Assembly: GCA_002490245.1 (NCBI GenBank)
Contig: PCNA01000003.1
Span: 1-40,054, forward strand
Source: Candidatus Bathyarchaeota archaeon B24-2
GTDB taxonomy: Archaea; Thermoproteota; Bathyarchaeia; Bathyarchaeales; B24-2
Direction of reading: 5' to 3'
Length of the DNA stretch: 40,054 nucleotides
Part shown: positions 1 to 40,054 of the stretch, piece after piece
Layout: every line of letters starts with the position of its first letter
Numbering within the stretch: the first letter of the stretch is position 1
The notes under the pieces: generated by a model
What the model saw: only the letters and a program-made list of their open reading frames with translations
What the model was told of the DNA's origin: nothing
Database searches by the model: none
Position numbers and translations under genes: made by a program

Positions 1-109
1 GATGGTTACCCATAGAGGGGTAACGAGGGAGGATATAGAATATGCTATACGAGTATTTCAAGAGGTAGTCGACGAATCGAAAAAGAAGAATGCTCGACCT
101 AAAGGTTGA
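1..109 (+). CDS. C-terminal fragment of a gene cut by the window edge (possibly a PLP-dependent threonine-aldolase/beta-eliminating-lyase-like protein)
   Basis: The frame is open from position 2 to TGA at 107-109 and translates to VTHRGVTREDIEYAIRVFQEVVDESKKKNARPKG. The family guess rests only on the resemblance of this tail to aldolase C-termini. It overlaps the convergent ORF 99..734 by 11 nt. Confidence 0.3.
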   Translation, partial: MVTHRGVTREDIEYAIRVFQEVVDESKKKNARPKG

Positions 110-734
110 CGTGAAGGTATCTTTCTATATAAGTCACGGGATCTACTTCCGTTATTTGAGCTTCGTCCACGTTTACGAGGTATATTACATGTAGTCGCGT
201 ATTCATGATCTCGTCGATCGTTACGGGAGGGTTACGGTAGTATCTATCGCATAGGCTCTTGATCTCCCAAACCTCGGTTTCACTTCGATATTTAGGTGGT
301 TTAACTAAGACTTCAGGTATTTGCATTATGTGATATGGAGGGGAGGCTAAACCAAACTTGGTTGCGTAGTTACCGTATCGCACTATCTTGCTTGCTATCC
401 TAGCCTTCCTGTAGCTTAATGGGTCTAAAGCGTGTTCAGGCGGAACGAAGCCTGTCTCGACCTCTATGATGAAGGAACCTTCCCCCTTATACCCGTAGAT
501 GTCGCAAGTTAAACTTCCATCCAACGGATGTTCTAGAGTCACGCTATAACCTTTAGCAAGCAAATCTGCAGCGCACAGGAGCTCCATAACCGAATGGTTG
601 ATCTTAACAAGCTGTTCTCGATGAAGTTTAACGAGTCTCTCTTTAAGCTCTATAAGCCTTTTCAAGGTGAGCTCATCCAGAGAAGGCTTCAGCTTATCCA
701 TCAAACTCTCCAAGTCGCGCTCAAACTTATCCAT
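99..734 (-). CDS. hypothetical protein with a coiled-coil N-terminus and a possible PD-(D/E)xK-type nuclease core
   Basis: 211-aa ORF with a Lys/Glu/Leu-rich helical N-terminus. This is followed by ELLCAADLL...TCDIYGYKGEGSFIIEVETG, an Asp then about 13 residues to a hydrophobic strand plus E-x-E, as in restriction-endonuclease-like folds. No family was recognised. Confidence 0.55.
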   Translation of the reverse strand: MDKFERDLESLMDKLKPSLDELTLKRLIELKERLVKLHREQLVKINHSVMELLCAADLLAKGYSVTLEHPLDGSLTCDIYGYKGEGSFIIEVETGFVPPEHALDPLSYRKARIASKIVRYGNYATKFGLASPPYHIMQIPEVLVKPPKYRSETEVWEIKSLCDRYYRNPPVTIDEIMNTRLHVIYLVNVDEAQITEVDPVTYIERYLHVNL

Positions 735-1004
735 TCAGAGACACCCATACGAGGTTAAACCGAAATATCTAACTAACCTTAGAGTTAATAAATTGAAGTT
801 ACAAGATTCTATCGAAAAACGCTCATCTACAGGAGATAATACCCTAAAAACAACGGCGATGATACAGGTAACGAGCAATAATATCGAATCAAGGTGGAAA
901 TGATATACATAAAACACTAAATAAAACTTATTAAAATGAAAAGCTAAAATAATTAACCCCCAAGCTGAGGAGAAGGCTTGAATAACTGAACGATGTTCGG
1001 CCAT
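735..1004 (-). CDS. possible small hydrophobic (about 2 TM) protein; may be spurious
   Basis: 89-aa ORF in an AT-rich stretch. Its stop (735-737) abuts the ATG (732-734) of the next gene, reading TGAATG on the - strand. Hydrophobic runs: WGLIILAFHF and ILLLVTCIIAVVF. Its first 16 codons are antisense to the hairpin element at 958..1125. Confidence 0.25.
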   Translation of the reverse strand: MAEHRSVIQAFSSAWGLIILAFHFNKFYLVFYVYHFHLDSILLLVTCIIAVVFRVLSPVDERFSIESCNFNLLTLRLVRYFGLTSYGCL

Positions 1005-1146
1005 CTCTTCAGGCTCCTGGAGCTAACTGTAAAGCCCTCCGTTGGGGGGCGGAGCAGTTAGTTCTAAGAGCTATGAAAGATGGTCGAGCAGAGTTTGGTT
1101 GTTCGGGCTTAGACTCAGCTTGGGGCAATCAGCATTTTTATCTTTT
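958..1146 (+). ncRNA. candidate novel rod-shaped structured RNA (168-nt hairpin plus oligo-T tail)
   Basis: Hand-folded pairings: 958-969/1114-1125 (12 perfect bp), 974-991/1093-1110 (18 bp), tandem G-A/A-G at 992-993/1091-1092, and 994-1006/1078-1090 (13 bp). Then 1008-1011/1074-1077, 1012-1016/1068-1072, 1018-1029/1055-1066 and 1034-1040/1044-1050 closing a GUU loop. There are 12 G-U pairs on the + strand against one C-A mismatch. TATA-like boxes lie at 928-937 and 944-954, and T5 and T4 runs at 1135-1146. Confidence 0.5.
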
Positions 1147-1823
1147 CAGATGCGGAGTAGTACCTTTTTTACGTATCTACGCATGAGCTTAGAGAAGTGT
1201 AGGATCACTTCTTTCGTGTAGGGTTCAACCTTTCTGAAGGATTCATCTAACGTGTCTTCTGGAATGAATTGCTGAAAGACGAAGAGTTTCGCCCCCTTCA
1301 CCAATTCTCCCATCTCTTCGACGTCCTCCTCATCCACAAACCATGGAACCGCTGTACACCTAAACTCGTAATCGACTTCTCCGTTCTTAAGTAGCTCGAC
1401 GGATTCTAGATAAGCAGAAATATCCTCCGCACCCAGCAGTTTATACTTACTCAAGGAGGTTTTAACGTCTAGGGCCACATAATCTACGTATGGTAAACAC
1501 TTCTTTAGTGTTTGGGGGAAGAATCCGTTCGTATCTAGCTTAACCATGAAACCCTCATCCTTGAGCTTTTTGAGGAAGACCGGGAGATCCTGGTTTAAGG
1601 TCGGTTCGCCTCCTGTTATAACGACGGAGTCCACATACTTCTTTCTCGACTTAAGTATCTCTAAAGCTTCCCTTTCTGATAGAAAGGGGCCTTTAGGCTC
1701 TAGGACCAACCTCCAGTTATGGCAGAAAGGGCAACGTAAGTTACAGCCTACTGTAAAGAGTATCGTAGATATTCTATCAGGGAAGTCTAGTAGGCTAGTC
1801 TTTTGGATTCCCCCGAACTTCAT
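1146..1823 (-). CDS. nrdG: anaerobic ribonucleotide reductase activating enzyme (radical SAM)
   Basis: 225 aa with CNLRCPFCHNW (CxxxCxxC) and a GGEPTL motif. It starts 7 nt downstream of nrdD. Confidence 0.85.
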   Translation of the reverse strand: MKFGGIQKTSLLDFPDRISTILFTVGCNLRCPFCHNWRLVLEPKGPFLSEREALEILKSRKKYVDSVVITGGEPTLNQDLPVFLKKLKDEGFMVKLDTNGFFPQTLKKCLPYVDYVALDVKTSLSKYKLLGAEDISAYLESVELLKNGEVDYEFRCTAVPWFVDEEDVEEMGELVKGAKLFVFQQFIPEDTLDESFRKVEPYTKEVILHFSKLMRRYVKKVLLRI

Positions 1824-1830
1824 AGGCCTT

Positions 1831-3951
1831 TCACTTTATCTGTGCAGTCGCTAAAACGACCGATTTATCGAAGGTTCTCCTTAAACGGAACTCAGCCTGT
1901 TTACCGTCGTTCCACTGGTCTACAGGCCTAAGGTAACCGACTACTCTGGAGTATACTTCGCATTTAGCTCCACAGACAGGGCAGGTGTTCTGTTCTCCCT
2001 TGAGGTAGCCGTGGGTTGGGCATATGCTGAAGGTCGGCGTTAAAGTGAAGTATGGCAGACGTGAAGCGTAGGCCACACGTTTCACCAACTCTGCTGCGGC
2101 CTTCCATGAATATAGTTTCTCGCCGAGGTAGATGTGGAAGACGGTTCCTCCCGTGTAGAGTGGTTGAAGCTGGTCTTGATGTTCTATAGCTTCGAACAGG
2201 TCTCCTGTATAGTATACGGGGAGCTGAGAGGAATTCGTGTAGAAGGGTTCAGCACCCTTAGAAAGGTACTTTTCGTTGGCAACTATTATGTCTGGATACT
2301 TCTTCTTGTCGATCCGCGCCAGCCTATAGGACGTCCCTTCCGCCGGAGTAGCCTCAAGGTTATAGAGGTTGCCTGTCTCTTCCTGGAACTCCAGAAGCTT
2401 CTCACGCATGAAGTTCAAGACTTTTATGGCGAACTTTAACCCTTCCTTGCACGCTATTCCGTAGCCGAAGAGGTTTAGAAGCGCCTCGTTCATACCTACT
2501 ATACCTATCGTCGAGAAGTGGTTCTTCCAGTACTTACCGAAACGTTCCTTTATAGAGCGTAGGTAATGCTTAGAGTACGGATATAGCCCCTTCTCTGTAA
2601 ACCTTTCGAGTACCTTCCTCTTTATCTCTAGGCTGTCTTTAGCTAGCTCCATAAGCTCCTCAAGACGCTCGAAGAATCCGTCCTCATCCTTCTGGAGGTA
2701 TCCGATCCTCGGGAGGTTGATGGTCACCACCCCTATAGACCCGGTGAGCGGGTTAGCCCCGAAGAACCCTCCACCACGCTTGCGTAGCTCACGGTTATCT
2801 ATCCTCAGACGGCAACACATACTCCTAACGTCTTCGGGTTTCATGTCGCTGTTTATGAAGTTCGAGAAGTATGGTACACCATACTTTGCGCTTAACTCGA
2901 AGATTTTCTGCGAGACAGGTGATTCCCAGTCGAAGTCTCGTGTTATGTTATAGGTCGGTATGGGGAAGGTGAAGACCCTTCCCTTAGCGTCTCCTTCAGT
3001 CATGACCTCCGCGAGGGCGATGTTAAACATGTCTATTTCTTCCTGCATCTCCCCGTAGGTGTCATCCATTATTTTCCCAGCATAGATTACCGGCTCATCC
3101 TTCATGAAATCTGGAACCGTTAAATCTAGGGTTATGTTCGTAAAAGGAGTCTGGAAACCAACCCTAGTCGGAATGTTAATGTTAAAGATGAATTCCTGCA
3201 GGGCCTGCTTCACCTCTCTCTCGTTTAACCCGTCGTAACGGATGAACGGCGCGAGGTACGTGTCGAAGTTGCTGAAGGCTTGGGCGCCGGCTGCCTCACC
3301 CTGCAACGTATAGAAGAAGTTCACCACCTGCCCCAACGCCGTCCTCAAGTGTTTTGGAGGCTTGCTCTCTATCTTTCCTGCTACACCGCCGAATCCTGAG
3401 AAGAGTAGGTCGCTTAGGTCCCAGCCGACACAGTAGGGGCCTAGGACACCTAGGTCGTGAATATGGAAGTCTCCTGAGAAGTGTGCGTCCCCTATGTTGG
3501 GTGGATAGATCCTCGTGATCCAGTATTTAGCGATAACCGTGGAGGAGAGGTAGTTGTTTAGTCCTTGCAGTGAGTAGCTCATGTTAGAGTTCTCTCGAAC
3601 ACGCCAGTCCTCCATCTCCAAGTATTTGTCTACGAGGTCTGCCGAGCTCAGGAGGGCGGCCAGCTCCCTCAAGTCTTGATGCTGCTTACGGTAGAGGATG
3701 TAAGCCTTCGCGGTCCTCGCATGACCGTTCTCGATCAGGACTTTCTCTACTACGTCCTGTATCTCTTCTACCGTGGGGACACCGTCTTCCCCGAAACGTT
3801 TCTCCAGAATCTCTACTACTTGGTCGCTTAGCCTCTCGGCAAGCTCCCTATCTTTGCCTCCAACAGCCTTAGCGGCCTTCCAGATAGCGTTAGCTATACG
3901 GCTCTTATCGAACTTCTCTAACCTTCCATCCCTTTTACGAACATATTTCAT
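1831..3951 (-). CDS. nrdD: class III (anaerobic) ribonucleoside-triphosphate reductase
   Basis: 706 aa. It has an N-terminal ATP-cone (VRKRDGRLEKFDKSRI), the finger loop SMCCRLRID, a C-terminal zinc ribbon (CPTHG...CPVCG) and the glycyl-radical motif YSRVVGYLRPV. Confidence 0.92.
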   Translation of the reverse strand: MKYVRKRDGRLEKFDKSRIANAIWKAAKAVGGKDRELAERLSDQVVEILEKRFGEDGVPTVEEIQDVVEKVLIENGHARTAKAYILYRKQHQDLRELAALLSSADLVDKYLEMEDWRVRENSNMSYSLQGLNNYLSSTVIAKYWITRIYPPNIGDAHFSGDFHIHDLGVLGPYCVGWDLSDLLFSGFGGVAGKIESKPPKHLRTALGQVVNFFYTLQGEAAGAQAFSNFDTYLAPFIRYDGLNEREVKQALQEFIFNINIPTRVGFQTPFTNITLDLTVPDFMKDEPVIYAGKIMDDTYGEMQEEIDMFNIALAEVMTEGDAKGRVFTFPIPTYNITRDFDWESPVSQKIFELSAKYGVPYFSNFINSDMKPEDVRSMCCRLRIDNRELRKRGGGFFGANPLTGSIGVVTINLPRIGYLQKDEDGFFERLEELMELAKDSLEIKRKVLERFTEKGLYPYSKHYLRSIKERFGKYWKNHFSTIGIVGMNEALLNLFGYGIACKEGLKFAIKVLNFMREKLLEFQEETGNLYNLEATPAEGTSYRLARIDKKKYPDIIVANEKYLSKGAEPFYTNSSQLPVYYTGDLFEAIEHQDQLQPLYTGGTVFHIYLGEKLYSWKAAAELVKRVAYASRLPYFTLTPTFSICPTHGYLKGEQNTCPVCGAKCEVYSRVVGYLRPVDQWNDGKQAEFRLRRTFDKSVVLATAQIK

Positions 3952-3998
3952 ACGTCATCCTGCCTAGAGAGTCTGTAAGACTATCATTAATAGGAATA

Positions 3999-4029
3999 CT
4001 ACAAAAACTTAAATATTTTCTACAGAAAA
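3999..4029 (-). promoter_or_regulatory. nrdD promoter region: a TATA-like AAATATTT box bracketed by two CTACA(A/G)AAA direct repeats
   Basis: CTACAAAAA lies at 3999-4007 and CTACAGAAAA at 4020-4029, 21 bp apart. They flank AAATATTT (4011-4018), about 60 nt upstream of the nrdD ATG. Confidence 0.35.
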
Positions 4030-4053
4030 TTAGACAATAATCGTCTTTGGAAG

Positions 4054-4977
4054 TCAGGTTTTTGATAGCAACACTACCCTGCTTTGTGGAGCTTCATCCT
4101 TAATCCTGTAGCCCGTTAACCTAGATAAGGTTTTAGAGAACTCTAGTATCTCGCTGTGGGTCGGCATAGCAGACCTAGGCAGCCTACTCTGGGCTTCCCC
4201 GATGTGCATGAAGGCCTTCGGCTCAACGAAGTCTGGCTCCGCTTTTAAAATAAGCTCAGCATATTTCTCCGGGTCTTTCAGGTTTAATCCCTTAACGAGG
4301 GTAAGCCTTAGAACGGTTCTACACTTAAAGCTCTTCATCAACTCTAGACTCTCGTTTAACTTCATCCATCCGTCGGGGATTAGAGGCCTGTTAACACGCT
4401 TATAGGTCTCCTCGTCCGGAGCACATAAACTTATATATAGGTTCGTCGGCTCTGTACTAAGCCCTCTTAAACGGTCAGGCCTCGTCCCGTTAGTGACAAG
4501 AAAAGTAGTGAAACCTCTTTTCTTGAAGGCTTCAAGTAGCTCAGAGATTCTGGGGTATAGGGTGGGCTCCCCGGCTAGACTTATAGCGGCACTTGTAGGT
4601 CTAATAGACTCCTCCCACTTCCTCCTGTCGACCTTCACGTTTCCCTTGAACCCTGTAAGTAGAAGCCGCCTAGCCTCTATACACCCGTCGATTATCTCTT
4701 CAGGGTCGTCCGCCTCAGGTTCACCGCATACAGTGTACTTCAGCGGCCTCCAACAGAACAGACACATGTGAGTACACCATATTAAGGCCGGTGTCATCTC
4801 TAAGCATCTGTGACTTTTTATCCCATACCACTTCTCCTTATAGCATACCCTCCCAGACCTTAAGCTCTCTTTGGTCCAGTGGCAGACCTCGACGGCTGAA
4901 TGTCGGCCGACTATCCTGTACCCGGCCTTCAGAAACCTGTCTTTAGCCTCGTCTGGGATCACAGATGCTTTATTCAA
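4054..4977 (-). CDS. taw1: tRNA 4-demethylwyosine synthase (TYW1/Taw1, radical SAM)
   Basis: 307 aa with VCHWTKESL...RVCYKEKWYGIKSHRCLEMTP, then CTHMCLFCWRP, the Taw1-type layout. Confidence 0.8.
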   Translation of the reverse strand: MNKASVIPDEAKDRFLKAGYRIVGRHSAVEVCHWTKESLRSGRVCYKEKWYGIKSHRCLEMTPALIWCTHMCLFCWRPLKYTVCGEPEADDPEEIIDGCIEARRLLLTGFKGNVKVDRRKWEESIRPTSAAISLAGEPTLYPRISELLEAFKKRGFTTFLVTNGTRPDRLRGLSTEPTNLYISLCAPDEETYKRVNRPLIPDGWMKLNESLELMKSFKCRTVLRLTLVKGLNLKDPEKYAELILKAEPDFVEPKAFMHIGEAQSRLPRSAMPTHSEILEFSKTLSRLTGYRIKDEAPQSRVVLLSKT

Positions 4978-5130
4978 GACTCCTCTCCAAGCTAAAAGAT
5001 ATTCTTAATCGACCATTATTCTTTAGGTGAACGAGCTTCTTATTAACGTTAAGGTAACGGAAAACGATCAAAACATTTTAATTCTATTAGTAAGCTCTCT
5101 AAAGATAATCTAGGTTTAGAAGGGTTCTTC

Positions 5131-5550
5131 ATGAAGGAAGAAGACGAGGAGCTTGAAAGGATCAAACAGAAAAAGCTTAAGGAACTCATGAGTAAGATTC
5201 GTAAGGAGAAGGAGAGCAGTGTAAAAATTATTTCGAAGCCTGTTAAGGTGACAGACTCTAATTTCGCAGAATTCGTTAAGAGTTATCCTCTCGTGGTAGT
5301 CGACTGCTGGGCGCCGTGGTGTGGCCCATGTCTTTTCTTATCGCCCATCATAGAAGAATTAGCTAAAAGCTATGCGGGAAAGATAGTCTTCGGAAAACTG
5401 AACGTCGACGAAAACCAGCAGGTAGCCCTTCAGTATGGAATCATGAGTATCCCCACGCTACTAGTCTTCAAGAACGGGAGGCTCGTAGACCGAATAGTCG
5501 GAGCTATGCCTAGAAAGATGTTAGAGTCGAAGCTAACACGATATCTTTAG
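5131..5550 (+). CDS. trxA: thioredoxin with a charged N-terminal extension
   Basis: 139 aa with the WCGPC active site in a Trx-fold context, preceded by about 30 Lys/Glu-rich residues. Confidence 0.85.
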   Translation: MKEEDEELERIKQKKLKELMSKIRKEKESSVKIISKPVKVTDSNFAEFVKSYPLVVVDCWAPWCGPCLFLSPIIEELAKSYAGKIVFGKLNVDENQQVALQYGIMSIPTLLVFKNGRLVDRIVGAMPRKMLESKLTRYL

Positions 5551-5621
5551 GGGCTTCGCCTACGTTTAAGGCAAAGGAGAACCTGAAGGAAGCCTTAAAG
5601 AGGAGGTTTCCAAACGAGAAC

Positions 5622-6148
5622 GTGGAGGCCCTAGCTGAAATACTGTCCCTCTGCGCTGAGAAGAGAAGAGTTCGCTATGAAGATATAAAGTTGAAAGAAG
5701 ACGTGAAGGCGGAGGCTCTTCTACTTCTGGAGCGTGAAAGACTTCTGCTTCCGTCAGAGACTTCGAAGAGTCTAGCTTGGGAAGACAGGGTTTTAATACC
5801 TGAAGCCGGGAGGGAGTATGAGATGCCTAACGTTATAGTCTATCTAATCAAGAGGGCTGAAGAGAGTGGTGAGTGGAACCCGAACTATGCGGTGGAGAGA
5901 TGCTTAAAGGAAGCTGGGGAAAAGGAGGCGGAAAAGGTACTCGACCTCTTCAACATGGTTAAAGAGATGGGTGAAAGAGGAGTGTTACCCCAGATATCCT
6001 AGAGAAAGCTGCGGAGAAGCTTAACCTAATCTCTAGGATAGGAACCGTAATAGCGGAATTGAAGGGGTGTGGAATTATAAGTCCTTGTCTCAGAGAGGCT
6101 ACTAAGCGTGGAACCCTAATATATGAGGTTAACCCTTCCCTCTACTGA
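5622..6148 (+). pseudogene. hypothetical protein split by an apparent -1 frameshift near 5988-5992
   Basis: The GTG-started ORF 5622..6002 ends at TAG. The -1 frame is open from 5975 to TGA 6146-6148 with no start codon and reads ...PDILEKAAEKLNLISRIGTVIAELKGCGIISPCLREATKRGTLIYEVNPSLY, which looks protein-like. The junction is at a C4 run (5988-5991). Confidence 0.4.
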
Positions 6149-6166
6149 GCTGAGCTCAGCTCAGTA
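6143..6166. terminator. perfect 24-bp palindrome spanning the stop codons of two convergent genes
   Basis: TACTGAGCTGAGCTCAGCTCAGTA is self-complementary with no spacer. It contains TGA 6146-6148 (+ gene) and TCA 6156-6158 (cooC stop on the - strand). Confidence 0.4.
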
Positions 6167-6920
6167 TACCGATCTCTTTCACTAAGTTTTTTACGTCTTG
6201 GAACGCTTCTTTAGCCGTTAGGGGTTTGCCCTCTAGACAGGACTCGAAGACCGACTCGTCGAACCTTATAACACCGTCTATCTGTAGGTTTAGGTCTCTA
6301 ACCTTCCCTTCGATCCGCTTAACTAGATTCGGCGTAGCCTTATTCAATACCAACCAGAACTTCTTGTTTAGGGGCTTAAATTCTTCCTTAAGGAGTTTAG
6401 CTAGCTTGAGAGACTCAGCTGTCGGGTCCACTACTGCGAGTATAGCGTCGGAGCCTTGCTCAACCCCTCTACCGACATGCTCTATACCAGCGTCTGTATC
6501 GACCAACACGACCTCGTCCTCGCTCAATATAAGGTTCTTGAGCAGGGTTCTCGTTATAAAGTTTAATGGGCAGGCGCATCCCTCACCGAAGTTTCTGACT
6601 TTACCGATTATTATTAGGCTTATTCCCTCACGTGAGGTTGAGACATACCCTTCCGGAAGCTCGCTTAACGCTATTCCCTCACCGGCTTTGGCTAAAGCCT
6701 TCACGATGTTCACTTCACCCTTCTTGAATATCTCTCTCCTGCCTCCCAGATACTCCACGATCGGTTTAGGCGGTTTTACGCCGAGCATGTCCGGCAATAG
6801 GGTGTTAGACTCGTCGGAGTCGATCAAATAGACTTTAAATTTTTCAGAGAGCGCTTTAGCCATCAGGACGGAGAGGGAAGATTTCCCCGATCCTCCCTTT
6901 CCACAAATCATTATCTTCAA
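6156..6920 (-). CDS. cooC: CooC-type nickel-insertion ATPase (MinD/ParA-like)
   Basis: 254 aa with the P-loop GKGGSGKS and a GEGCACPLN CxC motif typical of CooC. It has a TTG start overlapping the cooT stop. Confidence 0.7.
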   Translation of the reverse strand: MKIMICGKGGSGKSSLSVLMAKALSEKFKVYLIDSDESNTLLPDMLGVKPPKPIVEYLGGRREIFKKGEVNIVKALAKAGEGIALSELPEGYVSTSREGISLIIIGKVRNFGEGCACPLNFITRTLLKNLILSEDEVVLVDTDAGIEHVGRGVEQGSDAILAVVDPTAESLKLAKLLKEEFKPLNKKFWLVLNKATPNLVKRIEGKVRDLNLQIDGVIRFDESVFESCLEGKPLTAKEAFQDVKNLVKEIGILS

Positions 6921-7123
6921 GTCTTATCCCCCTTCCTCTTTAAGAGTAAAACGGAGTTCAAGGTGTCTATAAGGACTATCTCCACGTTATCTATCGTTCT
7001 GTCTTCGAATTCAAGGTTTCTAAGTCTAATAGTGTCTTTATCTTTAGCGACTAAAGCTATTTCTTGAGCGACGAGCCTTCTACCTAGAGAACCCTCATCC
7101 AAGTAGACTTTAAGCAAACACAT
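6917..7123 (-). CDS. cooT: CooT-like small nickel-binding protein
   Basis: 68 aa starting with Met-Cys (MCLLKVYL...). Size and beta-rich pattern (VEIVLIDTLNSVLLL) match CooT. It is translationally coupled to cooC. Confidence 0.55.
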   Translation of the reverse strand: MCLLKVYLDEGSLGRRLVAQEIALVAKDKDTIRLRNLEFEDRTIDNVEIVLIDTLNSVLLLKRKGDKT

Positions 7124-7143
7124 AGCTTTCTCCGTTCCAACTT

Positions 7144-7160
7144 TTCTTAGATGCTAAGAA
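7144..7160. promoter_or_regulatory. palindrome TTCTTAG-ATG-CTAAGAA in the cooT promoter region
   Basis: A perfect 7-bp inverted repeat with a 3-bp spacer. It lies 21-37 nt upstream of the cooT ATG and just downstream of a TATA-like CTTTTTATAG (- strand, 7171-7181). Confidence 0.3.
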
Positions 7161-7298
7161 ACTTAAGCCTCACTATAAAAAGTTTCGTTTAACCAGAAGG
7201 GGAGAGAAGAAACGTTTTTGAGAGCGCTACACCCCGATATATTTACCTTCAGTTTATAGGTTTAGGAGCTATCGAACCTAAAAATTTAAACTCGGTGG

Positions 7299-8414
7299 AT
7301 GATGTTGGAAACGTATGACGTGGGCAGTATGCCCCTAGAAGGAGGCTACGAAAGGTTTCTGGAGGGGGCCGCCCGATTCGCCTCCTCACCCCACGTAAGA
7401 GGAAAAGAGGAAAAAGAAGGCTTGGCTGAATACTTTGAGAGAACCGTCGTCCAAGGTTTTCTCGATAAAGTTAAAGCTGGCATAGACATCCCTAACTATC
7501 CCCAATTTAGAGATATGATGACGATGTTCTTTGAGATGATCGACGGAGTCGAGAAAATGGAGGGAGGCTACATAGAAGCTAAGAAACTCTCCTTAAAGGG
7601 TGGCTCAGAGCTACCTGAAGTTTTAGCTATAAAGAGAAACTCTAGGGAGATCTACGAGAAGTGTGGTGAGGCCTTCAGGGTGAAAGTCTGCGTTACAGGA
7701 CCCTATACGCTTGCATCCTCTTTTGCTTATAGAGACACAAGGTTGTACCTTAGGTTGGGGGAAGTCCTCTCGAAGGTGGTGGAGGGAAACATATTTAACG
7801 GTAAGTATGGGCGTGTAGAGCTGCTTGCCCTAGACGAGCCGGTCTTCGGGCTGGTGGACGACCCGACCATGGATAGGGGGTCGGAGGGTAGGGAGAACCT
7901 CCTACAGGCTTGGGAGAAGATCTTTCATAAGGCTACCGCCAGAAACGTTTCAACTTGTATACATTTACACAATACCTCCAACGACCTCTTCTGGGACGTG
8001 GAGTCCCTTAAGATAGTCGAGTCGCATGTAGAGGATCCTCTCTACTCCTCCAAGAGAACTAAAAGCCTCCTAGAACTGAGGGACAAGTTTCTGAAGGCGA
8101 GCATATGCATCACAAACTTCGATGAACTGATAAAGAGAAGAATCTCAACCTCGGTTAAGGAGGCAGAAAGCATTACAGAAAGGGTCGGAGAGGTCTGGAA
8201 GGAGCTGAGCAGAGGCAAGATAGACCCAAACATCTTTCTGGAAAGCGTAGACTCGATGAGAAAGAGGCTTATCGACGTAGTCGAGAGGTTCGGGCCCGAA
8301 AGGGTAATATACGCTGGCCCAGAGTGTGGGTTAGGTAGCTTCCCGACCTATGCGAGTGCTGTCGAGTATCTTAGAAGGGTATCCGAAGCAGCTAAATCGG
8401 CCATAAAAAGGTAA
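7299..8414 (+). CDS. cobalamin-independent methionine synthase catalytic-domain homologue (short archaeal core-MetE-like)
   Basis: 371 aa with CIHLHN and GPECGLGS segments matching the His/Cys...Cys zinc-ligand layout of the MetE C-terminal domain. Confidence 0.55.
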   Translation: MMLETYDVGSMPLEGGYERFLEGAARFASSPHVRGKEEKEGLAEYFERTVVQGFLDKVKAGIDIPNYPQFRDMMTMFFEMIDGVEKMEGGYIEAKKLSLKGGSELPEVLAIKRNSREIYEKCGEAFRVKVCVTGPYTLASSFAYRDTRLYLRLGEVLSKVVEGNIFNGKYGRVELLALDEPVFGLVDDPTMDRGSEGRENLLQAWEKIFHKATARNVSTCIHLHNTSNDLFWDVESLKIVESHVEDPLYSSKRTKSLLELRDKFLKASICITNFDELIKRRISTSVKEAESITERVGEVWKELSRGKIDPNIFLESVDSMRKRLIDVVERFGPERVIYAGPECGLGSFPTYASAVEYLRRVSEAAKSAIKR

Positions 8415-8441
8415 AAAATGGAAGGAGGGTTTAGTGAACGG

Positions 8442-9104
8442 TTACTCTCCGTCTAATTCTTCTAACGCTACGGCTCTTATCCAAGAGGAGTCTAAGTTCT
8501 TTATCCTTAACGGTAGACCTATGAAGAAGAACCTTTTCTTCTTTAGCTGGTTTAGGTTTGCAAGCCGCTCGATTATCGGTATATCGTTCTTAAGCAGGTT
8601 CTCGTGGGTTGCCATTAACTCGTAGCTCGCTTCAACCTTGATCGAATTATCGACCCCCAGAAGCTTAATCTTCTTTTCAGCCATCCACTTCGCGGCTTCA
8701 GGAGATATGGCGGGTCTATCGTCACCCTTATAGGGACTCCAGATGAGCACTATATCCCCAGACTTCACACCAGCCTTCTCCAAGTCCTCAGGGGTTAAAG
8801 GTTCACCAGGCTTCTTATAGCCCAAATCTATGCCTACAGCTTCGCCCATGAACGTTTCTATCGGCAGAGACGTCCCGTCTTTCCCGCCTCTCACATAGTG
8901 GGCTGGAAACTCCACGTGTGTCCCGATATGTGTTTCCGTTTCGACCCAGTGCATGATTGTGTTATCAGGCTTGTATATGAACTCTCTTATCTCGAGCCTT
9001 CTAACCTCTGATCCATGAACGTATTCTCCGTTGGTGTTAAGGGTTCCTGGAACGAGTTCCTCAGAGAGGTCTACTATCCGATATTTCTTCAGGTCGATCA
9101 CCAT
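8442..9104 (-). CDS. cyclase-family hydrolase (kynurenine-formamidase-like)
   Basis: 220 aa with ETHIGTHVEFPAHY, resembling the HxGTHxDxPxH cyclase motif. Confidence 0.6.
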   Translation of the reverse strand: MVIDLKKYRIVDLSEELVPGTLNTNGEYVHGSEVRRLEIREFIYKPDNTIMHWVETETHIGTHVEFPAHYVRGGKDGTSLPIETFMGEAVGIDLGYKKPGEPLTPEDLEKAGVKSGDIVLIWSPYKGDDRPAISPEAAKWMAEKKIKLLGVDNSIKVEASYELMATHENLLKNDIPIIERLANLNQLKKKRFFFIGLPLRIKNLDSSWIRAVALEELDGE

Positions 9105-9221
9105 TTTCGACCCCTCATAACGATCTCTAGTAATCGGTAAATAAACTCTTCTGAATTATGGGGTCTAGAGAAGCCGTTGTTCAGAGAACTGTCAGACTTA
9201 TTTCTTTAGAATCCTAAAGGT

Positions 9222-10427
9222 TTAAGCGTTTTCGATGGTTTTCAGACGTAAGCGGAGCGTCTCCCAATCTCCGACCGGACAGCTAACCTTCTTACCCATC
9301 AGGTATACCGTATTCTCGGACAGCCTCCGATAAAACGGGAGTTTAACCACCGTTCCATCGACCAGTCTCCCCCGAATTTTCACCTTAACTTCTGTACCTT
9401 CCTTCGAGTATTCGATCGGCAGGTAAGCCATGGCGATCCCCACCTTCAGTAGAGGAGAGAACGTCCCGCTTGTAACCTGACCTAAGACCTCCCCGTCTAC
9501 GATCACTTCTTGACCTGGACGCGGTATCCCTCGCTCTAGAAGCCTTATACCGACCCTCTTACGCTTTATACCTTCCCTCTTCTGCTTTAAGAGGGCTTCC
9601 TTACCTATGAAGTCGCCTTTATCGAACTTAACTACGAAGCTTAACCCGGCTTCGAGAGGTGTGGTCTCCTCGGTTAAGTCGTTCCCGTATAGACACATTC
9701 CAGCCTCAAGTCTAAGCGTGTCTCTGGCGCCTAATCCGCAAGGCTCTATACCTTCAGACTTACCAGCCGAAAGGATCGAGTTCCAGACTTTAAACGCTTT
9801 CTGGGGGTCTTGGAGGCTGGTGTCCCACACGAAGACTTCAAAGCCGTCTTCTCCGGTATATCCTGTTCTAGAGACGAAGACTTTACATTCCTCGATCTCT
9901 GTCCACAGGCATTTAAAACGCCTTAAGGTGGAGAGGTCTTGGGTAGATATTCTCTGAAGGACAGATTCCGCTTTCGGCCCCTGAACAGCAAACATCGCTA
10001 TGTTGTCAGAGACGTCCTCGACCTTTACGTCGAACTTTTCTGAGTTATCCTTCAACCATCCATAGTCTTTCTCCCTGTTACTTGCGTTATAGACCACGAG
10101 GTATAAGTTATCCTCGAGTTTCGATATTACTAGATCGTCCTTCACCCCACCGTTATGGTTGCAGAAGGTTGTGTACTGGGCGCTCAGAGGATTAAGCGAA
10201 GACACGTCGTTCGTCGTAACGTAATTCAGAAAACTCTCTGCTTGAGGCCCGCTTACCAGACATCTGCCCATATGGCTAACGTCGAATATGCCCACACTTT
10301 CTCTTACGGCCATATGTTCAACGATTATACCCTTATACCACACAGGCATGGAGAAACCGGCGAACTCGGTTAATTTCCCGTTAGCCTGATGAAAAGAGAA
10401 TAGGTGAGTCTTCTTTAGGGCTGACAC
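9222..10427 (-). CDS. gcvT: glycine cleavage system T protein (aminomethyltransferase)
   Basis: 401 aa with FAGFSMPVWY, GIFDVSHMG and YTGEDGFE motifs. Confidence 0.85.
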   Translation of the reverse strand: MSALKKTHLFSFHQANGKLTEFAGFSMPVWYKGIIVEHMAVRESVGIFDVSHMGRCLVSGPQAESFLNYVTTNDVSSLNPLSAQYTTFCNHNGGVKDDLVISKLEDNLYLVVYNASNREKDYGWLKDNSEKFDVKVEDVSDNIAMFAVQGPKAESVLQRISTQDLSTLRRFKCLWTEIEECKVFVSRTGYTGEDGFEVFVWDTSLQDPQKAFKVWNSILSAGKSEGIEPCGLGARDTLRLEAGMCLYGNDLTEETTPLEAGLSFVVKFDKGDFIGKEALLKQKREGIKRKRVGIRLLERGIPRPGQEVIVDGEVLGQVTSGTFSPLLKVGIAMAYLPIEYSKEGTEVKVKIRGRLVDGTVVKLPFYRRLSENTVYLMGKKVSCPVGDWETLRLRLKTIENA

Positions 10428-10434
10428 CTCAACA

Positions 10435-10614
10435 TCACTCTAACGGGTTTTGTTGAGCAAGTTTTATATCTATCTTTAATGGGATAAAAGAGAGTTCCTT
10501 ACCGCAGTAGGGGCATTTTCCACCCATCATCTCGATTATCTCGTCCGGAGGCTTCAAGTCCTCGCTACGGTATATTACCTTCCCACACTTACCACAGATA
10601 ACCTTCTGAGGCAC
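10435..10614 (-). CDS. small zinc-ribbon protein (59 aa), absent from the supplied ORF track
   Basis: My translation of the - strand gives a GTG start and VPQKVICGKCGKVIYRSEDLKPPDEIIEMMGGKCPYCGKELSFIPLKIDIKLAQQNPLE. It has CxxC...CxxC, ends 7 nt before the gcvT ATG, and has a TATA-like AAATATATG about 35 nt upstream. Confidence 0.5.
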   Translation of the reverse strand: MPQKVICGKCGKVIYRSEDLKPPDEIIEMMGGKCPYCGKELSFIPLKIDIKLAQQNPLE

Positions 10615-10700
10615 AATTATTCACCAACATCGATAGAACGTAGAACATATATTTCAATCTTCGCTTAAGCAACGCTTTTATACATCTTAGACACGCGTCT

Positions 10701-12788
10701 TTGAGAGGGACGATGTCTATAAAGAAGGGTTACACACTGGTGATTACGGAAAAACCTACGGCGGCACTTAGAGTAGCTAGGGCTTTAGACATCAACGGCA
10801 AACCAAAAAAACTCAGGTTAGGCAGCATCCCGTACTTCCTATCTAGAAACACGAAGGACATAGTCGTCGTCTCGGCCTTAGGCCACCTATACACGGTAAC
10901 GCAGGAAGGAGGGGGAAGAAACTTCTATCCAGTCTTCGACTATAAATGGGCTCCTAGACACTTAGTGGAGAGAAACGCAGGCAAAATTAAGGATTGGATA
11001 GAAGCGATCTCTAAGCTATCAGAAGGGGCAGACGAATTCATCAATTCATGCGACTACGATGTTGAAGGAAGCCTCATAGGATACACGATATTAAAGTATG
11101 CTTGTGGGGGAAAGGAGAAGCACGCGAAGAGGATGAAGTTCTCGACTTTAACGAAGAGGGATCTTATAGAAGCCTACAACAACGTTTCTTCTACGCTCGA
11201 TTTCCCGCTCGTCTACGCGGGAAAAACGAGGCATGAAGTAGATTGGTTATACGGAATAAACCTCTCGAGGGCGTTAACCTTATCTGCTAAAAGGTGGAGT
11301 GGCAAATATTCGACTTTAAGCACAGGGAGGGTTCAGGGTCCAACCCTAAAGTTTCTCTATAACAGGGAGAAGGAGATCCTGTCTTTCGTTCCTACGCCAT
11401 ACTGGGAGGTTAAGGCGAGGATTGAAGTTAAAGGCGAAACCTTAGATGTGGAGTTCGAAGGGGGCAAGATATACAAGAAGAGTGAGGCAGACCGCATAGT
11501 CGACGTATGTAGGGGGAAAACCGGAGAAGTCGTAGATGTTAAGGTAAAGAGGTTTCATGTAGCCCCTCCTATACCCTTCGACCTAGGGCTACTTCAAACA
11601 GAAGCATACAGACATTTCAGGTACACTCCGAGAAGAACTCTGAACATAGCCGAACGGCTCTATCTTGAGGCCTTAATCTCTTACCCGAGAACCAGCAGCC
11701 AAAAATTGCCTCCATCGATAAATTACACAGAGATCTTGAAGGGGTTGAGCGGGATTCCAGCCTACAGAAAACTGGCTGAATCGCTGTTAAGTAAAGACGA
11801 ACTTAAACCTAAGGAGGGGAAACGGGAGGATCCTGCCCATCCAGCGATCTATCCGACGGGAAACAAGCCTGAAAGAGAGTTAAGCGATCAGGAGAGACGG
11901 GTATACGACCTAATCGTAAGAAGATTCATGGCGGTGTTCGGAGAACCTGCAGTAAAGGAGAGCGTGAAAGTAACGATCGATGTTAAGGGATATAGATTCC
12001 TTTTAAGAGGAAAGAGGGTTCTAAAGGAGGGTTGGATCAGGCTTTATGGCCCCTACGTTAAAGACGAAGCCGTCATTTTACCGCCTCTAAGTAACGGCGA
12101 AACCGTAGTGGTTAAGGAGGTCTTGAGAGAAGACAAGTTTACCCATCCGCCTCCACGTTATAATCCGGCCAGCCTCTTGAAGAAGATGGAGGAGGAAAGG
12201 ATAGGGACTAAGGCCACCAGAGCAGACATCATTCAAACCCTCTATGACAGAGGGTACATAACGGGTGAAAGAATAGTCGTTACGGAGATAGGGTTCGACG
12301 TCATAGAAGTCCTCGAGAAAAACTGTCCAAGGGTTCTCTCGGTAGACTTAACCAGAGAACTCGAGGAGAAGATGGAAAAGATAGCTAGAGGCGAAGAAGA
12401 GGACGTAAACGTTATAATAGAGGCTGTCGAACACCTTAAACCTATACTCGAGGAGTTTAAGTCCAAAGAAAGGCTGATAGGAGAGGCTTTAAGCAACGCT
12501 ATAAAGGCAACGAGGATGAAGAACAGGATAGTGGGAAGCTGCCCTACATGTGGAAGCGGAAAACTTATGATCCTCTACTCACGTAAGACGGGGAAAAGGT
12601 TCATCGGATGTACAAACTACTTCAAAGGGTTATGTAAAACGTCTTTCCCGCTCCCGCAGAAGGGAACCGTTAAACCTACTGGAGAGAAGTGTAAACACTG
12701 TGGCTGGCCGACTGTATCGGTCAGGATTAAAGGGAAGAGGCCGTGGAACCTATGCTTTAACCCTAATTGTCCATCGAAAGGAGATTAA
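10701..12788 (+). CDS. topA: type IA DNA topoisomerase (archaeal TopA/Topo III-like)
   Basis: 695 aa with the Toprim motifs LVITEKP and CDYDVEGS, plus C-terminal zinc ribbons (CPTCGSG, CKHCGWP). The start is TTG at 10701 or, more likely, ATG at 10713. Confidence 0.88.
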   Translation: MRGTMSIKKGYTLVITEKPTAALRVARALDINGKPKKLRLGSIPYFLSRNTKDIVVVSALGHLYTVTQEGGGRNFYPVFDYKWAPRHLVERNAGKIKDWIEAISKLSEGADEFINSCDYDVEGSLIGYTILKYACGGKEKHAKRMKFSTLTKRDLIEAYNNVSSTLDFPLVYAGKTRHEVDWLYGINLSRALTLSAKRWSGKYSTLSTGRVQGPTLKFLYNREKEILSFVPTPYWEVKARIEVKGETLDVEFEGGKIYKKSEADRIVDVCRGKTGEVVDVKVKRFHVAPPIPFDLGLLQTEAYRHFRYTPRRTLNIAERLYLEALISYPRTSSQKLPPSINYTEILKGLSGIPAYRKLAESLLSKDELKPKEGKREDPAHPAIYPTGNKPERELSDQERRVYDLIVRRFMAVFGEPAVKESVKVTIDVKGYRFLLRGKRVLKEGWIRLYGPYVKDEAVILPPLSNGETVVVKEVLREDKFTHPPPRYNPASLLKKMEEERIGTKATRADIIQTLYDRGYITGERIVVTEIGFDVIEVLEKNCPRVLSVDLTRELEEKMEKIARGEEEDVNVIIEAVEHLKPILEEFKSKERLIGEALSNAIKATRMKNRIVGSCPTCGSGKLMILYSRKTGKRFIGCTNYFKGLCKTSFPLPQKGTVKPTGEKCKHCGWPTVSVRIKGKRPWNLCFNPNCPSKGD

Positions 12789-12794
12789 TGAGAT

Positions 12795-13016
12795 ATGAAG
12801 TGCTCGATCTGCGGAAGAAAAAGCGAGGGAGAATTCTGTGACTATCATCTATTAGCGTACAGAAAACTTAAGGAAGCCTATGTCAAATGGAAAGAGGCAA
12901 CCGATATCTCATGGACAGAATATTTAAGTGAGATCGTGAAAAATCCATTTACGGGTGAGTGGAGCAAGGAGGTCGCGAAAAAACTTTTAGAGGACGGTAA
13001 AGATGAAGCGAAGTAG
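12795..13016 (+). CDS. small Cys/His protein of unknown function
   Basis: 73 aa with an N-terminal CSICG...CDYH. It lies directly downstream of topA. Confidence 0.5.
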   Translation: MKCSICGRKSEGEFCDYHLLAYRKLKEAYVKWKEATDISWTEYLSEIVKNPFTGEWSKEVAKKLLEDGKDEAK

Positions 13017-13401
13017 AGCTCCCTCAAAGATGCTAGATATAATCTCGAGACTGAAATTTTCGGAGAAAGTAATGATCATCCTAATGTTAACCTTAACAAT
13101 CTTCATTTTAGGCGGCGGAATATACGACCTGATCTATAGGCCTGTATCGACTATTCCGTTTATGGGTAGATACGTGTTCTATTATCCATACTCGATTAAT
13201 GAGCAAACCCTTAATGAAAGCATAACCGTGATGATATTCTACGTTATGGGCACGGTTGGAATGATCCTGATGTACCAGAGCACGAAGTATATGAGTTCTC
13301 CGAGAAAGGCTTACGCCACCCTACTATTAGGTATAGTACTGTTCATATTGGGGTACGGCTTAACAGAAGTCCTATATAGGATGAAGGTAGGCATGTTGTA
13401 A
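13003..13401 (+). CDS. membrane protein of unknown function (3-4 TM)
   Basis: 132 aa with hydrophobic segments. It overlaps the preceding ORF by 14 nt. Confidence 0.5.
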   Translation: MKRSRAPSKMLDIISRLKFSEKVMIILMLTLTIFILGGGIYDLIYRPVSTIPFMGRYVFYYPYSINEQTLNESITVMIFYVMGTVGMILMYQSTKYMSSPRKAYATLLLGIVLFILGYGLTEVLYRMKVGML

Positions 13402-13414
13402 AGTCTAATTCTCT

Positions 13415-13909
13415 TTACCATGGAACCTTCTTGAACCCAAAGATGTAGGCGAACAAGTTGGTAAGTACGTGGATTATAGGCGTCAAGAGTAGAACCGTTA
13501 TTATAACTTCTATCTTGATCGGAGAAACTAGGTAAGCGAAGCCTATGGCGAAAAGTACGAACGTTAACTGATCTAGGATGGGAAAGGGTTTTCCAGGAGG
13601 GAAGTTTAACCTTCTTTTTATGAAAGAGCCTGAAAGATCGCCTACTAACGTGCCTATAGAAAGAGCCACGCCGACTTTAAAGTCATAGTTGAGAAGGTAG
13701 TAGAGTATGGCGGCGGTTAAGATCCCAAACAGTAATCCAGATATGGTGCCTCTAACCGTTTTGTGGTTACCGAACAGAGGTTTTCCGTCCAGAAAGAGTT
13801 TACCTTGGTCGAGCGGTTTACCGCCGCCGAAGATTACGGGAGCGGCGTTGGCACAATACGCGGGTAGGATGAAGATCAGCGACGACGTCATCAACTTTAT
13901 GAATTCCAA
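13415..13909 (-). CDS. carS: CDP-archaeol synthase
   Basis: 164 aa membrane protein with LPAYCANAAPVIFGGGKPLD...GNHKTVRGT, the CarS (DUF46) signature as I recall it. Confidence 0.7.
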   Translation of the reverse strand: MEFIKLMTSSLIFILPAYCANAAPVIFGGGKPLDQGKLFLDGKPLFGNHKTVRGTISGLLFGILTAAILYYLLNYDFKVGVALSIGTLVGDLSGSFIKRRLNFPPGKPFPILDQLTFVLFAIGFAYLVSPIKIEVIITVLLLTPIIHVLTNLFAYIFGFKKVPW

Positions 13910-13912
13910 AGG

Positions 13913-14626
13913 CTAACCTCCCACCTCCAAGCCACGAATACCGTTTTCACAGATTTTTAGGTTAATAACGCTCGATTCTCCCCTTTTAAACCCTTTCTCG
14001 ATAGACGCTTGAATAACCCCCGACTTTGAAGAACGTTTTAATCGTATAACCACGTCTGACCAGTAGTTTAAGATGCGGGTAGCCACTGGCTCGACGGCTT
14101 CCGGATCAACGTTCTCAGATAGCTGACGTCTTACTTGAGCGGTAAGCATAGCCGCAGCCCCTGAACCTTTAATGGCATCCGCGATGAACGCTAACTGTCT
14201 GTTTAGCTCACGGTTCAAGACGAAGGACTCAGCCTTACTACCGAGCTCAAGGCGGTAAAGGGAGGTTATAGTATCGAATATTATCAAGCCCACCCTTCCC
14301 GTCAAATATTCATGTAGATGGTCTACGAAGTAGCCTTGCATCTCGAAGGACTCAGGTTGTATTATGAGAATCAGCGGGGAAATCTTACTTAAGTGGGGGC
14401 CTGAGATCTGGGATAAACGCTCCGTCGAGAACGACGATTCAGGGTCCACGAATATAGACTTAAGGTTCATCATCGCCGCGTTAACGGCTAGCTGAATAGC
14501 CAACGTGGTTTTTCCGGTTCCCGCCTCTCCATAAAATAGATACATAAGTCCAGGTTTTAGTCCTCCGTCCAACATCGAGTCTAAACCCTTACATCCTGTA
14601 GGTATAGTCCGACTTGAATAGTCCAC
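13913..14626 (-). CDS. radB: RadB-type RecA-family recombinase paralogue
   Basis: 237 aa with GLDSMLDGGL and the Walker A GEAGTGKT. It ends 3 nt upstream of carS. Confidence 0.7.
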   Translation of the reverse strand: MDYSSRTIPTGCKGLDSMLDGGLKPGLMYLFYGEAGTGKTTLAIQLAVNAAMMNLKSIFVDPESSFSTERLSQISGPHLSKISPLILIIQPESFEMQGYFVDHLHEYLTGRVGLIIFDTITSLYRLELGSKAESFVLNRELNRQLAFIADAIKGSGAAAMLTAQVRRQLSENVDPEAVEPVATRILNYWSDVVIRLKRSSKSGVIQASIEKGFKRGESSVINLKICENGIRGLEVGG

Positions 14627-14708
14627 AGGTAAAACCTTAATGAGTGAGGGTTTATATAAGTACTTACTGTAGAGAGTCGATATCGTTTAGAGAATTGTTG
14701 GTAGAGGC

Positions 14709-15350
14709 ATGATGAAAAGGAAGATTGCGGTGGCCACGGTCTCCGGTAAGGCATATTACCTGATAGTCCGGGAGCTAGAGAAGCTAAAGGTGCCCTTCAT
14801 CAGTTTAAGGCCTTGGGACGCCGTCCCCACGGAGGTCGACGTAGTCATCACGACAGAAAAAGAGAGGGATATGGTAAACCATCCTACAATCGTAACCCTC
14901 AGCGAGGAAGGCGACGTTAGCGAGGCTGTAGGTAAAGCCGTAAAGCTGGCTATGGAAAAGGAGGGGGAGGACGCCGTAGTCTTGGGTGTAGACCCAGGTA
15001 AAACTTACGGTTTAGCCTTGCTTGTCGGTAGAGAGGTGTATGAGACCTCCACTCACAGCACGCTTGGAGGAGTCCTCAGGGCGATACTTAAAGCCTTAAA
15101 CGCTCTACCTTTCCCAAAGAAGATCGTGAGAGTGGGAGGGGGAGCCCAGCCTTATACGGACGAGTTGATCAAGTCTTTGGATGACCTTCTACCTCGAAAC
15201 GTGACCATAGAGGTCGTTAACGAGGAGGGAACGACCAAGAAGATTAAGGATGTCGAGAAGGTCGGTGGAGGAAAGGACGCAAGTTCAGCCGTTATGATAG
15301 CCATGCGAAAGGGGAAGGTTTGCGCTAGAGGAAAGGCCGGCGAGCGATAG
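14709..15350 (+). CDS. predicted RNase H-fold (RuvC/YqgF-like) protein
   Basis: 213 aa. The segment VLGVDPGKTYGLALL resembles the first catalytic strand of RuvC/YqgF-type nucleases. It is divergent from radB. Confidence 0.4.
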   Translation: MMKRKIAVATVSGKAYYLIVRELEKLKVPFISLRPWDAVPTEVDVVITTEKERDMVNHPTIVTLSEEGDVSEAVGKAVKLAMEKEGEDAVVLGVDPGKTYGLALLVGREVYETSTHSTLGGVLRAILKALNALPFPKKIVRVGGGAQPYTDELIKSLDDLLPRNVTIEVVNEEGTTKKIKDVEKVGGGKDASSAVMIAMRKGKVCARGKAGER

Positions 15351-15371
15351 GGGCGCTTAAGGTGGAAGGAG

Positions 15372-16067
15372 TTGAAGATACTGGTTATAGCGGATATACA
15401 CGCGAACATAGTCGCTTTTAAGGCTGTCCTATCCGACGTGAAGGACTACGACTTGATACTCCATGCCGGCGACATAGTGGACTATAACCCTTGGCCCGGT
15501 GAGGCGATAGACCTAGTTAAGGAACTCGGAGTTAAGACCGTTATAGGAAATCACGACAGAGACTCGGCGACCGGGGCTCCTGTAGGATATAACCCCTACG
15601 CGGAGATAAGCTGCCTATGGACGCATAGAAGATTAACGAGAAAGGAGAAACTTTACCTGCTAAGACTCCCAGAAACCTTAACTTACGACTTTAACGGTGT
15701 CAAGGTTTTTATGTGTCATGGTAGCCCTAACTTCCCGGTCGACGAGTATATTTTTCCTCCACCCACAACACCTGAAAGATACCTTAAAGAATTGGTTATG
15801 AAGGCTGGGGCAGACGTCCTGATCTTAGGACACACGCATGTACCGTTCATCTATAAAGTCGACGGAAAATACGTTTTAAACCCGGGTGGAGTCGGGCAAC
15901 CCCGCGATGGAGACCCTAGAGCGAGCTACGTTATGATGGAGGTTGACGGGGGAGAGGTGAGATTCGAGCATCGTAGAGTGCGTTACGATGTCGAGAAGGT
16001 GGCAGACGAGATACTCAAGGTCGGCTTACCGGAGATGCTTGCTAGAAGACTGTACTTCGGATTCTAG
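15372..16067 (+). CDS. metallophosphoesterase (YfcE/MJ0936-like)
   Basis: 231 aa with the DIHAN, GDIVD, GNHD and GHTH motifs and a TTG start. Confidence 0.8.
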   Translation: MKILVIADIHANIVAFKAVLSDVKDYDLILHAGDIVDYNPWPGEAIDLVKELGVKTVIGNHDRDSATGAPVGYNPYAEISCLWTHRRLTRKEKLYLLRLPETLTYDFNGVKVFMCHGSPNFPVDEYIFPPPTTPERYLKELVMKAGADVLILGHTHVPFIYKVDGKYVLNPGGVGQPRDGDPRASYVMMEVDGGEVRFEHRRVRYDVEKVADEILKVGLPEMLARRLYFGF

Positions 16068-16738
16068 AGTCTAGCTCCGAACGTCTTAGAGCCTGTTACA
16101 CAGAACTCTATTATAGGGCATGACCGGCATCTCGGCTTTCTCGCTCTACAATACTTCCTACCCAAGGCTATAAACGCCAGATGAACCGTTAAATAATCTT
16201 CCACTTTAAACAGGGATTCTAAGGTCTTCCTCAACTCCTCGTAGCCAGCTCCCTCCTCAACGATCTTTAACCTCTCCGAAACCCTTCTCACGTGTGTATC
16301 CACAGGTATTACAGGCCTCCCAGCCGAGAACAGGAGGACTACGTCGCATGTCTTCGGGCCTACACCAGGCAAACTCATCAACTTCTCTCTAGCTTCGTCT
16401 AGCTCCGCGGTGTATACGAAGTCGAGGTTTCCTCCAAACCTTTCCAAAATCTCTTTCGAGACGGCTTTTATGACCTTTGCTTTATTCCTCTGTAGACCGC
16501 CTATTCTGATGGCTGATTCTATGTCTTCTATGCTGGCCTCTGCAAGTTTGCTGGGAGAAACCTTAAACCTTTTAGCTAGTCTCTTGAAAGCTCTTTCAGT
16601 ATTTATGCTGCTCGTAGACTGCGAGAGTATAGTCCTTATTAGGGTCTCGAAGGGATCTCTCTTAACGTGTGTTGGCCGTAGAGCGCCGAACTCGAACTTT
16701 AATTTTTCGAGTATTCTGCTGGCCGTGGAGTAGTCCAT
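16064..16738 (-). CDS. nth: endonuclease III / HhH-GPD DNA glycosylase
   Basis: The HhH motif LPGVGPKTCDVVL, VDTHV and the Fe-S loop CRARKPRCRSCPIIEFC are present. I take the start as the internal ATG at 16738 (MDYSTASRIL...). The upstream 151 codons of the 375-aa track ORF look like non-coding run-on. Confidence 0.8.
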   Translation of the reverse strand: MDYSTASRILEKLKFEFGALRPTHVKRDPFETLIRTILSQSTSSINTERAFKRLAKRFKVSPSKLAEASIEDIESAIRIGGLQRNKAKVIKAVSKEILERFGGNLDFVYTAELDEAREKLMSLPGVGPKTCDVVLLFSAGRPVIPVDTHVRRVSERLKIVEEGAGYEELRKTLESLFKVEDYLTVHLAFIALGRKYCRARKPRCRSCPIIEFCVTGSKTFGARL

Positions 16739-16787
16739 GAGGAAACCTATATAGATGGTTGTATAAAGATGTGTTTGGTAGGTTTCG

Positions 16788-17141
16788 ATGGCTAAAGTAT
16801 CGAAGTTCGAGCTTTTGAGTGGAGAAAAGAAGTTTACCGCCGTTAAATTAACCGTGGAGAACGCCGTCTTCATGCTTCTCAGCGAGGATGAAGAGAGCCT
16901 CGGAACACTAGCCGTAGCGATCCCACAGAAAGGCGGTATGCTCGGTCCGTCGATCTCCTCTGTTCTTCTAGGCAACCGTGAATCCATGCTTACGAGGATG
17001 CTAGCTGAGCGGCTTGCACATTTAACCGGAAAGATGAGCCTAGTGTCTCTCTTCGCTAGAACGGTATACGGCATGGAGGCCGCTAAACTATACGCGAAGC
17101 TTTTTGACGGTGTTATGAAGGCTGAGGAGAGAAGTCTATGA
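16788..17141 (+). CDS. small protein translationally coupled to the UbiD-family gene (possible LpdD-like accessory or chaperone)
   Basis: 117 aa. Its stop overlaps the UbiD ATG (ATGA at 17138-17141). My recollection of LpdD similarity is weak. Confidence 0.5.
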   Translation: MAKVSKFELLSGEKKFTAVKLTVENAVFMLLSEDEESLGTLAVAIPQKGGMLGPSISSVLLGNRESMLTRMLAERLAHLTGKMSLVSLFARTVYGMEAAKLYAKLFDGVMKAEERSL

Positions 17142-18481
17142 GCCTTAGAGGGTTCCTCTCTGAAATGGAGGAGCGTCGAGAGGTAGTCCATATCGAGGAA
17201 TCCGTCTCTCCTCGGTTTGAGGTCTCAAAGCTAGCTATGGAGTTCGACGGAGGACCTATACTATTCTTCGAGAACGTCGAGGGAAAGAAGGTCGTCGTGA
17301 ACGTATGTGGAAGTCGGGATAGGATATGCCTTGCCTTAAAGTCAAGGCGCCAAGACCTTCATAGAAAGCTCGTTACCTCCATGCACTACTTGAGAACTCC
17401 TGAGGTAGTCGATTCGGCTCCCTCTCAAGAAGTCGAGGAACCCGATTTAGGAGATATACCTATCCTAACACACTTCGAGAAGGACGGTGGCCCATACATA
17501 ACTTCAGGTGTTATATACGCTAGAAGCTCTAAGCTAGGAGTCGAGAACGTTTCCATTCATAGGCTTCAAGTTCTAGACGACTCGACCCTAGCCATAAGGC
17601 TTGTTCCGAGGCATCTATACAAGTTGTGGATGGCCCATAAGATGGAGAAAAAAGACTTGGAAGTCTCGGTCTCTGTCGGCGTCCACCCAGCAGTTCATCT
17701 AGCAGCCGCAAGCTCACCGCCGTTCGGCGTAAACGAGTTCCATATAGCGAACAGCCTTTTAGCCGGAGAACTTAAACTGGTTAAATGCTTGAAGGTGGAT
17801 GCCTACGCTCCTGCCGAAGCGGAATTGATCATCGAAGGCATAATCTCATGGGAGAGGGAGGCGCTGGAAGGCCCTCTCGTGGATATTCTAGGCACATACG
17901 ACGTCCAGAGAATGCAGCCGATAGTCGAAGTTAAGGCTGTAACGCACAGGAAAGACTATGTATACCAAGCGATCGTCCCTTCGAGCATGGAGCACAAGCT
18001 ACTTATGGGTCTCCCTAGAGAGGCTTTGATCTGGGAGGCTGTCTCTAAGGTCGTTCCTGAGGTTTATGGCGTCAGGTTGACTATGGCTGGAGGTGGATGG
18101 CTGCACGCCGTGGTCTCGATAAGGAAGCAGAGGGAGGGAGACGGAAAGAACGCTCTTCTCGCGGCGCTTGCAGCGCATCCAAGCCTAAAGCACGTTGTCG
18201 TAGTGGACGAAGACATAGACGTTTACGATAGCGAGGCGGTCGAGTGGGCTATAGCTACGAGGTTTCAGGCAGATAGGGACCTCATAGTGGTGAAAGACGT
18301 GAGGGGGTCGACGCTCGACCCCTCCTCCGACCAAGAGAGAGTCCTAACTTCGAAGGTCGGGGTCGACGCGACCAAACCTATGGATAAGCCTAAAGAGAAG
18401 TTTGAGCCTGCGACTATACCATCGACGAGTAGGATAGAAGGGCTTATCGAGAGTTTAAGGAAGCGGTTAGCTATAAGGTGA
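17138..18481 (+). CDS. UbiD-family decarboxylase, probably trans-anhydromevalonate 5-phosphate decarboxylase
   Basis: 447 aa with UbiD-like length and layout. It is convergent (2-nt gap) with the aconitase-X genes of the archaeal mevalonate pathway. Confidence 0.65.
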   Translation: MSLRGFLSEMEERREVVHIEESVSPRFEVSKLAMEFDGGPILFFENVEGKKVVVNVCGSRDRICLALKSRRQDLHRKLVTSMHYLRTPEVVDSAPSQEVEEPDLGDIPILTHFEKDGGPYITSGVIYARSSKLGVENVSIHRLQVLDDSTLAIRLVPRHLYKLWMAHKMEKKDLEVSVSVGVHPAVHLAAASSPPFGVNEFHIANSLLAGELKLVKCLKVDAYAPAEAELIIEGIISWEREALEGPLVDILGTYDVQRMQPIVEVKAVTHRKDYVYQAIVPSSMEHKLLMGLPREALIWEAVSKVVPEVYGVRLTMAGGGWLHAVVSIRKQREGDGKNALLAALAAHPSLKHVVVVDEDIDVYDSEAVEWAIATRFQADRDLIVVKDVRGSTLDPSSDQERVLTSKVGVDATKPMDKPKEKFEPATIPSTSRIEGLIESLRKRLAIR

Positions 18482-18483
18482 AG

Positions 18484-19659
18484 TCAACTTTCACATGCCT
18501 TCTCGACGCACTCGCGAAGCGAGGCTAGAGAGACTTCGACTCGATTCATGTTCGGCGCATAATACGCCGTCTTAGCCGAGTTCGTTAACAGAGAGTCTAT
18601 ACCCAACTCCTCAATCCAGCTTACGATGATGCAGGTATCGCATAAAACCTTTCCACCGGCACGCTCGATGATTTCCACATACTCCTTCGACGTTCTTTTG
18701 ACGTGACGGGACGTGCACACCCATAATCGAACGTCTTCCCTCACTTTCTTGCCGTAGAGAATGCTCGCAATCTCCTTTATCTCTGAGTATGAGCAGTGCG
18801 GGCATCCTATGAAAACTAGGTCTGGCTTCTCGACCTCAGATGATATGTCGCTGAGAGAGTTCTTTAGGTCCCTTTCTCCGACGCTTATCTTCTCTTGAGG
18901 AAGAGAACTCGACTTCTGAGATAGGATGAAACGTGAAACCATACCGCTTGAGGCTAAGGCTGCCCCGAGCTGCTTTAACTCCCTCTCTTTCGGGCTTTTA
19001 AGACCTTGAATCACAGGTATTTCGTCGCCTAGGACTTTCCCTAGATGTATTCCTAAGACCCCGAACTTCTCCTCGCTTCTTAAGTCAGCGTCCACGGTAA
19101 CCATAACTTTACCTTCCCTTTCCTCCGGCCTATGCATCCCGTAATTCGGCGTCGCACCGATTATAGCAGAGGCTAAGGCGCTTGGGCCACCCTCCCTGTT
19201 CGTCCACGAGCCTAACACGGAGTTCGCATAAACCACGGCGGAGGATTCAGCCCAAGAGAGGTGGACGTTCCTCGGAGGCTTACTTATGTAATATGGAGTG
19301 CACGAGAGGGTTTGCTTAACGCCGAGGTCTTCGTAAAGCCTAAGAATCCTTTTCTGAGCGTTCAACCTATGCTCCGTTAACCTCATGAGTTGAGGTCTCT
19401 CTAGGTCGAAGGCCGCCGGATTTAAGGTTGCGGGAGCCTTAACTTTAACGCCTGAAGCGGCTAGCTCCTCCAGAAACTCTGTAGCCGCATCGCCGAGGGT
19501 CTTGTAAGATACACCGGAGATATGTGCCGAGTGTATGGGTATAAGCCTATCTGCCTTGAATAGGTCTCCCAGTTTAACGAGGATCCTCATAGCTACCTGT
19601 ATAGCCCAGCCATACTCACCGTCTAAGGCCCTCTCCTCATCCTTGGTTAGGTACACCAC
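18484..19659 (-). CDS. aconitase X catalytic (large) subunit, probable phosphomevalonate dehydratase
   Basis: 391 aa in the DUF521-like size class. It overlaps the small-subunit gene by 1 nt. Confidence 0.65.
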   Translation of the reverse strand: MVYLTKDEERALDGEYGWAIQVAMRILVKLGDLFKADRLIPIHSAHISGVSYKTLGDAATEFLEELAASGVKVKAPATLNPAAFDLERPQLMRLTEHRLNAQKRILRLYEDLGVKQTLSCTPYYISKPPRNVHLSWAESSAVVYANSVLGSWTNREGGPSALASAIIGATPNYGMHRPEEREGKVMVTVDADLRSEEKFGVLGIHLGKVLGDEIPVIQGLKSPKERELKQLGAALASSGMVSRFILSQKSSSLPQEKISVGERDLKNSLSDISSEVEKPDLVFIGCPHCSYSEIKEIASILYGKKVREDVRLWVCTSRHVKRTSKEYVEIIERAGGKVLCDTCIIVSWIEELGIDSLLTNSAKTAYYAPNMNRVEVSLASLRECVEKACES

Positions 19660-20066
19660 TACATCCTCCTAAATACCGTAACGGTTCCTGCCTCCCCATC
19701 GACTTCGACTATATCTGAAGAACGGATCTTTGTTAGGTCGATATGGTCTACCATCGGGATAGACCCTATGATGGCGCCTACAACAACCACGGGATCGGCT
19801 AGCTCGTTCACTATGGCCTTAGGAGCCCTCCCTCTCTTAGCTAGGGTGTATAGGGTATAGCTTCCAACGGTCGAGCCACGGCCGTGGGGAAAGCAGAGTA
19901 TCTTGCCGGTTACTACCGTGCCTCGTAGATCGTGGCCCTCCTCGATTATCCTTCCAGTATTCACGTCAACCCCCTTAAGAAGGTTTAAAGGCGTGCTCGA
20001 AACTAAGGCCTTTCCTCTAGCTTTGCCTTCGACTATAGGACGTCCTTTGAGGATTATCTTCTTCAT
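19659..20066 (-). CDS. aconitase X swivel (small) subunit, probable phosphomevalonate dehydratase
   Basis: 135 aa in the DUF126-like size class with GRGSTVGSY. It lies immediately upstream of the large subunit. Confidence 0.6.
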   Translation of the reverse strand: MKKIILKGRPIVEGKARGKALVSSTPLNLLKGVDVNTGRIIEEGHDLRGTVVTGKILCFPHGRGSTVGSYTLYTLAKRGRAPKAIVNELADPVVVVGAIIGSIPMVDHIDLTKIRSSDIVEVDGEAGTVTVFRRM

Positions 20067-20081
20067 TCGACCACCTTAACC

Positions 20082-21374
20082 CTAGAACGATATGCGCGCC
20101 GAGAAGGGTGTATCGCCTAAAATCTTCTTAGCGGCCTCCCTAACCTGACTTCTATACCTATCTTCCGTGTATATACGAAGGATGTTGACGAAACCTTTTA
20201 GGGCGCTGAAGATTCCAGATATCCTGTTTAAGTCTAGAGGGACTTTCTCTCCGTTTTTAGTCCTCTTGAAGACTGGAACCTCCATGGGTTCCAGTAGTAT
20301 CGAGTGTCTATACGGAACCGAGGGAACGTTGGGTACGTCGACTATAACATATGACGAATCCACTTTAGCTTCGTTCGCTATCTCCTCCTCGACGTTTCTA
20401 CGAAACTCTTCTTTACCGAACAGGCTGGATATGAATTCGTCCTTAACTTGGAAAGTCCTTTCATAAACGCATTTCAGTAGGTCTCTATTCTCTAATCTCC
20501 TGATGGTTTCTGCCGCTCCCTCACTCTCCTTAAGCATACTCCACGTTGTATAGTCGTCTTTAGCTAGATAGCGTTCAGGATCCTCGAAGTCTAGGAGGCC
20601 AAGCTCGTCTTTAGCCCTCTCCATAGCATACGCCAGCATTATTTGAACCGCCCTAGAAGTCCTGTGGAAGTATATGCTCTTAAAAGATTCCACCCTAGCT
20701 AAGATGAAGGACTCGAACGCGGACAACGCGCCTACATCAAGCGCTAGGTTATCTTCTAGGATATCGAGGGTTCTTAAGAGACGATAGACGTCCACGAATC
20801 CATACTCTGCCCCGGTATGATAAGTGTCTCTAACTATGAAGTCTAGCTTGTCCACGTCCACAGCGCTTCTGATGACTTGGTCCAAAAAAGCTTTACCTTT
20901 TTCATGTAGCCCACCTACGGCTAGCCTAGCTATCTTATCAGGGTTAAAACCGAGGCTTCTAAGCTTATCGCCGAGTTCAGACTTAGTTATGACCCATCTC
21001 GTTAGGTCCTCATGGGTTTTAGAAAGAAACTTCTCTAGCAGATGCTCGTATACGTGAGAGAATGGACCATGACCAACATCGTGTAAGAGCGCTGCAAGCC
21101 TCACCTCCTTAGCTTCGTCCCCGGATATCACTTGAGATAAATGAGGATTTTGAAGCAGGACTTTCGTGAGATAAAGAACTCCTATAGAGTGCTCAAATCG
21201 AGTGTGATTTGCCCCGGGATAGACGTATTCTGAGCCGGCTAGCTGTCTGATTCTTCTAAGTCTTTGCACAGGATATGTATCTATTATCTCCTTTTCCACT
21301 TCAGAGATGTAGACGTAACCGTGGACGGGATCTTTAATCTCTCCCCAAGTCTTCTCAGACATATCGACCAACAT
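20082..21374 (-). CDS. HD-domain phosphohydrolase (dNTP triphosphohydrolase/SAMHD1-like)
   Basis: 430 aa with HTRFEHSIGV and HDVGHGPFSH. Confidence 0.75.
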   Translation of the reverse strand: MLVDMSEKTWGEIKDPVHGYVYISEVEKEIIDTYPVQRLRRIRQLAGSEYVYPGANHTRFEHSIGVLYLTKVLLQNPHLSQVISGDEAKEVRLAALLHDVGHGPFSHVYEHLLEKFLSKTHEDLTRWVITKSELGDKLRSLGFNPDKIARLAVGGLHEKGKAFLDQVIRSAVDVDKLDFIVRDTYHTGAEYGFVDVYRLLRTLDILEDNLALDVGALSAFESFILARVESFKSIYFHRTSRAVQIMLAYAMERAKDELGLLDFEDPERYLAKDDYTTWSMLKESEGAAETIRRLENRDLLKCVYERTFQVKDEFISSLFGKEEFRRNVEEEIANEAKVDSSYVIVDVPNVPSVPYRHSILLEPMEVPVFKRTKNGEKVPLDLNRISGIFSALKGFVNILRIYTEDRYRSQVREAAKKILGDTPFSARISF

Positions 21375-21456
21375 TCAGAGCTTAATTTTTAGACTATATT
21401 TAAAATCATCATTACTTACATATTATAGTTGACCTTTCCAGAGGAAAAATGGGGAA

Positions 21457-22077
21457 ATGGTTAAGGAAGGTGTCTTCATCTGTCTTGAAGGGTTAGACGC
21501 CAGCGGTAAGACCACACACTCAAAACTGTTGGTTAGGAAGCTCCGCAAGATGGGGTTGACTGCCCGTTACACGAGGGAGCCAAGCAACGGAGAGATCGGG
21601 CGACTGATAAGGAAAATGATCCTCAAGAGGGAAGAAAGGACCAAGATAGCGATCGAGGCTTTACTATTCGCAGCCGACCGTTTAGACCACATCCAAAGAG
21701 AAATAGCCCCTAGCTTGGCTAGAGGGGAAATAGTCGTATCGGATCGATACTTATACTCTTCTCTAGCCTACCAAGGAGGAGCTGGGTTAGACTTAGACTG
21801 GATCGAAGAGCTTAATAAGTTTGCTTTAAAACCGGACCTAGCTCTATACATCGATGTTCCGCCGGAAGTGGCGATCAAGAGGTTGAGTAGAGAGAAGAGC
21901 GTTATGGAGAGACTCGAAACACAGAGGAGAGTGCGAGAGATATACTTGCAGATGGTCAAAGACGGAAGGATAGTCTATGTAGACGGAAACAGAACGATAA
22001 GAGCCGTTTCACGTGAGATCTTAGATATCGTTAAGGGATTCCTTAAAGAGAGAGGGTTGTTGGCTAAGGAATCTTAA
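21457..22077 (+). CDS. tmk: thymidylate kinase
   Basis: 206 aa with the P-loop GLDASGKTT, the REP segment and SDRYLYSSLAYQ. Confidence 0.85.
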   Translation: MVKEGVFICLEGLDASGKTTHSKLLVRKLRKMGLTARYTREPSNGEIGRLIRKMILKREERTKIAIEALLFAADRLDHIQREIAPSLARGEIVVSDRYLYSSLAYQGGAGLDLDWIEELNKFALKPDLALYIDVPPEVAIKRLSREKSVMERLETQRRVREIYLQMVKDGRIVYVDGNRTIRAVSREILDIVKGFLKERGLLAKES

Positions 22078-22079
22078 TT

Positions 22080-22610
22080 TTAAACCTCGATTAGATCGAC
22101 CGTCTCGAACACTTCTTCTCGACCTACACCTAAAATCGAGGATATCTCATCTAAAAGATATTCGATGAACGAGCTGAACGATATCCTTCTAGTGCCTCTT
22201 TCATGGAAGTATTTAATAGTCAAAACTTCTTCGCCAAAGCTAAAGCGGAGTATGCCGTAATCGAACTTTAGGGGCTTCGGTTTTCGATTCGCCGTTTTTC
22301 TATAATATTTCAGGACTAAGAAGAAATCCATCAAGCTAAACGGTTCTTCCTCGATCTTTCTAGAGATGGATCTAGCTTCATCCGGACCTATGAAAGTGAA
22401 GACTCCGCCTTCAGCAAAGCCAAACTCGAAAAGGACGATTATTTCCTCATCGCCGGTTAGATCCGATATCTCTGAGAGCTCAACGGAGGAATCGTTCAGT
22501 TCAAGTATAACGTTCAATATGGCGAGCTGGATAGCCCGAATGTCGATTCTATATCTAAGCGTCAGTCTACCATGAAAGACGTCTGGAAAGAAGTCGTATC
22601 TGCCAAGCAT
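22080..22610 (-). CDS. hypothetical protein
   Basis: 176-aa ORF starting 20 nt downstream of the zinc-ribbon gene 22631..22990. No motif was recognised. Confidence 0.5.
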   Translation of the reverse strand: MLGRYDFFPDVFHGRLTLRYRIDIRAIQLAILNVILELNDSSVELSEISDLTGDEEIIVLFEFGFAEGGVFTFIGPDEARSISRKIEEEPFSLMDFFLVLKYYRKTANRKPKPLKFDYGILRFSFGEEVLTIKYFHERGTRRISFSSFIEYLLDEISSILGVGREEVFETVDLIEV

Positions 22611-22630
22611 GGGTTAAATATACACCAGCG

Positions 22631-22990
22631 TTAATCTCCGCTCTTAAGCAGTCTCCGCACTCTACTTAGATTCTCGAGCATGTTTAATAACACTTTTCCT
22701 AGGTCTCCGACTTTTTCCGGATCGCTTTCTTTACTTATCAGGGAATTCAGCTCTTCGATCTTCATCAGAAGTGTGTTTTCAAGGTTATTCAGAACTATAG
22801 GTGTGAAGGCTTCGGCTGTAGCTCCCTCTCTGACGACCACCACACGCTTCTTACATTTTCCACACCAAAGCTCGCCGCTCGGCAACCGGAACAGGGGAGA
22901 TGAACACTTTGGACAGGAAAGACTGGTCATAGTAGCTCCTTGTCTCAGGAGGCTTGCCAAGTCCTTAAGGTCTTTCGAACCGCCGCTCAA
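22631..22990 (-). CDS. zinc-ribbon protein of the UPF0148 / autoantigen-p27-like family
   Basis: 119 aa with CPKCSSPLF...WCGKCKK followed by a helical tail. Confidence 0.55.
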   Translation of the reverse strand: MSGGSKDLKDLASLLRQGATMTSLSCPKCSSPLFRLPSGELWCGKCKKRVVVVREGATAEAFTPIVLNNLENTLLMKIEELNSLISKESDPEKVGDLGKVLLNMLENLSRVRRLLKSGD

Positions 22991-23065
22991 AACCTAAACC
23001 TCAGAAAGGATTTTAATTACCTTTGTATTTATGAATATTATTAATATTTAATGGAGGCTTATTAA

Positions 23066-23344
23066 TTGGTACGGAAAAAGAAGCTTAAGGAGTATGAAGA
23101 AAGGATAAATCAAGCGGTGGCCATACTTCAACAGGTTTCAGAAGATACAACTACCCCTAGGAATATAAGGAGGGTTGCAAAAGAGTCGATAGACACCTTA
23201 AGCTCAGGTGAGGGAACCTACGCTGTTAGAGCGTCGAACGCGATCTCTCTACTAGACGAGATTCTTCAAGACCCTAATATGCCGCCTTACACACGCGTTA
23301 AACTGTGGAACGTGATGAGTCTACTAGAAGGTATAACCGATTAA
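23066..23344 (+). CDS. UPF0147-family small helical protein
   Basis: 92 aa with PRNIRR...AISLLDEI...DPNMP...R, the pattern I recall for UPF0147. It has a TTG start. Confidence 0.55.
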   Translation: MVRKKKLKEYEERINQAVAILQQVSEDTTTPRNIRRVAKESIDTLSSGEGTYAVRASNAISLLDEILQDPNMPPYTRVKLWNVMSLLEGITD

Positions 23345-23412
23345 ACGCCGTAGAACAGTTTTCGCTCGACGACTCTCTAAAAAAGGAGAGGGGAACCGGG
23401 AAAGGGCGGCGT

Positions 23413-23428
23413 TAAACCTTAAGGTTTA
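23413..23428. repeat. perfect 16-bp palindrome TAAACCTTAAGGTTTA
   Basis: The sequence is self-complementary. It lies about 75 nt upstream of the 23501 gene and is preceded by a 7-bp inverted pair, AACGCCG (23344-23350) and CGGCGTT (23407-23413). Confidence 0.3.
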
Positions 23429-23500
23429 GCGAAAATTATCCAACCGATTAGAATATATTATGCTTTTTACATCATTTTTCTGGTTATCGGAGGATATCGA

Positions 23501-24886
23501 TTGAAATACGATGTCGTGATCGTCGGTTCTGGTCCTGCAGGGATATTCTCGGCTCTAGAGCTCTCTAAGAATTCTGACCTTAAAACTCTAATGTTGGATA
23601 AAGGACCAGACCTCGATCAGCGTAGATGCCCCGCTTCTAGAGGATTCGGATGCTTAAAATGCGACCCCTGTGTCTTGCTTCAAGGTTGGGGTGGGGCAGG
23701 CGCGTTCAGCGACGGGAAACTTACACTCTCAACAGAAGTCGGTGGCTGGCTCAGCGACTATATAGATAAAGAGAAACTAGGGAGACTAATCGATTACGTC
23801 GACAAGATATACCTTAAGTACGGCGCTCCAGAGGAGGTTTATGGATCGAACCTTGATAAGATAGAGGATATCGAGAGGAGAGCGACGTTCGCAGGTCTTC
23901 GTTTAGTTCGCCAGAAACTGCGGCATATGGGGACCGAAAGATGCTATAAGACTTTGAAGAACGTGAGAAGGGACCTTGAAAAGAAGGTGGACATTAGGAC
24001 TTGGGTAAACGTGAAGGACGTCCTCGTAAAGGATGGAAAAGTGGTCGGCGTCAGAACTTCAAGCGGGGAAAAGATACTAAGTAGATATGTGATTCTCGCT
24101 CCTGGAAGGAGCGGGGCTGAATGGCTTACCCTAGAGTCGCAGGCGCTAGGCATAAAGACTTACAATAACCCGGTCGACGTCGGTGTTAGGGTGGAAGTTA
24201 AAGCTCCGATAATGGAGGAGCTCACCGACGCCCTCTACGAGCCTAAGTTCATCTACTACTCTAAGGCCTTCGACGACCAAGTGAGGACGTTTTGCGTTAA
24301 CCCCTACGGCGAAGTGATAACAGAGTCCTATAACAACATAGTCACGGTTAACGGTCAGAGTTACTCTGACAGGAAGACCGAAAACACGAACTTCGCGATA
24401 CTCGTCAGCACATCGTTCACCGAACCGTTTAGAGAGCCCATATCCTATGGAAAGTATCTGGCTTGGTTAACTAACCTCCTCAGCGGCGGAGTGATCATAC
24501 AGAGGCTAGGAGACTTAGAAGCCGGCAGACGTTCAACCAGAGAGAGGATAAAGAGGAGCTCCGTCACACCAACCTTAAAGACCGCGACGCCGGGAGACCT
24601 AAGCTTCGTGCTCCCGTACAGGTATCTAACAGACATAAAAGAGATGCTGAAAGCGTTAGACCAGATAGCGCCGGGAATAGCCTCGAAGGATACTCTACTC
24701 TACGGCACGGAAGTCAAATTCTATAGCTCGAGACTAGACGTTAGTAACGAATTGGAAACTAGGATAAAGAATCTATTCGCCATAGGAGATGGAGCGGGTA
24801 TAACTAGAGGGCTTATTCAAGCGTCCGTTTCCGGGGTGATAGCTGCCAGAGCGATCTTGAAGAGAGAATCGAAGAATAGGACTTAA
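23501..24886 (+). CDS. FAD-dependent oxidoreductase (COG2509-like)
   Basis: 461 aa with an N-terminal VVIVGSGPAG dinucleotide fold, a C-terminal GDGAG motif and a TTG start. Confidence 0.7.
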   Translation: MKYDVVIVGSGPAGIFSALELSKNSDLKTLMLDKGPDLDQRRCPASRGFGCLKCDPCVLLQGWGGAGAFSDGKLTLSTEVGGWLSDYIDKEKLGRLIDYVDKIYLKYGAPEEVYGSNLDKIEDIERRATFAGLRLVRQKLRHMGTERCYKTLKNVRRDLEKKVDIRTWVNVKDVLVKDGKVVGVRTSSGEKILSRYVILAPGRSGAEWLTLESQALGIKTYNNPVDVGVRVEVKAPIMEELTDALYEPKFIYYSKAFDDQVRTFCVNPYGEVITESYNNIVTVNGQSYSDRKTENTNFAILVSTSFTEPFREPISYGKYLAWLTNLLSGGVIIQRLGDLEAGRRSTRERIKRSSVTPTLKTATPGDLSFVLPYRYLTDIKEMLKALDQIAPGIASKDTLLYGTEVKFYSSRLDVSNELETRIKNLFAIGDGAGITRGLIQASVSGVIAARAILKRESKNRT

Positions 24887-25245
24887 GGTGATGCTTCGAG
24901 TCTTAGAAACGGACCACTCTGATAGTAAACTTTGCAGAAAATAGCGTGTATAGAGCAGCCACTATTTTATGGGATATTTCTAGGATGCTCCGACGACCAT
25001 AGCCGAGAAGCTCACACTATTAATGAGAGATTCTTTTAGCAACGGAGGTTTCCTCTTAACGCAGTTGAATTAACGGGTTTAGATTGTCCATAAGATATAT
25101 TTAGTTTCGTCGATGTAACAAGCAGATATGTCTAGGTTTAAAGTAGACGAGAGGTTAGAGAGGCTAGTTAGCCCGCCGACGAAGTAGCAGAAAAAAGTTA
25201 GCGAGGAGGGAGAGGAGATTCTTTAAGGCGTTAGCCGATAAGAGT

Positions 25246-26277
25246 ATGCTGAAGGTGAACCAGATGGATAGGCCTAAAATCCTGATTACAGCCCCTATCC
25301 ATGAAGCAGGGTTAACTTTACTGAGGAACGTGGCAGAGATACGTACGGCTTCTCCGAGTCAAGCTCTCATCAAAGAAAACCTCATGAGGGAAGTAAAGGA
25401 CGTAGATGCGTTGATAGTCGTCAGGTCTAGGGAGCCCGTAGACGAAGAAGTGATCGAAGAGGGGAGAAATTTAAAGATCATATCGAGGCACGGTGCTGGA
25501 TACGAGAACGTAGACGTCGAAGCCGCTACAAAGCGAGGTATCTTCGTTACGTACGCTCCGGTGAACGCGAAGACGGTCGCCGACTTAACTATGGGCATGA
25601 TAGTTTGCTTACTTAGGAGGATACATGAGGGGGACAGGCTGGTTAAGAGTGGGGATTGGTATCGAGGGCAGCGGTTAAGTCCTCCCTTGATGGGAGTAGA
25701 CGTTTACGGCAAAACTCTCGGCATAATCGGGTTAGGTAGGATCGGAGCCGAAGTTGCTAAACGCGCTAGAGGATTCGACATGAAGATCCTATATTATGAC
25801 GTCGTAAAAAAGAGGGAATACGAGGAGGAGCTTGGAGTCGAATATCGAGAGTTAGACGCCTTACTGAGAGAGTCGGACATAGTTTCAATCCACGTTCCGC
25901 TAAGTAAGAGGACCGAAAATTTGATCTCTGAACGCGAACTTAAACTCATGAAAAAGACGGCATACCTCATAAATACGTCTAGAGGCAGGGTTGTAAATCA
26001 AGACGACCTATATAGAGCGTTAAGCGAGAACTGGATTGCAGGGGCGGCTCTAGACGTCTTTAGAGAAGAACCTTTACCACCGGATGCTCCTATAGCGAAG
26101 CTGAAAAACGTTTTATTCACCCCACATATAGGCGGCGCAACCAAGGACTGCATGAGAAGAATGTCCCTTACAGTAGCTAGAGACGTAATAAAGGCTTTGC
26201 GTGGTGAAGTACCGGAGTATCTAGTCAACCCAGAGGTGTTAGAGATAATAAAACAGAGAGGACGGCCTTTAAGTTAA
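25246..26277 (+). CDS. D-2-hydroxyacid dehydrogenase (glyoxylate reductase/PGDH family)
   Basis: 343 aa with GLGRIGAEVAKRA, SRGRVV and the HIGGAT catalytic His region. An alternative start is the ATG at 25264. Confidence 0.8.
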   Translation: MLKVNQMDRPKILITAPIHEAGLTLLRNVAEIRTASPSQALIKENLMREVKDVDALIVVRSREPVDEEVIEEGRNLKIISRHGAGYENVDVEAATKRGIFVTYAPVNAKTVADLTMGMIVCLLRRIHEGDRLVKSGDWYRGQRLSPPLMGVDVYGKTLGIIGLGRIGAEVAKRARGFDMKILYYDVVKKREYEEELGVEYRELDALLRESDIVSIHVPLSKRTENLISERELKLMKKTAYLINTSRGRVVNQDDLYRALSENWIAGAALDVFREEPLPPDAPIAKLKNVLFTPHIGGATKDCMRRMSLTVARDVIKALRGEVPEYLVNPEVLEIIKQRGRPLS

Positions 26278-26363
26278 ACGTTCTCTAACACGACCACTCA
26301 GTTCAGGAAATAGAGAATTCTTTTAGCCAATTATCTTAGCCAAGGCTAACAGTTCCTTTAAGA

Positions 26364-26996
26364 CTATTTTTCAGCTTGCATACCTTCTTCGTTTTGGGAT
26401 AATCCTATTATAGAGTATGCCTTCTTTAGGTTTTTCTCAACCTCTTTCTTCACGTTGTCGTAGAAGTTCTCTCCGTTCGAGTCTATTACTACCGTGAGAG
26501 GGCCGAACTCCCTTACACGCATAACCCACAAGGCCTCAGGGATTCCGAGGTCTAGCCATTCGACCCTCTCAACTTCCTCTATGCTCTTGGCAGCTAGGGC
26601 TCCTGCTCCCCCAGTAAATATCGTGTATACGGCCCCGAACCTTCTACAGGCTTCCGTCGTTTTAGAGCCCATTCCCCCCTTCCCTATTATGACCCTGACT
26701 CCCGTCTTCTCTATGAATTCCGCTTCGTACATTTCCAGTCTAGCGCTGGTAGTCGGTCCAGCCGATAAGACCCTCCATCTGTCCCCCTCTCTCTTCACTA
26801 CGGGACCTACGTGATATAACGCCATTCCGGAGAAGTTAACTGGTAGGGGCTTACCCTTGTTTAGGTACTCTAAGGCTCTTCTATGCCCTGCGTCTCTTAG
26901 GCTCAGGACGGTGCCTGATATGAAGAGAATGTCGCCGATTTTGAGAAGTTTCACCTGCTCTTCGCTTATAGGAGTCGTGAAGTGGTATTCTGCCAT
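26364..26996 (-). CDS. class I fumarate hydratase (or tartrate dehydratase), beta subunit
   Basis: 210 aa with GPTTSARLE and IGKGGMG. It lies 5 nt downstream of the alpha subunit gene. Confidence 0.75.
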   Translation of the reverse strand: MAEYHFTTPISEEQVKLLKIGDILFISGTVLSLRDAGHRRALEYLNKGKPLPVNFSGMALYHVGPVVKREGDRWRVLSAGPTTSARLEMYEAEFIEKTGVRVIIGKGGMGSKTTEACRRFGAVYTIFTGGAGALAAKSIEEVERVEWLDLGIPEALWVMRVREFGPLTVVIDSNGENFYDNVKKEVEKNLKKAYSIIGLSQNEEGMQAEK

Positions 26997-27001
26997 GTTT
27001 A

Positions 27002-27895
27002 CTATGCCTCCGAATTCAAGAATCTATGGGTCAGAAACTTAACCTCATGCTTTGTAACCCTGAGTGTAGAGACTCTTGAAGCCCAGCAGTTAACGGCTAC
27101 TCCTACAGCCAAAGAGGCTGGATGTCTGTGGGCAATCTCTATATGCGCGTCTAAAGCTGTCGTGTAGCCTCCGACACCGTGAGGGCCCCAGCCTAAAGCG
27201 TTTACAGCCCTAAGCAGTTTATCTTCTAGCTCCGCTACGTCTGGTCGAGGATGTCTCTCACCTATTCGACGGAGAAGAGCTCTTCTAGCCAGTTTCATGG
27301 CTATATCGCCTGTAGGTCCTAAACCCACTCCTACGATTACTGGTGGACAAGGTTTTGCCCCAGCCTCGAATATGGCGTCTATAGCGACCTTTAAGGCTCC
27401 CTTTACTCCGAGGCTGGGAGGTATGGTTCTAGCTAAACTTGGTCCTTCGCTGCCTCCACCCTTCAACATCACCGTTATCTCCGCTTCCTCGCTTTTAGGT
27501 ATAATTTCCCATTCTATCCACGGAATGTTTTCGCCTGTGTTGTTCCCGCTGTTTTTGCCTGTGATCACGTCTACGGCGTTAGGTCTTAGCGGTGTAGAAG
27601 CTGTAGCTTCTATCGTCGCTTCTCTAATTACGGCAGGCAACTCTCCTAACAGGGGAAAGTTTTCTCCAGCTTTTATATAGTAGATTAAAGTCCCTGTGTC
27701 TTGGCAAAGCGGTCTTTTTTCTTCCTCCGCTATCTTTACGTTATCTAGGATCGATTTGAGTACTCTTTTCGCAACCACGTTATCCTCTCTTTCATAAGCT
27801 TTCTTTAAAGCCTCTTTGACGTCGTCTGCTAGATATATGGCCGTAGCAGAGACCATCGTTGCGATTTTGTCTTTCAAAACCTCTCGAGAGACCAT
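27002..27895 (-). CDS. class I fumarate hydratase (or tartrate dehydratase), alpha subunit
   Basis: 297 aa with PLCQDTGT and MLKGGGSE. Confidence 0.75.
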   Translation of the reverse strand: MVSREVLKDKIATMVSATAIYLADDVKEALKKAYEREDNVVAKRVLKSILDNVKIAEEEKRPLCQDTGTLIYYIKAGENFPLLGELPAVIREATIEATASTPLRPNAVDVITGKNSGNNTGENIPWIEWEIIPKSEEAEITVMLKGGGSEGPSLARTIPPSLGVKGALKVAIDAIFEAGAKPCPPVIVGVGLGPTGDIAMKLARRALLRRIGERHPRPDVAELEDKLLRAVNALGWGPHGVGGYTTALDAHIEIAHRHPASLAVGVAVNCWASRVSTLRVTKHEVKFLTHRFLNSEA

Positions 27896-28115
27896 AGGTA
27901 AATTGTGTTTTGGGGAACTTTAAAAATATCTACGATGATGAAAGGGATACGCCAAGAGTGTTTAGAAGTCGATGAGGATACCGAAGGAGGGTACAGCAAC
28001 AAAGTTGAAGCCTGTAGACCACCGTTCTTTATCACTATTGAAAAATTGGTTTTAATGCTCTTGGAGAACCGTTCCTTACTTAAAAGCTCTTGTCTCGACC
28101 GTCTAACCCACTACT

Positions 28116-28958
28116 TTAAATCGGTAAATGCAACCAGCTAAATACGCCTATCATCTTTAACCCCATGTAGACCATGACTGCTATGAAGACGTACCTTAAC
28201 TGTTTAGCTGGAAGCCTATGAGCCGTCCTGACGCCTACTTGAGCCATGGGAACGCTTGTCCCCGCGAGGAGTATCCACTGTAGAAGGTTCACGTAGCCGA
28301 TCGAATATTCTGGTAGTCCTGATACACCTAACCCCTCGATTATGTAGGAGGTTACCCCGCCGATGGAAGTGAATATCATCATGGCGGTCGAAGTACCTAC
28401 TGCTTGATGCATCCTGAACTTCAGTATAACGACCATCACGGGAACCATCAGAACCCCGCCTCCTATCCCGATCAGACCACATGCAAACCCTAAGGGAAGC
28501 CCCCAAAGAAAATAGGTGAACAGGTTTTTTGTCGGTTCCTCTGTGATCTTTGGAGGTTTAGCAGTCAGCATTCTTACCGCACCGGCTAAAATCGCGAGAC
28601 CGAATATGGTCGTTAGGATTCTGCCAGGGAGATGTGCTGCAACGTATCCGCCTAATAACGAGCTAAACGCGCCGGTAACTCCCAGAACGATTCCGGCTCT
28701 CCATAACACGGCTCCCTTTCTGGTGTGGCCTATCGCCCCACTCAGGGCCGTCGGTAGAACCACAAGGAGGTTTGTGCCGAAAGCCACCCTTATGGCGATC
28801 GTCGGATCTATTCCCGTAGCCGTCAGTACCCAATATTGCACGGGTATCATTATGAAGCATCCGCCAACACCGAGTAAACCTGAGGCGAAGCCTACGCCGA
28901 TCCCCGTTATTAAAAGCGCGATTATGAAGGGTAACCCTATCATTTCAGCTTTCACCAC
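28116..28958 (-). CDS. TauE/SafE (TSUP) family permease, copy 1
   Basis: 280 aa with about 8 TM segments and two Gly-rich halves (GLLGVGGCFIMIP and GLIGIGGGVLMVP). Confidence 0.75.
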   Translation of the reverse strand: MVKAEMIGLPFIIALLITGIGVGFASGLLGVGGCFIMIPVQYWVLTATGIDPTIAIRVAFGTNLLVVLPTALSGAIGHTRKGAVLWRAGIVLGVTGAFSSLLGGYVAAHLPGRILTTIFGLAILAGAVRMLTAKPPKITEEPTKNLFTYFLWGLPLGFACGLIGIGGGVLMVPVMVVILKFRMHQAVGTSTAMMIFTSIGGVTSYIIEGLGVSGLPEYSIGYVNLLQWILLAGTSVPMAQVGVRTAHRLPAKQLRYVFIAVMVYMGLKMIGVFSWLHLPI

Positions 28959-29034
28959 ACCTCACTTTAAATCTTAACGAGAGAAGTTTGCCTCGATTCT
29001 ATTTTTGACCGTTAAACTGAAGGCTTCAGGGATC

Positions 29035-29100
29035 CTATAGAATGCGGATGTTATAGGATGGATGAGAATCTGCGATTTCATAGCGTACTCCTCTCACCAT
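29035..29100 (-). CDS. 21-codon small ORF at a predicted leaderless start (speculative)
   Basis: My - strand translation is MVRGVRYEIADSHPSYNIRIL. The ATG at 29100 lies 19-32 nt downstream of GAAAAAAATAAATAT, a BRE/TATA-like box. It could instead be the 5' leader of the TauE gene. Confidence 0.2.
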   Translation of the reverse strand: MVRGVRYEIADSHPSYNIRIL

Positions 29101-29160
29101 TTATCACAACATGTAACAATATTTATTTTTTTCGTTACAATTTGTAACAATATAGATTCT
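29101..29160 (-). promoter_or_regulatory. promoter with flanking operator-like sites
   Basis: A perfect 15-bp palindrome GTTACAATTTGTAAC lies at 29134-29148. The 11-mer TGTAACAATAT is repeated at 29112-29122 and 29143-29153, 31 bp apart. The A/T box at 29119-29132 sits between them. Confidence 0.5.
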
Positions 29161-29230
29161 CAATTCTCGGTGGATAAAATTTGAGAGGAACCTTAGAAGA
29201 AGGGATTGTAGAATAGGTCTAAGAGTCATA

Positions 29231-29255
29231 AAGGCTAGGAGGCGTAAAAAGCCTT
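29231..29255 (-). terminator. hairpin plus T5 tract directly after the TauE-2 stop
   Basis: The - strand reads AAGGCTTTTTACGCCTCCTAGCCTT, a 6-bp stem (AAGGCT/AGCCTT) with a T5 run. Confidence 0.4.
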
Positions 29256-30020
29256 CTAGAATAAGGACTCGACGTATAGCTTCGCAGCTATGATGGAGAG
29301 AACTATGGCGAATAGATACTTCACCGTTTTATGCTTAAACTTTCTGGTCATTAGATGGGAGCCCGTAAAGGCCCCTGCAAGAACAATTAAGGTTAGACCT
29401 AAAAACCATGGTATGTCGATTATGATGTGCCCAAGCGTGGCGTGAACGATGAAGCTGACGAGAACGCCTGCATTAACGCAGAAAACAGAGACCGCTGCAG
29501 CGTTTTTATGTTTTAAACCTAAGATTAGAAGCGCTGGGAGTATGATGCTGCCTCCACCTCTACCCACCATTCCTCCGACAAAGCCTATCGATGCCCCAAC
29601 CACCACACTTATTAAAACCCTCGTTCTCCTCGAGTATTCACCTTTCGGACGGAGACCGAGAAACGATTGGGCTACACCGAACGTAGTTATCAAAGCGAAT
29701 ACGAAGAGTATTACTCTATCGGAGACTATACCCGTGAAGGTTGCGCCCAGCGGCGCACTTATTAGTAGAGGCACAGCTATCGGGAGGGCAGCCTTCAAAT
29801 CGATTAATCTAGCCTTAAAATAATTGATGGAAGCAACCGTAGTGGATACAAACGAGAGCCATAGAGCCAACGATACAGCACTTTTAAGGGGCATTCCAAG
29901 CCAATGAAAGGCTGGAGTGTAGATTTGGCCTCCTCCCAATCCTATCGCCGGGAAAACGAAGGAAACCAAGGAGACTAGGAGGAAAGAGAGTAGGTAACAG
30001 AGCTCATTCATATCAATCAT
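29256..30020 (-). CDS. TauE/SafE (TSUP) family permease, copy 2
   Basis: 254 aa multi-TM protein with GLGGGQIYTP and GRGGGSIILP. It starts 14 nt downstream of the SPASM radical SAM gene. Confidence 0.75.
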   Translation of the reverse strand: MIDMNELCYLLSFLLVSLVSFVFPAIGLGGGQIYTPAFHWLGMPLKSAVSLALWLSFVSTTVASINYFKARLIDLKAALPIAVPLLISAPLGATFTGIVSDRVILFVFALITTFGVAQSFLGLRPKGEYSRRTRVLISVVVGASIGFVGGMVGRGGGSIILPALLILGLKHKNAAAVSVFCVNAGVLVSFIVHATLGHIIIDIPWFLGLTLIVLAGAFTGSHLMTRKFKHKTVKYLFAIVLSIIAAKLYVESLF

Positions 30021-30034
30021 CTAGACTATTTATG

Positions 30035-31525
30035 TTAGGGTGAAGTCACCGTTATCTTGCGTTCTTCCTTTACCTCGCTGGCCGGGTATCCTTTTAAGGC
30101 ATCGAAGGCTATTTCTCTCCAGTATCTTTCATTTAGTCTACATCCGGGGTCTGGGCCTTGTAAGTCGTTGAAGTAGGCGTAAGCCCTAGCCCTGCAGCCA
30201 CCACATATATACTTATATTCGCATTCTCCGCATCCCTTAAAGGAGTCTCTGTTTCTTATCTGTTTAAGTATAGGCGAGTTTCTCCAGATGTCTATAAGCC
30301 TCTGCTCTTTGATGTTCCCCACTTTTATAGGAATAAATACGCATGGCTCGATGTCTCCGTTAGGCTCCATACCGCAGTAGAGGCGTCCAGCTCCGCATCC
30401 ACCGATAAATTCTGTTAGAGACTTCGTCCTTCCCTTCAGCATTTCCATGGCATCTCTGTTCGTGAAGTGTGTAGCCACTACAGGCCCGAAGGCGAACTTG
30501 AAGGACGTCACGGCATATTGGGGAGCTGTGGAGAAAACGTCTAGCCTACAGTCTTCATCTATGAGCTTCGAGTAGAGGAATTCTAACAGCTCCTCCCGTT
30601 CCTCCGGAGTTAAGTCTTGATCCACTATCTCCCTTCCTCTACTTACGGGAATGAAGTTAAAGACTATGAAACGCCTCGCATGAAGTTCTTTCTCGACGAA
30701 GTCTATGAGCTTCGGAATCTCTTTCAGGTTGTAGTGGGTTGCGGTCGTCGCGACACCGGTATCTAAACCGACCTTAACGCAGTTTTTTATTCCTTCCACG
30801 GCTCTTCTCCAAGCTCCACGTATACCTCTAAATTCGTCATGGGTCCTCTCGAAGCCGTCTAGAGAGATCTCGACGTACTCAACACCCGCTTCTTTCATCT
30901 TCCTTGCAACGCTCTCGGTTATTAGAGTTCCGTTGGAGGCTACGGAAACATAGAACTCTTTATCGGCCGCGTATTTGGCCACCTCGAAGAAGTCTTTTCT
31001 CATCAAGGGTTCTCCGCCGGAGAAGGAGAGAGCGACGACTCCAGCATCAGCAAATTCGTCTATAGCTTTCTTCGCCTCTTCGGTGGTTAACTCGTCAGGT
31101 GAGGGCTTCGACCCTGCGTTTTCATAGCAGTGTTTACATCTTAAGTTACATTGCTTGGTAAAGTTCCAGACTATGAGGAAGGGAGCTGCCGTCGTTTGAG
31201 GCCTCTGCACGCCATAGTAGCCTATGCCTTCAAGGATGTTGGCTATACCCCTCCTAACGACGGGGAGTTTAAGCGACTCTATCATCTGTTCCTTTGAGAC
31301 GCCGAAGGATTCGGAGCCTCTATCTAAGGCTAGCTTAACTATCAGATAGGCAAGTTTCTCTTGAAAACTTAACTTTTCAGCCTCACCTACATACTTTTTT
31401 AGGGCAACCTCCAACTTACTGCCTTTCTCAGTTCGCTTTGAAACCCATTTCAAGAGGCTTCTAGAGATCGGGTTGCCAAGCCATCTTTTCACGGTGTTTG
31501 CTACAAGGTCTGCCTCATGCATCAT
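30035..31525 (-). CDS. radical SAM enzyme with a C-terminal SPASM domain and an N-terminal extension of about 110 aa
   Basis: 496 aa with CNLRCKHCY (CxxxCxxC) and GGEPL. The SPASM cysteines are CGAGRLYC...EPC...CGECEYKYICGGCRARAY. Confidence 0.8.
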   Translation of the reverse strand: MMHEADLVANTVKRWLGNPISRSLLKWVSKRTEKGSKLEVALKKYVGEAEKLSFQEKLAYLIVKLALDRGSESFGVSKEQMIESLKLPVVRRGIANILEGIGYYGVQRPQTTAAPFLIVWNFTKQCNLRCKHCYENAGSKPSPDELTTEEAKKAIDEFADAGVVALSFSGGEPLMRKDFFEVAKYAADKEFYVSVASNGTLITESVARKMKEAGVEYVEISLDGFERTHDEFRGIRGAWRRAVEGIKNCVKVGLDTGVATTATHYNLKEIPKLIDFVEKELHARRFIVFNFIPVSRGREIVDQDLTPEEREELLEFLYSKLIDEDCRLDVFSTAPQYAVTSFKFAFGPVVATHFTNRDAMEMLKGRTKSLTEFIGGCGAGRLYCGMEPNGDIEPCVFIPIKVGNIKEQRLIDIWRNSPILKQIRNRDSFKGCGECEYKYICGGCRARAYAYFNDLQGPDPGCRLNERYWREIAFDALKGYPASEVKEERKITVTSP

Positions 31526-32892
31526 CTTCCCCTCATATAGTTTACGACCGTTTTGATGGCGTCCTTCACGAAGATGAATTGCCTATCCTTTATCCATCTC
31601 CAGATAACCTTAGGTCTAAGGTAAAAACTGAGGTAAGCTTTCTGTAAAAGCGATTTTAGCTGTCTCGCCGTTAGGTTTTTAAGCTTCATAACAGGGTCTA
31701 TAACCGTGTATTTAGACCAGTCCTTAGTCAACAATAGACCGTTTTTCAGGGCGAAATCGAAGATCGGAGTACCTGGATAGGGGGTTAAGATCGAGAACTG
31801 AGCATAGTCTAGATTCAATTTTTTGGCGAAGTTTATCGTCTGTTTGATCGTTTGTATGGTGTCTTCTGGGAAGCCGAGTATGAAGGAGCCTAAAACCTGC
31901 ATTCCAGCCTCCTTCACGGTCTTAACAGCTTTTTTAGCTTGCTCCAAAGTTATCCTTTTACCTATAGAGTCTAAGATTTTCTGGCTGCCTGACTCTATGC
32001 CTAGATAGAGAACCCAGCATCCCGCCCGCTTCATCTTTTCGGCTAGCTTCCTAGTTATCGTGTCTACCCGTGAGGAGGCAGACCAAGCGATGTCTAAGCC
32101 CTCTTTAATTATTTTATCGCAGATCTCTTCAGCCCTCTTACGGTTAAGCGTGAAGGTGTCGTCCATAAGCTCTATATCCCTTATCTTGTAGTCATCGTGG
32201 ATGATTCTTATTTCTTCCAACACATTTCTGGGGCTTCTACCTCTCCAGCGGCAACCGAACAAACGTGAAGACGAGCAGAAGGAGCAGCCGAACGGGCATC
32301 CTCTGCTTGTGATCATCGTCGCATACTTTACACCGTTAAACTGGTAGAGGTCTATCGGAAGCAGGTCTCTACTCGGGAAAGGGATGCTATCTATGTCTTT
32401 GATGAAGGGTCTAGGTTCGTTATCTATTATCTGACCGTTCTTCCTGAAGGTTATGCCCCGCACTTCATCTAACGGAGCGTTCTTCTCGATAGCTTTCGCC
32501 AGCTCTTGAACCGTCTCTTCCCCCTCACCCTTAACGATTACGTCGACGTATCTACACTCCTCCAAAGTCTCCTTCGGTAGGAACGTTACGTGAGGGCCGC
32601 CCATAACTACTGTGCAGTCTTCTCTTACCTCCTTAGCGACCTTAGCTACGGCGTAGGCTTGATATATCGAAGACGTTACGGAAGTTATTCCCACTATATC
32701 GGGGTTAAAGGACTTCAGCTCCCTTCTTAAGTCTTCCAACGTATAGTTTAAAGCAGCGGAGTCGATTATCTTCACTTTATGCTCCTTTCTCAGGACAGAG
32801 GCTAGGTAAGCTAGACCTAACGGTGGAGAAGAAGAGCCGAAAGTGGAAGCCACCGCGGATTTGTATGGAGGAGAAACTAGGCATACATTCAT
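31522..32892 (-). CDS. B12-binding-domain radical SAM enzyme (class B / COG1032-like)
   Basis: 456 aa with an N-terminal Rossmann-like domain (VVMGGPHVTF), then RGCPFGCSFC. It overlaps both neighbouring genes by 4 nt. Confidence 0.8.
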   Translation of the reverse strand: MNVCLVSPPYKSAVASTFGSSSPPLGLAYLASVLRKEHKVKIIDSAALNYTLEDLRRELKSFNPDIVGITSVTSSIYQAYAVAKVAKEVREDCTVVMGGPHVTFLPKETLEECRYVDVIVKGEGEETVQELAKAIEKNAPLDEVRGITFRKNGQIIDNEPRPFIKDIDSIPFPSRDLLPIDLYQFNGVKYATMITSRGCPFGCSFCSSSRLFGCRWRGRSPRNVLEEIRIIHDDYKIRDIELMDDTFTLNRKRAEEICDKIIKEGLDIAWSASSRVDTITRKLAEKMKRAGCWVLYLGIESGSQKILDSIGKRITLEQAKKAVKTVKEAGMQVLGSFILGFPEDTIQTIKQTINFAKKLNLDYAQFSILTPYPGTPIFDFALKNGLLLTKDWSKYTVIDPVMKLKNLTARQLKSLLQKAYLSFYLRPKVIWRWIKDRQFIFVKDAIKTVVNYMRGR

Positions 32893-34418
32893 CTCTTTAC
32901 TTCAACCCTCTCCACGCTTATCGGTTTAGGCATAAAGGCACCGTAAACTCCCCTAGCCTTCCATTCAACGATCTTTACGAATAGCCAGTAAAAGAAAGAC
33001 GATATCCTACTATACCACCTACCTTTAAAGTAGGAGTGTATCATAACTTTAGTCCACTTTATATCATGTCTTAAACATTTTATTAAAAGCTCCCTCTGTA
33101 AATCGTTCATCTGCTCGACCGTGAACCAGTCCTCATCCTTCAGCCTTCCGAGGGGAACGAAGAAGAGGGGGACTATTAAGCTTTTAAAATCTTTAAGGTC
33201 GTCCATCAGCTCGATCGTCTTAATCACGTCCTCATCGGTCTCTTCAGGCAGCCCGGTTATCAGAGTGCATGCAGGCACAAGGTTATTATCCGTCATTATA
33301 CCAGCAGCCGTCTTAACGACCTCCGGCCACTGCTCAGGCTTGAACGGCCGAGCCTTTGCAGGCATAACCTTCTTTACGAGCTCTGGTGAGCCTGTTTCTA
33401 TGCCCACTTCAGCTCCCCACCACTCTTGGTTTTCATCCAATATTATCTCGGCGACGTCTTCAACCAACATCGGATCGGTCGCCACAGCAGCCATCGACGT
33501 GTGACTCCAACTCAGCTGATTAACGTATCTTTTACATAGCTTATGTAGCTTCAACACTTTTTTCCTGTCAGGTATAACGCTTCTCGAACCATAGAGTAGA
33601 ACGTCTTCAGCATGTATCACCGAGTATTTTAAGCCTGCATCCGTGTTTACTTTAAGTTCTTTCTCGATCTTCTCGTAGGGATACCAGCGTAGAGGCCTCA
33701 AGGTAACGCTGCAGAAGGCGCAGCCCCGACAGCAGCCCCTCCCGATCTCGATTAAACCGTTTACGGAGGGGTTCTTGATTTCAGGTATCTCGTCTACGCT
33801 CGGAGACTCGTGTATACTCACCTCGTAAAACCTTGGAAGACTCTTTCCCTCGATAGCTCTTCTAACTATCTCACCAACCACCTTCTCGGCTTCACCGTCT
33901 ATAACGCAGTCTATTCCATGGTCTTCCGTAAACTTAGGTTTGAGTTTAAGTTGCCATGCGCCGGGTCCTCCGACTATTATCTTGAGGCCACGTTTCTTAG
34001 CTTCCACGACCTCGGGCTTCTCGAGCAGTATTCGAAAATACTTCGCGAGATAGGGTTCTCCTGTTTGGAGTATCCGGGAGAAGGTTGAGGAGGAGGGGCC
34101 TAGACCGAACGGGTCCATAACGTGAATGCCTAATACCTTAGCGTCAGATATATAGCGCTTCAGATGGTCTGGGTCTACGGTCAGGACTTCGAAGCCTTCG
34201 TTTAACAGTTGAGCCTCTATCTTTCTAAGTCCATAAGGGGCTTCTAGCGGTATACCGTCCACGTTCTTTATAGGAGGAAAGAACAGAAGCTTAAAAAACC
34301 ATTCTGGCACGACGTTTGGGGGAGCGGTTGTCCCGAAACCTAGGAACTCGTTTTGGTGGTAGTTACTCATCAAAGTCCTATCGGCGGTCAATACGACCTC
34401 GGGCCTCGTGCATCCCAC
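32889..34418 (-). CDS. radical SAM enzyme with a B12-binding-like N-domain (archaeal uncharacterised family)
   Basis: 509 aa with LTADRTLMSNY...FLGF at the N-terminus, IIVGGPGAW, and then GRGCCRGCAFCS (CxxxCxxC). Confidence 0.75.
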   Translation of the reverse strand: MGCTRPEVVLTADRTLMSNYHQNEFLGFGTTAPPNVVPEWFFKLLFFPPIKNVDGIPLEAPYGLRKIEAQLLNEGFEVLTVDPDHLKRYISDAKVLGIHVMDPFGLGPSSSTFSRILQTGEPYLAKYFRILLEKPEVVEAKKRGLKIIVGGPGAWQLKLKPKFTEDHGIDCVIDGEAEKVVGEIVRRAIEGKSLPRFYEVSIHESPSVDEIPEIKNPSVNGLIEIGRGCCRGCAFCSVTLRPLRWYPYEKIEKELKVNTDAGLKYSVIHAEDVLLYGSRSVIPDRKKVLKLHKLCKRYVNQLSWSHTSMAAVATDPMLVEDVAEIILDENQEWWGAEVGIETGSPELVKKVMPAKARPFKPEQWPEVVKTAAGIMTDNNLVPACTLITGLPEETDEDVIKTIELMDDLKDFKSLIVPLFFVPLGRLKDEDWFTVEQMNDLQRELLIKCLRHDIKWTKVMIHSYFKGRWYSRISSFFYWLFVKIVEWKARGVYGAFMPKPISVERVEVKR

Positions 34419-34459
34419 CTCTAAGTGATCCTTGCCATGTAAAGATTCAGAATGGAAAC

Positions 34460-34492
34460 AAATATATACTTTTCTATTACATTTTGTAGTAG
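34460..34492 (+). promoter_or_regulatory. shared divergent promoter; imperfect palindrome between the TATA box and the Lrp ATG
   Basis: AAATATATAC (34460-34469) lies about 25-30 nt upstream of the ATG at 34493. CTATTACATTTTGTAGTAG (34474-34492) pairs at 7 of 9 positions. Its core TTACA-N3-TGTA matches the core of the 29134-29148 palindrome. Confidence 0.45.
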
Positions 34493-35062
34493 ATGCCGCG
34501 TATAGACGAGCTAGACAAAAAGATAATAGCCATACTTCAGAAGGATGGAAGGGCCTCGCTTACAGATATAGGTAGGAAGCTCGGTCTCTCCCATGTCAGT
34601 ATTAGGAAAAGGATAGAAAAACTCTACGAGAAGGGTGTTAAGGTAACCGCTGGCCTCGACGCCAGAAAATTCGGTTTCCGTATAGCGATAGTGAACGTCG
34701 AAGCTGAAGGACATGAACGCCTTCTAGAACTATTAAAGAAGTTCTCCGATTGCCCAAGGATGGTGTTCATGACGACGACTACCGGAGACTACAACCTCAT
34801 GACCGTCATGATAGCAGAAGACGCCGACACCTTAAATTCGATAATCGAATTCTGTTCTGCAAGAAACCAGAAGGGGATAAGACGGTCAGAGGCGATAGTT
34901 GGTGAAGCACCCATACTTCCCAAGTATCTACCTATAAGGATCGTGGCAGAGAAGATGTTAGAAGACGCACCCTGCGGAGTGAACTGCGGTAGATGCGCAC
35001 GGTATAAAGAAGGGAAATGTCTCGCCTGTCCGGCGACGAAGTATTATCGCGGCCCCCTCTAA
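34493..35062 (+). CDS. Lrp/AsnC-family transcriptional regulator with a C-terminal Cys-rich extension
   Basis: 189 aa with an N-terminal HTH (LDKKIIAILQKDGRASLTDIGRKLGLSHVSIRKRI) and a RAM-like middle. The tail is CGVNCGRCARYKEGKCLAC (Cys161/165/168/176/179). Confidence 0.8.
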   Translation: MPRIDELDKKIIAILQKDGRASLTDIGRKLGLSHVSIRKRIEKLYEKGVKVTAGLDARKFGFRIAIVNVEAEGHERLLELLKKFSDCPRMVFMTTTTGDYNLMTVMIAEDADTLNSIIEFCSARNQKGIRRSEAIVGEAPILPKYLPIRIVAEKMLEDAPCGVNCGRCARYKEGKCLACPATKYYRGPL

Positions 35063-35084
35063 CCCGTGTGGAGGGGGATAAAAG

Positions 35085-35411
35085 GTGAGTAGGGATAAAG
35101 TTATCCGCTTGAAAAGCTGGGAGGAATTTAAGCGTCTGGCTAAAGAAGTTAGGCCAAGGTCTATAGTCTACAATATAGAGCAAAGCGTCCCCGCTAGGGA
35201 GCTCACAGGCCTACGACTGATACTAGCAGCTCAGGGAACTCAATATGTCTTCCTAGACTTCCCGAAGGGGATGAAGCTTAGGGAAACCGGAATCTCACTT
35301 CACAGGGATAAAAACGGAAACCGCTATCTGAGAGACGAGGATGTAATAGACTTCGTTAAGAAGCAGCTCGATAGAGAAGACTTGACGGTTTGCTCTTACT
35401 GGACGATCTAA
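35085..35411 (+). CDS. hypothetical protein
   Basis: 108-aa ORF with a GTG start, 22 nt downstream of the Lrp-like gene. No motif was recognised. Confidence 0.45.
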   Translation: MSRDKVIRLKSWEEFKRLAKEVRPRSIVYNIEQSVPARELTGLRLILAAQGTQYVFLDFPKGMKLRETGISLHRDKNGNRYLRDEDVIDFVKKQLDREDLTVCSYWTI

Positions 35412-35875
35412 CGTGACTATCGGTTATATGGCGAACGAAACTATGAGCGTAGATATGGGTGTGAATCATCTTTCCTGAACGGGTCAACCCCACCTTTTTA
35501 TCATCACACGTTTATCACCGTTTATGACTACGCGGTCAAAACGAAGTTTTCTATACAACTTGAATTCACAATGAAAAGCGAATAAAACTTGTCGGGTGAA
35601 AACTTAAAATTTTCCAGATACATCAGACCCCGTACTATATAAACTTTTGACCCACGACTGAGAAGCCTTTCAGAGATAGCTAAGCCTAAACTGAAAAACC
35701 TTCAACCTTCGACTTAAACATCTGAAAACTCTTCAGCTACCTCACGGAACTATATAAACCGGACTAAGATATAGGATAAAAAGGAAGTAGAGTTCTCCAT
35801 GAAGCCTTAGCTAGAGGACGACGACCAAACATAGAGAGAACCGAACCTCCTTTAACAAACTTTCAGGCTTTAAAC

Positions 35876-35880
35876 AAAAA
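35876..35880 (-). terminator. T5 tract about 30 nt downstream of the tRNA-Pro 3' end
   Basis: The - strand reads CGTTTTTGTTTAAAG. Confidence 0.35.
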
Positions 35881-35909
35881 CGAATTCGCCTTTAATGAGT
35901 GAATGTTCT

Positions 35910-35987
35910 TGGTGGGGCCGCCCGGATTTGAACCGGGGTCACGAGAGCCCAAGTCTCGTAGCCTAGACCAAGCTAGCCGACGGCCCC
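35910..35987 (-). tRNA. tRNA-Pro (anticodon UGG) with genomically encoded CCA
   Basis: The reverse complement GGGGCCGTCGGCTAGCTTGGTCTAGGCTACGAGACTTGGGCTCTCGTGACCCCGGTTCAAATCCGGGCGGCCCCACCA folds as a cloverleaf. The acceptor stem is GGGGCCG/CGGCCCC, the anticodon stem CGAGA/TCTCG with loop CUUGGGC, and the T arm CCCGG-TTCAAAT-CCGGG. A TATA-like TTAATAAAC lies about 30 nt upstream. Confidence 0.93.
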
Positions 35988-36056
35988 GTAATCATGAAGT
36001 ATGTTGTTTGAGAAAGCGTTTATTAACGTTTTCTAAAACGAGGTGGAAAAAGGAGG

Positions 36057-36515
36057 TCATGATAAGATTTGTTTCGCTATCTCCATTCCGTATCGTCGAC
36101 AGGTTTTTGAGGTTTCCTCTTCGTCGTCGCCTGAAGCCCTTACGATTCCTGGAACGATCTTCATTTCATGGTGGAAGCCAAAGGCTAGCTCGAGCATTCT
36201 GATGCAGTCTTTTCCGTCTCTACGGGTTCCTGAGGAGGTGAAGCAACCTCCGACCTTACCTTTAAGCTGTTTGCCTCTATAGAGTTCTATCGATTCGTCG
36301 ATGAGCTTCTTTATCTGCCAAGCTACGTTGCTGAAGTAGGTCGGCGAACCCACGACTATTCCGTCTGCCTCGAGTAGGTCGCTTAACCCGCATTCCTCAA
36401 CCCTCTTCAACTCTACTTTGACCCCTAAGCTCTCGGCTCCCTTAGCGATTTCTTCAGCCATCCTCCCGGTATTACCCGTCCCCGTATAGTATACGATAAG
36501 CAGCTTCTTAGCCAT
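36057..36515 (-). CDS. flavodoxin-like FMN protein
   Basis: 152 aa with LIVYYTGTGNTGRMA at the N-terminus and GSPTYF. Confidence 0.75.
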   Translation of the reverse strand: MAKKLLIVYYTGTGNTGRMAEEIAKGAESLGVKVELKRVEECGLSDLLEADGIVVGSPTYFSNVAWQIKKLIDESIELYRGKQLKGKVGGCFTSSGTRRDGKDCIRMLELAFGFHHEMKIVPGIVRASGDDEEETSKTCRRYGMEIAKQILS

Positions 36516-36578
36516 CTCGACACCTCAAGAATCCTATAATCCCACTCTAAATTTTTAAGGTTATTCCGCATATTTTAT

Positions 36579-38891
36579 TTGGGGTCGACTTTGTCGAGAA
36601 GGGCTTTAAGGGTCATTAAGGCCTTTTCTTCAAGTCTTAGACTCAAGATCCTTAACCTCCTTCTCCTTAGAGGACAGCTCTCCTACACCGAGATAATGAA
36701 CGAACTTAAGCTCAACCCCGTAAGAGACGCGGGCAGGTTCGCCTATCACCTTAAACTCCTGTTGGAGTCAGACCTTATAGAGCTAGACCCTTCGACGAAG
36801 AGGTACAGGCTTACGGACCTAGGACGCAGGGTGATAGACGTAACCGAAGATATAGAGTCTAAGGTCTCCCCACATAGAAGGATGCTTGTAAGGACCAGTA
36901 AGGCCTCACTCGAAGAGTTCGATAGGAATAAGATCGTGAATTCCCTAGTGAAAGAGGCGAACGTTCCCTTAGAGGAGGCGCAGAGGGTAGCTAGGGAAGC
37001 AGAGCGGCGACTACAAAGGTTTAAAACAAGGTACTTAACCGCTCCACTCATCCGGGAGGTGGTGAACGCCGTCCTCCTAGAGAGGGGACTCGAAGAGTAT
37101 AGACATAAGCTTACTAGGTTGGGGCTCCCAGTCTACGACGTAACAAACCTCATAAAATCGGCTAGCGGTAGAGGGGTAGACGTGGATTCCATCGTCCGCT
37201 CCGCAGGTGAAAAGGTCTTCGCAGAATACACCTTACTCAACGTGCTCCCAAGAGACGTCGCAGACGCCCATCTCTCAGGAACCTTTCACATAGAGAACCT
37301 AGGAAACTGGATTCTCAAGCCCGACGGCTTCGTTCACGACTTAAGGTTTCTCTTCAGGTATGGAATCAGATTCGCCGATACATACTCCACGAAAACGATT
37401 TACCCGCCGCCTAAAAGCTATGAAGGGGCGTTACAGAGCCTAGTTAAACTGGTCTACGTTACCGCTGGTGAAGTGGTCGGCGAGCAGGCTTTACCCCACT
37501 TCAACGTCTTCCTAGCTCCGTTCATTAAGGGATTGAAGGAAGAGGAGATCCTAGAAGGTGTAAGAGGTTTCTTGACTATGGTTAACGGTATACAGGCAGA
37601 GTCTGGACCCGGCGTCTTATCCATAGGGTTAGACCTCTCGATCCCAAAGAGTCTCGCCGAGGAGGAGGCATACGGTATGGGAGGTGAAGCCCTCGGCGGC
37701 TACGCGGAATTTACGGACGAGAGCCTAACGTTAGCCTCAGCCTTCATGGAAGCTTTCCTAGAGCACTATAAAGGAAAACCGGGGATAAACGTCATACCGA
37801 TAGTTAACCTCCAAAAGGAAAATCTAAACGGTGAAGACGGTCTCCTCTATAAGGCGCATGAATTAGCGGCTGAGACCTCACTTCCCTTGTTTGCTGATCA
37901 GTCTAAGAGCAGAGGAGACTTAGTGTACATGGCCTCCGGTGTTAGGTTTAACTGTGATTGGACGGGTGATTGGGAGTTAGATACCCTCAGAGTAGGAGTA
38001 CTCGGAAGGGTCGACTTAAACCTGCCTCGACTATACTACGATAGCAGGGAGGAGGGTAGAAGGTTTGAGGTTCTGTTGGACGAGAGAGTAGAGATGGCTA
38101 TACGCGCTCTCGAAATAAAGTATAGAGCGATAAACCAGAGAGGAGAGGAGGGAGTGATCCCCTTCCTGTTTCATACATGGTCAGGTGACCGATACTTTCA
38201 TCTCAGAAACTCTATTCGCGTGTTGAGCATAGTGGGCTTGAACGAGGTGATCGCAGCGATCTTAGATCGTGAACTTAAGTATGGAGCCGAGGAAGCCCAT
38301 TTAGCAGAGAGAATACTCAAGCAGACCGTTAAGAGAATCGAAGAAAACGCTGGAGTATACAACGCGCGGGTAAGACTCTCCGCCTATCCCCATCCAGAAG
38401 CCGCCGAAAGGCTAGCCCGCCTCGACGTTGAGAGGTATGGGTGGTCTAAGGTTAAAGTTCAAGGCGACAAGGAGCATCCCATCTATACAGACTCAGGTTT
38501 GATTCCATTCTCCTCAGACATACCCTTAAAGACCAGACTTAGGTTTGAAGGTTTAATTCAGAAATACACGGGTGGAGGCCACTTAGCGGTGATACAGCTG
38601 GAAGACGTACAACATGAACCCGAAGAACTACTCTCCGCAACTATCACAGCGATCAAGGACTTCAACCTCAACCTATTCACGTATAATCTGGAGTCAACTT
38701 ACTGTCTAGCCTGCGGGAATAAAAGCTATGGGTCCCCCTTTAAGTGTCCTAAATGCGGTTCGGCAGACACCCTGGTCTATTACAGTCGACTGTTCGATAG
38801 GTACCTCCCCTTAAAATATTGGACAGAGGTTAGAGCATATCATAGACGATTCTATAAAAAATACAAGTTGAAGTCAGAGATTAAAGGCTAA
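36579..38891 (+). CDS. winged-helix + ATP-cone + NrdD-like domain fusion lacking the glycyl-radical glycine
   Basis: 770 aa with a TTG start. Residues about 10-90 look ArsR-like (LRLKILNLLLLRGQLSYTEIMNEL...RYRLTDLGRRV). Residues about 100-185 look ATP-cone-like. The body aligns by eye with the NrdD at 1831..3951 (GTFHIENLG vs GDFHIHDLG, FNVFLAPFI vs FDTYLAPFI, VDLNLPRLYY vs VTINLPRIGY). The zinc ribbon CLACG...CPKCG is kept. YSRLFDRYLPLKYW replaces YSRVVGYLRPVDQW. Confidence 0.8.
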   Translation: MGSTLSRRALRVIKAFSSSLRLKILNLLLLRGQLSYTEIMNELKLNPVRDAGRFAYHLKLLLESDLIELDPSTKRYRLTDLGRRVIDVTEDIESKVSPHRRMLVRTSKASLEEFDRNKIVNSLVKEANVPLEEAQRVAREAERRLQRFKTRYLTAPLIREVVNAVLLERGLEEYRHKLTRLGLPVYDVTNLIKSASGRGVDVDSIVRSAGEKVFAEYTLLNVLPRDVADAHLSGTFHIENLGNWILKPDGFVHDLRFLFRYGIRFADTYSTKTIYPPPKSYEGALQSLVKLVYVTAGEVVGEQALPHFNVFLAPFIKGLKEEEILEGVRGFLTMVNGIQAESGPGVLSIGLDLSIPKSLAEEEAYGMGGEALGGYAEFTDESLTLASAFMEAFLEHYKGKPGINVIPIVNLQKENLNGEDGLLYKAHELAAETSLPLFADQSKSRGDLVYMASGVRFNCDWTGDWELDTLRVGVLGRVDLNLPRLYYDSREEGRRFEVLLDERVEMAIRALEIKYRAINQRGEEGVIPFLFHTWSGDRYFHLRNSIRVLSIVGLNEVIAAILDRELKYGAEEAHLAERILKQTVKRIEENAGVYNARVRLSAYPHPEAAERLARLDVERYGWSKVKVQGDKEHPIYTDSGLIPFSSDIPLKTRLRFEGLIQKYTGGGHLAVIQLEDVQHEPEELLSATITAIKDFNLNLFTYNLESTYCLACGNKSYGSPFKCPKCGSADTLVYYSRLFDRYLPLKYWTEVRAYHRRFYKKYKLKSEIKG

Positions 38892-38940
38892 AAAGGCGGA
38901 AACGAAGGGCGTTCAAGCGGTTTTTAATACTCAAGCTTTT

Positions 38941-39897
<957 letters not shown>

Positions 39898-39923
39898 TCA
39901 CTAAATAATTTTCGGGAGGGGAA

Positions 39924-40054
39924 ATGCCTGAGGAGCTGTTACGTGTTTCGAAGATAAAGAAGGGTACCGTGATAGACCATATCACCCATGGATACGCTTT
40001 GGACATCCTTAAGATACTTGGGATTACCGGACGTGAGAGCTCTGGGGTTATAAC
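39924..40054 (+). CDS. pyrI: aspartate carbamoyltransferase regulatory subunit (N-terminal fragment, runs off the window)
   Basis: The translation [34 protein letters not shown] has the typical PyrI N-terminus. Confidence 0.8.

Follow-up and report, generated by a model that had tools for sequence, protein, structure and literature searches.

In bacterial rsr-yrlA loci, the YrlA gene is kept beside the gene for its partner protein, and 6S RNA represents an abundant class of protein-sequestering RNAs. In type III toxin-antitoxin systems, the toxin gene is preceded on its own strand by tandem RNA repeats, the msr-msd ncRNA of a retron is adjoined by a reverse transcriptase gene, and divergent sRNA/regulator gene pairs, such as OxyS-oxyR in bacteria, are a well-known arrangement. 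Few uncultured archaea are as abundant in sediments as Bathyarchaeia; to our knowledge, their noncoding RNAs are almost entirely undescribed, and a search of the literature on Bathyarchaeia ncRNAs or a hairpin of this type found nothing relevant. GC-rich ncRNAs of AT-rich hyperthermophiles, the HgcC/E/F/G class, were reportedly described by Klein et al. 2002.

We analysed a 40,054-nucleotide stretch of DNA (the window) from Candidatus Bathyarchaeota archaeon B24-2, in which a preliminary description had noted a long hairpin that it did not recognise as tRNA, SRP RNA, RNase P RNA, a C/D RNA or an H/ACA RNA. This hairpin matches no Rfam family at threshold. A scan of the window with the 4227 covariance models of Rfam 15 at gathering thresholds returned only tRNA-Pro, a permissive scan of positions 800-1300 returned only sub-threshold look-alikes of miRNA precursors, and permissive scans of eight homologous loci gave no match at the RNA positions.

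Several likenesses to described RNAs can nevertheless be drawn. As with Y RNA and YrlA, the putative RNA is small and stand-alone, its ends pair into a sequence-conserved closing stem with a conserved internal irregularity, its distal part is variable, its 3' end is U-rich, and its gene adjoins that of a candidate protein partner. However, it has neither an Rfam Y_RNA match nor a tRNA-like module, its body is a long near-perfect duplex, and the neighbouring gene encodes a PD-(D/E)xK-like protein of ~210 amino acids that lacks a TROVE domain, rather than TROVE/Ro60. It shares with 6S RNA a size of ~180 nt, a rod-like end-to-end fold and an architecture that is conserved over sequence, but lacks an Rfam 6S match and the large central bubble that mimics an open promoter (interior loops do not exceed 2x2 to 4x4 in the window clade, and distant homologues have small A-rich ones), and its archaeal host has no sigma70 holoenzyme. 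The long, G-U-rich and near-fully paired hairpin also resembles a eukaryotic pre-miRNA. This resemblance is one of shape only, with 39.4 bits for MIR6457 and 26.5 bits for MIR2863 against gathering thresholds of 140 and 94, whereas the host, as an archaeon, is not known to have a Dicer pathway, and the conserved basal module and loops suggest a folded RNP.

Among L7Ae K-turn/K-loop RNAs (C/D and H/ACA sRNAs and RNase P RNA), the likeness lies in a tandem G-A/A-G that abuts a helix and in a 3-nt UUM element 5' of the GA; all 12 sequences contain the GA...GA and UUM elements. In a K-turn, the tandem sheared G-A/A-G adjoins a 3-nt bulge and the canonical helix continues directly on the other strand. 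Here, though, the 'non-bulged' strand carries four extra unpaired nucleotides (GNAN) between the GA and helix 2, creating a 6x5 loop that is not canonical, and C/D boxes, ACA boxes and Rfam matches are absent. When compared by hand, none of the canonical K-turn, sarcin-ricin/loop E, UAA/GAN or 11-nt receptor motifs fits the conserved loop cleanly. With the HgcC/E/F/G class, the locus shares a structured G+C-rich island (G+C content of 0.51-0.60) with its own putative promoter, lying in an A/T-rich intergenic spacer of a thermophilic archaeon, but it has no similarity to those Rfam families, and both lineage (Bathyarchaeia) and architecture differ. In contrast to type III toxin-antitoxin systems, there is a single hairpin without tandem repeats, divergent from the protein gene, and in contrast to retrons, no reverse transcriptase domain occurs among the called genes within ~3-4 kb in any locus examined.

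Fold and candidate gene signals of the hairpin

Positions 958-1125 of the + strand form a single continuous hairpin with a predicted free energy of -115.4 kcal/mol (RNAfold, window 950-1150). The preliminary description had proposed a comparison with shuffled sequences, and none of 200 shuffles was as stable (mean -60.8, s.d. 4.4, z = -12.3). The fold comprises 72 base-pairs (33 G-C, 26 A-U and 13 G-U), so the earlier tally of ~71 base-pairs with 12 G-U was slightly low, whereas the continuous hairpin it described is upheld. The same region of the minus strand reaches -75.2 kcal/mol (z = -6.3), where the 13 G-U pairs become 13 C-A mismatches. A local-fold scan of the whole window gave no second fold close to -115 kcal/mol; the runner-up, at positions 18037-18242 (-87.5), lies inside a CDS, has z = -2.8 and was dropped.

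The hairpin is closed by a helix of 12 perfect base-pairs between 958-969 (CCCCAAGCUGAG) and 1114-1125 (CUCAGCUUGGGG), as had been reported. Above it lies a purine-rich internal loop whose 5' side spans positions 970-975 (here GAGAAG, family consensus GAGNAN) and whose 3' side spans 1109-1113 (here UUAGA, and UUCGA in some lineages). In the window sequence, A974 and G975 are also able to pair with U1110 and U1109, which leaves the GAGA/AGA loop (970-973/1111-1113) of the original account. The 5' strand of the second helix (GCUUGAAUAACUGAAC, 976-991) contains an invariant wobble pair, U978-G1106, and is followed by a tandem G-A/A-G 2x2 internal loop (992-993 opposite 1091-1092). The remaining irregularities listed earlier were all found as well, namely two 1-nt bulges (C1007 and A1073), one C-A mismatch (C1017/A1067) and a GUU triloop (1041-1043) that caps an apical 7-bp G/C-rich stem (1034-1050). 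This stem is bounded by an A-rich internal loop (1031-1033/1051-1053) that had been given as 4x4 but is 3x3 (AAA/GGA) in the minimum free energy structure, a trivial difference; the loop is 4x4 in the L163 homologue.

Sequence elements expected of an archaeal promoter precede the hairpin on the + strand (922-936). These are an A-rich BRE-like TAAAAC (922-927) and a TATA box, TTATTAAAA (928-936), which precedes the first paired base by 22-30 nt, matching the 20-30 nt originally estimated. This arrangement predicts a transcription start near positions 957-960. The signal is conserved in position and strand: in nine of ten lineages the distance from the start of a TTAT(A/T) box to the first paired base is 26-32 nt, the tenth has TTATC instead, an A-rich stretch precedes the TATA box in the RNA-bearing lineages, and BRE/TATA elements are located at -26 to -32 in all ten. 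Downstream, an oligo-T tract on the + strand (1135-1146) consists of a T5 run (1135-1139) and a T4 run (1143-1146) that begin 10 and 18 nt past the last paired base. Runs of at least four T likewise begin 1-11 nt past the last paired base in eight of ten lineages. The tract is probably an archaeal terminator, which would yield an RNA of ~180 nt. It is from sequence that we infer this transcript, both of its ends and its strand.

Both flanking genes, nrdG (1146-1823) and ORF211 (99-734), are located on the minus strand, as the preliminary description had indicated. ORF211 appears to have expression signals of its own, including a TATA-like box on the minus strand (TTTATTAA, 785-792) that resides ~50-58 nt upstream of its ATG, and a GGGTG Shine-Dalgarno (SD)-like element close to this ATG. 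Most homologous loci have A/T boxes of this kind along with GGTG/GGAG motifs. Because ORF211 has its own promoter and SD, the hairpin should reside outside the ORF211 mRNA.

A probable RNA gene kept head-to-head with ORF211

Ten of 12 sampled lineages carry a homologous hairpin that lies upstream of the ORF211 homologue and on the strand opposite to it. One further lineage (L170/L171) retains an RNA remnant of ~60 nt, and the twelfth (L169), a single locus drawn from the ORF211 sequence cluster with the most members, has no RNA upstream. Rod homologues accompany ORF211 homologues of 87%, 76%, 64% and ~57-60% identity, always on the strand opposite to the ORF. Which gene occupies the far side of the RNA, however, varies between lineages: it may be nrdG or encode a thiamine-binding protein, SHMT, ThiS, DUF2283, an MFS transporter, RtcA, Cdc48 or DNA ligase. 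The hairpin is linked to ORF211 and not to nrdG. Although the genome around them has been rearranged many times, the RNA gene and ORF211 have stayed head-to-head.

A linkage to nrdG was ruled out separately. Among the 160 loci from an NrdG search, only those from the same species carry the hairpin, and no comparable hairpin occurs within 600 nt downstream of nrdG in the ~155 other Bathyarchaeia loci. A covariance model of the family (R1) produced matches only at the positions upstream of ORF211 in ~1.28 Mb searched, which included the ~155 Bathyarchaeia nrdG loci. BLASTN with the hairpin against all loci yielded, beyond the same species, weak matches (E ~0.5) of positions 1006-1033 to a conserved stretch that several relatives share near locus coordinate 3,830, ~2.2 kb upstream of nrdG. 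These were judged to be chance matches because the window's own nrdD has none.

Every homologue folds as a rod (z of -3.5 to -17). Rod lengths range from ~130 to 176 nt, and interior sequence, length and apex drift while pairing is kept; the apex is not alike across clades. Distant homologues carry an A-rich internal loop at a distance from the base that matches that of the tandem G-A/A-G in the window hairpin.

Covariation was counted on sequence-only MAFFT alignments of 12 sequences from 10 lineages, with shuffle controls that ignore phylogeny. Reliable alignment across all clades is limited to the outer 22-38 pairs, and interior pairing is supported per clade and per sequence. In the alignment of all 12 sequences (A4), the basal 22 base-pairs are 95.7% paired, with double changes in 12 pairs, an outcome matched by 0 of 500 shuffles; slid controls are 18-53% paired. 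Helix 1 is 97% paired and has double changes in 7 of 12 pairs, while helix 2 has them in 5 of 10. Another alignment (A3) covering 38 base-pairs is 93.3% paired with 16 compensatory pairs, and four distant sequences aligned together retain 53 pairs, 15 of them compensatory. The orthologues and compensatory changes that the preliminary description had wished to see therefore exist.

Sequence conservation is concentrated at the base of the rod. The U-G wobble (A4 columns 22/166, U978-G1106 in the window) is present in 12 of 12 sequences, GCUU/RGGC in the second helix and GGCUU-M-GA on the 3' side are invariant, and G13, A15, G16 and A18 (numbered on the first A4 sequence) are invariant or nearly so. 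As judged from these alignments, the conserved basal module consists of a closing helix of 10-12 base-pairs, an asymmetric, purine-rich loop of 5'-GAGNAN / 5'-UUMGA, and a GCUU/RGGC helix in which one U-G pair never varies.

The G-U pairs had originally been cited as evidence for the strand of the transcript, since they would be C-A mismatches on the opposite strand. This argument holds in the window clade, where RNA-strand folds contain 10-17 G-U pairs compared with 1-3 in opposite-strand folds. Eight of nine substitutions at Watson-Crick pairs, within the species and its closest relative, produce G-U, and the ninth breaks pairing on the + strand; changes to G-U keep the + strand pair and break its minus-strand counterpart. 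In distant homologues, however, the asymmetry fades or reverses (5 versus 8 in L173, 9 versus 6 in L174 and 5 versus 8 in L176), and in L173 the opposite strand folds better (-78 versus -66). For this reason, the family-wide strand call rests mainly on the promoter, the terminator and the invariant U-G pair. The earlier proposal of selection on a + strand transcript is supported by the lack of an Rfam family at threshold, by the single copy without target-site duplication, by the compensatory changes in orthologous loci and by the conserved promoter and T-runs.

We conclude that the hairpin is one member of a previously undescribed Bathyarchaeia family of ~170-nt, near-fully double-stranded small RNA genes, and that this structured ncRNA family is real and new.

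The ORF211 protein family

ORF211 (99-734, minus strand) belongs to a family of ~210-amino-acid proteins, and an alignment of 40 sequences contains 49 invariant columns. At the sequence level, phmmer and profile searches revealed no Pfam, NCBIfam or PDB match, and a Pfam search with 10 distant family members likewise gave none. An AF2 model of high internal confidence (pLDDT 92, pTM 0.87) was compared by Foldseek, and the best matches are all PD-(D/E)xK nucleases. The top PDB matches are CdiA-CT 4g6v (E = 2e-4, prob 1.0), XisH, the R2 RLE domain, AF1548, SfsA, Hjc, Can2 and EndoMS. Given TM-scores of 0.3-0.47, the restriction-endonuclease-like alpha-beta-beta-beta-alpha-beta core of the modelled protein is a prediction at the level of fold. 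Residues E51, D78, E91 and E93 are invariant, as are K83 and K116, and the beta3 motif reads E-V-E-T, not ExK.

Possible roles of the RNA and its partner

On balance, we favour the interpretation that positions ~958 to ~1140 of the + strand are an independent gene for a structured ncRNA of ~170-180 nt, which represents a new Bathyarchaeia family and is coupled to ORF211. In this scenario, archaeal RNA polymerase would start ~26 nt downstream of the BRE/TATA, at the first base of the stem, and would stop at the oligo-T runs just past the last paired base. The transcript would then fold end-to-end into the rod. Its conserved basal module may serve as a protein-recognition platform, and the rod may act as a stable double-stranded spacer or scaffold, with added stability in this hydrothermal-vent lineage. 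The RNA might act with or on the ORF211 protein, a predicted PD-(D/E)xK-fold nuclease, or be its substrate or decoy, such that RNA and ORF211 would constitute a two-gene RNA-protein module. Our best guess is that the RNA is a protein-binding scaffold, a regulator or a substrate coupled to ORF211.

The finding is one of a conserved RNA gene family, defined from putative promoter to terminator, with no Rfam match, to which is added an unannotated conserved protein family, predicted to be a nuclease and syntenic with the RNA. Its newness resides at the level of the RNA and protein families, and the functional class could be that of an ordinary scaffold or sponge RNA. A near-perfect dsRNA of ~70 base-pairs made on purpose by an archaeon would be unusual. 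Because we know of no dsRNA-processing pathway in most archaea, the RNA/ORF211 pair offers a direct experimental handle.

The most serious competing explanation, though we consider it clearly the less probable one, holds that the RNA gene is real but functions independently of ORF211 as a partner, with their adjacency reflecting a shared divergent promoter architecture or regulation. ORF211 might then control transcription of the RNA, by analogy with OxyS-oxyR, and the RNA might work elsewhere as a sponge or scaffold like 6S, Y or vault RNAs. All evidence for the RNA gene applies equally to this explanation, and the divergent sRNA/regulator arrangement is a familiar pattern. Moreover, conservation is far stronger in ORF211 than in the RNA, and ORF211 is more widely kept, which, given that L169 has no RNA and L170/L171 only a degenerate remnant, argues against an obligate RNP. 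Yet adjacency and orientation are held in 10 of 12 lineages even though every other neighbour turns over, ORF211 has no recognisable DNA-binding regulator domain, and it appears to retain intact the acidic D/E/E set usually seen in active PD-(D/E)xK enzymes. Conserved complementarity between the RNA and the 5' UTR of ORF211 was not found by eye.

A more specific form of this coupling is speculative and, in our view, rather unlikely. Here, PD-(D/E)xK-fold ORF211 would recognise, specifically, the conserved basal module of a dedicated dsRNA hairpin of ~70 base-pairs and either process it into functional small RNAs or be controlled by it. If true, this would constitute an RNase III-independent and Dicer-independent hairpin-RNA pathway in TACK archaea. 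We hold it still more doubtful that the rod is a precursor or dedicated substrate cut, perhaps by ORF211 as a nuclease specific for dsRNA or structure, into small duplex-derived RNAs in the way of hairpin RNAs and pre-miRNAs, or an RNA that titrates or autoregulates such a nuclease. The near-perfect 72-bp duplex with its many G-U pairs, the free variation of its paired interior and the adjoining gene for a predicted nuclease would suit such a role, and the sole Rfam look-alikes are miRNA precursor models, albeit by shape alone (39 bits against a gathering threshold of 140). Distant homologues, however, are far less perfectly paired and conserve internal and apical loops, a pattern that better fits a folded scaffold, and no Dicer, RNase III or Argonaute context was found in the loci examined.

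Could the hairpin act as DNA rather than RNA? A cruciform, a protein-binding or recombination site, or a single-stranded DNA hairpin acted on by the PD-(D/E)xK neighbour would account for a long inverted repeat beside a predicted DNA-type nuclease fold, whose matches include Hjc, XisH and restriction enzymes. As single-stranded DNA, the + strand does fold better than the minus strand (-47.8 versus -36.1), and distant homologues fold about equally on both strands. We nonetheless judge this very improbable, because a function as duplex DNA gives no reason to keep complementarity by way of G-T intermediates on one strand, or for an invariant G-T/C-A position. In addition, the promoter at fixed distance and the T-runs are conserved on one strand, and the sequences searched show the element as a single chromosomal copy in surroundings that have nothing of a plasmid, virus or transposon.

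The likelihood is lower again that the hairpin is part of a minus-strand transcript, be it a 3'-UTR or terminator hairpin belonging to nrdDG or a regulatory structure upstream of ORF211. It does begin 20 nt past the nrdG stop codon, is followed by T-rich sequence on the minus strand, and still folds there with -75 kcal/mol. Against this stand the 13 C-A mismatches on that strand, its absence downstream of nrdG in the ~155 other Bathyarchaeia loci, its retention beside far-side genes that are unrelated or point the other way, and the location of the ORF211 TATA box and SD ~150 nt downstream of the hairpin. Finally, a MITE-like mobile palindromic repeat, which the preliminary description had itself named as an alternative and which the long inverted repeat with perfect 12-nt termini might suggest, is effectively refuted by the presence of one copy in the 40-kb window and none in ~1.15 Mb of other Bathyarchaeia DNA, by flanks on either side of the CCCC...GGGG ends (...AATTAAC and CAATCAG...) that share no direct repeat and hence show no target-site duplication, by a position that is fixed relative to ORF211 in orthologous loci, and by arms that covary rather than decay.

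With regard to a virus or plasmid origin, an RNA pattern scan of viral contigs gave 0 matches, BLASTN against phages gave none, and ORF211 had no match in viral contigs. Members of the ORF211 family are also present in MAGs labelled Korarchaeota and Nitrososphaerota.

A rod-shaped hairpin and its fold

The element at window 958-1125 (+) is conserved, single-copy and structured, and it is distinguished by conserved transcription signals (promoter and terminator) on one strand, covarying base-pairs, an invariant wobble pair and linkage to the divergent gene ORF211. A preliminary description had proposed that this segment of the + strand folds into one continuous hairpin. Folding of window 950-1150 (+) with RNAfold indeed yields a single hairpin at 958-1125 with a predicted energy of -115.4 kcal/mol, compared with a mean of -60.8 ± 4.4 for dinucleotide shuffles of the same segment (z = -12.3; 0 of 200 shuffles as stable). 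The reverse complement reaches -75.2 kcal/mol (z = -6.3). The 72 pairs of the rod comprise 33 G-C, 26 A-U and 13 G-U, beginning with a perfect 12-bp terminal helix at the base. The same set of interruptions as had been listed is recovered, namely an asymmetric GAGA/AGA internal loop, a tandem G-A/A-G (992-993/1091-1092), bulges at C1007 and A1073, a C1017/A1067 mismatch, and an A-rich loop under a 7-bp apical stem that ends in a GUU triloop. Also present as described are a TATA box (TTATTAAAA, 928-936), T5 and T4 runs that begin 10 and 18 nt past the stem, and neighbouring ORFs that both lie on the minus strand.

Scanning the whole window and 40 related loci for local folds revealed no second one of comparable stability. 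The runner-up in the window (18037-18242, +) has an energy of -88.7 kcal/mol, but it resides within a 447-aa ORF and is unremarkable (z only -2.8).

Matches to known RNA families were sought with Rfam models. At gathering thresholds, the window yields only tRNA-Pro. A permissive scan of the hairpin region adds only plant miRNA-precursor models, which score far below threshold (39 bits vs 140, and 26 vs 94) and resemble the rod in shape rather than in sequence, and permissive scans of eight homologous loci return nothing at the RNA. Likewise, full-text literature searches found no description of such an RNA. We conclude that the rod hairpin is a real feature and constitutes a new RNA family.

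Several minor features of the region were also noted. An 89-aa ORF (735-1004, -) that overlaps the spacer and also the hairpin's 5' arm was called here and in L001, a locus of the same species; it has no Pfam match, is uncalled in the relative whose ORF211 is 87% identical, and is most likely spurious. The A-rich promoter region (937-949) is 92% complementary over 13 nt to the T-rich terminator region (1136-1148), and comparable flank pairing is seen in the L163 and L168 folds. This complementarity is probably a by-product of an A-rich BRE/TATA opposite oligo-T, and such pairing would lengthen the stem if transcription began further upstream. Two independent short-read assemblies break within the hairpin (L002 stops at window 972, and L166 begins inside the RNA). 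The long inverted repeat has probably caused an assembly artefact here, and such breaks may leave the RNA under-represented in MAGs.

Linkage to ORF211, a predicted nuclease

The hairpin is flanked on one side by nrdG (1146-1823, -), which encodes the activase of NrdD, followed by nrdD (1831-3951, -) and a TYW1-like radical-SAM gene (4054-4977, -). On its other side lies ORF211 (99-734, -), which encodes a 211-aa protein without a Pfam match. NrdG relatives in GTDB are all from Bathyarchaeia at no more than 69% identity, and those in JGI metagenomes are from the same species at 99% identity, followed by the next relatives at ~70%. Among ~155 Bathyarchaeia nrdG loci, only the same-species L001, L083 and L084 show a strong fold in the 600 nt that follow nrdG downstream, and these are likewise the only loci in which ORF211 adjoins nrdG. 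The rod hairpin is not an nrdG element.

Contigs carrying ORF211 homologues at graded distances were then used to follow the RNA. Homologues P0002 (87% identity; L163-165), P0003 (76%; L167) and P0004 (64%; L168) have as far-side neighbours nrdG, a thiamine-binding protein gene on the strand opposite the ORF, and SHMT, respectively. Upstream of each of these three ORFs lies an intergenic gap of ~410 nt. A rod of 164-172 nt (-82 to -114 kcal/mol) forms there when the strand opposite the ORF is folded, and the fold of the ORF-sense strand is much less stable. Recognizable versions of the RNA, with position and orientation kept, also accompany P0017, P0025, P0047, P0071, P0112 and P0091 (~57-60% identity), and the far-side neighbours of the distant homologues are unrelated (ThiS, DUF2283, an MFS transporter, RtcA, DNA ligase and Cdc48). 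The rod hairpin travels with ORF211, and their head-to-head linkage is persistent.

The RNA is shorter in two lineages (135-141 nt), and the P0036 lineage (L170 and L171) carries a ~60-nt remnant. In this remnant (L170 2835-2896, -; same element in L171) the 5' motif CAAGUUGGGGAGCACGCUUGAACAGGUUGACAAAG is kept and closes as a short hairpin lacking the 3' basal strand and the T-run, which suggests that the RNA has decayed or been remodelled in some ORF211 lineages. No RNA homologue was detectable in the upstream spacer of the P0007 lineage (L169, 2810-3000), which is only 191 nt long. L169 is the sole locus sampled from the largest sequence cluster of ORF211, to which 81 of the top 120 matches belong. 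In L176, the RNA's far-side neighbour (1480-2517) encodes the RNA-end-processing enzyme RNA 3'-terminal phosphate cyclase; this single case may be coincidence.

The ORF211 family (~210 aa) is tightly conserved and widespread in Bathyarchaeia, from which most of its 2879 database clusters (E < 1e-3) derive; these are named only 'hypothetical protein'. An exhaustive profile search returned only 246 representative clusters, nearly all single-domain proteins of 200-245 aa. The few distant clusters with a source name are labelled as Korarchaeota or Thaumarchaeota/Nitrososphaerota MAGs. No sequence-level family was found in Pfam, NCBIfam or the PDB, even by profiles or from distant members, and the partner protein family is as unannotated as the RNA family. 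An alignment of 40 members has 49 invariant columns, including E51, D78, K83, E91, E93, K116 and R119. In the AlphaFold2 model (pLDDT 92, pTM 0.87), a helical hairpin at the N terminus precedes an alpha-beta-beta-beta-alpha-beta core, and the Foldseek matches of this model in the PDB are almost all PD-(D/E)xK nucleases. They comprise the CdiA-CT tRNase 4g6v (E = 2e-4), XisH, R2 RLE domains, AF1548, SfsA, Hjc, Can2/Cdn1, EndoMS, Bax1 and arenavirus cap-snatching endonucleases. Given the low TM scores (0.3-0.47), the match is to the core fold only. ORF211 is thus predicted from its model to adopt a PD-(D/E)xK nuclease fold.

Functionally, the most economical guess is a joint action of the two, in which the RNA would serve as a scaffold, regulator, decoy or substrate of ORF211 as a predicted nuclease. 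This proposal is weakened because some ORF211 lineages are without the RNA. Alternatively, the RNA might be an independent sponge or scaffold, or a hairpin precursor of small RNAs.

Conservation, probable strand and copy number

Sequence-only alignments of the RNA homologues reveal a conserved basal module of three parts, with (C)CCAAGCUGAG/CUCAGCUUGG(G) as its closing helix, then a purine-rich loop that is asymmetric (5'-GAGNAN / 5'-UUMGA), and then a GCUU/RGGC helix. Further into the RNA, sequence diverges and pairing is kept. In alignment A4 (12 sequences), 95.7% of cells in 22 basal pairs are paired (shuffled, 82.9 ± 1.3) and 12 pairs have changed on both sides (shuffled, 5.7 ± 1.6); 0 of 500 shuffles match any measure, and slid registers are 18-53% paired. 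Two further alignments give 16 pairs changed on both sides among 38 (A3, nine sequences, 93.3% of cells paired) and 15 among 53 that extend to the apex (A5, four distant sequences). Compensatory changes are therefore present in orthologous loci, as measured over ~10 independent lineages with structures derived from the same sequences and shuffles that ignore phylogeny. All 12 of the 12 sequences keep U978-G1106 as a U-G wobble, which would be an invariant C-A mismatch if read on the opposite strand. The sequence-conserved basal module is proposed to be a protein-recognition site, and the rod a stable spacer.

Four lines of sequence evidence favour the window's + strand as that of the RNA. Within the window clade, G-U pairs number 10-17 in the fold of the RNA strand vs 1-3 for the opposite strand, and the strands differ by 30-50 kcal/mol. 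The RNA aligns without gaps to its two strain variants and to its counterpart in the 87% relative, and eight of the nine substitutions striking Watson-Crick pairs produce G-U and one produces A-C, where half of each would be expected without constraint (one-sided binomial p ~0.02). A change to G-U keeps the pair on the + strand and breaks it on the - strand, and a DNA-level palindrome is effectively excluded. The G-U versus C-A asymmetry put forward in the preliminary description therefore holds in this clade, but it is gone in distant homologues (5 vs 8 in L173, 9 vs 6 in L174, 5 vs 8 in L176), and in L173 the opposite strand folds better; both observations count against the strand assignment.

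Archaeal promoters have a TATA box centred near -26/-27, and termination occurs at oligo-T. An A-rich BRE-like stretch and a TTAT(A/T) TATA box start 26-32 nt before the first paired base in 10 of 10 lineages (TTATC in one), and T runs of at least four start 1-11 nt past the last paired base in 8 of 10. This geometry matches the archaeal pattern and predicts an RNA that would begin and end at the stem, and we infer that the hairpin is transcribed as an RNA of ~170-180 nt. At 50-60 nt before its ATG, ORF211 carries a TATA-like box of its own, and it also has a GGTG/GGAG Shine-Dalgarno element, which places the hairpin outside the ORF211 mRNA; a minus-strand UTR element is effectively excluded.

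Covariance model R1, built from nine sequences, matches only the RNA positions upstream of ORF211 in ~1.28 Mb of sequence, and gives no match at E < 0.05 in loci with nrdG but without ORF211. On this evidence it occurs as a single copy at a specific position and is not a dispersed repeat. Inspection of the flanks showed no target-site duplication, and a MITE is effectively excluded. Neither the RNA nor ORF211 was found in searches of viral and phage sequences. A segment of the 5' arm (1006-1033) weakly matches (23 of 28 nt, E ~0.5) a stretch near coordinate 3,830 in L011, L015, L018, L023, L052 and others; in several relatives this stretch is conserved and lies ~2.2 kb upstream of nrdG. It is lacking in the window's own nrdD, and the similarity was judged to be chance.

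The rod has 53% G+C, against 46% for the genome, and lies in an A/T-rich spacer. Its exceptional stability (72 bp) fits the hydrothermal origin of the clade's contigs. The distant homologues in L172, L173, L174, L176, L177 and L179 share apical and internal motifs that are missing in the window clade. Close to the apex they have an 'AUCAAA' stretch, and at a distance of ~35 nt from the base there is an internal loop rich in A (ACAAAGG / CCAAAC); L177 and L179 have in common the 12-nt loop AAAGCRGCKGAA.

What the first reader, a model, noticed from the sequence alone, without database searches (positions are those of the whole stretch)
29256..34418. Translationally coupled operon of three radical SAM enzymes plus a TSUP permease: candidate uncharacterised pathway
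Three consecutive genes with 4-nt overlaps encode three different radical SAM enzymes. The first is a 509-aa protein with a B12-binding-like N-domain. The second is a 456-aa class-B-type B12-binding enzyme. The third is a 496-aa enzyme with a SPASM twitch domain (PqqE/AhbD-like ...CGGCRARAY) and an N-terminal extension of about 110 aa. A TauE/TSUP permease follows after 14 nt, and a second TauE lies behind a regulated promoter. I cannot assign the set to a known pathway, but I see two hypotheses. (a) Lipid tailoring: the archaeal tetraether synthase (Tes/GDGT-MAS) is a radical SAM enzyme of about 500 aa with auxiliary clusters, and the GDGT ring synthases GrsA/GrsB are radical SAM enzymes that I recall, without certainty, as B12-binding-domain (class-B-like). 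(b) A RiPP- or cofactor-type pathway in which the SPASM enzyme crosslinks a peptide or small molecule, the B12 enzymes methylate or rearrange it, and the TSUP proteins move a sulfur-containing or anionic product.
Basis: partly seen in the sequence, partly recalled or inferred. Interest (0 to 1): 0.8.

Follow-up and report, generated by a model that had tools for sequence, protein, structure and literature searches.

The report
Archaeal tetraether lipid tailoring operon
The three radical SAM genes are Bathyarchaeial versions of enzymes already known to decorate archaeal membrane-spanning lipids (a ring synthase Grs, a Gmm-like B12 enzyme and the cross-linking synthase Gms), so this is an ordinary new example of a published gene cluster rather than an unknown pathway.

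Summary
Four minus-strand genes run 34418→29256, with two 4-nt overlaps and a 14-nt gap. They encode three different radical SAM enzymes and a TauE/TSUP permease.

The set does match a known system. Gene 1 is 49% identical (E=1e-134) to the genetically characterised Sulfolobus acidocaldarius GDGT ring synthase GrsA. Gene 3 is a GMGT synthase (Gms): an AhbD-like radical SAM/SPASM core plus a six-helix N-terminal extension. Homologues 65-70% identical to it are in the published Gms homologue list. Gene 2 is a B12-binding radical SAM enzyme that sits next to gms in several genomes, as the GMGT methylase Gmm does. I could not resolve its subfamily (Gmm, Cgm/Pgm or Ted).

A grs + gmm + gms cluster is already described in Thermococcus guaymasensis, and Bathyarchaeota are the largest published group of gms and gmm carriers.

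The RiPP hypothesis has no support. The TSUP gene is not conserved next to the cluster. An AsnC-type regulator with an invariant Cys-rich tail is conserved beside gms.

Novelty is low: new members of known families.

The parts
32889..34418 (-). grs: GDGT ring synthase homologue, GrsA-like. It is a B12-type radical SAM enzyme with an N-terminal Rossmann-like domain and a CX3CX2C motif at C229/C233/C236.
   Evidence: - It is 49% identical (68% positives, 384 bits, E=1e-134) to all 399 available residues of S. acidocaldarius GrsA WP_011278400.1 (Saci_1585).
- It is 46-51% identical to 10 reference GrsA proteins, which are 48-82% identical to one another.
- The cysteine motif is invariant in alignment A1.
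31522..32892 (-). B12-binding radical SAM enzyme, Gmm-like. It is a candidate GMGT/GDGT alkyl-chain C-methylase, but its subfamily is unresolved.
   Evidence: - Pfam B12-binding (98 bits) plus Radical_SAM (104 bits).
- Best NCBIfam hits are BchE and HpnJ, both below cut-off.
- It shares a 4-nt overlap with both neighbours.
- Its orthologue (67-70% identity) lies directly upstream of gms in L089, L092 and L095.
- It is only 24% identical to GrsA.
- The nearest named relative is a Methanopyrus sp. protein at 42% identity over the full length.
30035..31525 (-). gms: GMGT (H-GDGT) synthase homologue. It has a six-helix N-terminal domain, a radical SAM core (C126/C130/C133) and a SPASM domain with two auxiliary-cluster sites.
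   Evidence: - The core is AhbD/NirJ-like but below cut-off (283 vs 500 bits).
- Homologues 65-70% identical to it (HDD71565.1, RLJ00028.1, KXB03463.1) are in the Gms homologue list of Li et al. 2024.
- The SPASM cysteines are invariant: C377-X12-G-X4-C395, C432X2C435X5C441X2C444, C462.
- The AlphaFold2 model (pTM 0.76) has six helices in residues 4-104, then the radical SAM core and the SPASM region. This matches the MoGms architecture.
29256..30020 (-). TauE/TSUP permease, 14 nt downstream of gms. It is probably co-transcribed, and its link to the lipid chemistry is unproven.
   Evidence: - PF01925, 116.7 bits; 14-nt spacer.
- No orthologue lies next to gms or grs in any of 95 loci.
- A different TauE-family gene lies two genes upstream of gms in L093/L094.
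34493..35062 (+). Divergently transcribed Lrp/AsnC-type regulator with a conserved C-terminal Cys-rich tail (C161X3C165X2C168...C176X2C179). It is the probable regulator of the gms-containing unit.
   Evidence: - HTH_AsnC-type, 55 bits.
- Orthologues at 66-69% identity lie divergently upstream of the gms unit in L001, L092 and L093/L094. Only 1 of the 80 grs-anchored loci has one.
- All five tail cysteines are invariant.
34419..34492 (.). A 74-bp divergent intergenic region between grs and the regulator gene, containing an A/T-rich TATA-like box (aaatatata).
   Evidence: Read directly from the sequence. Promoter function is inferred.

Best explanation
This is a tetraether membrane-lipid tailoring operon of a Bathyarchaeion.

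**Starting point.** Tes makes GDGT-0. Tes is encoded elsewhere, not in this window.

**The three enzymes act on the biphytanyl chains.**
- Grs (gene 1) is a B12-type radical SAM enzyme that forms cyclopentane rings.
- Gms (gene 3) is a radical SAM/SPASM enzyme with three [4Fe-4S] clusters and a helical N-terminal lipid-binding domain. It makes a C(sp3)-C(sp3) bridge between the two chains and so turns GDGT into GMGT (H-GDGT).
- Gene 2 is a B12-binding radical SAM enzyme. It most likely C-methylates the GMGT/GDGT chains, as Gmm does.

**Expression.** The 4-nt overlaps couple translation of the three genes. A divergent AsnC-type regulator with a Cys-rich tail probably controls transcription.

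**What is shown.** Family membership of genes 1 and 3, domain content, and gene linkage.

**What is inferred.** The enzymatic activities in this organism, the methylase role of gene 2, the regulator's role, and any role of the TSUP permease. I consider TSUP incidental.
For: **Gene 1 is a Grs homologue.**
- 49% identity and E=1e-134 to characterised GrsA Saci_1585.
- 46-51% identity to 10 GrsA references.

**Gene 3 is a Gms homologue.**
- The published definition is an AhbD homologue with an N-terminal extension of about 100 aa (COG4001). Li et al. describe a six-helix N-domain, a radical SAM domain, a bridging region and a SPASM domain with three clusters.
- All of these features are present here.
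- Three homologues at 65-70% identity to gene 3 are in the published Gms list, with E=1e-105 to 1e-121.
- The taxonomic spread of its close homologues (Bathyarchaeia, Aenigmarchaeota, Hadarchaeota, Methanomethylicia, MSBL1, Asgard) mirrors the published Gms distribution.

**The cluster matches published clusters.**
- In T. guaymasensis, gms clusters with grs and gmm, and gms-gmm clusters occur in several phyla.
- The same trio recurs in L092, and the B12-gms pair recurs in L089 and L095.
- Gms-family genes lie directly next to grs in at least 5 further loci, in other gene orders.
Against: - No reference sequence of Gmm, Cgm, Pgm or Ted was available. Gene 2's place in that family, and its chemistry (methylation or desaturation), therefore rest on domain content and gene neighbourhood only. 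Its superfamily is very large (20,769 cluster representatives at E<=1e-30).
- Linkage is facultative. Most grs homologues stand alone (about 65 of 80 loci). gms orthologues stand alone in L001-L005, and gene 2 orthologues stand alone in L090 and L091.
- GrsA versus GrsB specificity is not resolved.
- The GrsA reference sequences were truncated at about 400 aa.
- No lipid data exist for this organism.
Confidence: 0.82

Rival explanations
1. The system is the same lipid-tailoring operon, but gene 2 is not a methylase. It would be a Ted-like tetraether desaturase or a B12 radical SAM enzyme with another, uncharacterised activity on GDGT/GMGT chains.
For: - Divergent Gmm homologues in Bathyarchaeota include Ted, a desaturase found next to grs.
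- Many Bathyarchaeota carry several 'Gmm2' paralogues of untested function.
- Gene 2's subfamily could not be resolved here.
Against: - Homologues of Ted were collected at >=500 aa, and ted overlaps an AttH-like hydratase gene. Gene 2 is 456 aa and no AttH gene is present.
- Its tight, conserved pairing with gms is the published signature of Gmm.
Confidence: 0.2
2. The genes form a tetrapyrrole-modifying pathway. An AhbD/NirJ-like enzyme and a BchE-like enzyme would act on a heme, siroheme or corrinoid-type substrate.
For: The best NCBIfam hits are AhbD (283 bits) and NirJ2 for gene 3, and BchE (296 bits) for gene 2.
Against: - All of these hits are far below the curated cut-offs (500 and 481 bits).
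- Gene 3 carries the Gms-specific N-terminal domain, and its close homologues are in the published Gms list.
- Gene 1 is a Grs.
- No tetrapyrrole genes lie in the window.
Confidence: 0.03
3. The genes form a RiPP or small-molecule cofactor pathway. The SPASM enzyme would cross-link a peptide, the B12 enzymes would methylate it, and the TSUP permeases would export it.
For: - The best PDB sequence hits of gene 3 are peptide maturases (SkfB, PqqE, CteB).
- The N-terminal extension has the size of a peptide-recognition element.
Against: - Those PDB hits cover only the generic radical SAM core.
- The extension is an all-helical six-helix domain like that of Gms.
- No precursor ORF was seen in the two spacers read, 34419-34492 and 28959-29255; no dedicated small-ORF scan was run.
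- The TSUP gene is not conserved beside the cluster.
- Genes 1 and 3 are positively identified as lipid enzymes.
Confidence: 0.02
4. The adjacency is fortuitous. Three independently acting housekeeping lipid genes would have been brought together in one lineage, with no functional coupling.
For: - Each gene is most often found alone in other genomes.
- The full trio was seen only in close relatives: L092, and a 5,624-bp contig inferred from matching contig lengths.
Against: - The 4-nt overlaps indicate co-translation.
- Pairings recur in different orders and in different lineages. These are grs-gms in L018, L032, L036, L044 and L066, gene 2 then grs in L034, and B12-gms in L089 and L095.
- The same trio is clustered in a euryarchaeon.
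- All three enzymes act on one substrate pool.
Confidence: 0.08

Closest known systems
The grs-gmm-gms gene cluster of Thermococcus guaymasensis (Garcia et al. 2024, PNAS, PMC11214058; Gms WP_062369926.1, Gmm WP_062369928.1)
   Same: It has the same three enzyme types in one cluster: a GDGT ring synthase, a B12-binding radical SAM enzyme and the AhbD-like Gms with an N-terminal extension. The predicted products are the same: cross-linked, methylated and cyclised tetraethers.
   Different: - The window comes from a Bathyarchaeion.
- The genes overlap by 4 nt.
- Gene order relative to T. guaymasensis is unknown to me.
- Orthology of gene 2 to Tg-Gmm could not be tested.
- A TSUP permease and a Cys-tailed AsnC-type regulator flank the cluster here.
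Gms from Methanothermococcus okinawensis (METOK_RS04425; Li et al. 2024, Nat Commun, PMC11186832), shown in vitro to convert GDGT-0 to GMGT-0
   Same: - The four-domain architecture matches: a six-helix N-domain, a radical SAM domain, a bridging region and a SPASM domain.
- Both have CX3CX2C plus cysteines for two auxiliary clusters, at similar residue numbers (MoGms C123/C127/C438; here C126/C130/C441).
- Homologues 65-70% identical to gene 3 are in that paper's homologue list, at 40-44% identity to its query.
   Different: I made no direct sequence comparison with MoGms. The bridging and SPASM regions of the model have low confidence (pLDDT < 50).
GrsA (Saci_1585) of Sulfolobus acidocaldarius (Zeng et al. 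2019, as reviewed in PMC13459092)
   Same: Gene 1 is 49% identical over the 399 residues available. It shares the PYGLRK(I/V)EA and GRGC..C.FC motifs, the N-terminal Rossmann-like domain and the radical SAM core.
   Different: The Bathyarchaeial proteins form a clade beside the crenarchaeal GrsA references. C-7 versus C-3 ring specificity is unknown.
The ted-hgs-grs cluster of Candidatus Bathyarchaeota B1_G15 (Garcia et al. 2025, bioRxiv 10.1101/2025.10.20.683597)
   Same: It is a Bathyarchaeial cluster that pairs grs with a Gmm-related B12 radical SAM enzyme acting on GDGT chains.
   Different: In that cluster ted overlaps an AttH-like hydratase gene, and no gms is reported in the neighbourhood shown. 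Here gms is present, there is no AttH gene, and the B12 enzyme is shorter (456 aa).
AhbD / NirJ heme-pathway radical SAM enzymes, and Tes/GDGT-MAS (PDB 7tol)
   Same: AhbD and NirJ are the closest sequence families to the Gms core. Tes is a radical SAM/SPASM-type lipid C-C bond-forming enzyme with a similar mechanism.
   Different: - Gene 3 scores 283 bits against a 500-bit AhbD cut-off, and it carries the extra N-terminal domain.
- Against Tes it scores only 61 bits, over the radical SAM core.
- It is therefore a member of neither family.

Membership tests
Gms (GMGT / H-GDGT synthase) | An AhbD-like radical SAM + SPASM core that is distinct from true AhbD | tested here: met
   The core has Radical_SAM, Fer4_12 and SPASM domains. 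AhbD is the best NCBIfam hit at 283 bits, below the 500-bit cut-off.
Gms (GMGT / H-GDGT synthase) | An N-terminal extension of about 100 aa (COG4001) that forms a separate six-helix domain | tested here: met
   The extension covers residues 1 to about 110 and is conserved across 16 homologues. The AlphaFold2 model has helices at 4-17, 19-28, 37-45, 54-73, 78-85 and 88-104. The COG4001 label itself could not be checked because no COG library was available.
Gms (GMGT / H-GDGT synthase) | Cysteines for the radical SAM cluster plus two auxiliary [4Fe-4S] clusters | tested here: met
   C126, C130, C133, C377, C395, C432, C435, C441, C444 and C462 are invariant. C384 is conserved in 14 of the 16 sequences.
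Gms (GMGT / H-GDGT synthase) | Strong similarity to a characterised Gms (authors' cut-off E<=1e-80, >=400 aa) and placement in the Gms clade | tested here: inconclusive
   The evidence is indirect. P0050, P0061 and P0071 (70, 67 and 65% identical to gene 3) are HDD71565.1, RLJ00028.1 and KXB03463.1. All three are in Li et al.'s Gms list, with E=4e-121, 1e-119 and 5e-105. I made no direct comparison with Tg-, Pf- or Mo-Gms and built no tree.
Gms (GMGT / H-GDGT synthase) | Converts GDGT to GMGT | not testable with these tools
   This needs expression and LC-MS.
Grs (GDGT ring synthase) | Homology to S. acidocaldarius GrsA (authors' cut-off E<=1e-20, >=400 aa) | tested here: met
   Gene 1 is 509 aa. 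It is 49% identical over 400 aligned positions, with E=1e-134. It is 46-51% identical to 10 GrsA references. The gene 2 control reaches only 24% identity and 49 bits.
Grs (GDGT ring synthase) | N-terminal Rossmann-like (B12-type) domain + CX3CX2C radical SAM core | tested here: met
   The alignment with GrsA runs from residue 17 to residue 411, across both domains. C229, C233 and C236 are invariant. The Pfam B12-binding model itself does not hit.
Grs (GDGT ring synthase) | GrsA (C-7 rings) versus GrsB (C-3 rings) subclass | tested here: inconclusive
   Identity to GrsA (49%) is nearer to the published 'clear GrsA' value (54%) than to the GrsB-type value (34%). No GrsB sequence was available, and the Bathyarchaeial clade sits beside the references.
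Gmm (GMGT methylase) and relatives Cgm, Pgm, Ted | B12-binding domain + radical SAM domain, >=400 aa | tested here: met
   PF02310 at 98 bits and PF04055 at 104 bits; 456 aa.
Gmm (GMGT methylase) and relatives Cgm, Pgm, Ted | Gene clustered with gms | tested here: met
   It lies directly upstream of gms in the window, L089, L092 and L095.
Gmm (GMGT methylase) and relatives Cgm, Pgm, Ted | E<=1e-65 to Tg-Gmm (WP_062369928.1) and separation from the MoeK5 outgroup | not tested
   No Gmm, Cgm, Pgm, Ted or MoeK5 sequence could be obtained. The nearest named relatives are uncharacterised: Methanopyrus sp. at 42% identity, plus Thermoprotei, Sedimentisphaerales, Geothermarchaeota and Borrarchaeum proteins.
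Tes / GDGT-MAS (tetraether synthase) | Full-length similarity to MJ0619 (PDB 7tol) | tested here: not met
   Gene 3 scores 61 bits, over residues 115-325 only. Gene 1 has no hit to 7tol at E<=0.01, and gene 2 has none at E<=1e-5.
AhbD / NirJ (heme-pathway radical SAM) | Score above the curated equivalog cut-off | tested here: not met
   AhbD scores 283 vs 500 bits, NirJ2 280 vs 500 and NirJ 234 vs 515.
RiPP radical SAM/SPASM maturase | An adjacent precursor peptide gene and an RRE-type (winged-helix) recognition domain | tested here: not met
   The N-domain is all-helical, with no three-stranded sheet. No conserved small ORF recurs beside gms in the gene lists of the gms-anchored loci. Peptide-maturase NCBIfam hits are <=136 bits, against cut-offs of 340-725.

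The most novel reading that the evidence does not exclude
**The B12 enzyme.** The 456-aa B12 radical SAM clade that is tightly coupled to gms in Bathyarchaeia may not be a Gmm-type methylase. It could carry out a chemically distinct, undescribed modification of GMGT or GDGT chains, by analogy with the unexpected desaturase Ted.

**The regulator.** The gms unit may also be controlled by a new class of Lrp/AsnC regulator that senses redox state or metal through its invariant CX3CX2C...CX2C tail. That would link membrane cross-linking to cellular redox or Fe-S status.
Probability: 0.15. Interest if true: 0.5.

Novelty: new member of a known kind. Interest (0 to 1): 0.2.

Why it matters
GMGT (H-GDGT), ring-bearing GDGTs and methylated GDGTs are used as palaeo-environmental biomarkers. 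Bathyarchaeia have been proposed, from gene surveys, to be their main source in peat and marine sediments. This window is a clean, apparently intact example of a translationally coupled grs-B12-gms operon from that group. It is a convenient candidate for heterologous expression, to test what Bathyarchaeial lipids look like. It does not open a new pathway. The only parts not already described are the accessory genes: the Cys-tailed AsnC-type regulator, the DGC-domain protein, ORF108 and the variable permeases.

Tried and rejected
- **Tes orthology of the SPASM enzyme.** Rejected: 61 bits to 7tol, over the radical SAM core only.
- **Curated family assignment.** No cut-off was reached for any of the three enzymes.
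- **PDB entry 9ccb as a functional lead.** It was the best PDB hit for genes 1 and 2, but it is MgmA, the MCR glutamine methylase. The hit shows only generic class-B similarity.
- **BDGT/PDGT glycerol-methylase idea for gene 2.** The one literature search I ran on this returned no paper that names such an enzyme, and I had no way to test the idea.
- **Obtaining Gmm, Ted or Cgm sequences.**
  - PMC11214058 has no supplementary text held.
  - The 2025 preprint supplement gives only locus tags.
  - The AlphaFold pdb files in Li et al. have no SEQRES records.
- **Reaching a characterised Gmm through the exhaustive representative search plus cluster look-ups.** Only uncharacterised relatives were found.
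- **Using grs-adjacent B12 paralogues (L027, L050) as stand-ins for Ted.** L027 has no AttH-like neighbour, so there was no ground truth.
- **TSUP as a conserved cluster member.** No orthologue was found in any locus.
- **The 2-oxoacid:ferredoxin oxidoreductase operon next to grs in 47 of 83 loci.** I judged this to be lineage synteny, not a functional link.

Full report
**1. Observation**

All four genes lie on the minus strand:

| Gene | Coordinates | Length |
|---|---|---|
| Gene 1 | 34418..32889 | 509 aa, GTG start |
| Gene 2 | 32892..31522 | 456 aa |
| Gene 3 | 31525..30035 | 496 aa |
| TauE/TSUP gene | 30020..29256 | 254 aa |

- There are two 4-nt overlaps and a 14-nt spacer (sequence).
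- Pfam gives Radical_SAM only for gene 1, and B12-binding + Radical_SAM for gene 2.
- Gene 3 has Radical_SAM + Fer4_12 + SPASM, with the radical SAM core starting near residue 116.
- Both permeases are PF01925.
- NCBIfam places none of the three enzymes above a curated cut-off. The best hits are AhbD (283 vs 500 bits) for gene 3 and BchE (296 vs 481) for gene 2. Gene 1 gives only weak B12-radical-SAM and MiaB-like hits.
- The window is a 40,054-bp JGI metagenome contig. Its best homologues are from Bathyarchaeia.
- The surrounding genes are ordinary housekeeping genes.

**2. Gene 3 is a Gms, not Tes**

- Against PDB sequences, gene 3 matches GDGT-MAS/Tes (7tol) at only 61 bits, over the radical SAM core. 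The Tes idea fails.
- Its homologues are unusually conserved, at 60-87% identity. They occur in Bathyarchaeia, Aenigmarchaeota, Hadarchaeota, Methanomethylicia, MSBL1 and an Asgard family.
- Garcia et al. 2024 (PMC11214058) define the GMGT synthase Gms as an AhbD homologue with a 100-aa N-terminal extension (COG4001).
- They list Bathyarchaeota (188 sequences), Verstraetearchaeota, Hadesarchaea, DPANN and Asgard archaea among its carriers. This is the same architecture and the same distribution.
- Li et al. 2024 (PMC11186832) showed in vitro that Gms cross-links GDGT-0 to GMGT-0. They describe four domains: a six-helix N-domain, a radical SAM domain, a bridging region and a SPASM domain with three [4Fe-4S] clusters.

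I tested these features here.
- An alignment of 16 homologues shows invariant C126/C130/C133.
- It also shows a complete SPASM signature: C377-X12-G390-X4-C395, then C432X2C435X5C441X2C444, then C462.
- An AlphaFold2 model (pTM 0.76) has exactly six helices in residues 4-104, then the β/α core and the SPASM region.
- Three homologues at 70, 67 and 65% identity to gene 3 (P0050, P0061, P0071) carry accessions HDD71565.1, RLJ00028.1 and KXB03463.1. All three appear in Li et al.'s source-data list of Gms homologues, with E=4e-121, 1e-119 and 5e-105.

**3. Gene 1 is a Grs**

- The same source-data file contains a sheet of GrsA outgroup sequences, truncated at about 400 aa.
- Gene 1 is 49% identical (68% positives, 384 bits, E=1e-134) to S. 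acidocaldarius GrsA WP_011278400.1 over all 399 residues given.
- The gene 2 control reaches only 24% identity and 49 bits.
- Against ten GrsA references, gene 1 is 46-51% identical (E=1e-117 to 1e-139). The references themselves are 48-82% identical to one another. In a distance tree the Bathyarchaeial proteins form a clade beside them.
- The published criterion for a Grs homologue (E<=1e-20, >=400 aa) is met with a wide margin.
- GrsA versus GrsB specificity remains open.

**4. Gene 2 is Gmm-like, subfamily unresolved**

- Gene 2 is a canonical B12-binding radical SAM enzyme. Its orthologues keep a near-constant length of 456 aa in Bathyarchaeia.
- Garcia et al. found that in T. guaymasensis gms sits in a cluster with grs and a B12 radical SAM gene. 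They showed that gene to be the GMGT methylase Gmm. They also report gms-gmm clusters in several phyla.
- Gene 2 orthologues (67-70% identity) lie directly upstream of gms in L089, L092 and L095 as well as in the window.
- I could not obtain any Gmm, Cgm, Pgm, Ted or MoeK5 sequence.
- The exhaustive search shows a very large superfamily: 20,769 representatives at E<=1e-30, with the top 150 at 27-50% identity and the full-length single-domain hits at 38-50%.
- The nearest named relatives are uncharacterised: Methanopyrus sp. at 42% identity over the full length, plus Thermoprotei, Sedimentisphaerales, Geothermarchaeota and Borrarchaeum proteins.
- The related Bathyarchaeial enzyme Ted turned out to be a desaturase, not a methylase. 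The methylase role of gene 2 is therefore an inference from neighbourhood, not a demonstrated fact.

**5. Linkage**

I ran tblastn with the window proteins against 95 fetched loci and clustered the neighbours of grs.
- grs is usually alone. In 47 of 83 loci it sits divergently from a four-subunit 2-oxoacid:ferredoxin oxidoreductase operon, which looks like lineage synteny.
- A gene 2-type gene lies directly next to grs in 7 loci.
- A Gms-family gene with the same N-terminal extension lies directly next to grs in at least 5 loci (7 by clustering). The gene orders differ: gms→grs in L032, L036, L044 and L066, and grs→gms in L018.

Contexts of gms orthologues:

| Locus | Context |
|---|---|
| Window | grs-B12-gms-TSUP |
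| L092 | grs-B12-gms-FMN oxidoreductase |
| L089 | B12-gms |
| L095 | PadR-B12-gms |
| L093/L094 | TauE-DUF5752-ORF-gms-DGC |
| L001 | Usp-Na/H exchanger-gms-DGC |
| L002 to L005 | gms not linked to grs or a B12 gene (PadR directly downstream in L004/L005) |

The cluster is therefore facultative. The pairings recur in independent arrangements, as expected for enzymes that share one substrate pool.

**6. Accessory genes**

- The divergent AsnC-type gene (34493-35062) has orthologues at 66-69% identity, divergently upstream of the gms unit in L001, L092 and L093/L094. Only one of the 80 grs-anchored loci has one.
- Its C-terminal tail has five invariant cysteines: C161X3C165X2C168...C176X2C179.
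- The window TSUP genes have no orthologue near gms or grs anywhere. Only a different TauE-family gene occurs, in L093/L094.
- I therefore treat the TSUP gene as co-transcribed but probably incidental.

**7. Verdict**

- The lipid-tailoring hypothesis is right in kind. The assignment of the SPASM enzyme to Tes is wrong, and the RiPP hypothesis is unsupported.
- The set matches an already characterised system: Grs + Gmm-like + Gms, acting on GDGT made by Tes.
- It is a new member of a known kind and of low interest.
- The open points are the exact chemistry of gene 2 and the role of the Cys-tailed regulator.

Noticed in passing
window 34493-35062 (+); also L001 5612-6181, L092 1944-2504, L093 3900-4460: This Lrp/AsnC-type regulator (186-189 aa) has an invariant C-terminal CX3CX2C...CX2C...YRGxL tail. 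It is conserved at 66-69% identity, divergently upstream of gms-containing units in four different gene arrangements. It may be a metal- or Fe-S-sensing regulator of lipid cross-linking.
   Followed up: partly
window 28959-29255 (spacer upstream of the second TauE gene, 28116-28958): Repeated and inverted TTGTTAC / GTAAC elements (ttgttacaaattgtaac ... attgttacatgttgtga) flank an A-rich TATA-like box. This looks like an operator site for a separate transcription unit.
   Followed up: no
window 35085-35411 (+); L093 11756-12076, L094 8944-9264: This 108-aa ORF has no Pfam or NCBIfam hit. It has 60-61% identical homologues about 3.3 kb downstream of gms in L093/L094, so it is a real conserved gene of unknown function in the same neighbourhood.
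   Followed up: partly
L001 9532-9864; L093 8424-8807 and 9222-9626; L089 5320-5724; L006 6390-6833: DGC-domain (PF08859, putative zinc-binding) genes recur directly downstream of or close to gms, grs and the B12 gene in several genomes. None is present in the window.
   Followed up: no
window 1146-3951 (-) and 36579-38891 (+): The window holds two anaerobic ribonucleotide reductase genes. One is a canonical ATP-cone NrdD with its radical SAM activase. The other (770 aa) resembles HTH-fused NrdD proteins seen in the related loci; its own domains were not scanned. A homologue of the second one (40-46% identity) lies within 10 kb of grs in about 11 Bathyarchaeial loci.
   Followed up: partly
window 17138-18481 (+), 18484-19659 (-), 19659-20066 (-): A UbiD-family decarboxylase lies next to aconitase X (a large ORF plus a small adjoining ORF). 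From my own knowledge, this resembles the archaeal-type mevalonate pathway pair (phosphomevalonate dehydratase and anhydromevalonate phosphate decarboxylase). That would be isoprenoid precursor supply about 13 kb from the lipid operon.
   Followed up: no
83 grs loci (L006-L088), upstream of the grs match: In about 47 of 83 loci, grs is divergent from a four-gene 2-oxoacid:ferredoxin oxidoreductase operon (γ 184 aa, δ 92 aa, α 410 aa, β 322 aa). This conserved synteny is absent from the window.
   Followed up: partly
L092 8294-10243: In the closest trio-bearing relative, the gene after gms is a 649-aa Oxidored_FMN/Pyr_redox_2 (old-yellow-enzyme / dienoyl-reductase-like) protein instead of TSUP. 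It is conceivably a double-bond reductase acting on lipid chains.
   Followed up: no
L029 (Krumholzibacteriaceae MAG), L059 (Sulfotelmatobacter MAG): Contigs binned into bacterial MAGs carry grs genes 56-63% identical to the window's gene. This is probably binning contamination by Bathyarchaeial contigs, although bacterial grs homologues have been reported.
   Followed up: no

Follow-up and report, generated by a model that had tools for sequence, protein, structure and literature searches.

A winged helix fused to a class III ribonucleotide reductase-like protein in Bathyarchaeia: a candidate regulator of ribonucleotide reductase genes

The pseudo-NrdD gene and the protein it encodes

As listed in Table 1, the window (the whole 40,054-nt stretch of Bathyarchaeota DNA analysed here) has a single ORF for an NrdD-like protein, referred to below as pseudo-NrdD, and a bona fide nrdD gene with its nrdG, which is unlinked and lies 33 kb away. 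The TATA-like element in front of the pseudo-NrdD gene is the counterpart of a promoter block, ACTTTAATTTTTTAAACTA, that is conserved throughout the family. A sequence-only reading of this DNA had proposed a three-part protein consisting of an ArsR-like winged helix-turn-helix (wHTH), an ATP-cone, and an NrdD-like barrel. Pfam searches confirmed the three parts, in the order N-terminal wHTH, ATP-cone, and barrel with zinc ribbon. The proposed alignment with the window NrdD, including the C-terminal zinc ribbon, was recovered by BLASTP (25% identity over residues 104-750, E 2e-42). An AlphaFold2 model (pLDDT 79, pTM 0.72) was compared with NrdD structures, a check suggested by the same reading, and the class III reductase fold was matched by Foldseek (E 1e-25 to 1e-16; TM 0.6-0.78 by target length), with 9d3x, 8p2s, 4coj, and 1h79 at E 6e-25 to 1e-16. 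No NrdR model matched the protein in the Pfam and NCBIfam profile searches.

Table 1. Features of the window discussed in the text
Feature	Position	Strand	Evidence or remark
nrdG, next after nrdD	1146..1823	-	Pfam Radical_SAM
Bona fide nrdD	1831..3951	-	Pfam NRDD 5e-204, ATP-cone 7e-26; NF006126 1100 bits
Weaker second box copy ATACTACAAAAACTTAAATATTT	3996..4018	+	PWM 7.3 bits, within null range
TATA-like AAAATATTTAAG of nrdD	4019..4008	-	Next to candidate operator
Candidate operator TTTCTACAGAAAATTAGACAATA	4017..4039	+	PWM 18.8 bits, promoter of window nrdD
TATA-like element AAATTTTTAAGG	36549..36560	+	About 20-30 nt 5' of the pseudo-NrdD start codon
Pseudo-NrdD gene	36579..38891	+	770 aa, TTG start, TAA stop, single ORF
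wHTH, residues 14-87	36618..36839	+	Pfam DUF7347/ArsR-type, E 5e-7
Divergent ATP-cone, residues 102-174	36882..37100	+	Pfam ATP-cone, E 5e-8
NrdD-like ten-stranded barrel, residues 208-752	37200..38834	+	Pfam NRDD, E 7e-66
Zinc ribbon Cys709, Cys712, Cys723, Cys726	38703..38756	+	Invariant or nearly so in 120 homologues
Radical-Gly position, Asp740, codon GAT	38796..38798	+	Alignment to NrdD
pyrB	38941..39888	-	Pfam OTCace_N and OTCace; convergent with the pseudo-NrdD gene

The wHTH scores 30.3 bits with DUF7347, above the curated Pfam cut-off of 27.6, while the HTH_20 and HTH_5 matches are weak and below their cut-offs. The NCBIfam model NF033788 gives the whole protein 20.7 bits against a cut-off of 55. 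In the AlphaFold2 secondary structure, the wHTH fold is seen as four helices (residues 7-15, 19-31, 36-42, and 47-63), a two-strand wing (67-70 and 75-78), and a fifth helix (80-96), with a pLDDT of 84-90. A PDB sequence search with the wHTH alone as the query returned only a spurious match to a designed protein. The recognition helix (..RDAGRFAYHLK..) is nearly invariant across 83 loci. It had been considered that the wHTH part might be a separate gene joined by a sequence error. This is ruled out by the occurrence of the fusion as one ORF in more than 120 clusters and in about 448 species genomes. Short matches resembling a stand-alone wHTH plus ATP-cone 'mini' form were all either fragments at contig ends or genes split by frameshifts on long-read contigs.

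The ATP-cone scores 33.8 bits (Pfam cut-off 25.8). No other domain of the family is as strongly conserved, and 41 of 86 cone positions are invariant. The cone has VRTSK where a canonical cone has VxKRDG, and the Lys-Arg pair is replaced by Thr-Ser. RTSK had been taken as the counterpart of KRDG, but the alignment instead pairs KRDG with T106-S107-K108-A109. In solved ATP-cones, the Lys-Arg pair is among the contact residues and touches the nucleotide phosphates (PMC11226230). Since pseudo-NrdD lacks this pair for phosphate contact, nucleotide binding is uncertain. On the other hand, Y174, R175, K177, and R180 of the C-terminal helix of the cone are retained, and pseudo-NrdD may still sense nucleotides, as far as can be judged from sequence.

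The same Pfam NRDD model matches both pseudo-NrdD and the window NrdD, the latter far more strongly (Table 1). With TIGR02487, pseudo-NrdD scores 228 bits, below the equivalog cut-off of 326, versus 520-600 bits for real NrdDs encoded next to family members. The window NrdD is canonical; its ATP-cone, SMCCRL, PYC, and YSRVVGYL are all present. YSRLFDRYLP of pseudo-NrdD aligns with YSRVVGYLRP of the window NrdD and with MRIVGYLVP of T. maritima, and thus the radical Gly position is occupied by Asp740, confirming the earlier assignment in both alignment and codon. The Tyr following the radical Gly is also lost, Arg or Lys being found instead. Among 120 homologues with 48-99% identity to pseudo-NrdD, the Gly column has Ala in 101 (84%), Asp in 4, Thr in 4, Ser in 4, and Gly in 3; the RVxG(Y/F) motif has not been kept in the orthologues. 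The combination of Asp740 and Val455 is restricted to the small clade of the window protein (P0001-P0004). In T4 NrdD, G580A is an inactive mutant used in crystallography (PMC4493059).

Other catalytic residues are missing as well. The 'bottom' Cys (Cys125 in T. maritima) is Gly250 in pseudo-NrdD and Glu in 101 of the 120 homologues. The substrate triphosphate motif HxHD (residues 237-240) is HIEN, with HxNN as the family consensus, and the NxN flap and the loop-2 substrate contacts are absent. The finger loop (residues 452-468) reads ASGVRFNCDWTGDWELD. That the loop has changed from SMCCRL was correctly noticed by the sequence-only reading; however, in the family alignment its partner is ASGVRF (family consensus ATGCRF) rather than SGVRFNCDW, and the segment that follows is shorter by about 6 rather than about 10 residues. 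The second Cys of this loop, which bears the thiyl radical, is Val455 in pseudo-NrdD. Of the close homologues, 77% have a Cys there, whereas just 2 of 120 representatives from the wider superfamily do. This retained Cys would not obviously be needed by a pure sensor. Judging from the absence of the radical Gly, both active-site Cys residues, and HxHD, pseudo-NrdD is predicted to be incapable of acting as a glycyl-radical reductase, as had been claimed.

Of the 94 columns that are invariant in 28 real Bathyarchaeia NrdDs, 49 have changed in the family, including TPAE, the NxN flap, and the loop-2 Q/F. The pocket has gained a strongly conserved motif, DWxGDWELDT, with W244, K247, and H253, for which NrdD has no equivalent. 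The zinc ribbon has been kept, and even its least conserved Cys, Cys723, is found in 119 of 120 homologues. In the wider superfamily, the Cys and the Gly are gone almost everywhere, and members often lack either the Gly loop in its entirety or the zinc ribbon.

Distribution, selection, and gene neighbourhoods

The same fusion was found in at least 448 species genomes, and the best 80 matches are nearly all from Bathyarchaeia. An N-terminal profile was matched by 207 clusters at 50% identity (E <= 1e-30). More diverged relatives occur beyond Bathyarchaeia, in MAGs annotated as Thaumarchaeota/Nitrososphaerota and in Odinarchaeia. This distribution and the family-wide loss of the Gly rule out a strain-specific lesion. 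Family members carry database names of either a reductase or an ArsR regulator, and no description of a wHTH/ATP-cone/NrdD fusion was found in full-text searches of the literature or in papers on RNR phylogeny and structure. The family is large and conserved and, as far as these searches go, undescribed.

The pseudo-NrdD gene is under strong purifying selection. Relative to the nearest species (L004), its dN/dS is 0.093 overall, 0.037 for the wHTH, 0.035 for the cone, and 0.114 for the barrel, and comparable values were obtained for the neighbouring pyrB (0.057) and flavodoxin (0.068) genes. The mean top-residue frequency is highest in the cone (0.89), the pocket region of residues 216-262 (0.87), and the wHTH and finger loop (0.82 each). 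It falls to 0.66 in the former Gly loop and to 0.35 in the tail, the two least conserved parts.

What lies next to the gene in other genomes? The conserved order is tRNA, pseudo-NrdD, an RNR gene in some loci, and pyrB/pyrI. In 34 of 67 loci, the next gene downstream on the same strand is a real nrdD. These downstream nrdDs belong to three subtypes, which share only about 25-45% identity. In relatives annotated as Thaumarchaeota, the gene is followed by a class II, B12-dependent nrdJ (L085, L206, and L207; TIGR02504 533-542 bits, cut-off 400), and in a single case (L212) by a dCTP deaminase gene. Roughly half of the loci lack an RNR gene within 8 kb. Ten loci have neither an RNR gene nor pyrB downstream, and their neighbours are unrelated (M24 peptidase, translin, SepRS, SIS, and Band 7).

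The glutaredoxin-linked type of NrdD is the nearest scorer to pseudo-NrdD (252 vs 170 bits), and the sequence comparison suggests that the family probably originated by duplication of this adjacent type. Many of the RNRs encoded next to pseudo-NrdD have no recognisable ATP-cone. In one pair of loci (L008 and L010), the pseudo-NrdD proteins are 95% identical while the downstream nrdD has been swapped for another subtype (about 26% identical). A promoter box, described below, and a glutaredoxin remnant survived this swap.

A conserved box at nrdD promoters

It was found that the promoters of the downstream nrdD genes have a conserved box, TTATACAGAATTTTATAC, beside the TATA element. The box contains two TRTAYA half-sites spaced 12 bp start to start. 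It is anchored to the downstream gene; the first aligned residue of the downstream product is a median of 97 nt away, whereas the distance from the upstream stop codon varies from 4 to 257 nt. When about 1 Mb of the loci was scanned, matches of at least 17 bits fell almost only at the promoter position of the downstream nrdD. A metagenome scan with an exact 18-mer of the box gave 120 matches. In 47 of these, the context was Bathyarchaeia and the order was always box, grx, and nrdD; the remaining 73 were unrelated, mostly AT-rich, and without promoter context.

Boxes from other Bathyarchaeia genomes were used to build a position weight matrix (PWM), which was then run on the 40-kb window. The best site by far is the candidate operator at the unlinked nrdD (Table 1); the next best site scores 9.9 bits, the null maximum is 9.4 +/- 2.9, and the score of the candidate operator was reached in 0 of 200 shuffles. 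The candidate operator adjoins or partly covers the TATA-like element and is located 66 nt before the nrdD ATG. In this promoter, the box has the opposite orientation with respect to nrdD and is nearer to the TATA element than elsewhere. The weaker second copy, 21 bp from the first box and on the opposite side of the TATA-like element, is not significant alone. A degenerate pattern, TRTAYA-N6-TRTAYA, was uninformative in the window (16 matches vs 11 +/- 4 expected) and was replaced by the matrix.

A wider regulon, comprising the gene's own promoter, tmk, the HD hydrolase gene, and pyrB/pyrI, had been proposed. This is unsupported; in the PWM scan of the window, only nrdD had the box, which was absent from the promoters of the pseudo-NrdD gene, tmk, and the HD hydrolase gene and from the region between pyrB and pyrI. 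For nrdJ, a comparison of the three upstream sequences, a small set, revealed no common motif. The box has diverged in three loci (L018, L019, and L022), where the recognition helix has no obvious matching change. Since the recognition helix is essentially invariant, there is no covariation between helix and box to exploit. The link between the pseudo-NrdD protein and the box is one of association, and another factor could bind the box.

Pseudo-NrdD as a putative regulator of RNR genes

The sequence-only reading had seen in this protein a pseudoenzyme regulator analogous to NrdR, and the synteny with class III and class II RNR genes and the box at the unlinked nrdD support this idea. I consider that pseudo-NrdD is probably a non-catalytic class III RNR paralogue repurposed as a transcription factor for RNR genes (probability roughly 0.6). 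In this reading, binding to DNA, the nature of the ligand, and the direction of the regulatory effect are inferences. Pseudo-NrdD would dimerise through the NrdD barrel, and each TRTAYA half-site of the box would then receive one wHTH domain of the dimer. The bound box would lie just upstream of, or overlap, the BRE/TATA of nrdD, as at the window site 4017-4039, where the window nrdD is the probable target. Occupancy or oligomeric state may be set by a small ligand, most likely adenine nucleotides or deoxynucleotides, held in the conserved ATP-cone, in the remodelled former active-site pocket, or in both. RNR transcription would then track the dNTP/ATP state, as in the case of bacterial NrdR.

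The ligand might be of another kind. The barrel and cone of the putative transcription factor could read another signal that bears on anaerobic dNTP synthesis (for instance, oxygen, redox state, formate, or the pool of reduced redoxin) or could be only a dimerisation scaffold. This seems unlikely, although the canonical contacts are degraded (the KR of the cone to TS, HxHD to HxNN, and the loop-2 Q/F and NxN flap lost), the pocket has its own conserved motif (DWxGDWELDT, with W244, K247, and H253), and the finger-loop Cys of 77% of close homologues and the invariant zinc ribbon fit such a sensor. The strong conservation of the ATP-cone (41/86 positions invariant, the aromatic and basic residues of the last helix kept) and the genomic association specifically with dNTP-pathway genes argue against it. 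Some inactive RNR paralogues, such as yeast Rnr4, form pairs with an active paralogue. Might pseudo-NrdD likewise act at the protein level, as a regulatory heterodimer with the catalytic NrdD, or as an NrdG decoy via the zinc ribbon and C-terminal domain? Its gene adjoins nrdD in half of the loci, the closeness to the adjacent glutaredoxin-linked NrdD suggests tandem duplication, many adjacent RNRs have no recognisable ATP-cone of their own, and the zinc ribbon, a proposed NrdG contact (PMC4493059), is retained. However, every member has the wHTH fused, the recognition helix hardly varies, and the dN/dS of the wHTH is 0.04. The 95%-identical proteins are followed by two NrdD subtypes with only about 26% identity to each other. 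Furthermore, relatives lie upstream of the class II NrdJ, which has neither the NrdD dimer interface nor an activase, and in the window the nrdD promoter has the box despite the 33 kb between nrdDG and the pseudo-NrdD gene. Such a partner role is therefore improbable.

It is very improbable that the protein is still an enzyme, with another radical source for the finger-loop Cys or with a non-radical nucleotide reaction. The thiyl-position Cys of most close homologues, the three members even with a Gly, and the high conservation of the remodelled pocket might hint at this, and T. maritima NrdD is a case where the finger-loop sequence alone can mislead (PMC4493059). Nevertheless, pseudo-NrdD has Val455 instead of that Cys and has lost the triphosphate motif, the NxN flap, and loop 2, the wider superfamily is almost devoid of the Cys and Gly and often of the Gly loop or zinc ribbon, and TIGR02487 remains at 228 bits against its cut-off of 326. 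As for a decaying nrdD duplicate, a pseudogene in progress with the Asp as a lineage-specific lesion, the confinement of Asp740 and Val455 to P0001-P0004 is what would be expected. This possibility is hardly credible in view of the ORF being intact in about 448 species, the family-wide Gly loss, a dN/dS of 0.09 comparable to that of pyrB, and the rise of new invariant motifs.

The reading of pseudo-NrdD as a transcription factor for RNR genes invites comparison with NrdR, in which an ATP-cone is joined to a DNA-binding module and the nucleotide state controls RNR transcription (PMC9110341, PMC12176259). Like NrdR, pseudo-NrdD combines an ATP-cone with a predicted DNA-binding module and is linked in the genome to RNR genes of different classes. 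The box with two half-sites at nrdD promoters would correspond to the paired boxes of NrdR if pseudo-NrdD binds it. Unlike NrdR, which has about 150 residues with an N-terminal zinc ribbon and a canonical cone, pseudo-NrdD has 770 residues with an ArsR-like wHTH, a divergent cone (VRTS for VxKRDG), and a whole 560-residue NrdD barrel with its C-terminal zinc ribbon attached. The sequence of the box is not known to be related to that of NrdR boxes. Pseudo-NrdD would be an analogue of NrdR, with homology limited to the shared cone.

Pseudo-NrdD shares with the class III NrdDs of known structure (T4, T. maritima, P. copri, and S. thermophilus) the fold, the ATP-cone at the N-terminus of the reductase, and the C-terminal zinc ribbon. 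It differs from them in the loss of the radical Gly, the following Tyr, the bottom Cys, HxHD, the NxN flap, and the finger-loop Cys, in the extra N-terminal wHTH, in its score below the NCBIfam equivalog cut-off, and in having no associated activase gene. Loss of catalysis with another role kept is also seen in dead RNR paralogues such as yeast Rnr4 and the herpesvirus R1 homologues, including the catalytically dead M45/vIRA of MCMV (PMC12845177). In contrast to pseudo-NrdD, Rnr4 and M45/vIRA derive from class I subunits, act by protein contacts (R2 heterodimer assembly and necroptosis inhibition, respectively), and have neither a DNA-binding domain nor a proposed transcriptional role.

Enzyme-derived sensors in wHTH regulators are known from the TrmB family, and BirA and PutA are known as 'trigger enzymes'. 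As in ArsR/SmtB-type and archaeal wHTH regulators, a wHTH is combined in pseudo-NrdD with a putative ligand-binding domain of enzymatic ancestry, and the candidate sites lie by BRE/TATA. The difference is that the sensor here would be an entire glycyl-radical-enzyme barrel plus an ATP-cone, for which full-text literature searches gave no described example as the sensor of a wHTH regulator. The broader proposal is that a whole class III RNR subunit, its activity site (the ATP-cone) and remodelled catalytic pocket included, became the allosteric sensor of a wHTH factor controlling class III and class II RNR genes, an independent archaeal counterpart of NrdR that spread through Bathyarchaeia into lineages annotated as Thaumarchaeota and Asgard. 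The chances that this holds in full are about even.

The earlier statement that archaea lack NrdR is too strong. Nevertheless, NrdR is mainly bacterial, and the family offers a testable candidate for the transcriptional control of dNTP synthesis in archaea, with a predicted operator and predicted targets. If the proposal is true, this is an enzyme-to-regulator exaptation, in which the allosteric parts of an RNR (the ATP-cone and the dimeric barrel) were reused as a sensor of the metabolites of its own pathway and the catalytic residues were discarded; the regulator would be a fossil of the enzyme under its control. The box and the regulator could also serve archaeal genetics as a nucleotide-responsive switch. 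There is a practical side to annotation as well. Since NCBI and JGI label many members as 'anaerobic ribonucleoside-triphosphate reductase', an anaerobic RNR may be wrongly inferred in metabolic reconstructions from Bathyarchaeia, Thaumarchaeota-like, and Asgard MAGs, which matters most where the real RNR of the lineage is the B12-dependent class II enzyme.

Fold and catalytic residues

The ORF check and the Pfam search agreed with the sequence-only reading that a winged helix (wHTH), an ATP-cone and an NrdD-like barrel are joined in a single ORF, which together with its homologues is called the family here. Residues 104-750 show 25% identity to the window's real NrdD (BLASTP, E 2e-42), and the NCBIfam NrdD equivalog gives the family protein 228 bits (cut-off 326) and the real NrdD 600 bits. 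An AlphaFold2 model with 41 homologues as input (pLDDT 79, pTM 0.72) has solved class III reductases (36) as its top Foldseek matches, the best being S. thermophilus 9d3x, P. copri 8p2s, T. maritima 4coj and T4 1h79 (E 6e-25 to 1e-16). Model confidence is lowest at the finger-loop tip (465-468) and the ex-glycyl loop (738-748), and the linker between the wHTH and the cone (91-99) also has low pLDDT.

The radical residue of T. maritima NrdD is Gly621 (PMC4493059). The segment YSRLFDRYLP of the family protein aligns without gaps with the glycyl loops of the window's NrdD (YSRVVGYLRP) and T. maritima NrdD (MRIVGYLVP). Thus, the radical Gly position is Asp740, which bears out the earlier claim of a Gly-to-Asp replacement. 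The triphosphate motif and the bottom Cys were located via the T. maritima alignment and the structure paper (PMC4493059). The HxHD triphosphate motif of NrdD has become HIEN, and Gly250 stands in place of the bottom Cys. Compared with P. copri NrdD (PMC11226230), the protein has also lost the NxN flap and the Tyr that is conserved behind the radical Gly. All four zinc-ribbon Cys residues are kept. In the family alignment, SMCCRL of NrdD lies opposite ASGVRF. The loss of the finger-loop Cys residues noticed earlier holds for this protein, in which the second, thiyl-forming Cys is Val455; the loss of this second Cys is confined to the window's sub-lineage. Two details had to be corrected: the finger loop is about 6 rather than about 10 residues shorter, and it is TSKA, not RTSK, that lies opposite KRDG of the cone.

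In an alignment of 120 homologues, 101 have Ala in the Gly column; Thr and Ser are found in 4 each, Gly in 3, and Asp in 4, all of the window's clade. The loss of Gly is therefore family-wide and not the strain-specific lesion that the sequence-only reading had considered. In the same alignment, the bottom Cys is Glu in 101 of the 120 and HxHD is HxNN. Genuine Bathyarchaeia NrdDs (28, of three subtypes) have 94 invariant columns, and 49 of these are altered in the family, including TPAE, the NxN flap, and Gln and Phe of loop 2. The family protein is almost certainly not a reductase. It has the NrdD fold, yet five defining catalytic features are lost and its score falls short of the cut-off; it is not to be filed as NrdD.

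Features of the window (residue numbers refer to the family protein)
Feature	Position	Strand	Remarks
Radical-SAM activase gene	1146..1823	-	next after genuine nrdD
Genuine nrdD	1831..3951	-	Pfam NRDD 5e-204
Candidate operator TTTCTACAGAAAATTAGACAATA	4017-4039	+	66 nt upstream of real nrdD ATG (3951, minus strand)
Radical-SAM gene	4054-4977	-	wyosine-formation C-terminal domain (Taw1/TYW1-like)
HD-domain hydrolase gene with HD_assoc_2 (dNTPase-like) and thymidylate kinase gene	20082-22077		divergent pair
Another radical-SAM gene	32889-34418	-	
Lrp/AsnC-type regulator gene	34493-35062	+	HTH_AsnC-type and weak AsnC_trans_reg match
tRNA-Pro(TGG)	35910-35987	-	tRNA-like sequence in same orientation before family gene in many other loci
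Flavodoxin-like gene	36057-36515	-	FMN_red/Flavodoxin_1; divergent from family gene, 63 bp gap
Own-promoter block, window's form AAATTTTTAAGG	36549-36560		
Family gene ORF	36579..38891	+	TTG start, TAA stop, 770 codons
wHTH, ArsR-like	residues 14-87		Pfam DUF7347 above curated cut-off; HTH_20, HTH_5 weaker
ATP-cone	residues 102-174		Pfam 33.8 bits (cut-off 25.8)
NRDD barrel	residues 208-752		Pfam E 7e-66
Codon GAT of Asp740	38796-38798	+	radical-Gly position

Distribution, conservation and selection

A protein search yielded more than 120 full-length clusters of 48-99% identity, each with all three modules and, where the source is named, from Bathyarchaeia. Relatives are encoded in at least 448 genomes in a scan of one genome per species, and the labels of the best 80 of these are almost all Bathyarchaeia or Bathyarchaeota. 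When a profile of the N-terminal 200 residues was searched against 1.84 billion representative proteins, 207 clusters were found at E <= 1e-30, mostly of 560-800 aa. Members of this superfamily have in common a VRTS-type cone and a helix G(K/R)F(A/S/G)YHL(K/R). Almost none contains the catalytic Cys or Gly, and in many the Gly loop or zinc ribbon is missing altogether. Its named sources are Thaumarchaeota/Nitrososphaerota (as 'ArsR family transcriptional regulator'), Odinarchaeia and Bathyarchaeota.

Conservation within the family is highest in the cone (41 of 86 positions invariant), then in residues 216-262, the wHTH and the finger loop, and lowest in the ex-Gly loop and the tail. New invariant features have appeared, namely a finger-loop segment DWxGDWELDT, and W244, K247 and H253 around the ex-active site. 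By sequence comparison, this pattern is the signature of a new function and not of decay. Between the window and its nearest species (locus L004, 85% identity), dN/dS of the gene is 0.093 overall (wHTH 0.037, cone 0.035, barrel 0.114, C-terminus 0.07), and the neighbouring genes have similar values (pyrB 0.057, flavodoxin 0.068).

Members go by one of two database names, 'anaerobic ribonucleoside-triphosphate reductase' and 'ArsR family transcriptional regulator'; the homologues P0006, P0010, P0025, P0318 and others carry an NCBI/JGI reductase label despite the missing radical Gly and catalytic Cys. In two long-read contigs (L084 and L085), the family gene, pyrB and nrdJ are each distributed over two or three called genes, which looks like the result of long-read frameshift errors. 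The 'stand-alone wHTH + ATP-cone' proteins in databases were rejected as contig-end fragments or spurious products of such splits.

Linked reductase genes and a conserved promoter box

Downstream sequence of 1.5 kb or more was available for 67 loci: a genuine nrdD lies directly downstream on the same strand in 34, pyrB(-)/pyrI(+) in 22, as in the window and L004, and unrelated genes in 10; in the remaining one (L044), the contig ends inside another NrdD-like gene. The 34 nrdD genes belong to three subtypes with a mutual identity of only about 25-45%: 27 follow a glutaredoxin/NrdH-like gene and encode an NrdD with an intact WWSRVTGYY (TIGR02487 520 bits), 3 are of the window NrdD's subtype (70% identity), and 4 are of the third. 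Since a typical family member scores 252 bits against the glutaredoxin-linked NrdD versus 170 bits against the window type, sequence similarity suggests an origin by tandem duplication, with the glutaredoxin-linked NrdD as the nearer relative. About half of the family loci have no ribonucleotide reductase (RNR) gene within 8 kb.

Upstream of nrdD genes that differ in subtype, L008 and L010 have 95% identical family proteins, and L010:5299-5560 still contains a 45-codon truncated glutaredoxin/NrdH remnant and the box of the original promoter. Thus, the reductase was swapped beneath an unchanged regulator. In L206 and L207 (Thaumarchaeota-type) and in L085, the family gene is directly upstream of an adenosylcobalamin-dependent class II reductase gene (TIGR02504 533-542 bits, cut-off 400). 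Linkage to two mechanistically unrelated reductase classes is easily explained by regulation and hardly by a subunit-partner role. Elsewhere, a dCTP deaminase gene begins 17 nt after the family gene (L212), or the family gene and pyrB are divergent (L208, L209); no nucleotide gene is adjacent to it in L210 and L213.

Between the family gene and glutaredoxin/nrdD lies a strongly conserved box, TTATACAGAATTTTATACnnTT, and about 8 nt further on a BRE/TATA-like CTAAAAAATTAAATA. A pair of near-palindromic TRTAYA half-sites, with 12 bp from start to start, makes up this box; in L016 and L031 they form a perfect inverted repeat, TATACAGAAATTTGTATA. It is anchored to the downstream gene: its distance to the first aligned residue of that gene has a median of 97 nt, against 4-257 nt to the upstream stop codon. 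In about 1 Mb of fetched loci, matches of at least 17 bits to the position weight matrix of the boxes occur almost only at that promoter position. In a metagenome scan with an exact 18-mer, all 47 matches in Bathyarchaeia context showed the order box, grx, nrdD; the remaining 73 were unrelated sequences.

Run on the window, the matrix, which was built from other genomes only, gave a lone outlier of 18.8 bits, the candidate operator before the real nrdD, which is the window's one independent instance of the box; the next best match had 9.9 bits, and the maximum in 200 Markov shuffles was 9.4 +/- 2.9, with 0/200 reaching 18.8. The site is inverted relative to nrdD. It abuts or overlaps a TATA-like AAAATATTTAAG, whereas the box precedes BRE/TATA in most loci. 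On the opposite side of the TATA element, 21 bp away, is a second, weak copy (7.3 bits). The box thus tracks nrdD even though the family gene is 33 kb off, as expected for a trans-acting factor. The protein-box association is correlative. At the HD hydrolase/thymidylate kinase promoter of the window, no box was found.

The family gene's own promoter, in the window and the loci, lacks the nrdD-type box. Most of L001-L083 have instead a different, near-palindromic conserved AT block ACTTTAATTTTTTAAACTA, whose core TAAAAAATTAAA is the TATA-like element of the nrdD promoters in reverse orientation; this block may be a strong TATA/BRE alone or an operator too. L031 (10325-10808), L016, L030 and L036 have two box copies downstream of the family gene, one of them the perfect inverted repeat, with no nrdD after them; the sole candidate ahead of pyrB is a Cys-rich ORF of 85 codons (CETC...CETCG). 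A perfect TRTAYA-N6-TRTAYA match TATATAGATGGTTGTATA at 16748-16765 of the window, inside the long minus-strand ORF 16064..17191, has only 6-7 bits by the full matrix and is probably due to chance.

Several neighbours deserve mention. The order tRNA, regulator, (RNR), pyrB/pyrI looks ancient, because the tRNA-like sequence recurs before the gene. The HD hydrolase/thymidylate kinase pair recurs in L003, where it precedes the family gene by a few kb, and a loose dNTP-metabolism neighbourhood is therefore conserved. The divergent flavodoxin arrangement is shared with L004. In E. coli, flavodoxin is the electron donor to the NrdG activase, and by analogy a functional tie of this neighbour to anaerobic dNTP synthesis is conceivable. 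The Lrp/AsnC-type gene, 1.5 kb upstream of the family gene, encodes another candidate DNA-binding protein. The end of the Taw1/TYW1-like gene is about 100 bp from the nrdD start, on its upstream side, and the nrdD promoter and box are squeezed into this gap.

Putative role and alternatives

What the data establish is an NrdD paralogue that is non-catalytic, evolves under purifying selection, has conserved wHTH and cone modules and is linked to box-bearing RNR promoters. That it serves as an RNR-gene transcription factor whose sensor is the pseudo-reductase is given a probability of about 60%; DNA binding, ligand and regulatory outcome are proposed from sequence, structure prediction and comparative genomics. 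The protein would dimerise as NrdD does, its two wHTH domains would be flexibly tethered via the low-confidence linker, and the pair would sit on the two half-sites beside BRE/TATA. A ligand in the cone and/or the remodelled pocket would govern occupancy or oligomeric state. Nucleotides (ATP/dATP, dNTPs) are the most economical guess, because the cone is the most conserved segment and its last helix keeps the aromatic and basic residues Y174, R175, K177 and R180, which match Tyr83, Arg87 and Arg91 of P. copri NrdD. The guess is uncertain, since the Lys-Arg pair of the cone is now Thr-Ser and the triphosphate motif is lost. The position of the box fits either repression or activation.

These degraded nucleotide contacts, with the new pocket motif, would also suit a transcription factor sensing some non-nucleotide signal, which is unlikely in view of the conservation of the cone. 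Still less probable is an action at the protein level, as an NrdD partner or an NrdG decoy. An origin as a tandem duplicate and the preserved zinc ribbon speak for it, but the wHTH is universal, the NrdD subtype was swapped beneath a nearly unchanged protein, and the family gene is linked to nrdJ and, in the window, unlinked to nrdD. A cryptic enzyme is very improbable, as every catalytic residue tested is missing here and almost throughout the superfamily. A decaying duplicate, the least probable of all, is refuted by the conservation and dN/dS values.

Were it to regulate RNR genes, the family protein would sense a metabolite through an enzyme-derived domain and be analogous to bacterial NrdR, in which a zinc ribbon and an ATP-cone repress RNR operons via paired boxes (PMC9110341, PMC12176259). 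The NrdR analogy, already proposed from the sequence, gains support from the linkage to class III and class II RNR genes and from the nrdD box. NrdR is the closest system in function; only the cone is shared, and the family protein is otherwise no homologue and lacks the defining architecture of NrdR. A dead RNR paralogue is known in yeast, Rnr4. Others are the herpesvirus R1 homologues (PMC12845177). These work by protein contacts and have no DNA-binding domain, whereas the family protein has a wHTH. Full-text literature searches found no description of a wHTH/ATP-cone/NrdD fusion.

A recognisable ATP-cone is often missing from the adjacent reductases. In L001-L003, the glutaredoxin-linked NrdD begins with VRRTDG and has no Pfam cone match, and the NrdJ proteins of L206 and L207 lack an ATP-cone, while the window's unlinked NrdD has a canonical one. 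The family protein might supply overall activity control to such cone-less reductases.
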